A stretch of 64,000 nt of DNA from Macrostomum lignano (lineage: Eukaryota), in NCBI GenBank assembly GCA_002269645.1, contig NIVC01002283.1:110336-174335 (forward strand), in the 5' to 3' direction. The translations under genes and the position numbers were made by a program. A model generated the notes under the pieces. That model worked only from the letters and a program-made list of their open reading frames with translations. It searched no databases and was not told where the DNA came from. Below are positions 1 through 64,000 of this stretch, one piece after another (positions within the stretch are counted from its first letter, which is position 1; each line of letters opens with the position of its first letter).

Positions 1-112
1 GAGAGTTCTATTAAGCCTATTCAGCTATGGACTGTAATTAAACTTTTTGTACTTTTTTCATTAAAATACGAACTTTAAAATACTAAGTTTACTTTAATCT
101 TTGGTGTTTCAG

Positions 113-9696
<9,584 letters not shown>

Positions 9697-11619
9697 ACTA
9701 GCCGCGATTTTTACTACTGACTGGGGACTAGCAGCAGTAGTGTGATGCAAATGTTTTTAACGCTTTAATTGCTACTTATCTATTGCCTAAAGGCTCGTAG
9801 TAGTCCGATGCGGACTTTCTCGATATTTTGTTTTCTATTTATCCAGCTCTTGACTAGTTCCGTTGAAAACGTTACCGTGACAAAGAGTCACTGCAAACAG
9901 CTCCGGTGGAGTTGCAGAATCTTAAAAGAGTCACTAAAATGTCATCCAGGAGTCGTGTTGGCTCTTTACTTTCTACTGACTCAATCAAGTAAACTAATAG
10001 AGTTGTTATAAATGTGAAATGCGATTCTGATTCATAGTGACGCAGGTGCGCTTTAGACGCAACTCATTGATTCTACAGCGACTCTGGCAGGCCTCAGATG
10101 CGACTCAACGGCCCCGGAGTCGACAGTAAAAACCCACAAATTGACTCTTTTGGTGACTAGTATTGTGATGACATCTGGTCGTTTTAGAGTCGTCTAGAGT
10201 GACTTCTTTGCTATTTTACCTGACTCTGCAACCACTGGGCGCTTTTTGGCCTAGATAACGTTTTTATCGGGAATAGTCTGTTGCGAACATTATCTGACGC
10301 TTTGATTACTACTTATCCTGAGCTTAACTAGTAGCCTGACGCGAAAATGCTTTATTTTTGGCTATTTGACTGTAATTGCTTATTTTACTATTACCTAAGA
10401 AGAATTATTGTAAAAAAATATGGCTCCAAAATTAACAATTGGCTGGTTTTACGCGTTTTCAAAAGAACATTGGTCAGGATCAAAGCTCGTAAATCTTAAA
10501 AACCATTGATTAGAATCTTCTAAACAACTAATTTATAAATTCAGCTATGCAAAAATTAAGCAGACAAGCGATAAGTAGTATAGCTGGAGTTTTCCTGTCT
10601 AATATTTACTCCAAGCCACACAGATTCTAAAATAACTAGATGGGCCACTCAGGCATATATACTTAGTAAACCAGGTTTCTACTATCAGTTAAAGTAAAGT
10701 AAATGAGCTATTTTTTTAATAAAGGCAGCTGAATTGACTTTGATAAGTTTAGAAGCCCAAGCTCGCAGGCGTAAACAACTTTGCTAATTGGTTCAGCAAT
10801 AATGTACATTGGCCAGTCCACTGAAATGTACATGGCAGCTTTAGGCTGGAATTCCGAGAAAGGCAATAAAAATTTGGGCGGGGTGGAGGGGTAGAGTGGA
10901 AAGGCGCTGTTGGAGGGTTTAAGCTGGGGGGCCAATGAATGAGCCTTATCTTTAAAAATACGTTAAAATGCTTCTGTTTAACTTACTACTGAACTGAAAG
11001 TAGTTTACACGCAAATGTGCTGAGTGGCCTATCTAGTTATTCTAGTATCTGTGCTCCAAGCTCTATTTTTATGAAGTTTTTTGTTTCTCTATTATAATAT
11101 TAAATTCTACTTTCATATCATTCTAATTACAAGTATAAGTCTGGCTTTTTTATTACTATATTACTTATTTATTTCGTTTATGATTTTTTATTTTACAATC
11201 TCCTGTTACGGCTTGTCAATCATCTTTAATATCGATTGATTGATTTGTTTATTTTTTGTTTAACTATTTGTCTGTACTTTAAACTGCACTTTTAAAGTGA
11301 CCAGCTTCTTATTTTTGCAGTAAATTTTCTGTAATCTGTGAACGGGTCAATTTTGATCTACAATTCTATTCTGCGCCCCGAATAATCTCCCTACCCCAAT
11401 TTCATTATGGAGAGTTCAAAGTTCCGGTGTGTTGTTTGACGAGTTCCAAAGACTAATCTTCCACCTGTTGCGAAATATGAAATAAATTTAACCAAACACT
11501 TTTAAACCCTTGTTGCTTTTCCCACATTCTGTAATACGTTTTGTAAATGTTTTGTTTTTTGCAAACTTCACTGGCTTTTGTTTTTTCTTGTGTTTTTTAT
11601 CTCTGTTTGAATCAGGGCC

Positions 11620-13385
11620 TTAACTCTCCCCCACTCATCTGACCCCACTCCCCCACTCCCCTGTCCGCACTCTCCCCCACTCCCCTGTCCCCACTCTCCC
11701 ACACTCCCCTGTCCCCACTCTCCCACACTCCCCTGTCCCCACTCTCCCACACTCCCCTGTCCCCACTCTACCACACTCCCCTGTCCCCACTCTCCCACAC
11801 TCCCCTGTCCCCACTCTCCCACACTCCCCTGTCCGCACTCTCCCCCACTCCCCTGTCCCCACTCTCCCACACTCCCCTGTCCCCACTCTCCCACACTCCC
11901 CTGTCCCCACTCTCCCACACTCCCCTGTCCCCACTCCCACACTCCCCTGTCCCCACTCTCCCACACTCCACTGTCCGCACTCTCCCCCACTCCCCTGTCC
12001 CCACTCTCCCACACTCCCCTGTCCCCACTCTCCCACACTCCCCTGTCCCCACTCTCCCACACTCCCCTGTCCCCACTCCCACACTCCCCTGTCCCCACTC
12101 TCCCACACTCCACTGTCCCCACTCTCACACACTCCCCTGTCCCCACTCTCCCACACTCCCCTGTCCCCACTCTCCCACACTCCCCTGTCCCCACTCTCCC
12201 ACACTCCCCTGTCCCTACTCTCCCACACTCCCCTGTCCCCACTCTACCACACTCCCCTGTCCGCACTCTCCCACACTCCCCTGTCCCCACTCTCCCACAC
12301 TCCCCTGTCCCCACTCTCCCACACTCCCCTGTCCCCACTCCCACACTCCCCTGTCCCCACTCTCCCACACTCCACTGTCCCCACTCTCCCACACTCCCCT
12401 GTCCCCACTCTCCCACACTCCACTGTCCCCACTCTCCCACACTCCACTGTCCCCACTCTCCCACACTCCCCTGGCCCCACTCTCCCACACTCCCGTGTCC
12501 CCACTCTCCCACACTCCCCTGTCCCCACTCTCCCACACTCCCCTGTCCCCACTCCCACACTCCCCTGTCCCCACTCTCCCACACTCCCCTGTCCCCACTC
12601 TCCCACACTCCACTGTCCCCACTCTCCCACACTCCCCTGGCCCCACTCTCCCACACTCCCGTGTCCCCACTCTCCCACACTCCCCTGTCCCTACTCTCCC
12701 ACACTCCCCTGTCCCCACTCTCCCACACTCCCCTGTCCCCACTCTCCCACACTCCCCTGTTCCTACTCTCCCACACTCCCCTGTCCCCACTCTCCCACAC
12801 TCCCCTGTCCCCACTCTCCCACACTCCCCTGTCCCTACTCTCCCACACTCCCCTGTCCCCACTCTCCCACACTCCCCTGTCCCTACTCTCCCACACTCCC
12901 CTGTCCCCACTCTCCCACACTCCACTGTCCCCACTCTCCCACACTCCCCTGGCCCCACTCTCCCACACTCCCGTGTCCCCACTCTCCCACACTCCCCTGT
13001 CCCCACTCTCCCACACTCCCCTGTCCCTACTCTCCCACACTCCCCTGTCCCCACTCTCCCACACTCCCCTGTCCCCACTTTTCCACACTCCCCTGTCCCC
13101 ACTCTCCCACACTCCCCTGTCCCTACTCTCCCACACTCCCCTGTCCCCACTCTCCCACACTCCACTGTCCCCACTCTCCCACACTCCCCTGGCCCCACTC
13201 TCCCACACTCCCGTGTCCCCACTCTCCCACACTCCCCTGTCCCCACTCTCCCACACTCCCCTGTCCCTACTCTCCCACACTCCCCTGTCCCCACTCTCTC
13301 ACACTCCCCTGTCCCCACTCTCCCACACTCCCGTGTCCCCACTCTCCCACACTCCCCTGTCCCTACTCTCCCACAGTCCCCTGTC
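11620..13385. repeat. 24-bp C-rich minisatellite (ctcccacactcccctgtccccact), G-quadruplex-prone on the minus strand
   Basis: About 1.8 kb array; translates as a VWESGDRG 8-aa period. Confidence 0.97.
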
Positions 13386-13724
13386 AAACAAACGGATTGA
13401 AAATAGACAAAGAAAAGGCACCATCAGAACGAGTGTCTAGTAATGTGAACTACGCACGTATTTAGAGTTTGGGTTTGGGTTTCGTCGTTCTTAACCTTAT
13501 GGTTGGAATGTTTCGAAATGCTGCGCGCATTATATGTCAATTAGTTTACCTTAGTCTGTACTAATGCATCAAGGAAGGAATGTATAAACAAACTCTGATG
13601 TTCGAACTTTGGCATCATATAGGTAAATCACAAATGTTTATATTATACTAGCCATACAATGTGTCTGGTGTTTGTACAAGCACATGAATAAACTCGCAGA
13701 GGCATTGTCACGAGTTGTCAGCTC

Positions 13725-14156
13725 TCAGTAGTGAAATACCCCGAATGCCACCGCCACGCAGAACAGGCTGTCGTTCATGAAGATGTCCTGAACATAGTTG
13801 TCGCTGTCGCTGTCCCACAGACACCGGCAGGCCATCTTGACTCCCTGGCCCCTCTGCTCGCCAATGGCCACTTGGACAACGAATTTGTACCGCTCGAATC
13901 CGTTGGCCCTCAGCCGGGCCTTGATCTCGTCTGTGAGCTCCTTGCACAGTCCACTCGTGGCCTCCTTATCGTAGGCCTTGTCCGTTAGCCGCTCCACGAG
14001 CACTTCGTGAATGACTGGCTTGGCCAACAGCGGACGGAATTTGCTCTCGAAGTTGGGCCGAATCACGTAGGTGTTTGCAACCTCCTCGCCTTCCTTCTGC
14101 TGTTGCTGTTGCTGTTGCTGCTGAGGCTGCTCTGTGGCCACTGGCTCGTCCTGCAT
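13725..14156 (-). CDS. DYNLT2B: Tctex-type dynein light chain 2B (TCTEX1D2), intronless
   Basis: 143 aa with NTYVIRP, RYKFVVQVAIGEQRGQGVKMACRCLWDSDSDNY and FMNDSLFCVAVAFGVFHY, typical of TCTEX1D2. Confidence 0.9.
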   Translation of the reverse strand: MQDEPVATEQPQQQQQQQQQKEGEEVANTYVIRPNFESKFRPLLAKPVIHEVLVERLTDKAYDKEATSGLCKELTDEIKARLRANGFERYKFVVQVAIGEQRGQGVKMACRCLWDSDSDNYVQDIFMNDSLFCVAVAFGVFHY

Positions 14157-14682
14157 CTTGCCGAAGTCTCTTTAGCTGCGTGTTGAGTCTGTGATGTGGC
14201 AAGAGCTTCGCTTCTGTGGAATGCGAAACTTTTAGCAGCTATGCGCTCATTATATTATCGCCTGTCTCTAGCTTGCATTTCTACTCCTGCTCCGCTGCGC
14301 ACTCAAGCTTTTGGGCAGGGGCTGTACTGACACCGCGTACACTTGGCTTTTAGTTGTCATGGTTGCAGGTGGGGAGAGACTGGCGGAGCGAAGGATAGAT
14401 AGAGAAAGAGAGAGAAAAAACGGAGTAATGGAGTAAGAGACGCGAGGTACACTCAGAAGAATGTACGAGGGGAGAGAGACAGACTGCGTTGCTAAGGGCG
14501 CCCCAACCTCTGTCTCAAAGTTACTGTTCTCTGGGCCACAACGTTCAGTTCAGTTGGCTGAGCGGCTTTTAAATAAGCCGTTCTATTTGAACGTTTTCGG
14601 CTCAATCTAGCGAAGCTTTTATCATCTTGAGCCGAGTTCTGAACGCCGAAGTCAAGCCAGCAACAGCAGCTGAACAGTCCAG
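14157..14682. promoter_or_regulatory. Bidirectional promoter between DYNLT2B and ENO4 with RFX-like half-sites
   Basis: The two start codons diverge 526 bp apart. GTTGTCATGG at 14353 and GTTGCTAAGG at 14488 resemble X-box halves but are imperfect. Confidence 0.5.
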
Positions 14683-16939
14683 ATGGAGGACGCCAAAGTT
14701 CAAGCGATGCGCGCCCACCAGCTGCACCAGCTGAAGAAGGAGGCCATTGTCTATTATCAATCCAACGGTGTCCCGTTGAAAATGGAGGACGCGCTCAACC
14801 AGATGTTCCGCGACCGGCCCGACTGCGTGTTCGGCTACCTGTCTAATTACTTTGCGCAGCTCGCCCTGCCGCCGGTGCTGAGCGGTGTCCGCTGTCACAA
14901 GAGCTTCGACGCTCGCGGCTGGGAGACCCTGGCCGCCGAGGTGACCTGCCGGCACCGGAACGAAGACCGAGTCGCCGGTAGAAGTCGTGCCTCGCTCCAG
15001 GTGACCGTCGGCGAGCACGACAAGCCGGAGGAGCGCGAAAGGGAAGCTCAGGAGCTTCGCCACCACGTGGAGGCCGCGCTGACTCTGGTGAACGAAGGCC
15101 CGTTGAAGCAGTTCGCCGAGCAGGGATTCGATCCGAGAGATCAGCGCGTCATCGACGAGTTCCTGCTGATGCAGCTGCAGGCCGAGGAGGACCGCGTCAA
15201 GGCGGAGCTGCAGCGCGAGCTGGATGAAGCCGGCGCGGCCTCCGGAGCGGAGGGTTCGGGCGCTGACGAGAATGCGTCGCCGCAGCATCAGCCGGCGGCT
15301 GCGGCTGGCGGCAAAGCCGGTGGCAGCGCGAAGAAACGCGGAGGCGGCAAAGGGGGCAAAGAGGTTCGGATGGGATGCCGGTTTGGGGATATTTTTCGCT
15401 GGGACATTTTCAGCTGTGTATTCTGAAGAGCAGCGGTAGGGTAGCTGCAGGTAGCGGAAGCTCTCAGTGGTAGTGTAGGGTAGCGGAAGCTTGAGTAGGT
15501 AGAGTAGGTAGCGAAAGCTTTGAGTAGGTAGAGTAGGTAGCGGAAGCTTTGAGTAAGTAGGATAGGTAGCGGAAGCTTGAGTAGGCAGGGTAGGTGGCGA
15601 AAGCCCTCAGTAGGTAAAGTAGGAAGCGGAAGTCCAACCTACATGTAAACTCGATCGTCATCCCATACTCGTACGCTCGTACCAGATAGTCACCGTGCCT
15701 GACGAGCCCCGCGAAGGCCTCTTCCCGGGCTGCCTGGCGCTCAGTTGCCTCTCCGCAGCCTGCGCCGCCGCTGGCGCCAGCGCTGCCGGAGTGCCGCTCT
15801 ACCGGCACCTTCGCCAGCAGCTGCTTGCTGACGAATCCGACAAAGACTGCGCGGACAAAGACTGGCGCCTGCCGCTGCCGATGCTGACCATCCTGAGCGG
15901 CGGCAAGGCCAGCCCCGGCAAGAGCAACTGCGTCAAGGAGTACATGATCGTGCCCAGACCGGGACTGCCCTTCGACCGGGTGCTTCGCGACTCGGTCGCC
16001 GTCTACCAGCAGGTGGCCAAGACGCTGAGCGTCAAAGGCGGCCCGGCGGCTCGGTTCACCAACGATGCTGGCGCGTTGAACACCGTCATTGACCGGCCGG
16101 AAGCCGGGTTCGACCTCATCAATGACGCGCTGAAGGCGCTGGAACTGACGGACTCGTTCGATCTGGCAGCGAACATCGCCGGGCACGAGCTGTTCGACTA
16201 CGAGAAGGGAAAATATGACCTGGCTCAGGGCGCGCAGAAGTCGCCGGACGAGACTGCCGACTTTCTGGACGACCTCAGCGCTAAGCAGGCCTCGCTGGTG
16301 GCGCTGATCGATCCGTTGAGACGCGTCGAGCGCGACGCCTGGCTCCGGCTGTGCCAGAAGGCCTCGCAACGGTGTCTCATCGTTGGTGACGCGACTCAGC
16401 ATCGGCCGGGAAGGCTGCTAGCTGAGCTGCAGCAGATGGAGGCGGAGGAGGCTGAGACTGAGCAGCCGCCGGCTGAGGAAGGCACTCAGCAGCAGCAGCA
16501 GCAGCAGCAGCCGCTTCTGACCTCTGCCTGGGTCGCTCGGCTGCAGCAGAGGAACACCGTCACGGAGCTGTTCGACTGCGCCAAGCGGATGCGCAGCTCC
16601 GGCCAGGTTGTCGTGGTCGCCGTCGGACCGAGCGACAATGGCGACACGACAATTGTCGACCTGGCGGCTGCCATGGGCGCCAGGTACCTGAAGCTGGGCG
16701 CGCCGGTTCGAGCCGAGCGCATCGACAAGCTGCAGCGGCTGGCGGAGATCGGCGAGGAGCTGCGGGCTGCTGACCTGCTGAGCCAGTGGGAGCAGCTCAG
16801 CCCGCCTCTGGTCCGGCCGCGCGGCTCCGAGACGCCCGAAGGTGAGCAGCAGCCGCCGCAGCAGCAGCAGCCAGCCTCCGAGCATCAACCTTCGACTACC
16901 AAGAGTCGCAAGGGCTCATCGACTGCGTCCAAAGCTTAA
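14683..16939 (+). CDS. ENO4: Enolase 4 (flagellar/ciliary enolase-like protein)
   Basis: Exons 14683-15363 and 15686-16939 with a phase-0 GT-AG intron. N-terminal YYQSNGVPLKMEDALNQMF...VFGYLSNYF, then DARGWETL, LPLPMLTILSGGK and IKLGAP-like LKLGAPVRAERIDK, the divergent enolase pattern of ENO4. Confidence 0.88.
15435..15635. repeat. Degenerate tandem repeat (gtaggtagcggaagcttgagta) in the ENO4 intron
   Basis: About 6 imperfect units visible. Confidence 0.8.
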
Positions 16940-17049
16940 AGTACAATACGTCGTACTTACAGTATGCACATGTAGTGAACGATGGCTGGAAAACTGACAA
17001 TATAAATAATTAAAGAATTCTTGTTTCCGAACTGTGTATTAGAGACATG

Positions 17050-17340
17050 AGACTGTGTGCACTTTAAGCGACATTGTCACACAAACCGGCGAGAGGCATT
17101 ACTGAGCATTCCGCCGACTCCCCTGAGCAGGCACACAAGCGCAAGGATACGTACGCAGTCACACGCACAGGCACACACTCACGCAGGAGTGTACAGCGGC
17201 CCTAACTTTATTTATCGTTAGGCATGTACACCTCACTGTGCCCGGGGGTTGGGGGTTGGGGGGCTGGCCCTCAAAGGCGTTAATTGCACGAAGTTAAATT
17301 TCCAATTTAGCCCCATATTAATGAGACGAAATGTGTAAAA
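17050..17340 (-). mobile_element. tRNA-derived SINE family copy 2 (head truncated)
   Basis: ggccctaactttatttatcgttaggcatgtacac and tttaagcgacattg are nearly identical to the 34.0 kb copy. Confidence 0.65.
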
Positions 17341-18064
17341 CATCTTTAAAACCCTCGCGTAAGCACAATTTTTTTCAGTCTCGCTAAAAAATAGTGCCTA
17401 TGCTCTTCAAGTCTACTGAACTTTGACTCGGCTCAGTAGCAGCGCTGACCTGTTGTCTTTTCCTTCCACTTTGTTTCTCAAAATGATCATTTTTTCATTT
17501 TTTCGTGCTACTCGTAGCTTTTTTATTAATAATAAACCAGGCCAGACTGTGATGCTAATTAATATTGTCTTGCACCCGAACAAGACTAAAAAAATACAGA
17601 AGCCTAACGTAAACTAGCGTAACTCTAGCCAAAGTTGGTAACTTGCGCAGTTGGAAAACTGATCGTCTTGGATGTACACCCAGGCTACGTACATTCTACC
17701 CCCGTCCGTATTCGGTTCATTGGTCGAAGTGGGGCGAAGATGGTGGAAAAACTTTACTGATAGGAGCTTCTGGTGGTCCGCGTTTCCTTCAACTTCTGTC
17801 TACGAAAACACCTACGCTTCCTCGACTAGGATGCCAATATTGGGGTGAAACTCCTCTGGGCGGATTAGTCACACTGAGGACGTAGCTATGAGTGCAAGTA
17901 AAAGCGAAATGCCATTCATTGCGATGCGCCACTGGAAACATTCTCTATGTACAGTGCCGCGGCTCCCAAGATCGTAAAAACGGTTCTATTCCAACCCTTC
18001 ATCGTGGCTGGGCTTAAGGAGTTCTAAAGCCAGATTCTGGATTGGCGCAACTTTTTTTGTCAAA

Positions 18065-18365
18065 CAAATGCATTATTTTAGCGGCCTCTGACTCTCATTT
18101 TAGCGGCCACTGACTGTCACTTTAGCGGCCTCTGACTGTCACTTTAGCGGCCTCTGACTCTCACTTTAGCGGCCTCTGCTCTCACTTAGCGGCCTCTGAC
18201 TTTCACTTTAGCGGCCTCTGACTGTCACTTTAGCGGCCTCTGACTCGCATTTTAGCGGCATCTGACCCTCATTTTAGCAAACCTCTGACTCTCACTTTAA
18301 TGGCTCCTGACTGTCAGTTTAGCGGCCTCTCACTGTCACTTTAGTGGCTCCTGACTCTCACTTTA
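18065..18365. repeat. ~21-22 bp minisatellite (tttagcggcctctgactctcac)
   Basis: About 13 imperfect units. Confidence 0.9.
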
Positions 18366-18769
18366 ACAAACTAATGCTCTACGACTAAATTAGAAACTTT
18401 ATGTATAGCAAAATATTCGAGAATTTAGCAAGCTTAACAAACGCAATTGCATTCCAAACTCCAGCTTCTATAATTTAGTACTCCTTCTGCCCCCTACGTC
18501 CCACGTCGCGCGCATCCGTCAGTACAGGGACAACCCCCCTCTCCATGGTCGATTGCGGGAAGGAAGGGAAAGGCTGCACAAGGCCAGGGTTCTGGGAAAG
18601 AAGTAAGAGGAGAGGGAGAGAGAGGAGCGCCAACTAATTTCTCTTTCCCAGAGTCAACCCCTTCCTCTCTGGGTCATGGTAGCTCGTATAAGCACCCACT
18701 GCCGCTGCTATAACAAACGAAGAAACGCAGACCAAAGCTAGAGAAACAGTTATTAAACTTATCGCCATT

Positions 18770-21683
18770 ATGGATTCCACTAGTAAACTGTTGCTGCTAA
18801 GCTTAGCGCTAGCCTCCACTCTGACAATCTTCAATCCGGGATGCTCGGCTCAAGGTCAAAAAGCCGACGCGCCGCTCTATCCCGTGCTGTGCGACCCGGC
18901 ACGCGAGGGCTGCATCAAGTCTCCGTTGAATTGTCGCAGCGTCTATCGCGGCGTCGGCTCTTCAACTATCGACGAGCAGCAGTGCAATTACGTGGCCGCT
19001 TGGCGCTACGTCGGCGGCGACCTCGAGGTAGAAATCAGCGGCCAAATTGGACTGAACGGCGGCTTCGTTGCTCTCGGACTCTCGCCCGATAAGAAGGCCA
19101 GCAGCGGCCTGGCTTTGGCCTGCTTCAAATCCTCCAAGAGTTCCAACGTTGCGGTTCAGCTGGCCGCTTACCGATCTGGCGACCTGACTGAGCTTCTCGC
19201 GCTGCCCAGCGTCCTGACCGAGGCGGACAGCGTGCCGCACTTTGAGCCTGATCAACCGCAGGTGGGCGGCTTCTACTACGCCCTGCCCAAGCTGGGCTAC
19301 TCAGTTATCGAGTGCCGGGCTCGGCTGCGACTGTCGGCGTCGTCTGATGCCCGGTTGAACTTTCTGAAACGGCCGAGGGATCCTTCGGTTTGTTTATTTG
19401 TTTTGTTTTTTGTGACAGTCAATGGTATTTGCCGGTCAATTTTGTCCACATTTTCCTGCTAAATGTGTTGTTCTTTGGTCCTTATTTCCCTGTTTCTGTT
19501 TTCATATTTTTGTCCCTATCCCTGCTACCTGGTAACGGTCCCTGTTGCCTGTCCTCTCCCCTATTCTCCGTCCCTGCTGCCTGTTCTGTCACATGTTCTC
19601 TATCCCTGCTCCCTGTTCCCCGTCCCTGATGCCTGTCCTGTCACATGTTCTCTATCCCTGCTCCCTGTTCCCCGTCCCTGATGCCTGTCCTGTCACATGT
19701 TCTCTATCCCTGCTCCCTGTTCCCCGTCCCTGTCTCCTGTCCTGTCACATGTTCTCTATCCCTGCTCCCTGTTCCCCGTCCCTGTCTCCTGTCCTGTCAC
19801 ATGTTCCCTATCCCTGCTCCCTGTTCCCTTGTCCCAGTTTCAATTGCTTGTCTCCTGTTTGTTATCCTGCTCACTTGCTCCCTGAACCTTGTCTCTGTTT
19901 TATCTACCTGTTTTTTTGTTCCCTGTCTTTATTCGATTACTATAAAAGCCACCTCTAATCGTGCTCAAGGTGTACATGACGGCATCGCTGGGCACGGAGC
20001 CGCCTTCCCCCTCTGGCGAGGGTCTGGACAAGCCGACGTGGACCTACACCACCCCGGCCAGGAAGCTTTCGGTCGTTGGCGTCCGAGCCAGTCAGCCAAG
20101 AAGCGGATTGGCCAAAGCGCACGGCTGTTTCATGATCCTGGCCTGGGTCCTGTGCGCCTCTATCGGCACTTTGATAGCCAGGTACTTGGCGTGCGACTGA
20201 CAGTAGAGCTTCATTGTTTTAAGTAGTGTTTTGCATTATTATGCCTCAGCAGTGGAAGGTCCTATGTCCTTGACCCAAGCCCTACATCCTTGACCCAAGT
20301 CCTACATCCTTGACCCAAGTCCTATAACCTTGACCCAAGTCCTACATCCTTGACCCAAGTCCTACATCCTTGACCCAAGTCCTACATCCTTGACCCAAGT
20401 CCTACATCCTTGACCCAAGTCCTACATCCTTGACCCAAGTCCTACATCCTTGACCTAAGTCTTACACCCTTGATCCAAGTCCTACATCCTTGACCCAAGT
20501 CCTACATCCTTGACCCAAGTCTTACACCCTTGATCCAAGTCCTACATCCTTGACCCAAGTCCTAAATCCTTGACCAAAGTCCTACATCCTTGATCCAAGT
20601 CCTAAATCCTTGACCCAAGTCCTAAATCCTTGACCCAAGTCCTACATCCTGGATCCCTAGACCCAATGCCTACTTCATTAATTTTAAGTCCTACGTTTTC
20701 GATGCAAGTCATAAGCTTTTGTGCAAGTCATAAGCTTTTGATCCAAGAACTACGTCCTTGACCTAAGTCCTACGTCCTTGATACATGTCCTACCTCCTTG
20801 ATACAATTCCTACGTCCTTGATACAATTCCTACGTCCTTGATACATGTCCTACATCCTTGATACAAGTCCTACGTCCTTGATCCCGATGGTTTTTTAATG
20901 CTATAAATAAAACTGCCAATATAAGTGCCCGATTTACAAACTTTTTCAATTGGTTTTATTATCTATTGATTAAAACTGTCCTAATGTTGAATTCCCCCTC
21001 CAACCCGAACCCGCAGGTACTACAAGCTGCAGTGGCCTGGCCGGCTGCTCGGTCGCGAGGCCTTCTGGTTCCAGCTTCACCGCATTCTCATGGGCTTCAC
21101 CTGCTGCCTGACGCTGCTCAGCTTCATTTTAATCTTCATCGATCTGCGCGGCTACAGCGGATTAGACAGTTTCCCTGAGCTGCTGCATCCGATCCTCGGC
21201 ATCATTGTCACGATTCTGACCTTCATGAACCCGCTGATCGCTCTGTGCCGCTGCGACCCGAGCCACGAGAACCGGCCCTGCTTCAACTGGATCCACTGGC
21301 TAGTGGGCACCATCGCCTACGTGCTCGCCGTGCTGAATCTCTTCCTTGGCCTCCGACTCGAACGTGCTGGCGATCTCAGCAGCATCAATTATCACATCTG
21401 GCTGCTCATCTTCTTTGTGCTCTTCCAGTTTATTGTCGAAATCATACTGGAAATCCACACCCTGTACCATTGGAAGCGAAACAAGAAGTTGTGGCAGGCC
21501 TACAGACTCGAGCTGGAAGAGTACAATGCCGCTAAGACCAACCCGGTGTCGCTGCAGCCTCGGTCTCGACCGCTCGAGCCGCTGCCACGAGGGCGATGCC
21601 TTAGGGTGTTCCTGATGTCGCTGCATGGTGTTGTAGCCGCAGCCGTGGCCTGCATCCTCTGCATTGTGGTGCTGGCCTACTGA
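18770..21683 (+). CDS. DOMON plus cytochrome b561 ferric-chelate reductase (FRRS1/SDR2-like, no reeler domain)
   Basis: Exons 18770-19387, 19970-20181 and 21017-21683 with consistent phases. Signal peptide, CIKSPLNC motif and DOMON, then b561 with four His (AKAHG, FQLHR, LLHPILG, NWIHW). Confidence 0.88.
19570..19830. repeat. 52-bp tandem repeat in FRRS1-like intron 1
   Basis: tgtcacatgttctctatccctgctccctgttccccgtccc... repeated about 5 times at 52-bp spacing. Confidence 0.9.
20268..20880. repeat. 20-bp minisatellite (ccttgacccaagtcctacat), degenerate at the 3' end
   Basis: Period 20 visible over 20268-20650, with diverged units continuing to 20880. Confidence 0.93.
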
Positions 21684-21719
21684 CGGGCGACCTCGGACGT
21701 TCTGACAAGTGATTGAGCC

Positions 21720-22040
21720 TGAGGAGTCTGATAGGGAACCTGAGGTGGAGTCTGACAGGTAGCCTGAGGTGGAGTCTGACAGGTAGCCTGAGGTGAAGTC
21801 TGACAGGTAGCCTGAGGTGGAGTCTGACAGGTAGCCTGAGGTGGAGTCTGACAGGTAGCCTGAGGTGGAGTCTGACAGGTAGCCTGAGGTGGAGTCTGAC
21901 AGGTAGCCTGAGGTGGAGTCTGACAGGTAGCCTGAGGTGGAGTCTGACAGGGAACCTGAGGTGGAGTCTGACAGGGAACCTGAGGTGGAGTCTGACAGGT
22001 AGCCTGAGGTGGAGTATGACAGGAAGCTTGAGGTGGGGTC
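21720..22040. repeat. 24-bp minisatellite (cctgaggtggagtctgacaggtag) just after the FRRS1-like stop codon
   Basis: About 13 units. Confidence 0.95.
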
Positions 22041-22774
22041 TGAAAGTTTGCTTAATCTATTGTAAAAATGAAATTCATTAAAATACCTAGCTAATTAATT
22101 AATTACCTTTTCCGACCATTTACAAGCAAACTACAAGTTAAAATGTTTTAAATTTTCATTGCAACGGAACCAAAAATGTATTAAAGTACATCTGGAATAT
22201 TTTTAACAAAATCACTGTAAATTGACAGGCTTCTGGTTTCTAAAAATGGACTTTACAAGCGTACTTTTCGTTTTTAATTAATGAAATTATTTTATCGAAA
22301 AATTTTCATATCAAACTTATTTTCTAATCGAAAGGACAAAAACTTTTTTAGATACTGCGTTGAATTGCTTCAACTAATTGTTTTTTTGTATTTGCTTTTT
22401 TGCTTTTATTTAGAATGTTTTCGCTTCTCGAATGCCTTACGGAAAGCTTTGCTATGTTAGCAGTTTTATACATGATATTTATTTCTTTTATATATCGAAC
22501 TGTACTGATTCGGGCTTGAGTAGCCATTGAGAACCAACTGGAATGAGAACAGCGATAGAATTTTGGTACTCATTATCCAGTCCAGTTTTAAACTGTGCTT
22601 CTATGCGCTAAAACAAAATATATAAACACTTGAACACTTAAGGCAAATATTATTTCGCTCCGTTAAAAAAATACATTGGACGATGTTTAAGCTTCTCTCT
22701 AAGAGAATCACATCCAGTTACACCAGAGAGTCTCAACCTACAAGCGTAGATTCCAAACGGAGATTCTCATATTA

Positions 22775-24065
22775 GATTTCCACCTGAGAGTCTGATCTAA
22801 GATTTCCACCTGAGAGTCTGATCTAAGATTTCCACCTGAGAGTCTGATCTAAGATTTCCACCTGAGAGTCTCATCTTAGATTCCCACCTGAGAGTCTGAT
22901 CTAAGATTTCCACCTGAGAGTCTCATCTAAGATTTCCACCTGAGAGTCTCATCTTAGATTCCCACCTGAGAGTCTCATCTAAGATTTCCACCTGAGAGTC
23001 TGATCTAAGATTTCCACCTGAGAGTCTCATCTTAGATTCCCAATTGAGAGTCTCATCTTAGATTCCCACCTGAGAGTCTCATCTTAGATTCCCACCTGAG
23101 AGTCTCATCTTAGATTCCCAACTGAGAGTCTCATCTTAGATTCCCACCTGAGAGTCTCATCTTAGATTCCCACCTGAGAGTCTCATCTTAGATTCCCACC
23201 TGAGAGTCTCATCTTAGATTCCCAACTGAGAGTCTCATCTTAGATTCCCACCTGAGAGTCTCATCTAAGATTTCCACCTGAGAGTCTGATCTAAGATTTC
23301 CACCTGAGAGTCTCATCTTAGATTCCCAATTGAGAGTCTCATCTTAGATTCCCACCTGAGAGTCTCATCTTAGATTCCCACCTGAGAGTCTCATCTTAGA
23401 TTCCCAACTGAGAGTCTCATCTTAGATTCCCACCTGAGAGTCTCATCTTAGATTTCCACCTGAGAGTCTCATCTTAGATTCCCACCTGAGAGTCTGATCT
23501 AAGATTTCCACCTGAGAGTCTCATCTAAGATTTCCACCTGAGAGTCTCATCTTAGATTCCCACCTGAGAGTCTCATCTAAGATTTCCACCTGAGAGTCTG
23601 ATCTAAGATTTCCACCTGAGAGTCTCATCTTAGATTCCCAATTGAGAGTCTCATCTTAGATTCCCACCTGAGAGTCTCATCTTAGATTCCCACCTGAGAG
23701 TCTCATCTTAGATTCCCAACTGAGAGTCTCATCTTAGATTCCCACCTGAGAGTCTCATCTTAGATTCCCACCTGAGAGTCTCATCTTAGATTCCCACCTG
23801 AGAGTCTCATCTTAGATTCCCAACTGAGAGTCTCATCTTAGATTCCAACCTGAGAGTCTCATCTTAGATTCCCAACTGAGAGTCTCATCTTAGATTCCCA
23901 ACTGAGAGTCTCATCTTAGATTCCCACCTGAGAGTCTCATCTTAGATTCTTAACTGAGAGTCTCATCTTAGATTCCCACCTGAGAGTCTCATCTTAGATT
24001 CCCAATTGAGAGTCTCATCTTAGATTCCCACCTGAGAGTCTCATCTTAGATTCCCAACTGAGAGT
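22775..24065. repeat. 26-bp minisatellite (gagagtctcatcttagattcccacct)
   Basis: About 49 units; variant units recur at multiples of 26. Confidence 0.97.
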
Positions 24066-24281
24066 TTTATTTCAAAGCCCTACAATTAGCAGCTGAGAAT
24101 CTCATCTATTAAATCTATTATTTCTCCTATCCAAGTCTCACGAAAGAGTACCAGTTAGTATTATAAAGTCATTCCTGAGTAATAAGGATAGTTTACATCA
24201 TAAGATCTGGCTCGTGTTATACTAGAAATGATACTTATAGGCAATATGGAAAGCGCAGCAATATTTCTTTTCAAATCGAAT

Positions 24282-27203
24282 TCACAACTCCTGTTTGTCC
24301 TTTGATGCCTCAGGCTTTTGATCATGGGAAAAGTTTTGCTTAAACAGCGCCTTCGATTTTCGAGCCAACTCTTGCAATCGGAAGGGTCGCAAATGGTTTG
24401 TGAGTTCAACAAACTTCTCTGTGTCCGTTTGAATCTCCAAAACGCTGACCTGTAAAAAATGATATAGGTTGTTTAGAGGTTTTTTTCATTATTTAAGCTT
24501 AGGAAACTCAGCTGTGACCATTTTTGGGTTGTTGATGCTCTCCTCTGATCATTCTGTGGGCTGCTGTTACTCTAATCTGATCATTCTTTGGGCTACTGCT
24601 ACTCTAATCTGATCATTCTGTGGGCTGCTGCTACTCTAATCTGATCATTCTGTGGGCTGCTGCTACTCTAATCTGAGCATTCTGTGGGCTGCTGCTACTC
24701 TAATCTGAGCATTCTGTGGGCTGCTGCTACTCTAATCTGATCATTCTGTGGGCTGCTGTTACTCTAATCTGATCATTCTGTGGGCTGCTGCTACTCTAAT
24801 CTGATCATTCTGTGGGCTGCTGTTACTCTAATCTGATCATTCTGTGGGCTGCTGCTACTCTAATCTGATCATTCTGTGGGCTGCTGCTACTCTAATCTGA
24901 GCATTCTGTGGGCTGCTGCTACTCTAATCTGAGCATTCTGTGGGCTGCTGCTACTCTAATCTGAGCATTCTGTGGGCTGCTGCTACTCTAATCTGATCAT
25001 TCTGTGGGCTGCTGCTACTCTAATCTGAGCATTCTGTGGGCTGCTGCTACTCTAATCTGAGCATTCTGTGGGCTGCTGCTACTCTAATCTGAGCATTCTG
25101 TGGGCTGCTGCTACTCTAATCTGAGCATTCTGTGGGCTGCTGCTACTCTAATCTGAGCATTCTGTGGGCTGCTGCTACTCTAATCTGAGCATTCTGTGGG
25201 CTGCTGCTACTCTAATCTGAGCATTCTGTGGGCTGCTGCTACTCTAATTTGAGCATTCTGTGCTACCCGCCTTAAATTGAACAATTCACCAAAACATTTT
25301 CACCTGTAATTTGTTGTGCTTTTCCATGGAGAACGTGATCCAAAGATCGGGCTTCTTCGTTGGTGTTATCTCTGTCACAACTCTTTCAATAAAGAAGTGC
25401 TTCTCTTTTCCGTCCAGAACGTACTCTTCATAGACGTCGACAGCGAACTTAGTAACCTCCCTGTCAGTGCTTTGCACGAAAGCGGCTCTCGAATTCGTGC
25501 TCACAACCGGCTCCCCCTGTTCAAGCATCGCCACAAATCCGCTGTTAGAAGTCCAGTAGCCGAAGGTGCCAGGGCAGAGTGTCACCACAGCAGGTGCGCT
25601 GTCTCCAGACATGAGGTAACTGGCCTGTACAGCAGCCCCCATCACTGCCCACAAGCCAGCATCCGTGTCTAAGCTGCTGACTTCCGAATCGCTGATCAAA
25701 CTTTGGCTCAGCTCTCGAACTTCCGGGATGTTAGCAACTGATCCAAGAATCACCGCCTGACTGATTTTACCGCCCTTTATGACGGGATCATTCTGAACGG
25801 TTTTAATTAGCTTTTGCAATCTTAGAAGTTGTGCGGCAATCGCGGTCTTAAACTGAGACCGAGTTATAAGCTCGTTGAAGTCCTGGTCGTTGTAAATTGA
25901 CTCGATCTCAACCTGTGCTTCATCGCGTGAGGACAGAGTCCCAATTGCCCTCTCAACTTCTCTGCGCAGCTTCTCCATGGCGGATGCATCTTGATGAAGC
26001 ATTTTCACAAACCGTTTGCCCAATTTTTTCTCTATAGAATTCAGCAGGTGCTCGACTAGCGACTGGTGAATCTCGTCACCACCAGCCTCGGTTGAGCAGC
26101 TTTGCGCCATCATGCTCACATCACCTTTGCTTGAGAATTCAACTGCTCCAACTCCAACTGAGGCATCGCCAGCGTTAATCACCAGAATTTGCTTATTCCT
26201 TGCCCCGGTAAGAAATTGGTAGGCAACTCCTGCAGCTACAGTGGCTTCAATGACGACCACTTCGTCTGTGAAACCGGCTATTCTACCTGCGTCTCGAATA
26301 GCTCGGAGTCGCGCGTAACCAAGGCAACTCGGTACGCTGATCACGGCGCTGGTCACTTTCTCGCCCAGAGTTTCTTCAACCAGCTGGCGTTGTCTTCTCA
26401 GCAGCAGTGCCAGAATTTCAACTGGCAACAAAGACTTTTTAAAACTGTCAGATTGAAACGTCACGACTGTATCGTTGCTGTCGTTGCGCATCTCGCGGAG
26501 CACCGCGTATGGGACGCGTTGAATCTGCCGCTGCACCGGTTCGCTGTCAAAATTGACGCTGTCCAGCAGCGATAGTATCGAGTACGCGGTGCCTGTAGGG
26601 TTGGCGACTGTCTGGCATTTGGCATCGTCCCCGATCAGCATGCGACCATCGGCAGTGAAGGCGACGTAGGCGGGCGTGCGGTGGCTACCCTGGTCGTTCT
26701 TCAACAGTTCTACTGTGCCGTTGCGAATGAAGGCGGCTCTGGAATCGGTGACGAAGAGAAGAGTAGGGAACTGTAAGGAACTGCCGTTCGCTGAAGTCCG
26801 AGTACAGCACTATTGTTGTAAAGAGTTTTTTTAGGTACAGTTGCAATTTTTACATCCGGGATAGCCAAGCTCCTCAAGCACCCACACCATCATCAAAGCA
26901 TCAAACTAAGATATGAAAGTTTCGAGAGCTCGAAATCAGACAATGAGTACTTTTTTGAGCTTTAGATTCATGTGAGTAACAGATATATCGCTTGCTAAAA
27001 TTTCAATCCGTTAAAGTGATTAAAGTGTTAAACGCATTAAAATATTGAAGGTTCAAAACCTACACTTTGACTTACCTTAAATTGGACGCGTCAATGTCAA
27101 TGCCAACGAAAACTTTTTTGACAGGTTCTGCTGTCACAAAATTGCTTGGGTAGTTGAATGTCAGCAGTGTGATTATGAGAATAACTTCTCCGAGCGGTCT
27201 CAT
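24282..27203 (-). CDS. Atypical ER-targeted HSP70-family protein (BiP-like, degenerate ATPase motifs), 576 aa
   Basis: Exons 27203-27076, 26738-25304 and 24449-24282, all GT-AG with consistent phases. The spliced N-terminus GIDIDASNLRAAFIRNGTVELLKNDQG aligns without gaps to the HSP70 motif [27 protein letters not shown], followed by RTPAYVAFT and AVISVP. Hydrophobic N-terminus; the protein ends KDKQEL*. Confidence 0.85.
24545..25260. repeat. 32-bp minisatellite (ctctaatctgagcattctgtgggctgctgcta) in the HSP70-like intron
   Basis: About 22 units. Confidence 0.96.
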
Positions 27204-27497
27204 CTTTGGTATCTTTCTATGAAATGTCTAAAAGGTCCTAACAAAAGACGAAGTGTAAGTCCTGCTTTTTTATAATAGTCTCAGAAGCATAGTGCAAAAA
27301 TCTTGGTACCTAGTTAGTTTGTTCGTTCTGTCTTATTATGAACACATACCGTAGCCTGTACATCACTATACAGCTGTGTCAGTGACGCACACATTCTATG
27401 AATTGACTACAGGCTTTAGCCTCGCTACGTTGCCCTTTTGTTACCTTCTATGCAATAATCTTAAGTTAGTTGATGCAGGTATTTGTGCAGAAAGGCT

Positions 27498-27912
27498 TCT
27501 GACACAAATCGGAGGTCGGGTTCTGACACAAATCCGAGGTTGGGAATTCTGACACAAATCCGAGGTTGGGAATTCTGACACAAATCCGAGGTTGGGAATT
27601 CTGACACAAATCCGAGGTTGGGAATTCTGACACAAATCCGAGGTTGGGAATTCTGACACAAATCCGAGGTTGGGAATTCTGACACAAATCCGAGGTCGGG
27701 TTCTGACACAAATCCGAGGTCGGGTTCTGACACAAATCCAAGGTTGGGTTCTGACACAAATCCGAGGTCGGGTTCTGACACAAATCCGAGGTTGGGAATT
27801 CTGACACAAATCCGAGGTCGGGTTCTGACACAAATCCGAGGTCGGGTTCTGACACAAATCCAAGGTTGGGTTCTGACACAAATCCGAGGTCGGGTTCTGA
27901 CACAAATCCGGG
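27498..27912. repeat. 24/26-bp minisatellite (ttctgacacaaatccgaggttgggaa / ...ggtcggg)
   Basis: Two length variants interleaved, about 16 units, ~300 bp upstream of the HSP70-like ATG. Confidence 0.95.
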
Positions 27913-28320
27913 TCTCAGAGAATTCGCTAGCAGTGTTAAAATTGAATGTGGGCTGATTTTAAAGTTTATAACACGACATTATTTAGTGTTTTGTATTTAA
28001 TAAATTACTAAATAAATATTTAAGCTGTTTCAGTTACAAAAACGGCTATTTCAGCTTTTTGCGCTAAATTTTTGTAACAACATTATCGTAATTTTCATTA
28101 AAACTGACTGAAACAAAAAAAATGAAAATATAATGTCTGTAGAAAAACTGGTGCTTAAGGTGGCGGGGGAAATTTCTAAAATGAGAAAAATTAAACACAA
28201 TAAAATAGGGATTTTTTAATGATAATTAAGCATTTCTAACAACAAATACCTCCGCCATGGACAATAGCGTAGGTATATAATATCATAGTAGTTATATCAA
28301 TTTCGGGGCAGATGCTTCTC

Positions 28321-28592
28321 AGAAGCTACTGACACCTGCCAGAAGCTACTGACACCTGCCAGAAGCTACTGACACCTGCCAGAAGCTACTGACACCTGCC
28401 AGAAGCTACTGACACCTGCCAGAAGCTACTGACACCTGCCAGAAGCTACTGACACCTGCCAGAAGCTACTGACATCTGACAGAAGCTACTGACACCTGCC
28501 AGAAGCTACTGACACCTGCCAGAAGCTACTGACACCTGCCAGAAGCTACTGACACCTGCCAGAAGCTACTGACACCTGACAGAAGCTACTGA
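28321..28592. repeat. 20-bp minisatellite (agaagctactgacacctgcc)
   Basis: About 13 near-perfect units. Confidence 0.96.
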
Positions 28593-28874
28593 CAGGAGAG
28601 ACAGACGCTATTAGCAACTGACAACAGGAACTACTGGCTACTACAGCTGGCTAAATTTACAATTGACAAAAAGTATTAAATTATTTACAACTGACAGAAG
28701 CTGAACTAGATTATAGAACGTACCCCAAGTGACAACTGACAGAATTTTTAGCTCAAAAAAACGCCTTCATCACTGCCCTAAAGAGTAACAAGAATTAGTA
28801 AAGATGACATAGAAATCTTCTAATCCGTAGTCTCAATGGTCCATGACAAATTGTCCATGACAAATTCAAGCAGT

Positions 28875-31800
28875 TCACAGCTGGCACACTGCCAGCATTG
28901 GCTGAGTCTCCTGCCGAACGTCCTGCCCAGCCAGGTGAGTCATGTGGACGCTGCTGCTGCCTTGGCAGTGTTCGAAGCTTCCAGCCACGAAGTTGCCTTC
29001 ATCAATACCATCTCTGCCGATCGCCGGGACGCCGCGAACTCTTCCAGCAGCTGCAGCGCCAGACGGAAAAACCTGCAAGTCAACGTTCACCTCCTCACCG
29101 CGACGTCTTCTGCCGCGAAGTTCACGACCTTGCGTATCGTCAACGCCGCCTGGTCCGCGCCTGGCGCCACCGCCCAGGCCGCTAGCGCTGGCGCCGCTAT
29201 CGCCAGCGGCTCGCCAACAGCGGCAGCATCGGGACACCACCTGCAGGAAATGAGCTCGGAATCGCTTGCTGATGATACACAGGGTGATCGGGTTGCTGGC
29301 TGAGTAGGCCGACGGCAGCAGCTTGGCGATCATCTTGATCCAGACAAATGCCTCGGTTACCTGCCGATGGTGATAATTAGGTTATAGATACAAGAGTCCT
29401 AAGAAGGTACGTTCTAATAACTCGTACGTCCTATTGTATTTATCTTTGGTGACAAAATTCACCAACCTTCCCCACTCACCTGCTTGGACAGGAAGAAGTG
29501 CAGCATGGTTATGTAGTCGAGTGCCCAGGCGACAAAGAACACGGCAGCCAGGCACAGCACCAGCTTGGCCAGTTTTTTCCTACTCTCAATCTGATTGGCG
29601 GCGGAAACGTTGGCTCGCTCGGAAGCGGCCGCGGCTCGCTCGTGAGCTCGGGCAGTTTTCATCAGCTTGCCAGCCATCAGGCCGTAGAACACGGCAATCA
29701 GAGCGCCTGGGAGCAGGTAGTAGAGAGCTAGCTTGAGCAGTACCATGGTTGTGCGATAGGTTGACCCCCAGCTGGCTGGGAACGGGTAGCAGTGCTTGAT
29801 CAACAAGCAACGGTGTCGCTTCTCTTCAATGTCCGCGCTCACGGCGTAGGGTATGGCTAGGACCACTGCGATTGGTGGAAGGGTTTTGCGTCGTTGTGTA
29901 ACATTTTGTACTGATTGTGCATTCTGTAACATTTGTATCATTTTTATCATTCTGTAACCATTTGTACCATTCTGTAACCAATTGTACCATTCTGTAACCA
30001 ATTGTACCATTCTGTAACCAATTGTACCATTCTGTAACCAATTGTACCATTCTGTAACCAATTGTACCATTCTGTAACCAATTGTATCATTCTGTAACCA
30101 ATTGTACCATTCTGTAACCAATTGTATCATTCTGTAACCAATTGTACCATTCTGTAACCAATTGTATCATTCTGTAACCAATTGTACCATTCTGTAACCA
30201 ATTGTACCATTCTGTAACCAATTGTATCATTCTGTAACCAATTGTACCATTCTGTAACCAATTGTACCATTCTGTAACCAATTGTACCATTCTGTAACCA
30301 ATTGTACCATTCTGTAACCAATTGTACCATTCTGTAACCAATTGTACCATTCTGTAACTATTTGCACCGTTCTGTAACCATTTTACCATTTTATAAGCAT
30401 TTGAACTATTCTGTAACAGGTTGTACCTTTATGTAACGTTTGTACCACAGAATACAGTGCATTCTGTGGTTTGTACCTTTGTATATTACGCTTTTATCTA
30501 AAACTCTTTCTCACTATGCTGTCGCCACTCACCAGCAGCAATCCAGATGATCCCAAGGCCCAGTTTGGTAACAAAACCTGGCCTCGAAGATTTCAAATTC
30601 GACATCGGCCTGGTGATGGCAAGGCACCTGTACAGCAGTTTGGGTGAGTTTGTATTCGTTAGTTATTACTGAAGTGAGTAGTGCAACCCAAAATCATATG
30701 TACTGAAAGTGCATCACTGAGCGCTATCATAAGTTGTTGCTTACGTTCTGAAAACTAACAAAGAAAAGAAAGTTTCCAGACAGTGTCCTGCATTTCATGA
30801 TTGATTGCTTCAATATTTGCTTCTAGAAAGTGACTTCACCTCAGATCCCGCAAAGCAAACAGCAGAAGCCAAGAGGAGGAGTGTCTTGAGCAGCTGTCGT
30901 GAGAATTCGTCACTCCTCGGAGATTCGGGAAAAGTGAACTCCAAAGCTCATAATAATTTGATAGCCAAATCGGAAACAATTTTCTTCGGCAGCAGCTCTG
31001 AAGCAACAGTCGTGAGGGCGGAAATTGAAGACCCTGTGTTTTCAAGAGCAGATGCTCCTTCCACCTTGGACTGCAGAAGAAGTTAGTCAGGCGCACGAGC
31101 GCGGGATCTAGATCAGCTTTTTCCACCTGGCTGACCCTTATTTTCCGGCAGAACTAGTTTAAATAACATGCGTTGGTTTGTTTGGCTTCATCCGGTTCAC
31201 CCCGCCAGTTCGCATCACTCTATTTCACTGTTCAGCGAGGTTTCAGGGTGGGTAATTTAAACGGATATTCAATTTGACAAATTGGCTCAACGGTAATGAG
31301 CATACTGTGCGCCACAAAAGGCTTCACCAATTCAAACCTAATTATACGCCAGCTTAAGGCTGAATTCTACTTTGCAGATAAGTCTTTTTGGCATTGTTCT
31401 GTTTTATCTAATAGCTACATCTCTCTGCGTCAGGGAGACGTTGTCAGGTTATTTATTGAGTGGCTAAGATTTGACTTGGTATCTTACAATAAAATCATTT
31501 CCTTTTTTCATTACCAGTTCCCTGTCAGACTCTACAGTTGAATTGGCATGATCTGTTTCATATTTCAAAAACGTGTCAGCATTTGAATCGAAGCTCAAAC
31601 CTGTCGATCGACAGAGCAACCAGGGTGTATACGGAGACTCCCACGGTTAGAAACCGGCAGAAATAGATCGTCTTGCACAGGAAGACCGGCAGTTGGACGC
31701 CAAATTTGCTAATTATATCGCACGGAATGAACAGCATCAGGTAGACGCAGTCAGCCGCAGCTAAATTTGTTATAAACAGATTCGGCGTGGTTCTCAAACG

Positions 31801-32016
31801 TTTGTTACTGGCAATGATGAAGATGAGAATGAGATTGCCGCTCAGGCCTAGCAGAAACACTGTGCACTGCAGGCTGATGTGCGTCTTGTCCATGGCTCCT
31901 ATTTCCGGTTGGTACATGGAGTAGTTGAAGCATTCAGGCTTGGTGGCATTGATGTCATTGACTGCCTCCGTAGCTGACCCATCCTCTACTGACGAGTTCA
32001 GGTTTGTTGTCGACAT
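28875..32016 (-). CDS. Rhodopsin-class neuropeptide GPCR, bombesin/CCHamide/EP receptor-like
   Basis: Exons 32016-31601, 30627-30533, 29865-29480 and 29360-28875 with consistent phases. TM1 GN, TM2 PNLFITNLAAAD, TM3 LTVGVSVYTLVALSIDR|C, TM5 YYLLP, TM6 RKKLAKLVL..FFVAW and TM7 SNPI. The exact ligand family is not determinable. Confidence 0.85.
29935..30380. repeat. 20-bp minisatellite (attgtaccattctgtaacca) in a GPCR intron
   Basis: About 21 units. Confidence 0.96.
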
Positions 32017-33198
32017 CCCGTTGGTCTTGGCCTGGCGTTAAAACTCTGCGAAAAAAACAGGATAATCTACTTGACAAAAATTATACTAAATGATTATAAA
32101 TTAATTACAATGCTGCCGTTTTGCGTCAGTTTCGTTTCTGACCACTCCACCACTCCATGTACTTCAGGCGCAACAGACAAAGTTTTCTATCCAGCGTTGA
32201 TATGCAAATGCTGTGTTTACATAGGATTCCCCTATTGCAATGTGTCCCAAACCGGTACCCAGTCACATAGCGGCAGACTGAGAGGCAGCGCGTTGAATCG
32301 AATTGCCATGCAACAGTGGCTATGCGGCCGCCTTAATCCCCAGATACACAGTTGGTGACAGTGGATTTTGTTTAGTTGCTATGCCGAGAGAGCGATCCTA
32401 GCAACTGATGGGAATGCTAAGTGGCAGCAGTTCAGTAAATCATGACGGGAATGCAGCTTTTCGCAGCCCGTGAATGCAGGCAAAAATGCTTGCGTATGCA
32501 GCAGAGGCAGAAGTCAAAATCAATACGAGATCTTTTATCAAAGAACTGGATAAATATTTTCATTTCACTGACCGACATTTGACAGTCGGAAGTTCAGCTA
32601 GTGCAGATGCATTCCCGAGTCGACAATGGCTCAGTGACTGAGAAGTGCTCACTAACTCACTCCAACAATTTTAATAATTTTGCTGAACGAATACTTACCA
32701 GACGGCAAGAGCCGGTCGCTGCCTACCTGTTTCCTTTTGTGGAGCTTCTGGATACCTGAGTGAAATCTAGAGCTATTTAAATGAGAAATTTTTCAAAGCC
32801 GAAACTGATAGACTGATAATGGGAAGGAAAAGCGAGGGCTCCTATAGCCCCAGAATCCGTTGGGATTTTATAGCCAGCTACAACCCACGCAGGTTTCCCA
32901 CTCTGTCTCCCTCCTCCCCAGCCGAGTGCCACTCCAGCCAATGACTATTGCCATCTATAGGTTTTGGCGTTCGCTTTAGAGGTCCTAGTTTTCTCTGAGT
33001 CAGTCTCGATCCGCTTCATTCATCCTATGCTCAGAAGGCCCCTGCATTCCACCCAGTTTCGCTAAAAAATATTTACCCTTTTTTGTTGTGCTACTGAATG
33101 CTTAACTGCATCGATTGACAATTTGTCTGACTGGGATCTTGAAACAGGTGCATTAATTGGATTCCGTGCGTGACAACAACATGCACCATGCTGGGACC

Positions 33199-33763
33199 TG
33201 ACGTCGGCGACGACCTAGCGAGACGGCGCTGCAAGGCCTGGGCTGCCTTCCGATCTGTGCGGGCGGTGCTGCTATCCGAGGCCCTGTCCGACGGCGCCAG
33301 GTCCCAGCTGTTCCAGGCGGTTGTTGAGACCGCCCTGCTGTACAATGCTGAGACGTGGACGCTGACCGGGGCGCTTGAGGCGCAGCTCGACGCGGTGCAT
33401 GCGGCCCTAGTCCGCGCCGCTTTCGGCGCCCGCCGCGGCCCTGGTAGCGAGACAATCGAGTCCCTGTACAAGCGCACAGGCCTGACGCGGCCTTCTGCCC
33501 TGCTGAGTCAGCGGCTTGCCGGACATGTCATCCGGGCCGAAGCCTACTGCCCAGAGCCGCTGCAGGACGTCCTGCTGTGGACCCCGCAGGAACCGCGCAG
33601 GCGTGGCCAGGGACGATCAGCCCGCTACGTCGACCGCCTTTTTGAAGACGCGCGAGCACCCAGCCAGGCGGCCGGTGTGAAGCACGTTAGAGACCTAGCT
33701 CTGAAACGCGCGATTTGACGCTCCCCCCTCTTGGCCACTCCCGTGGCTGGCGTGGGGCGTAAA

Positions 33764-33796
<33 letters not shown>
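33199..33796 (+). mobile_element. 5'-truncated RTE-clade non-LTR retrotransposon
   Basis: The ORF carries post-RT LINE motifs (KAWAAF, LFQAVVETALLYNAETWTL, RLAGHVIR) and stops at 33718. A (TAT)n tail lies at ~33763-33795, and a 9-bp TSD gctgggacc at 33190-33198 and 33797-33805. Confidence 0.88.
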
Positions 33797-33984
33797 GCTG
33801 GGACCGCGATGTTTGTCGCGCTATTCACGAAGCCTGTCACGAAGGCGGAGTGCTTTCACAGACCGTGAATTTCACATTCCATCATCCACACCCCTGTGCC
33901 TGTACGTACGTACCCTGTACGTTTGCATGCTCCGCAGCGGTCAGCAAACCTACATGCAAATTTAGTAGAGGCAAAGGCCTGTGT

Positions 33985-34240
33985 GCACCCTGGCGCGCTT
34001 TAAGCGACATTGCGCAGTCATACGCACAACTGATCCTAAAGTGGCCCTAACTTTATTTATCGTTAGGCATGTACACTTCACTGTGCCTTGGGGGTTGACC
34101 TTCAAGCGCGTTAATTGCACGAGCAGAGCCAAGCCGAGATTCCAGTTTAGCCCCAAAATTAATGTGACTGCAATTGGAATCGAGCCTGGGCCGCTGGCAC
34201 ACCAGAGCGCCGCGCTGGACCTCTGGGACTCACTAACTAA
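33985..34240 (-). mobile_element. tRNA-derived SINE family copy 3 (with tRNA-like head)
   Basis: The minus strand begins GTGAGTC...AGCGCGGCGCTCTGGTGTGCCAGCGGCCCAGGCTCGATTCC...GTCAC, with a B-box-like GGCTCGATTCC and acceptor-stem-like GTGA/TCAC. The body is shared with the 7.4, 17.2 and 46.6 kb copies. Confidence 0.7.
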
Positions 34241-35527
34241 CCCACTGAATAATATCGAATTCAATTTTGCCACTACAGTATAACTGCTTTGATTAATGAT
34301 TCGTTTTTGACGACACTGAGCAGTGCAGCCTGTTCAAATCTGTTCAAAATAGTGGCTAATTGGCTTACGAGTCTCTAGCAAGTGTAGATGCTTAACTTAT
34401 GCTGGATTTATAATAATGTGACTCTCATCTGGTTCAGGTCCGGTTTCGCTTTTGTCAGGCTCTTCCGTCTTGCCTCCTGTTTCACTGAGAACGCGCTCAA
34501 ATCAATACGAGATGCGGTTAAGGATGCGATTCGAGAAGGAAGAAACCTTAACGGAACCGGAAACTTGATGGATGTAAACTGGGCCTTAGTGAAAATAAAA
34601 ATATGATAAACTAAGCAGGAATATTAGCCCAGGTGTCATGTACTCTTGTACTTTACATGCACCTGGCTAATTATACTCAGGTGTCATCAGGAGTTCAGGT
34701 TGTCTTCCTGTGACAAGTACAACACGTCGTCCATTAAATCAAGCTTTGATGATTTCCTTTTCGAATTTTTAAGGTCTCCCAAAGGTGACTGTTATATGGC
34801 TGCAGTGACTGCTAAGCATTCAAACATGAGTTCATGTATTATTTGTATACACGTTTAAAACAAAATTAAAAGATTTTTTTATCCGAAATCAAAACGTATA
34901 GTTTTTTGTGTCCTAAAAATGGAGCGATATTGAGCTGAAACAAGCTGTTTAGTGCAGCAGACAAACAGCTGGCTGAAGTCAAACTCATCTGGCATTCCAG
35001 TTATGACGCTGCTATGGAAGCCACCTAGTTTATGAGATAAAAAATCCCAGCCTTCACTCAATTTGTCATTGGCAGCTGGCTGATTCAGACTGCATAGAAA
35101 AGCGCCGGGGAATGTTATTATTTTCCATTCAGATGTCCTGAATAGTGCTGGGACACTCGGCTGCACATCTCTCACTAGTTGACATCCGAGACAACCTAGG
35201 CAACAGATGTATTCATGACTTGAATACATTAAATGAGTAGCGGTCATAACGCCTTAATACCTTCCAAATGAAGCGAGCTTGTTTTCTTCCAACAAATTCC
35301 TGCGAATCTCTTTATCAGTGTTCAGGCTCAGTACTAATTCTATACTGCAACGAACTCAGCTTTTGTTGAAGTAAACTGATCGAGTCGAACGCCTATTTAA
35401 CCTTATTTTGCCTTGCACGTTGTAAGGACTGCGGGGCATAAAAGCAGGGATAGCTACAGTATTAATCATGTTTGATGGAACAAGTCAGTTCAGCAAAGAC
35501 TTAATATTAATAAAAGTGGCTTACAGA

Positions 35528-37279
35528 CAGGGGTGGATTTACGGGGGGCGGCTGCCCCCTTGTGGCTGGCGATGATGGCGCCCCTTTTTCAATTCTTTGG
35601 GCTAAAAAAAATACTCACCGCCCCCAGTTTGCTCAGTACGGCACCCGACTAGTAGTGTATATTATGTCGCCCCTCTCGTGTATATTATGTCGCCCCTCTC
35701 GTGTATATTGTGGCGCCCCTCTCGTGTATATTGTGGCGCCCCTCTCGTGTATATTGTGGCGCCCCTCTCGTGTATATTATGTCGCCCCTCTCGTGTATAT
35801 TGTGGCGCCCCTCTCGTGTATATTGTGGCGCCCCTCTCGTGTATATTATGTCGCCCCTCTCGTGTATATTGTGGCGCCCCTCTCGTGTATATTGTGGCGC
35901 CCCTCTCGTGTATATTGTGGCGCCCCACTCGTGTATATTGTGGCGCCCCTCTCGTGTATATTGTGGCGCCCCTCTCGTGTATATTGTGGCGCCCCTCTCG
36001 TGTATATTGTGGCGCCCCTCTCGTGTATATTGTGGCGCCCCTCTCGTGTATATTGTGGCGCCCCACTCGTGTATATTGTGGCGCCCCACTCGTGTATATT
36101 GTGGCGCCCCTCTCGTGTATAGTGTGGCGCCCCTCTCGTGTATATTGTGGCGCCCCTCTCGTGTATATTGTGGCGCCCCACTCGTGTATAGTGTGGCGCC
36201 CCACTCGTGTATAGTGTGGCGCCCCTCTCGTGTATATTGTGGCGCCCTTCTCGTGTATATTGTGGCGCCCCACTCGTGTATATTGTGGCGCCCCTCTCGT
36301 GTATATTGTGGTGCCCCTCTCGTGTATATTGTGGCGCCCCACTCGGGTATAGTGTGGCGCCCCTCTCGTGTATATTGTGGCGCCCCTCTCGTGTATATTG
36401 TGGCGCCCCTCTCGTGTATATTGTGGCGCCCCACTCGTGCTCAGTACGGCACCCGACTAGTAGTGTATATTATGTCGCCCCTCTCGTGTATATTGTGGCG
36501 CCCCACTCGTGTATAGTGTGGCGCCCCTCTCGTGTATATTGTGGCGCCCTTCTCGTGTATATTGTGGCGCCCCTCTCGTGTATATTGTGGCGCCCCTCTC
36601 GTGTATATTGTGGCGCTTCTATCTAGTGTATAATATGGCACCCTTTTAGTCTATATTGTGGCGCCCCTCTCGTGTACATTGTGGCACCTCTCTAGTGTAT
36701 ATTGTGGCGCCTCTCTAATGTATATTGTGGCGCTTCTATCTAGTGTATATTGTGGCGCCTCTCTAGTGTATATTTTGACGCCCCTCTCGTGTACATTGTG
36801 GCACCTCTCTAGTGTATATTGTGGCGCCTCTCTAATGTATATTGTGGCGCTTCTATCTAGTGTATATTGTGGCGCCTCTCTAGTGTATATTGTGGCGCTT
36901 CTATCTAGTGTAAAGTGTGGCGCCCCTCTAGTGTATATTTTGACGCCCCTCTCGTGTATATTGTGGTGCCCCTCTAGTGTATATTGTGGTGCTTCTCTAG
37001 TGTATATTGTGGCGCTTCTCTAGTGTATATTATGGCACCCTTTTAGTGTATATTGTGGCGCCTCTCTAGTGTATATTGTGGCGCCTCTCTAGTGTATATT
37101 GTGGCGCTTCAATCTAGTGTAAAGTGTGGCGCCCCTCTTGTGTATATTGTGGCGCCCCACTCGTGTATATTGTGGCGCTTCTATCTAGTGTATAGTGTGG
37201 CGCCCCTCTCGTGTATAGTGTGGCGCCCCACTCGTGTATAGTGTGGCGCCCCCATTCTAATGGTTGAAATCAGCCTCTG
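35528..37279. mobile_element. hAT-like MITE expanded by an internal 23-bp minisatellite (gtgtatattgtggcgcccctctc)
   Basis: Array at ~35640-37250 (certain). Imperfect TIR caggggtggattt / aaatcagcctctg (10/13). Flanks cttacaga / tttacaac form a degenerate 8-mer. Confidence 0.6.
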
Positions 37280-37599
37280 TTTACAACAGCATCACTGTAC
37301 GTTACAACAAAGAGCGTGATTTCTCTCAAAAAAGCTGATTTGCTGTTATAATATCACAACATCGCAACTTCAGTTGGCGTAGAGACCAATGACAATCATG
37401 CTGTGCTCGTGAAGTCGGTTAATAAAAAACAGTTGACCTTTTCTGGACAGGAGAGCTGAAGGGTTAATGAGATTGAAAAAAAAACAATTATCTGACAGAG
37501 AATGCAAAACCATTGCTGTGAATCATAACTTGTCATTCTGTGTGGCACTCAAATTAACTCATTATTCTTTCTCATAAAGAAAGAATAAAAGATAGTAAG

Positions 37600-38598
37600 C
37601 ATCCCCCAGAAAGCAAGCATCCCCCAGATAGCAAACATCCCCCGTAAAGCAAGCATCCCCTCAGATAGCAAGCATCCCCCAGATAGCAAGCATCCCCCAG
37701 ATAGCAAACATCCCCCGTAAAGCAAGCATCCCCTCAGATAGCAAGCATCCCCCAGAAAGCAAGCATCCCCCAGATAGCAAACATCCCCCGTAAAGCAAGC
37801 GTCCCCTCAGATAGCAAGCATCCCCCAGATAGCAAACATCCCCCGTAAAGCAAGCATCCCCTCAGATAGCAAGCATCCCCCAGATAGCAAGCATCCCCCA
37901 GATAGCAAACATCCCCTCAGATAGCAAGCATCCCCTCAGATAGCAAGCATCCCCCAGATAGCAAACATCCCCCGTAAAGCAAGCATCCCCTCAGATAGCA
38001 AGCATCCCCCAGATAGCAAGCATCCCCCAGATAGCAAACATCCCCTCAGATAGCAAGCATCCCCTCAGATAGCAAGCATCCCCTCAGATAGCAAGCATCC
38101 CTCAGATAGCAAGCATCCCCCAGATAGCAAGCATCCCCCAGATAGCAAGCATCCCCCAGATAGCAAGCATCCCCCAGATAGCAAGCATCCCCCAGATAGC
38201 AAGCATCCCCCAGATAGCAAGCATCCCCAGATAGCTAGCATCCCCCAGATAGCAAGCATCCCCCAGATAGCAAGCATCCCCCAGATAGCTAGCATCCCCC
38301 AGATAGCAAGCATCCCCCAGATAGCAAGCATCCCCCAGATAGCAAGCATCCCCCAGATAGCAAGCATCCCCCAGATAGAAAGCATCCCCCAGATAGCAAG
38401 CATCCCCCAGATAGCAAGCATCCCCCAGATAGCAAGCATCCCCCAGATAGCAAGCATTCCCAGATAGCAAGCATCTCCAGATAGCAAGCATCCCCCAGAT
38501 AGCAAGCATCCCCCAGATAGCAAGCATCCCCAGATAGCAAGCATCCCCCAGATAGCAAGCATCCCCCAGATAGCAAGCATCCCCCAGATAGCAAGCAT
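37600..38598. repeat. 18-bp minisatellite (cagatagcaagcatcccc)
   Basis: Period 18 measured at 38103, 38121 and 38139; a more variable block occupies 37600-38100. Confidence 0.96.
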
Positions 38599-39499
38599 TT
38601 AGCCGTTGAGGTTTGCCCACAGTCAAGGCTTGATGAGCGAAACTGGAGAAATTTGCCATACGCTCGTAGGGAGTTCGTAATGAGCTGGTACCACCTGTTG
38701 AATGTGCGTCTGGGTGAAGGCCAGTGACCAACGAAGTCTGAGCTAATATAGACTCGTGTGGTCGACGCGCTGATGAAATTTAGAGGCTTGGCAAGGCTCC
38801 GCAAGGCCCTGAGGCACTTGAGTTGATCCTTGTTAATCCTTGGTCTTCGTCGGTATTGATAAAAGTGTTCGACTGTCTGGGTTCAATTTTAACAGGTTGA
38901 AATTCCTTCAGGTGAAACAATTCACTCCACTTTGCAGTGACAATAGCACTGCTGCTGCCAGTGTAGAAAAGTGAGGATTTATTTTGCGTGGGAAAACAAT
39001 GAGACCAACCTGTCAAGCGCTGCATCCTCTTACCGTTCTGCATTTCAGCTCAGCTCCACCGTCGCTAGGGCACTTCACGATTCTCTCTCCTCTCTGCGAC
39101 AGGTGAAATGCATATTACAAGTGAAAAGCTTCATTTTTAATCTGTTTAAAACACGAGAGAAAAACTCAAATTTTACATTTTTTCTATCGCTATTTGTCGA
39201 TGGTGCCGCTATGATGACTATTACTAATGAGAAAGGGCGCCTGTAGCATAGCTCACCTGCGAGATTGAGATTAAGAGAACTGACACATTGATTTCTAAAT
39301 TGTTTGTCCAAAACTTGATATTGGAGTGTAAAGCAAGGCAAAAAAATATCGCGACTTTATAATCGTTGTAGAAATGTCCGTCGCCGCTACTGAAAGTAGG
39401 ATATGCTAAAAAGCTCTCAGGGGTTTCTTCGAAAGCAACTTTTATGCGCTGGCCATAGACGAGAGTTGGGCCTGCATTTTTTTACCATGAAGCATGATG

Positions 39500-39785
39500 G
39501 TAATAATAATTGATTGCACCTGCCCAAGCCAAGGCTAGATGTGCAACCGACAGCTCAGCTGCAGCTACCTTACCTTCAGACGCACCTGAAGGCTGCGTAC
39601 GGCTGTTCAGTCAAGGACTGGGGGGATCGCCACACACCCCCAATTACCCCAGCTAATGCTGGCACTCATTTTACAGCTGGGTGAACTGAAGCAATGCAGA
39701 GTTAAGTGTCTTGCTCAAGGACACAGATCGCTTACGGACACCTTTTAGTCGTGAGTCCGACGCTCCAACCACTAGGGCTGCTACA
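39500..39785 (-). mobile_element. CORE-SINE (MIR-superfamily core with tRNA-like head)
   Basis: cattttacagctgggtgaactgaagcaatgcagagttaagtgtcttgctcaaggacac (39667-39724) matches the reverse-complement CORE consensus. The adjacent minus-strand tagtggttggagcgtcggactc is tRNA-like. Confidence 0.75.
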
Positions 39786-39892
39786 ACCCCATTCAAAGGT
39801 ACATGATGCATTTAAACAATTGCAGAGGTTAAACTCTCAGAATCTTTTTCCATTGGTTTAAAAAGACCATTAGAATTTGGTACAAAATTACA

Positions 39893-40010
39893 ACGCTAGA
39901 ACCTCCTGCACCTGCAGTGGACAGTACAACTCGGCGCGGATGATGTAGCCTGCCAGCTGGAGTCGCCGACGGCGCAACAGGTCGTTCTGACGGAGGCCGC
40001 AGATCTATGT
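39893..40010 (-). mobile_element. Second, short RTE fragment related to the 33.2 kb element
   Basis: The minus strand reads LLRRRRLQLAGYIIRAELYCPLQVQEVL, against LLSQRLAGHVIRAEAYCPEPLQDVL in the 33.2 kb copy. Confidence 0.7.
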
Positions 40011-40429
40011 GGACCTCGAGGAGTTCCCCTCAGTTGCGAATCGAGGATTTATCATTTCTCCTAGGGGGGGGGGGGGTCAGCCGACCCCCTTGACACCATA
40101 ATAATAATATCATTATGTAATCATTATGTAATCCAGCATCATGTGTATAAAGTAAATAGCTACCGTTTGCTTTACAAAAATACTGTCACTAACCGGAAAA
40201 ATCTCTTCGATGGTTGATACTATACTCAGCAACAGTCAAAAGTTCCACCCTGCAAGCGATATGAACATTTTTCTCACTTATTGCGACAACTTCTCACTCA
40301 CAATTCAACCCTCAAGTTACGCAACTAAGCCGCCGCGAGGAAGGGAAAGTGGATTGAATCAATAATAAACGTCAGTTGCACAAAATCATAGCAAATATAT
40401 TTTATGCAATATGCAGCTAGAATCGCGAT

Positions 40430-40745
40430 AACCCGTGTGGGGGATCCCCTCGCACGCAGAAGTGCGGCGACTCTGCGGGGCATCCCCGGGATGAGGCGGC
40501 GTAAAAATTCCTGGGGAAGCTGTTGCCAAACGTTTTCAATGGCATGACGCAGCTCCGCAACATTCTGTGGTGGATTCTCTTTTCGAATGCTGCGTTGTAG
40601 GAAGTCCCAGACATGCTCGATGGGATTCATGTCTGAGGACCGGGAAGCCCAGCGCAGAGTGCGCAGCTGTAGCTGTTCCTTCAGTTGACTGACGGCATCG
40701 GCTTGGTGTGGTGGCGCGTTGTCACCCTGGACAACCCCAAGTGGC
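40430..40745 (-). mobile_element. Tc1/mariner (DD34E) transposase C-terminal relic
   Basis: QGDNAPPH...WASRSSDMNPIEHVW...MPRRVAALLRARG corresponds to the Tc1 motif QDNAPxH...WPxxSPDLNPIE. The 5' part is missing. Confidence 0.85.
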
Positions 40746-41439
40746 AGGGGACTTTGAGTTGCATATCTACTCATACAGCACAGCCAGTGCACACAGCAAA
40801 CACCCAGAGGAAACACGCGTCTGTTTTGTCACATGGCTGCATATCCAGTGTCGGAACACATAGAAAAGAACACAAAAAGGAAGAGAGGAGAAAAAAAATC
40901 CAGCTGAATTAAAATACACTTTTCTTACTATGCTTCTCAAGTGTCTTTTCTTGCCTCTATCCATCAAAATTCTGCATAATTTACCCACCAGGGGACGCGG
41001 GTGCACCCCGTACACTGAGTGAGCTATTTTCAGCGTACCCAGTGCGTACAGCCATGCTATTGTACATTCGGATACAGAGAGAGAGAGGGGGGCAGAGAAG
41101 GAAGGCAGGAGGGAGAAGGGAGCAGCTGCGAGGGTGTGCTTTAGGCAAAGCAGCTGGAACCGCCACATCGTTGGAAGCGCGCAGTCAGCGTCCAGCGTTC
41201 AGATTGTGAATCTGACCTGGTGTGTGCACTTGGCAGTGACCGACTGCTGCGACGTAATTATTGAAAAATTTGGAATCACAAACACTTGAGTAGGATAAGT
41301 AAGTAAAATTGTTTGAAAATTCATACCGCTCAGTACATGGATAGTTGATATGCCTGTGCAGAATGCTCAAGATTCTTGCTCAATATCCGGCTATGTTTAA
41401 GTTTATTTTTTTGCTATGCCTCTAACACTCTGAGTCACT

Positions 41440-43000
41440 GTCACCCCCTGTCTCTCACTGTAGCACTCTCTGTCTGTACCACTGTCACCCCCTGTCTCTC
41501 ACTGTAGCACTCTCTGTCTGTACCACTGTCACCCTGTCTCTCACTGTAGCACTCTCTGTCTGTACCACTGTCACCCTGTCTCTCACTGTAGCACTCTCTG
41601 TCTGTACCACTGTCACCCTGTCTCTCACTGTAGCACTCTCTGTCTGTACCACTGTCACCCTGTCTCTCTCACTGTAGCACTCTCTGTCTGTACCACTGTC
41701 ACCCCTGTCTCTCACTGTAGCACTCTCTGTCTGTACCACTGTCACCCCTGTCTCTCACTGTAGCACTCTCTGTCTGTACCGCTGTCACCCCTGTCTCTCT
41801 CACTGTAGCACTCTCTGTCTGTACCGCTGTCACCCCCTGTCTCTCACTGTAGCACTCTCTGTCTGTACCACTGTCACCCCTGTCTCTCACTGTAGCACTC
41901 TCTGTCTGTACCACTGTCACCCCCTGTCTCTCACTGTAGCACTCTCTGTCTGTACCACTGTCACCCCTGTCTCTCACTGTAGCACTCTCTGTCTGTACCA
42001 CTGTCACCCCCTGTCTCTCACTGTAACACTCTCTGTCTGTACCACTGTCACCCCTGTCTCTCACTGTAGCACTCTCTGTCTGTACCACTGTCACCCCTGT
42101 CTCTCACTGTAGCACTCTCTGTCTGTACCACTGTCACCCCTGTCTCTCTCACTGTAGCACTCTCTGTCTGTACCACTGTCACCCCTGTCTCTCACTGTAG
42201 CACTCTCTGTCTGTACCACTGTCACCCCTGTCTCTCACTGTAGCACTCTCTGTCTGTACCGCTGTCACCCCTGTCTCTCTCACTGTAGCACTCTCTGTCT
42301 GTACCACTGTCACCCTGTCTCTCACTGTAGCACTCTCTGTCTGTACCACTGTCACCCCTGTCTCTCACTGTAGCACTCTCTGTCTGTACCACTGTCACCC
42401 CTGTCTCTCACTGTAGCACTCTCTGTCTGTACCTCTGTCACCCCCTGTCTCTCTCACTGTAGCACTCTCTGTCTGTACCAACCACTGTCACCCCTGTCTC
42501 TCACTGTAGCACTCTCTGTCTGTACCACTGTCACCTTCTGTCTCTCTCACTGTAGCACTCTTTGTCTGTACCGCTGTCACCCCTGTCTCTCACTGTAGCA
42601 CTCTCTGTCTGTACCACTGTAACCCCCTGTCTCTATCACTGCCCAACTCCCTGTCTCTTTCACTGTCACCCCTCTGTCTCTTTCACTGCCCAACTCCCTG
42701 TCTCTATCACTGTCACCCTCCCTGTCTCTTTCACTGTCACCCTCCCTGTCTCTATCACTGTCACCCTCCCTGTCTCTTTCACTGTCACCCTCCCTGTCTC
42801 TATCACTGTCACCCTCCCTGTCTCTTTCACTGTCACCCTCCCTGTCTCTTTCACTGTCACCCTCCCTGTCTCTCTCAATGTCACCCTCACTGTCTCTATC
42901 ACTGTCACCCTCCCTGTCTCCATCCGTTACTCTCTCTGTCACTTTAACTGCCACCCTCTGTGTCATTCTCACTGTCACCCTCTCTGTCTCCCTTTGTCGC
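41440..43000. repeat. Compound array: 42-45 bp unit (41440-42625) grading into a 24-bp unit (cactgtcaccctccctgtctcttt)
   Basis: Both units share cactgtcaccc...tgtctct. Confidence 0.95.
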
Positions 43001-43781
43001 CGTCTCTGTCTCCCTATCTCATCTACTTCCAAACCTCTCAGTGATCATCTATCTTTTTGCCTTTAATGACTTACGAGTACTTCAACTTAAACTTTGAAAC
43101 GTCCATAACACTGTTTGACTTTGCGTTCTGCACTTTGTAAACTGAACAAATGTCCAATGCTTGCTCGAATTTCTTATGCATACATCCTGCTTCTGACTTC
43201 TCTCCTGTCATTCCCTTCCAGTGCAAAACCAGTCTCCCTATTTCCCATCTTTTACCCTCTATCGATTTCCCTTCCCCAAAACCGGGATAGAAGGTGACAC
43301 CTCATTGGTGGCAAGCCTCTGGGATCCTGCCATTGCCAGACGTGAGAAGGGTGAGAAATTATCTGGGCCATCCATAAAAAGCAGCCTTTGCTCAAGCCAA
43401 ACTGAAAGCACAGCTCTCTTGTGCTTTCAGGGTAACATCTGGAAAAACTCTGGAAACTCCTATTCTACTGCTGTGCTTAAAAGTAAGTCGTCAGTCATTT
43501 TGGTAAGAACTTCCGAATGTTCCTATTTTCAACAGAAACAAGCTCTTGTATATCTTACGATGCATGTTGCTACACTGGCTGTGCGTTCTCTAAATAGTTT
43601 CTCAAATCGAATCGAATATGCTTTGTATGGACACTGTAGGCACTTTATACTTTCAAAGTGAAGTTAAATAAACACGCAGACAGAGATACACGACGTAGCT
43701 ACACTTTGTTCCAAAAGCAACCGATTCACTCACTCTTGAACTTATATTTGACGCGCAGACCTTTGCCAGACTCTCAAACTA

Positions 43782-46700
43782 ATGGAGCCTGCGACATCGA
43801 ATGCTTCAGCTGGGGAGAAGAGTCAACACGTGGCAGGTAAGAACCTTGTCTATGACGTAGGTATTGTCACTTTTTGTCAAAGGCGTCGTCACTACCTTGG
43901 AAAGCTTTTCTGTCAGGAACTGTATGGGCAAAGGTATTGTCACCCTTAGTTACTATCGCCTTTCAATGGCCAGTGGAATCGAACTTGTACCAAGTCATGA
44001 TTCGGTCATCACCACCTTGTCGAATTACCAAACTTCACAGTTTATAATTCTTTCATCATCGTCAGCAGTGGAGTAGGCCTCATCAAATTTCTATTTTTCC
44101 AGTATCGCTTCAGCAGGCGGACCAGACTGCCTCTTCATCGCTGGTGGCCGCAGAAGACTCCGAGAGCCGCATTCAGCAGCGACGTCAGCAGCGCAAACGT
44201 CGTCGAAATCGCGGCGCTTCCTCGAGTCACCGGCCGCTGCTCTCAAGCGGCGGCGACGCAGCTGGCGCAGTTTTTGAAGGCGGCCGCGACGAAGATCTGC
44301 TGAACGACTTTAATGAAAGCAGCAGCTCGGACAGCGACGTGGACACGGAGCGGAGTTTCCGAGTCATCCGGCCGGTGTACACTCAGCAGCAGTTCGACGA
44401 GAAGCACGGCGGTCGATTAGTCCGGAGACCACTGCTGGCCAGACTGCGGGACAGCGCCAAGAAGTTGGTGACGTGCGGCGCCGGCTCCGGCCGTAGCGAT
44501 GATGGAGATGGCGAAAGTGGCCACAATTGCAGCAGAGCAAAGGCGCAGCTTCTAGGCTTTCTGCCATTTATCGGCATTCTCAAGCGCTACAACATCCGGG
44601 ATTGGCTGCTGGCTGACTTCATCTCTGGTAAGATAAAGTTTGGATGAGCATTTTTCTGTTCGTCTGTACTTTAGATTTTGCGTTTTTTTGCGTCTGACAC
44701 AATTTGGCACCTATGACACCCAATTGTCTTAATGCGAAGCCTGATTGATAACCTCTGACACCCGATTGTCCTAATGCGAGGCCTGATTGATAACCTCTGA
44801 CACTCGATTGTCCTAATGCGGGGCCTTATTGATCACCTCTGACACCCGATTGTCCTAATGCGAGGCCTGATTGATCAACCTCTGATACCCAATTTAGCAC
44901 TGCTGCACTGTTGACACCCGGTTTTAACGCCCCAGATATTCATAATATCTTATGCCTAAAAAAATTTGTTGAAACAAAATACGAGTTACGCTTGTAAAAA
45001 GGGATTTAGTCAGGCATACAAACCTTGAAGCCTGATGCTCTTCGATCTCCAACCCGGTGTTCTCTGTTGTTTACCAAGAGACTATCTTCCCACCGAAAAA
45101 TCTTATAGGGGCTCAAAATTCGATTACCCGGTTAATTTTCTTCCCATCCTTGGCTCTAAAGTATACCATGTACTTCGTTCAGTCTAATCTGCCAAATCCA
45201 AACCGATCCAAGATCTATTTTTAGTGACACCTACTTAACCGCATCTGGCAAATGATAGATTTAATAATAAGATCTCGTATCGATTAGGAATTTCTTGACT
45301 CTCTCGTCGAACAATCTGAATTTGTCAGATCGAGAATGATTGATTTTGCCCGAGGGCCAGATGCGAATTCTCGGGACGTCGATGGGCCTTGGGATTTTTC
45401 TAGACGACTTTTTTACTGATTGATTTTCTGTTCTCGCAAAGAACACGCGCCGACCCGTCAGTTTCTGACAGCCGAGCTTCGACACGAAATGGGGTCGATT
45501 GGATTCGAAATTAAAAATCGTGCTGACCAAAACATTTTTTCGGATTTATTGGCAATCTTTTCTATCGGTTTCAATTAAAAAATGAATACTGATTCAATAG
45601 CTAAATTCCAAGCTCAAACTGCACACTGAGGTTCCGACAGACCGTAAGGCTTACTAAACGAAACAAGAGGTCCATTTGAGTCGTTACTGAGTCAAGTGCT
45701 TGGCATTTTCGCACCTGGTTAATTATAAAGATTGAAATTGTTTACAGACTCCTTTGAACAAGTTAAAAGGGATGAAAACTGCTAAGGGAATATTTTTGTC
45801 ATTATAAATATTTTGTTATAATCTTTAATTAATACCTCACTAAAATTTCCACACAGGCCTGACGGTCGGCATCATGCACATACCCCAGGGCATGGCCTAC
45901 GCTTTCCTAGCAGAGCTGCCACCCTACATCGGACTCTACACGTCGTTTTTTCCGCCGCTGATCTACTTCTTCTTCGGCACATCACGCCAGGTATCCATGG
46001 GCACGGTGGCCATCATCTCTCTGCTGGTTGGCGGTCTGGTTAGCAAGAATTTCCCAGCTACGCTCGGCTCAGCAGTTGGTAGCTTTGACAATGAGACAAC
46101 CACCGCCATAGCCAGTCAGCAGTTGACGCTTGAGTTGAATGGCAACGATAGCACGGTGGGGTCCGGCTCACCGTTCCAGTGGAGCTCCGACCCCGTCAGC
46201 AGGAATCGGGTTGCGCTGGCTTGCGTTACCTGCCTGTGCGTTGGCCTCATCCAGGTGATTATAAAATGTATGATGTTCAAGGTCTCTAAATGGTATTGAA
46301 GTTTCGTCTGGCTGCATCTGGCTGGCATGAGGCGTTGTCGACGCCTCATCTCGAAGCTAATTTTCCCCGCAGATATTGCGATTTGGTAAGAAGTAAAACC
46401 CTGTCGCTAAATAAGACACCGGTTGACTCGCAGACAGGGAGGAGTCAAGCAGTCATGCCCCTTCCACTAAGCCCTGAGCACAACACGCACACGAATAGAA
46501 TATGTACACTGCAGCCACGCATTCACACAGTGTGTACAGGGTGACTTTTTCGTCGTCAGCCATGTACACTCTGTCTGCCTTGGGGGTTAGCCCTCATACA
46601 CTTTAATCACACAACAAGCCCCTTATGAACCTCAAATTTTCGAACCTTTAGAGCCTCGGTTTGTTGCTAGTTTAATTTACTTGTAAATGCATAAAATGCC

Positions 46701-49700
46701 CGCATATTTTATTAATCATTTTCCCAGCTTGCGATGGGTGTCCTGCGGCTCGGATTTCTAACGCGCTACCTCAGCGACCCGCTGATCTCCGGCTTCACAA
46801 TGGGCGTCGCGATTCACGTGTTCTCCAGCCAGATCAAATACGTTCTTGGAATTAAAGTGCCCAGGCGAAACGGCGTGTTCAGCCTGCCTCTGGTGAGCTG
46901 GGATCTTTCTTGTCATCAATCAACTTAGTCCAATGCTCTCAAGCTGAAGCAGCAATCAGTTTCCTCTCCTGGGGACCAAAGTGCAGGCCAGCCAAGCAGA
47001 TGTGTTAATCAAACTTTCTCTCCCCATCTGGCTGCCCTTATCTGCCCGGAAAATCCCAGTTCCAACTCAGGGCGCCGTTTCGCATCCAGAGCGGCGCGAG
47101 TTATGAAGTTAATGGAAGTTCTCCATCATCGCATACCCGCCGGGATTGGAGTCTGGACAGAATTAGACCCGGATCTGAGAGGTTCGCCCCACCCAGTAAT
47201 GCATTGCCTGTCGTGCAATAGCAGCAGAAACCTAATAAGATTTTATTAAGATGATTACATACACCTGATGGTCTCGAGTAGTGCAACGGTGTTAATAACA
47301 GTGAATCAGTCGGACGTGTTCTCGAGTACTCTTCAATGCGATAACTTTCTTCCAAAAAATTGCAGCACTATTTTGATCTGCTGCGCAACATCACGGAGAC
47401 AAACTTCGTTACGGTGGGCATAGCAGTTGTCTCCATAGTGATCCTGTACGGCACCAAGGAGTTTGTGAATCCCAAGGTTAGGAAACGGATCAAAGCACCT
47501 CTACCAATCGAACTGCTCATTGTGAGTACCATTTTAAAAAAAATTATATCTACTCCATAACAATGTCAGTCAAGTGAGCCATTGTCATTCATATTTTTCA
47601 TTTTAGGTTAGCCTAGGCACCATACTTTCCTACTTCCTGGATTTAAAGAAAAATTACAATGTCCAGATTGTCGGCACAATACCCACTGGGTGAGTTTCAG
47701 GCCTTCCACGCGTCTTTTAGGGGAGTTCAATGAAGTCCTACCGCCTGGGCATGGATCGTAATTGATTTATTTGATATACTGTAGAACTACTGAATGAAGT
47801 CTGCTGTTACAGTACCCTACTGCTCCTTTTCCCTTCAGCGACTGCTGCCCCTCCCCTCAGATCCTTCAGCGACTGCTGCCCCTCCCCTCAGATCCTTCAG
47901 TGCCTGCTGCCCCTCCCCTCAGATCCTTCAGTGCCTGCTGCCCCTCCCCTCAGATCCTTCAGCGACTGCTGCCCCTCCCCTCAAATCCTTCAGTGGATGC
48001 TGCCCCTCCCCTCAGATCCTTCAGTGGCTGCTGCCCCTCCCCTCAGATCCTTCAGCGACTGCTGCCCCTCCCCTCAGATCCTTCAGTGCCTGCTGCCCCT
48101 CCCCTCAGATCCTTCAGCGACTGCTGCCCCTCCCCTCAGATCCTTCAGCGACTGCTGCCCCTCCCCTCAAATCCTTCAGTGGCTGCTGCCCCTCCCCTCA
48201 GATCCTTCAGTGGCTGCTGCCCCTCCCCTCAGATCCTTCAGTGGCTGCTGCCCCTCCCCTCAGATCCTTCAGTGGCTGCTGCCCCTCCCCTCAGATCCTT
48301 CAGTGGCTGCTGCCCCTCCCCTCAGATCCTTCAGTGGCTGCTGCCCCTCCCCTCAGATCCTTCAGTGGCTGCTGCCGCTCCCCTCAGATTTTCAGTGGCT
48401 GCTGTAATTTCACCAAGCATCTGTAATAAAGGCAATCACCTACTGTACCTCGCAGCCAGCATTTTCAACTATTCATATTAGTTCCTGCAATCATTTATTT
48501 AATTATGTGCCCCAAACAGAATTCCACCGCCAGAGCTGCCGGACTTCAGCATCCTTCGAGCCTCAATGGCCATTGAAATTGTCACCATCGCCATCATAGC
48601 CTTCTCAGTTTGCGTCTCGCTAGCTAAGATATTCGGCAAGAAGCACAATTATGAAGTTGCGCCAAGTCAGGTAAGACTAAATTTAATTTTAGTACTACGT
48701 GATAGTGATTTAGAAATCAGCCAGCAGAATACCAAGTTAAACCAAAACTTACTTGCATCGGAGTCTAAATTGACTTTCTAGTTGCACAAGTAAAAAGCAG
48801 TTTTCCTTCATTCAACAGGAGCTCATTGCCTACGGAATCTGCAACACGGTCGGCTCCTTCTTCCATTGCTGGCCAGCTGGCACCTCATTGTCGCGTTCGG
48901 CTGTTCAAGACAGCATGGGCGGCAAGACCCAGGTGGCGGCCCTGTTCTCGTCCACTCTGCTGCTTCTAGTGCTGCTGTTTATTGGGAAATATTTCGAATC
49001 GGTACCGAACTGTTGCCTTTCCGCCATCATCATTGTTGCGATCAAAGGGATGCTGGAACAGGCCAAGGAGGCGCCAGTACTCTGGCGCCTGTCACCCTAC
49101 GATTTCTGGACCTGGATTGTGGCCTGTCTGGGCGTCGTGTTCCTGGCAGTGGATTACGGCCTAATCCTCGGGCTGGCCTTCTCTGTCTGCAGCATCATTG
49201 TTAGAACTCAGTCGCCCACTTCTTCTATGCTGGGTCACATACCGGACACGGATCTGTACAAGAACGTCCTAGCATACGATGACGTGAGCAAAGGGTCTTT
49301 GGGTTGGCCTGCTGAGATAATAGCTGGAGTGAAGATTAGGCTTCCGTTTTTAAGCGTTGTTTTCGTTTCTGGTTTAGTCAATGATGTGACTCACAGATAA
49401 GACCTATGCACAGTTTGTGTGAAGCCGTGAGCCGTGTGAAGTTTTTAACGCTGAAATTTTGGTTCATTTGTGGACGTCTGCGTTCCAGAGAGTCGATCAG
49501 ATAGTCTAAGTTCTAGTCATCAACTTTTCTGATATTCTGCTCATTCCTGATGACGGACAGTATCTGGCATTTAGATTGTTGAATAGAGTTAACAGTAAGC
49601 TATAAAAAGTTAGGGTCGAAGTCATACGGATGAGGTGTTAGGTAATATTGAGGGAATTTGGGGTTGTTTAGCTACAGTTTTTTGCTGCATTTCTATTTCA

Positions 49701-51182
49701 ATTTCATCTCAACAATGTCCCTCCCTAACAAAGATCGAATTGGTCGACGGCGTTAAAATCTTTCGCTACGAGGGCTCGTTGTACTTTGCTTGCGCCGAGA
49801 ACTTTCGCGACAGTCTGTACCACAAGAGCGGCGTGCATCCGCGCAAGATGCTGCTGGCCAGACGCAAACTCACAGAAAAGTACGCTAAACTGGCGGCTAA
49901 GAAGCTGCAAAAATCGCCGGAGGTGTTGAAGAAAGAATTTTCTAAACTGACCGACTCTGAACGATCCGAGGCTCTGAAAGAATTTGGCCTTCAGTGGCCT
50001 CCAGTGCCGGTGGATCACGTGATTTTGGACGCCTCCACCTGGGGCTACATTGACTACGTCGGCGTGCGAGCTTTGAATCAGACAATTCAGGAATACAAGG
50101 AGGTCGGCATTCGAGTGTACTTGGCGAATCCGAAATGTGAGATTTTTCTAGAAATATGAGTTTTTCAATGATTAGCCTAGGATATTGAAGACGTATCAGG
50201 CTTGACTATGCTAAAACAGGATTTTAACCAAATTCTCGATCCTTAACCGTAACTTTTTAGCCCTTGTCGGTCACGCCATCTACACTGTAGACGTCAAATT
50301 GAAATTAACCCAAAATCTATTCAATTGAATCACATTGTGTTGTTCGCGTGCGGTCATCTAGTATTCAATTCTATTGTAGAACGCGTTTGCTTTATTATAA
50401 TACTGACTCCAGCTCGTTGACTTCTGCTTTGAATATTCTTTTTGAGATAGAGTCACGCCCGTATCCTGTTGGCCTAATTCAAGGATATAAAAATTGTTAA
50501 ACTCCTGGTGCTCCTGCAGCGATCCATTCCCAGCAAGACAGGCAACGAAACTCACAAGTCCTCTCCTGCTATCCTTGCCACCTAGATGCACCTAAAAGCT
50601 CGTTATAGTAGGCATGTTGTCAGATACTTACATAAGCGCACTGTCTGTGAATCCTCGGCCTTGACTTTCTCATTGGCAGACAGTATTGATTGCACGAACC
50701 CATAACAAATAAACATCATGCAAAAGCATACAGACGCACCACAGAAACGGAAACTTTGGTGCCAAGATCAGATCAGATCAGGAGGGGCTACCGTTCTGTC
50801 TACCTGACCTACCTGATGACTACCATGAACAACCGTAGACATACATGTACGGTAGTCATTAATTGCAGCTTTTGCTCAAGTGTGTAAAAAATGCCATTTA
50901 CCGAATTAACCAATCATCACAGGCGGCATTCGAGCCTGTCTGCAGCGCTCCGATTTCTACGAGAAGAACGAACCGGACATTATCTACGTCTCCGTGCACG
51001 ACGCTGTCCTTGCCGCGCAGTGTGAACAGAGGGAGGCCGCCGCCAAAGGCGGTGACACTCGCGCCGTCGCTGCTGTACAAGCCGCCAACTTGTCTGTCAA
51101 TCAACCGGCTGCTGATGACGATGGCGCCGGTGAAGCTGCAATCGAAACTAGTGCAGAAGATAACGCTGATTTAAAGGCATAA
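43782..51182 (+). CDS. SLC26 sulfate/anion transporter, prestin (SLC26A5/6)-like with STAS domain
   Basis: Ten exons: 43782-43836, 44103-44627, 45857-46254, 46728-46892, 47366-47521, 47607-47689, 48520-48670, 48819-49283, 49734-50136 and 50923-51182, all GT-AG with consistent phases. Motifs: DFISG|LTVGIMHIPQGMAYA, GLYTSFFP, GTSRQVSMG, SLSRSAVQ, and STAS LDASTWGYIDYVG / SVHDAV. Confidence 0.93.
44700..44895. repeat. 42-bp tandem repeat (ctgacacccgattgtcctaatgcgaggcctgattgataacct)
   Basis: About 4 units in an SLC26 intron. Confidence 0.88.
46500..46655 (-). mobile_element. tRNA-derived SINE family copy 4 (diverged)
   Basis: gccatgtacactctgtctgccttgggggttagccctca...acaagcccc parallels the 7.4 kb copy. 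ttcgaacc at ~46650 is a B-box-like reverse complement. Confidence 0.55.
47830..48400. repeat. 31-bp minisatellite (cccctcccctcagatccttcagtggctgctg)
   Basis: About 18 units in an SLC26 intron. Confidence 0.96.
50400..50560 (-). mobile_element. Possible Ty1/copia RT remnant
   Basis: NNFYILELGQQDTGVTLSQKEY resembles the copia RT motif YLGxxIxQxxxGIxLSQxxY. The segment is very short and has no other domain nearby. Confidence 0.3.
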
Positions 51183-51254
51183 ATGAAACTGCTTCTGTGT
51201 GAACTGTGGCGTGCGTAGGAATTTGTCTTGCCAAGGGGATGAAACCCTTTGGTG

Positions 51255-52035
51255 TCTTAGGAACGAGCCTGTCCCTTAGGTGGGCTTCACTCTCTCTTAG
51301 GTGGGCTCCACTGTCTCTTAGATGGAAGCCACTGTCTTTTAGGTGAAAGCCATTGTCTTTTAGGTGGGTTCCACTGGCTCTTAGGTGGACTCCCCTGTCT
51401 CTTAAGTGGGCTCCACTGTCTCTTAGGCGGGAGCCACTGTCTCTTAGGTGGAAGCCACTGTCTTTTAGGTGAAAGCCACTGTCTCTTATGTGCATGGGCT
51501 CCACTGTCTCTTAGGTGGGAGCCACTGTCTTTTAGGTGGGAGCCACTGTCTCTTAGGTGGGAGCCACTGTCTCTTAGGTGGGAGCCACTGTCTCTTAGCG
51601 GGGGCGCCTATCTCTTAGGTGGGAGCCCCTGTCTCTTAGCGGGGGCGCCTATCGCTTAGGTGGGAGCCCCTGTCTCTTAGGTGGGAGCCACTGTCTTTTA
51701 GGTGGGAGCCACTGTCTCTTAGGTGGAAGCCACTGTCTCTTAGGTGGGAGCCACTGTCTCTTAGGTGGGAGCCACTGTCTCTTAGGTGGAAGCCACTGTC
51801 TCTTAGGTGGGAGCCACTGTCTCTTAGGTGGGAGCCCCTGTCTCTTAGCGGGGGCGCCTATCTCTTAGGTGGGAGCCACTGTCTCTTAGGTGGGAGCCAC
51901 TGTCTCTTAGGTGGGAGCCACTGTCTCTTAGGTGGAAGCCACTGTCTCTTAGGTGGAAGCCACTGTGTTTTAGTTTGGAGCCACTGTCTCTTAGGTGGGA
52001 GTCACTGTGTTTTAGTTTGGAGCCACTGTCTCTTC
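51255..52035. repeat. 21-bp minisatellite (ttaggtgggagccactgtctc) just after the SLC26 stop codon
   Basis: About 36 units. Confidence 0.96.
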
Positions 52036-53029
52036 ATCATAAGTACCGAATGTAGAAGCCGTGTCCATGAGGTGGCTATCGTGGAGCTCCCATCATTCAC
52101 CGAGGTTGTTGGCCTCATTAGAAAAGGCACACTTTTATGGAACGTGCCTATGATTTATTGGTGGATTGGAGGGATCATGGACCCCGGCCTCACTACATAC
52201 AGCGTGTACACCACTTTGTGTGAATAAGTCTGCGTTTCAGAACCAGGTAACTTTTTCCAAGAAATAAGGGACTTAGAGGAATACAACGGTGGAGGGAACA
52301 ACTTGCAATACCTTTGAAACCCATGTACCCACAGCTGACAAATCTTCGGTAAAGGTATGAAAACATTCATGGTTTTAGGTCGCAAGATTCCAAAGGATTC
52401 TACAAACTGCTTTACTTGCTGGATTATTTTTTTCTCTCAATTTTTTCTTCTCAACCACAGCTCTGCAATTATTTTATCTTGCATCATCAACTCAAATGCA
52501 ACTTTATTTAGACGTCATAAAACATTTTATAAAAACTGGATTGGTAAAAACTTTATCGCTACTACTAGTAATACATAGAGAATCCTTTTTGGAAATTATC
52601 CTTAGCTGAGGCCACTTACTTTATCAGCAGTTAATGCTTTTAAATCAAATTATGCTCTTTATACATTTCTTTTCAACCTAAATAATACAATAATGGGTTT
52701 TTATGAGCTGTCTTAGATATAACTGTTTAGTTCCTTAGATGCGTTCCATTTTTCTGTTTATTAAATATCCGAAAATCTATAATAATGCATAATCATAAAC
52801 AGCAATTTTTTTGTTTCTTTTATTACTGTGCAACCGTGATTCCAGGTTTTCTTGGAAATGGTGTTGTTTAGACTGTCATAACCGCAACCGCAATGTACAC
52901 GTGTATTATGCATGACAATATTGCTGCAATCGTAGATATTTGTCTAAGAATTTCTCTCAAACTTGAGAGCCTGGGAATCATCACTCTGCGCCATAGTGAC
53001 ACTGGCGTATTCGCTGACCTCTCATGACC

Positions 53030-53390
53030 CCCTTATGACCCTTAAAGATCTCCCCTAATGACTCTTTTAATGACCCCACTTAATGACCCGCTCATTACTC
53101 CTTTAACGACATCTTAATGACCCCTTAGTAACCTCTAATGACCCTCTAATGGTTTTTTATAAAGAGTCTAACGACCCGCTAATGACATTTTCATGATTCC
53201 TATAATGACGCTCTTAATGACCCCCTAATGACTTTCTCACGACTCTTTTAATGACCCCCTAATGACCCTCTTAATGACCCTCTCATGACACTTTTAACGA
53301 TATCCTAATGAAACTTTAGTTAGTGACCCCCTAATGACCCTTTTAATAACCCTCTCATGATCTAATTTATGACCCTCTAATGACCCCTTT
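53030..53390. repeat. Degenerate taatgacccc-rich tandem repeat
   Basis: Many imperfect taatgaccc units. Confidence 0.8.
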
Positions 53391-53749
53391 CCAAGAGTGC
53401 AACAGTAAAAGTACACAAATTTAACTACATCAAAATTCACAAAGTTACATGTATATCTCACTAATTGCATCTATTTTATTGCTTCTACTGTCCATCCGAA
53501 TTGTATCTGAATATATTGATAACAGGAATATTTATCACTGCTTCATTTCCGGCCAATGGGAAATATAGATGTGTACTACAAAGTCCCTTATGAAATGCAT
53601 AATATATAGCAAATAAATCATTTTAATTGGCAATGCATATACAGAGTTCCGTTCAGTACGTTTTATCATCTGCAAACAGGTCACTGCAAAAGATTTTTAA
53701 CAACGCTTTTGTTCATTTCCGTCTATAATTGATTTTTGACAGATTTCTA

Positions 53750-54830
53750 GTGGCGCCCCTGTCCCTAATGGTGGGCACACCTGTCCCAAATGGTGGCGCC
53801 CCTGTCTCAAATGGTGGCGCCCCTGTCCCTAATAGAGGCACCCCTGTCCCAATGGTGGTGCCCCTGTTCCTAACGGTGGTTCCCTATCCCTAATGGTGGC
53901 GCCCCTGTCCCTAATAGAGGCGCCCCTGTTCCTAATGTTGGCTCCCCTGTCCCTAATGTTGGCTCCCCTGTCCCTAATGGTGGCGCCCCTGTCCCTAATA
54001 GTGGCGCCCCTGTCCCTAATGGTGGGGCCCTGTCCCTAATGGTGGCGCCCCTGTTCCTAACGGTGGTTCCCTATCCCTAATGGTGGCGCCCCTGTCCCTA
54101 ATAGAGGCGCCCCTGTTCCTAATGTTGGCTCCCCTGTCCCTAATGTTGGCTCCCCTGTCCCTAATGGTGGCGCCCCTGTCCCTAATAGTGGCGCCCCTGT
54201 CCCTAATGGTGCAGGCGCCCCTGTCCCTAATAGAGGCGCCCCTGTCTCTAATGGTGGGGCTCCTGTCCCGAATGCATGGTGAGCACCCCTGTCCCTAATG
54301 GTGGCGCCCCTGTTCCTAATGGTGGCGCCCCTGTCCCTAATGGTGGCGCCTCTGTCCCTAATGGTGACGCCCCTGTCCCTAATGGTGACGCCCCTGTTCC
54401 TAACGGTGGTTCCCTATCCCTAATGGTGGCGCCCCTGTCCCTAATAGAGGCGCCCCTGTCCCTAATGTTGGCTCCCCTGTCCCTAATAGTGGCGCCCCTG
54501 TTCCTAATGTTGGCTCCCCTGTCCCTAATGGTGGCGCCCCTGTCCCTAATAGTGGCGCCCCTGTCCCTAATGGTGCAGGCGCCACTGTCCCTAATAGAGG
54601 CGCCCCTGTCTCTAATGGTGGGGCTCCTGTCCCGAATGCATGGTGAGCACCCCTGTCCCTAATGGTGGCGCGCCCCTGTTTCTAATGGTGGCGCCCCTGT
54701 CCGAATGGTGGCGCCCGTGTCCCCAATGGTGGCGCCCCTGTCCCAATGGTGGCGCCCCTGTCCCAATGGTGGCGCCCCTGTCCCCAATGGTGGCGCCCCT
54801 GTTCCTAATGGTGACACCCCTGTCGCTAAA
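53750..54830. repeat. 21-bp minisatellite (ggtggcgcccctgtccctaat) with internal block duplications
   Basis: About 50 units; blocks such as ...gaatgcatggtgagcacccc occur twice (~54270 and ~54635). Confidence 0.95.
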
Positions 54831-55399
54831 CTGAGTTTCAAAAGGCCAGATTTTGCCGCCCTCACGGTCTAAACTAGAAATTGACAAGTAACATCAGTCA
54901 GTCGAAATTTTACATCAAAGAATGAAGAGTTTCAATATATTGTTTACATATTCAAGACATACTTGAGATTCAAATCCCAGCTACAGTTGAAATTATATTA
55001 TTTATTGTAATTTGTAACCATATAGGAGCAAACATAGGATTATAAACTAACAAATAGAAAGGAAATTTGCTTGAGTTGCGAAGCCTAGACTGGTTTTAGT
55101 TCTATTCGAAGTTGAACGATTAAAATGCAAGTCAGGCATGAAAGTTAAACTTTGCCTGCATTTCAATTATCTCTGGATATATATATATATATATACCGAT
55201 TGTATACATGGGGCTTTGGCCTATTAATTAATGCGAAGATTCAGCTAACCTGCTAAGAATTCAAAGCATATCATATTTTCGATTATGATCTTTTTTACAC
55301 TGTACTTGCATCTTGCATGCACGTCTGGTAAAATCAAGAGTAAGGAAATGCGAGATTGGAATTTCAAGACAGAAGATTTAAAAATACAAGCAGGAACAA

Positions 55400-55930
55400 A
55401 AGAAGGGAATCTCAGGGACTCACAGGGATCCACGGGGGGAGGGAATCACAGGGACTCACAGAGAGGGAATCACAGGGACTCACATGGAGGGAATCACAGA
55501 GATTCACAGGGAGGGTATCACGAGATTCACAGGGACGGAATCACGAGATTCACAGGGGGGAATCACAAAGATTCACATGGAGGGAATCACGAGATTCACA
55601 GGGAGGGAATCACAAAGATTCACAGAAATTACAGGCAGGGAATCACAGGGACTCACATGGAGGGAATCACAGAGATTCACAGGAAGGGAATCACAGAGAT
55701 TCACAGGAAGAGAATCAGTGAATCACAGAGATTCACAGGGAGGAAATCACAGATTCACAGGAATCACCAGGTAGGGAATCACAGGGACTCACAGGGAGGG
55801 AATCATATAAAGTCACAAGGAGGGAATCACAGAGATTCACAGGAAGGAACTCACAGAGACTCTCTGGGAAGGACTCACAAGGACTCACAAGGACTCTCAG
55901 GGAATCACAGTGATTCACATGGATTCATAG
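55400..55930. repeat. Degenerate gggaatcacagagattcaca repeat
   Basis: Imperfect units of about 20-25 bp. Confidence 0.85.
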
Positions 55931-57424
55931 GAAGAGGGTGATGATCTTAAATCATAAATGCAGCATGCTATAGTCTGCACTGTCAGTGCAATATTTGCTC
56001 ACTGCATAGTACATGTGAATAGAGACTTTCCCTTGTAGTTGTATGGTCAAGGCTCATTCACACTGCCATTAAAGGAGCTATAAAATCACGCGCCCAATGT
56101 ACAAAGGAATCAAATGTGATGTGATGTACAAATTGTGTGATCACCATGGTCACACATTGCAACTCACATAATATATTCACATAGACCATGACTCAGCACT
56201 CAGCAGTCGCCAGTGTCTGCTCAAGTTTCTATATTTTTTCTAGAGCACGCTAAAGTGGGTAGAAGTTGGACTCGGGCTTTTGCTGCAATTTGCTGCAACA
56301 GCTAGTCTAGAATTAGAACGGAAAAACTTCCAACTGAGAGTGTAGAGAGAATTAAAATGAAAGACAAACCATATCTTTCATTTCTTGCTCTAATTTTTTT
56401 TCAGTTTCGAGCGTCATTGGAGACGGAGAGAAACAGAGCTAGCATTAAAATTGCATTGGAATTGGAAATAGGTAAAATGGAAATGGAAAAATGGAAAAGA
56501 AATAAAAAGAAATTTCTTTACTTGGCCTGTGGCCTGTGGCTGGCAACGCATGCAGATGCAATGCATTCTTTTTAGTTTACAACTCCAAGCCCAGGAGCGT
56601 TCTAGCTTCTATTGTGCTACAAGTGAGGCATTGGCAAGCAAGAGAGAGGGAGAGGGAGAGACGGGACGGGAACCATGGCAACGGCCCCACTTGAGTTATA
56701 GCCTCAAGGCTCACTCCCTCTCCAGCTAAGGGGGCTGCTAGAGTCTGGCAAGCGGGCAGAATTATTGGGCTATGCTATGGCCATGGGGGTAATTGCTGTA
56801 GCATACTGCCCGCCTACTGCACAGCCGAAGTCCCATGCATGCATGCAGTGTGAGCGTGGAGGGAGTGACGAGACGAGTGAGTAAGCGAGCGAGTGGGCTG
56901 AGTCTGAGGGCAATCCACTGAATCCAGTGCAAGGCGCGCCGGCGTCGCATGGGTGGGTCTCTTAGGGGGGTTTGGGGATTGTGGGGTGCTAGAGAAATCT
57001 AGCAAGGGCTGGCTACGCCCTCAATACCAATACAGCAGGGCCTAACAGACAGCAAGCATAGACTGGGGTAGAGAAAATCCTTCCTTCCCTTCACACTGGG
57101 GGGCCAGGCAGGGTTGGGTTGGAAATGAAATTTAGGGGGGGGGGGTTGAAGCCTGAGGGTGAGTCACATCGCGTGGCTTCAGCCCCCTCAGCCCTTCACT
57201 GCCCAAAATTATCGATTTTTCCTACCCCTACTAGGAGTGAAAGCCAGCGCAAACAATTGAGGTACGGGACAGGGGTTTGTATTTGATCTAAAATCTACAA
57301 CTAGCGTACACTGATATAGTGTACATGACTGAAAAAACCCCGCCCAACGCCTTCCGACCCATTTTCCGTCCCCACACATCGCTATTGGCAACGCGGGCTT
57401 TACAGCATAATGGCCAGATACCAT

Positions 57425-57459
57425 GTTGCCGTTGGTTACGCCGGGCCAACTCTATAAAA
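57425..57459 (+). promoter_or_regulatory. RFX X-box plus TATA box of alpha-tubulin
   Basis: The reverse complement of 57425-57439 is GTAACC-AAC-GGCAAC, an exact fit to GTNRCC(N0-3)RGYAAC. TATAAAA lies at 57453-57459. Confidence 0.65.
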
Positions 57460-57575
57460 TAGAGAATTCTGAGCCCGCTCCGAGACGCCTCATCGCCAGC
57501 TCTACAGCTAACTTCAAGCTCGTCAAAGCGTTTTGTCTTCTACAGTCTCCACGCCTCTTTCTAGGCTAATCAACC

Positions 57576-59032
<1,457 letters not shown>

Positions 59033-60289
59033 ACAGTGAATAAAAGCTGCGAAGATGAAGCTAACTACAAAAACTGATTAATCATCTTTTTAGTTGCTCG
59101 TCGGACTCCTTTTTTATTACTCGCTCCTCTAAATCCCCCAGCTTATTCTTAACCACGTTTAATCAACCATTTAAATTACTGACAGTGTTACATCCGTGCT
59201 GCTGGTCTATCGATTTATTTCGGTGGTTCTGCAGTCGCGTGTTGCATAAATTGAAGTGGCGGGAGCCAAGCTCGTAGTCGTTGCAGTGCGTGCTGTTCAG
59301 TGAGCAAAGACGCGTGACAGTGGCGCAGTCAACCTCTGAACCCACCGTGTGGGCTTCATGTTGCTGAGCTCTGTTTCCTGCCTCTTACTATATTTGTCTG
59401 GCTGCTTTGCTCACTGAGGTTTAAATGGCTGTCCTTGTGTCCGGGTGATGGTTCCCAGTAGAGGACTTGGTTGTGCGTTTTTTTCTAACAGAATTTGAGA
59501 AGGCCACGTCTGATTCCATCGTCAGTTGTGACTATCTTATATTGTTGCCATCAACAACGGCCAATCAGCTTAAGTTTAACTGCTGTCTGCCTCTATAACA
59601 CCAGATATCCACTTAACAACTCTATGATTTAAATAAAATTGGAATCTTTTCATTTCCACATCTTTTCGTCTTGAGACTTCATTTTGCCAAAGAGCAACTT
59701 TACTCTACTACTTGCCAGAACTAAATAGTAACAGTAGTATATGCTGAATCAGCAGTTCATTAGTGTGGGCGGGGGCGGCGATCTTCACATGGTGTCCAAA
59801 AGGGTGCTATGCGTCCAAGCAACTCGAATTAAGCATGTTACTCTTAGGTTGTCAGCATGCATGCATTTTTAGCTCGTACTTGCAGGTGGTTCTTTAGAAA
59901 TCTGATTAGTGTCTAAAGTAAGTGTTACTTTTGCCCATACATGTAGATTTTCAATGCGTACCTGAAATTAAACCAGCTTGGTGTCATTTGATAGCGGAAA
60001 ATTAAGAAAATCACTTAATGTATTGGGCCTATATGGTGGCCCATTAGTTACAAAGGGGTAATAAGTTACAAAAGGAGTAATTCCGGGGGTATACCAAGGA
60101 CCCTTGGAATTGTTATTACATGTACATTATTACATGAGAATTACAGTACATTAGCACATTCTCATGCATCATTATGGACAGAAAATGATGCCTGCATCGG
60201 TTTCTGATGAGTCAGGGTCGAAATTAGAAAATCGGCCTTCAAAATTTTTGCTCAAATTTGGAGTGGTGCGTACAAAGAGGAATCTCTAA

Positions 60290-60534
60290 CAGGGACTACT
60301 CAATACTCGGGACAGGAAACGACAATATTTGGAGGCCGATCTACATGTATATCAATACATTAACTTACATGTAGTCCTTAAAAGCATTACTTCGATTAGG
60401 CCCTATACCTTGTAGTCAGTGAGTTTGTGTCTGGTATAATCCAAGCGATGCTTTTCGAGGACTACATGTAAGTTATTAATAGATCGGCCTCCAAAATATT
60501 GTCGTTTCCCGTTCCGAGTATTGAGTAGTCTCTG
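60290..60534. mobile_element. hAT-type MITE with ~100-bp inverted arms
   Basis: cag(g/a)gactactcaatactcgg... is mirrored at the right end. The 8-bp flanks atctctaa / atctctag match at 7 of 8. Confidence 0.8.
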
Positions 60535-60609
60535 ATCTCTAGCAGCACTTTTATGCATGACCTGGTGATGTAGCTGCACATCAAACAAACAATTCAGTTT
60601 TCAGTCCAG

Positions 60610-62990
60610 TGGCATCATCACCGCCGTGAAGCACAGCGACTGGGCTGCGCGGATCGTGCCGGTCGTCAAGAAGGACGGCAGCGTTCGGATTTGCGGGGAC
60701 TACACAAGCTGACGACCTACAACGCGGTGAGCAAGCCGGAGCACTACCCGCTGCCTCGCATCGAGGACCTCTTCGCCAAGCTCGGCGGCGGCTTCAAGTG
60801 GACCAAGCTCGAACTGTCCAACACCTTGCAGCACCCGCGCTGGCCGACGACAGAAAGGCGTTTCTCACCATCAACACGTCTAAAGGCCTCTTCCAGGTCA
60901 ATCGCCTCCCATTCGGTATCACGAGCGCCAGCGCGATCTTTCAACGCACCCTGGACACCCTTCTGGGAGAATTGGACGCCGTCCAAATCTTCGTCGAAGA
61001 CAGTCTGGTCACCGGCAGCACAATGGAACAGCACAAGAGGAACCTGGCGCTGGTCCTGCGGCGCTTTAAGGACCCCGGCCTACGACTCAACAAGGAGAAA
61101 TGCAAATTCTTCGAGGACTCTGTTGAGTACCTCAGCCATCGGATCGATGCCAGCGGACTCAAGCCGCTGCCGGATCGGGTCACCGCCGTCCAGGACGCGC
61201 CAGCACCCAAGGACGTCAGCCAGCTGCACTCGTTTCTGGGCATGCTAGCGCAGTACTGCAAGTTCCTGCCCAACTTGTCTGGCGCCGCTCCACCAGCTCT
61301 TGGCCAAGAACACTCGCTGGTCATGGGGGCCACCGCAGCAACAGGCATTCGCAGAGGCCAAGCGGCTGCTGCTCGAGTCCACGGTTGTCGTGCACTACAA
61401 TCCAAATCTGCCGCTGCTGGGTCTGCTGGGCGAGCGCAAGGGCATCCCGGCACACGCGGCCGCCCGGATGCAGCGCTGAGCCATTTGGCTGTCGAGCTAC
61501 GACTACACGCTGGAGTTCAGGCCGACCGAAACGCATGCAAATTGCGACTCGCTCTCGCGACTGCCGCTTTCGCACCTGTTCGAGGAGGAGGCGGCCGTCA
61601 ACTCACTGCTGCTCGACGAGGGCTCTGGGTCGGCCATCACGGCGCTGGCGGCGGCGCGGCACACTAGGACGGACGCCTCACTCGGTCGGGTGCTTCGCTG
61701 CTTGCAAACTAGCGCGCCCATCGGCGCTAACCTGAGCAACTTCGCCTGGCGGCCAACCGGTCGACCAAGATTGTGTCCTGTGGAGCGCAAAGGTCGTCGT
61801 GCCGACCGCGCTGCGTCAACACGTGATCCAAGAGTTACATCAGGCGCATCCCGGCATCAGCAGAATGCGCGCCCTGGCTCACAGCTACGTGTGGTGGCCC
61901 GGCCTTGGCTTCGGCCTTGGCAGGACTTGGCCGGTAGCCGTGGCCAAGTCCTGCCGCAACTGTCAGCTCAACCAGCCCGACCCGCCCAAGGCACGGTGCA
62001 ACCGTGTCCTCTGCCGTCCGAGCCATGGGAGCGCCTGCACATCGACTTTGCCAGTCCGGTCGACGGTCACACGTACCTGTGGTGGTCGATGCTCATAGCA
62101 AGTGGCCGGAGGTCCAGCGGATGCGCGTTACAACGTCGGCGGCCACCATCGCGGCGCTGCAGGATATGTTCGCGCGCCAAGGCATTCCACGCACCGTGGT
62201 GTCCGACAACGGGTCGCAGTTCGCCTCCGCTGAGTTCGCCGAGCTCACCCGGGCTAACGGCATTCGTCACGTGTTCTCGGCGCCGTTTCATCCCGCCACC
62301 AACGGCCAGGCCGAGAGCTTTGTGCAAGACCTGAAGCGACATCTACTCAAGAGCGGCCACTCCGACGTTGAGCTTCAGTGACTGCTGCTCAGCTATTGCA
62401 ACTCTCCACACAGCATCAGCGGCGTTGCCCCGAGTCAGCTGCTCATCGACCGTCGGCTTCGCTGCCGCCTGGACCTCTTGGCACCGTCGCTGACCGATGA
62501 CGTTCAACGACGGCAGGAGCGACAGCTGCAGGAACGCAGACCGGCGCGCGAGTTTCAGCTGGGTGATCACGTCCTCCTCCGCGACTACAGCGCCGGCGCG
62601 ATAGCCGGTGACATGCCACGCTGGGCTGAGGGCGTCGTCACGGGCGCCGGCAGCCGCAACTACACGGTTGACTCGGAGCGTGGCCAGCACTTCCGGCACA
62701 CTGATCAGCTGGTGGCAGCCCGCGCTGACTCCGCTGACACCGTCCATCCGCCGCCTGCTACGGATGACGGCGCCGCCCCGAGTGACAGTGGCGTGCGAAG
62801 CGCTGACACCGAAACCCCCGCCGTCACGGCCAGCGAGGGGGCGTCCGGCACTGACGTCGAGCCTACGAGCGGTGTGCGACTCGAGCCTGGCACTTCTCGG
62901 CGGTAACCCTGAGGGTTCGAGGCCCACCTCAGAGACTACAGCTGTGAAGGGGGGAACTGACTCAGGGGGGGGGGGAGTGTGACATTGTGG
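60610..62990 (+). mobile_element. Decayed Ty3/Gypsy pol (RT, deleted RNase H, integrase) with PPT and probable 3' LTR start
   Basis: RT motifs [30 protein letters not shown] and RLPFGITSASAIFQR. Integrase motifs HQAHPG, HIDFA, VSDNGSQF and FHPATNGQAE, plus a GPY/F-like FQLGDHVL. Many frameshifts. Purine tract at 62964-62977 followed by TGT. Confidence 0.92.
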
Positions 62991-63149
62991 TGTTATGCAA
63001 TTGAATAAAGCAAGTTTGAAAAAAATCGGTTCAGGCATTCAGGCTGTAGACTGGAATACCGGTCAAACCTTAGAGATTTAGTATATTGTGATTATTCTTA
63101 GTGTATTCTTAGTTAGTTACTAGCAATCTGCGCCCCCCGTTGAGGAGAC

Positions 63150-63790
63150 AAAGAAATGCAATGCACATTTTTTTAATAAGCTACATGTAGCCTTGAAATC
63201 TTAAAAAATCTCCTGTCAAACTTCTAACCCTAACCCTAACCCTAATCATAATCCATGAGTTTTTGCATGATGCTTCTATGATTTTTTGTATGACGCTTCC
63301 ATTATTTTTTTGCATGACGCTTCCATGATTTTTCACATGTCGCTTCCATTATTTTTGCATGACGCTTCTATGATGAACATTTTTAATAAGCTACATGAGC
63401 TAAGTTATAAGCTAAACTAACCCTAGCCCTAACCCGAATCTTAACGCTATAACCCTGAACCTAACCCTAAACCTAAACTCTAATACCAACCCTAACACAA
63501 ACCCTACAGCCTGACATCTGCATAAGTTTGTGAAGCGCTAGTAGTATTTTTTAGCTTAGTATCTTAGCGTTAGGGAGCAAAAAATGCAGTACAAGTTTCG
63601 TAATAAACTACATATAGCATCTCTTTGCATTATACCTCAGCAGTCCCTTGTAAGCCTTGACATGTCAGTAATTCCCCCCACAAGCTTTAACATATCAACT
63701 TCCCCCTTGACATCTCAGCGATGCCCCCATAAGCCTTGAAATCTAAAAAATCTGTCATAGTTATTATTTGCGAGCGCGCTGGAATTGAGT
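63150..63790. repeat. Composite repeat with interstitial (TAACCC)n telomere-like tracts
   Basis: (TAACCC)3 at 63225-63242 and degenerate copies at 63415-63500. catgacgcttcc repeats lie between them, and ccttgaaatctaaaaaatc and tttttaataagctacatg are each duplicated. Confidence 0.7.
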
Positions 63791-64000
63791 GGCTATAGTG
63801 TGTTTCAGTGCGTGTGCACTGCGCCGGGTAGTATGTTTGCGTCTCACGCGCGGCTAGCATGGTGGGGTCTGGGCGGTCAGGCCAACCATCCTTTAGTCCT
63901 AGGGTAAATAAACGTGTCTTATAAAGAGCCCAGTTGAATGATCTGATTCTCTTCGTTTTTCTACGCACTCAACTCAATTACAAGCCTTTAGCTTCAATCT

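Follow-up and report, generated by a model that had tools for sequence, protein, structure and literature searches.

On the minus strand of a 64,000-nucleotide stretch of the Macrostomum lignano genome (hereafter the window; contig NIVC01002283.1 of GCA_002269645.1, positions 110,336 to 174,335 of the forward strand), we identified a three-exon locus that is likely to be a real protein-coding gene missing from public annotation, namely a duplicate of BiP (HSPA5) that has diverged to approximately 30% identity. Nearly all ATP-site residues have been lost from the encoded protein, and so, if expressed, it probably works as a chaperone-shaped protein without ATP cycling.

In window coordinates the predicted gene consists of exon 1 (27203-27076, the first 128 nt of the coding sequence), exon 2 (26738-25304; 1435 nt, encoding most of the nucleotide-binding domain, NBD, and the beta domain of the substrate-binding domain, SBD) and exon 3 (24449-24282, encoding the final beta strands of the SBD, one lid helix and the tail). 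Both introns, of 337 nt (27075-26739, GC 0.38) and 854 nt (25303-24450), are GT-AG, with donors AG/GTAAGT and CAG/GTGAAA and acceptors ...CACCGATTCCAG/AGCC and TTTTTTACAG/GTC, the slash marking the junction. Most of intron 2 is a 32-bp minisatellite (24544-25262, 22.5 copies). The spliced coding sequence of 1731 nt is in frame, ends at a TGA (24282-24284) and encodes 576 aa, while an in-frame stop lies 15 nt 5' of the ATG. The initial annotation had claimed that the list of open reading frames contains only the middle exon, that splicing restores a 576-aa protein, and that frame and splice sites are intact; all of this is borne out by the 472-aa frame at 25286..26704 (-), the three joined exons and correct intron phases. 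Possible core promoter and polyadenylation signals, each a consensus match only, are found on the same strand 71 nt upstream of the ATG (TATAAA, 27269-27274) and 211 nt after the stop (AATAAA, 24066-24071). The latter sits directly before a 26-bp minisatellite. No ERSE-like CCAAT-N9-CCACG occurs near the gene, a point against the preferred reading of a BiP-derived gene; the sole match, at 52143, is far off and below chance expectation.

Intron 1 holds an alternative in-frame acceptor (between 26781 and 26780) that would add 14 residues and yield a 590-aa protein. We rejected it as the main model, because the extra residues fall inside the phosphate-1 strand and interrupt the match to the first Hsp70 hairpin, which has no gap without them; the acceptor at 26738 is preferred for the long pyrimidine tract preceding it and the ungapped match of GIDIDASNLRAAFIRNG to BiP. 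The 590-aa product could nevertheless be a minor isoform. This second acceptor is also what speaks for a gene-model artefact, in which the middle open reading frame is real, exon 1 or exon 3 is foreign, and the signal peptide or C-terminal motif is accidental. We consider such an artefact highly improbable: the middle frame begins without a nearby in-frame ATG and misses the first strand of the Hsp70 fold, exon 1 supplies exactly that strand (VFVGIDIDASNL) in register with BiP, and exon 3 extends the SBD beta alignment (VSVLEIQTD versus VTAEDKGTG) and adds the first lid helix. Homology to BiP is ungapped across both junctions, and the canonical splice sites and phases are accompanied by retention of the same sites in a second genomic copy. 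Each of the remaining five frames of the spliced coding sequence contains 14 to 35 stops, and none of 2000 shuffled sequences was free of stops (mean 28.6). No gene is called at the locus in GCA_002269645.1, and neither the exact 576-aa nor the 590-aa sequence was found in a collection of approximately 15 billion public proteins.

The nearest HSP70 class is BiP. Pfam HSP70 (PF00012), run on the 590-aa model, scored 217 bits (cut-off 20.6; E 4.9e-64), with residues 54-565 of that model aligned to profile positions 9-509 of 599, spanning both NBD and SBD. Group profiles ranked ER-BiP (253.9 bits) ahead of cytosolic HSP70 (219.1) and DnaK (186.2); the top sequence matches in the PDB are all BiP (223 bits, versus 183 for Hsc70), and all top matches are of Hsp70 rather than Hsp110 class. 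The AlphaFold2 model (mean pLDDT 79.4, above 90 in the NBD) predicts an actin-like NBD of two lobes and, after it, a beta-sandwich SBD, and its best Foldseek match is ATP-bound BiP (6asy, TM 0.83). The protein also carries KLRREVE, a motif of BiP type, as well as the length signature of one residue at FT-x-x-G. A neighbour-joining tree with bootstrap, the phylogenetic check suggested at the outset, did place the protein in the ER group, but joined to another long branch (P0159) with support that flipped between replicates; we judged this to be long-branch attraction and relied instead on the group-profile scores and shared indels.

Identity to any BiP is approximately 30% (32% to mammalian BiP; 34% in the NBD and 25% in the SBD), and among the aligned BiPs similarity is far higher than between any of them and this protein. 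Animal BiPs are approximately 80% identical to one another. With 30-32% identity and with the J-domain-contacting arginine and the full lid gone, the protein is not a BiP of orthologous grade. A HMMER search of 1.84 billion cluster representatives returned no orthologue and no match above approximately 35% identity, which together with the best-scoring ER profile agrees with the earlier description of a lineage-specific BiP paralog. The accompanying claim that it is neither BiP, GRP170 nor HSPA13 stands when judged by architecture, that is, by a beta SBD that is present, the lack of long Hsp110-type insertions, and a short lid.

It had been noted from the first that the phosphate-1 loop GIDLGTT is replaced by GIDIDAS, phosphate-2 DLGGGT by NAGDAS, and that the glutamate of EPTAAA survives in EATVAA. 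These segments are found at residues 34-40, 231-236 and 206-213 (IEATVAAG), the two loops being encoded at 27078-27104 in exon 1 (GIDIDASNL, with the first strand) and 26153-26176 in exon 2 (NAGDASVG). The site is in fact more degenerate than first described. Substitutions affect 15 of 19 nucleotide-site positions, more than in any other of 218 homologues (next highest 9), and the catalytic lysine of FDAKRLIGR (Hsc70 K71, BiP K96), overlooked initially, is Leu98 (26573-26575, exon 2). Relative to BiP, G36 and T37 of the phosphate-1 loop have become D38 and A39; D224, G227, T229 and D231 of the phosphate-2 region have become N231, D234, S236 and G238; and the adenosine contacts K296, R297, G364, S365 and R367 have become I308, G309, S376, V377 and N379. 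The equivalent of Hsc70 D199 is asparagine, so that of the catalytic residues D10, K71, E175 and D199 only the first and third are kept, as D36 and E207. In large multiple alignments a one-residue insertion after IEAT moves E207 by one column, whereas pairwise and HMMER alignments place it on BiP E201. The J-domain contact of BiP, R197, corresponds to Val203.

Ssz1, a degenerate Hsp70, binds ATP despite its degeneracy, and the retention of D36 and E207 means that some nucleotide or metal binding may persist here too. Taken with a confidently predicted NBD fold that is better conserved than the SBD, this is the case that can be made for a working ATPase chaperone with a non-canonical nucleotide site, a reading to which we give very little credence. 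The catalytic lysine is gone, D224 is replaced by asparagine and every adenosine contact listed above is replaced, while two glycine-to-aspartate changes fall in the phosphate loops, one of them a natural equivalent of BiP G227D, which strongly lowers nucleotide affinity (PMC2171714). Other BiP mutations at positions altered here have been characterized in the same work: with T37G, ATP no longer induces the conformational change, T229G blocks hydrolysis, and R197H abolishes interaction with the J-domain (PMC2171714). Judged by its residues, the protein would appear to have lost ATP binding.

The remainder of the chaperone is also reduced, consistent with the early impression of a partly recognisable beta region and a largely missing helical lid. 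The SBD beta domain (residues ~430-536) is present and weakly conserved, its eight strands modelled at pLDDT ~50-75, and is followed by a lid of one predicted helix (residues 543-565). Approximately 85 C-terminal residues of BiP have no counterpart, and the alignment to BiP is otherwise free of large insertions. Phenylalanine occupies the position of the BiP pocket residue V461, albeit in a low-confidence region of the alignment.

At both ends the protein carries putative ER signals, each suspected in the initial annotation. Residues 1-25 (27129-27203, exon 1) resemble a signal peptide, with a hydrophobic core (VILIITLLT, residues 7-15, mean Kyte-Doolittle hydropathy 3.08) followed by a small-residue site VTA/EP, as recognized by inspection and hydropathy. 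The C-terminus is KDKQEL, whose last four codons (24285-24296, exon 3) encode a motif fitting the PROSITE pattern [KRHQSA]-[DENQ]-E-L for KDEL-type retrieval. The combination suggests that the protein would reside in the ER. Literature searches on KQEL as a retrieval signal turned up nothing specific. In an AKxEL reporter context any residue except proline works at position -3, while some PROSITE-matching motifs localise poorly to the ER (PMC2140024). The latter observation is compatible with a secreted or post-ER Hsp70-like protein of gland, adhesive or reproductive function, in which KQEL is weak or inert and an extracellular role has driven fast evolution; the signal-peptide-like segment, the extreme divergence and the failure to find orthologues would suit such a protein, as they may typify fast-evolving secreted proteins. 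We nonetheless regard secretion as improbable, as KQEL does fit the retrieval pattern, its K-x-E-L context tolerates any non-proline at -3 (PMC2140024), and a sister protein likewise ends in K-x-E-L.

That sister, UniProt A0A1I8HSR8 of M. lignano, ends in KAEL and is 29% identical to the protein described here, with which it has in common a four-residue insertion, a one-residue insertion and 16 derived residues. We take the common derived indels to indicate a small BiP-derived family, and argue from retention of the K-x-E-L class across such distance that the motif is in use. The sister, too, is closest to BiP (270.7 bits, versus 188.7 for HSPA1A), which also leads its ranking against solved structures by 80 bits; its automatic name, 'Heat shock 70 kDa protein 14' (HSPA14), is therefore unsupported. 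Its public model is without an N-terminus. Its phosphate-2 loop is degenerate (VIDVGARS) and its catalytic lysine gone; its helical lid is full-length, and more of its residues are still BiP-like. A profile search seeded with these two proteins returned canonical BiP and DnaK only and no further members. Partly degenerate ER-type paralogues do occur elsewhere: a Logan transcript (P0131) that ends in REEL with a phosphate-2 loop INMGAST, and proteins of Lecanicillium (P0134) and Podila (P0246) that both end in HDEL. In none of them do the changes exceed 8 of the 19 site positions (15 in the present protein); they retain longer lids and show no specific relationship to the M. lignano protein. 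They demonstrate that duplicated BiPs have repeatedly suffered erosion of the ATP site.

The initial annotation had read the intact frame as a sign of continuing selection, and for the long term this is supported: in simulations of neutral decay, none of 500 sequences remained free of stops at 65% identity or lower. A comparison with the second genomic copy (L001, on NIVC01000679.1) supports selection weakly. The coding exons differ by 0.58% between copies, against 1.79% for unique non-coding DNA next to them (Fisher p = 0.004), and pN/pS is 0.45, a value drawn from only 10 differences and indistinguishable from 1 (binomial P = 0.18). All splice sites are kept in the second copy, whose exon 1 carries one additional G, a 1-bp insertion by which the frame is shifted within the signal peptide; given that the neighbouring gene, ENO4, has no coding indels between the two copies, this may be a real lesion and not an assembly error.

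It may be, then, that the locus is a decaying or never-expressed duplicate, long functional and now a silent relic, its intact frame the state just before decay. Such a history would explain why it is unannotated in a transcript-guided public assembly and why its product is absent from collections that include some Macrostomum transcript assemblies; it would also suit a frameshifted second copy where coding indels are otherwise absent, a pN/pS not significantly below 1, and the loss of catalytic, J-binding and pocket residues alike. We think this unlikely, although it deserves serious consideration. Long-term drift is excluded by the neutral simulation, the exons are approximately threefold less diverged than adjacent non-coding DNA, and the window copy retains 576 open codons over three exons, of which the short terminal two still provide a signal peptide and a retrieval motif. 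Duplicated segments have also been reported in the M. lignano genome, so that the gene need not be lost when a single copy is.

Under the preferred reading of an expressed, diverged BiP duplicate, we hypothesize that the protein would enter the ER with cleavage after VTA25, be retrieved by the KDEL receptor, and there remain Hsp70-shaped and non-cycling, neither binding nor hydrolysing ATP. ER J-proteins would be unable to switch it, as the equivalent of BiP R197 is valine, and with the lid missing it could not clamp clients. Its role might then be that of a constitutive low-affinity binder (holdase), or it might serve another ER factor as a fixed partner, whether structural or regulatory; the latter would resemble Ssz1/HSPA14 in the cytosolic ribosome-associated complex. 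A holdase, exchange-factor or decoy function is what had been conjectured at the outset. It is tempting to go further and speculate that an ER-lumenal counterpart of Ssz1/HSPA14 evolved in Macrostomum, or perhaps in macrostomorphs, with this gene and A0A1I8HSR8 encoding nucleotide-independent fixed subunits or regulators of ER folding or stress sensing, which might for example occupy the BiP-binding sites of a J-protein, exchange factor or unfolded protein response (UPR) sensor without cycling. We hold this broader proposal to be distinctly unlikely as it stands.

Ssz1 and HSPA14, cytosolic degenerate Hsp70s without an ATPase cycle, established that evolution can redeploy the Hsp70 fold as a fixed structural subunit. 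For the ER lumen, limited searches of the literature brought up no description of such a pseudo-Hsp70, and those for HSP70 work in M. lignano gave nothing specific to this gene. Should the gene and its sister be expressed and ER-resident, they would constitute a natural experiment combining BiP mutations hitherto made by hand (G227D, T37, T229, R197 and V461F-like), and could reveal which interactions of BiP persist once nucleotide cycling is gone. Transgenesis and RNAi are feasible in M. lignano, and the hypothesis is thus testable. In practical terms, one of the two genes is absent from public annotation and the other bears a misleading automatic name.

Among known systems, BiP (GRP78/HSPA5; Kar2 in yeast) comes first in comparisons of sequence, profile and predicted fold, and has in common with the M. 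lignano protein a signal peptide (here signal-peptide-like), a K-x-E-L type end, KLRREVE, and the order of NBD, linker and SBD beta domain. It differs in being approximately 654 aa long with a complete lid, as opposed to 576 aa and one lid helix, and in retaining the 15 site residues that are replaced here, the J-domain arginine, and V461 where this protein has phenylalanine. GRP170 (HYOU1/Lhs1) is likewise an ER-lumenal type of the Hsp70 superfamily, with a role in nucleotide exchange outside the chaperone cycle, but is ~900-1000 aa long and ATP-binding, with long SBD insertions and an extended C-terminal helical region that the 576-aa protein lacks; a total length of more than 800 aa marks the GRP170/Hsp110 class. 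HSPA13 (STCH), also of the Hsp70 family, is microsome-associated and has a signal sequence at its N-terminus; going by its description, it consists of an NBD only, with an intact ATPase core, and is set apart from the present protein, whose core is degenerate and which has an SBD beta domain. Ssz1 of yeast and HSPA14 of animals share with the present protein a degenerate ATPase site and a short SBD without a functional lid. They are, however, cytosolic, without signal peptide or retrieval motif, and bind the J-protein Zuotin/MPP11 at the ribosome, whereas the M. lignano protein has a signal-peptide-like N-terminus and KQEL and descends from BiP; Foldseek accordingly ranks Ssz1 structures 46-50, behind BiP, DnaK, Hsc70, Ssb and mortalin (~E 1e-32 versus 1e-41 for BiP). 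By analogy, the closest model for how this protein may work would still be Ssz1/HSPA14, as a presumed non-cycling structural partner.

The HSP70-like gene consists of three exons on the minus strand (window 24282-27203), at a locus where a mechanical ORF list holds a single long minus-strand ORF of 472 aa (25286..26704). Exon 1 (27203-27076) starts with ATG and ends at the donor AG/GTAAGT; exon 2 (26738-25304) follows a long pyrimidine tract and the acceptor CACCGATTCCAG/AGCC and ends at the donor CAG/GTGAAA; and exon 3 (24449-24282) runs from the acceptor TTTTTTACAG/GTC to a TGA stop. Both introns are canonical GT-AG, and the spliced coding sequence of 1731 nt yields 576 aa, the length proposed in the initial annotation. 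An alternative in-frame acceptor at 26780, 42 nt upstream of 26738, would give 590 aa by placing 14 extra residues inside the first beta hairpin. Because the 26738 acceptor allows a gap-free alignment of GIDIDASNLRAAFIRNG with a 17-residue segment of BiP (HSPA5, the ER HSP70), the 576-aa form is taken as the main product, and the 590-aa form, with its interrupted hairpin, was set aside. An in-frame stop and a TATAAA lie 15 and 71 nt upstream of the ATG, and an AATAAA 211 nt past the stop codon. GC content is 0.50 in the exons and 0.38 and 0.46 in the introns, the second of which is mostly a 32-bp minisatellite. The choice of acceptors leaves some room for a wrong gene model; given the canonical junctions, we regard one as very improbable.

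The encoded protein descends from BiP. It matches Pfam HSP70 at 217 bits (E 4.9e-64), and its best 15 distinct sequences among solved structures are all BiP (15/15), scoring 223 bits at full length and 193-198 bits for constructs of the nucleotide-binding domain (NBD) only, versus 183 and ~165 bits for full-length and NBD structures of Hsc70. Against group profiles of canonical ER, cytosolic and bacterial sequences the protein scores 253.9, 219.1 and 186.2 bits, respectively, and it carries both the BiP-type KLRREVE motif and, in FT-x-x-G-x-x-LIGD, a BiP-type extra residue missing from cytosolic Hsp70s. The protein is no more than about 30-32% identical to any BiP. An exhaustive HMMER search across 1.84 billion cluster representatives returned 14,980 matches with a maximum identity of ~35%, and that library therefore holds no orthologue. 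A neighbour-joining tree was discarded, as the very long branch made it unusable for placement.

When nucleotide-site residues are mapped by pairwise alignment onto BiP (human numbering), D34 and E201 are kept (as D36 and E207). G36, T37 and T38 have become D38, A39 and S40; the catalytic lysine K96 (Hsc70 K71) is L98; D224, G227, G228, T229 and D231 are N231, D234, A235, S236 and G238; K296/R297 are I308/G309; and G364/S365/R367 are S376/V377/N379. In a large multiple alignment 15 of 19 site positions are changed (14 when E207 is matched to E201, following the pairwise alignment), the highest count among 218 homologues sampled, the next being 9. The initial annotation was correct in describing two replaced phosphate loops and a surviving glutamate in EATVAA; the lost catalytic lysine now adds to these. 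In hamster BiP, G227D significantly reduces nucleotide affinity, T37G prevents the conformational change driven by ATP, T229G stops hydrolysis and R197H abolishes J-domain interaction (PMC2171714); the flatworm protein naturally has Asp at G227, Ala at T37 and Val (V203) at R197. From these residues we infer that it would neither bind nor hydrolyse ATP usefully and would not be regulated by ER J-proteins. D36 and E207 notwithstanding, a still-active ATPase is hardly credible.

Identity to BiP falls from 34% in the NBD to 25% in the substrate-binding domain (SBD) region. An AlphaFold2 model (mean pLDDT 79.4, pTM 0.81) predicts the NBD confidently and eight SBD strands with pLDDT about 50-75, and its C-terminus is one helix (543-565) followed by a disordered tail; ~85 residues of the BiP lid are without counterpart. 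The closest structure is that of ATP-state BiP (6asy, TM 0.83), and since AlphaFold often favours the docked state for Hsp70s, the conformation of the model is not interpreted. Phe474 falls at BiP V461, in a part of the alignment that has low confidence. The V461F mutant of BiP is widely used as a substrate-binding-deficient form, and its crystal entry 6hab is among the solved-structure and structural matches.

At the N-terminus, a short charged stretch precedes the hydrophobic core VILIITLLT (mean hydropathy 3.08), which is followed by a VTA/EP site. The C-terminal KQEL matches the PROSITE ER pattern [KRHQSA]-[DENQ]-E-L, and a systematic reporter screen found that position -3 of AKxEL tolerates all residues but proline (PMC2140024). 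The N-terminal features would also suit a secreted Hsp70-like protein, an improbable reading given the KQEL.

A second M. lignano protein found in the representative search, P0146 (UniProt A0A1I8HSR8; 586 aa, public model truncated at the N-terminus), has a degenerate ATP site, keeps the full lid and ends in KAEL, a motif that the reporter screen covers as well. Identity between the two is only 29%. They nevertheless share derived characters absent from canonical BiP, cytosolic Hsp70 and DnaK: insertions of 4 residues after KKxGK and of 1 residue in the RLIGR segment, and the replacements ATNGDT to AQxCST, KAK to KAI, GL to GF, LGIE to LGY and IEV to LW, with 16 identical derived residues in total at columns otherwise conserved. 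P0146 is closest to BiP (270.7 bits vs 188.7 for HSPA1A; best solved-structure match BiP, by 80 bits), so the name it was given automatically, 'Heat shock 70 kDa protein 14' (HSPA14), is unsupported and looks wrong. The two proteins form a small, old, BiP-derived family, and no additional member emerged from a profile search seeded with the pair.

L001, a part of NIVC01000679.1 (GCA_002269645.1), the contig carrying the enolase 4 protein BOX15_Mlig012301g3, is colinear with window 3353-27658 at 91-99% identity; the locus thus exists there in another version, which is an allele or lies in a duplicated segment. The NIVC01000679.1 record has no gene annotated where the HSP70-like sequence lies, and a 15-billion-protein collection contains neither the 590-aa protein nor the 576-aa one; the gene is thus unannotated in the public data examined. 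The L001 copy has exons 2 and 3 and every splice site intact. Its exon 1 (L001 21638-21766, window 27076-27203) contains one extra G (GGAGAAGGTT vs GGAGAAGTT in the window) that causes a frameshift in the signal-peptide coding part, through a real lesion or an assembly error. The two exons of enolase 4 (ENO4; window 14683-15366 and 15683-16936, plus strand, 99% identical to BOX15_Mlig012301g3, as is the window ORF 15695-16939) are free of indels between the copies, so the extra G may be real, in which case the L001 copy is defective.

Several other features accompany the locus. The 3' part of a giant gene (5368 aa in public annotation, RZ-type zinc finger) occupies window about 3353-9540 on the plus strand (L001 1-6191) and runs off the locus. 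A C-rich block at 11568-13440 (GC 0.60, GC skew -0.65) contains, on each strand, long low-complexity ORFs that overlap one another and have only weak repeat-type Pfam matches below cut-offs (Fibrinogen_BP, Cornifin), and a Tctex-1 gene is annotated just downstream of it (L001 9043-9480, minus strand). Between ENO4 and the HSP70-like gene sits a cytochrome b561-like gene (18770-21683, plus strand; L001 15484-16735; 238 aa in public annotation), the stretch most diverged between window and L001 (91-95% identity, many indels). Minisatellites with repeat units of 20-32 bp (13-51 copies per array, 83-98% match) are dense on both sides of the HSP70-like gene as well as in intron 2 (20259-20881, 21723-22043, 22747-24065, 24544-25262, 27497-27910, 28320-28594 and 29948-30437), with copy numbers differing between window and L001. 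A minus-strand ORF at 29459-30130 weakly matches the rhodopsin-type 7TM family (E 6.6e-9). A translated 20-bp minisatellite (repeated MVQLVTEWYNWLQNGTIGYR) makes up its N-terminal third, so the ORF start is probably artefactual and the actual receptor gene is built differently. Farther along the plus strand, a 416-aa ORF (57782-59032) encodes most of an alpha-tubulin with C-terminal EEEGEEY, whose initial 20-30 residues must be encoded by an exon further upstream, and a reverse-transcriptase ORF (60798-61667; RVT_1, E 3.8e-17) is probably a retroelement remnant.

The HSP70-like gene has been under long-term selection. Its frame comprises 576 open codons, the other five frames contain 14 to 35 stops and shuffled sequences 28.6 on average; simulated neutral decay left 4/500 sequences stop-free at 80% identity and 0/500 at 65% or lower, compared with about 30% identity to BiP here. 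Short-term selection, between window and L001, is weakly indicated: exons diverge by 0.58% and adjacent unique non-coding DNA by 1.79% (Fisher p = 0.004), the 10 coding substitutions (4 synonymous, 6 non-synonymous) give a non-significant pN/pS of 0.45, and the frameshifting G in L001 counts against it. A silent or decaying relic would accommodate that G and sits poorly with the long open frame; we consider it unlikely, though the most plausible of the alternatives.

The reading we favour, as the probable one, is that the protein is ER-lumenal, does not cycle with nucleotide and would serve either as a constitutive binder or as a fixed partner to some other ER factor. Both the HSP70 family and pseudo-Hsp70s are already known, and partly eroded BiP duplicates were also met in fungi and in one transcript assembly; a limited literature search found no described ER pseudo-Hsp70. 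The novel aspects are the extent of the erosion, its occurrence together with preserved ER signals and a shortened lid, and the fact that a tractable flatworm has a family of two such proteins. The closest working analogue of the proposed role is Ssz1/HSPA14, in the cytosolic ribosome-associated complex.
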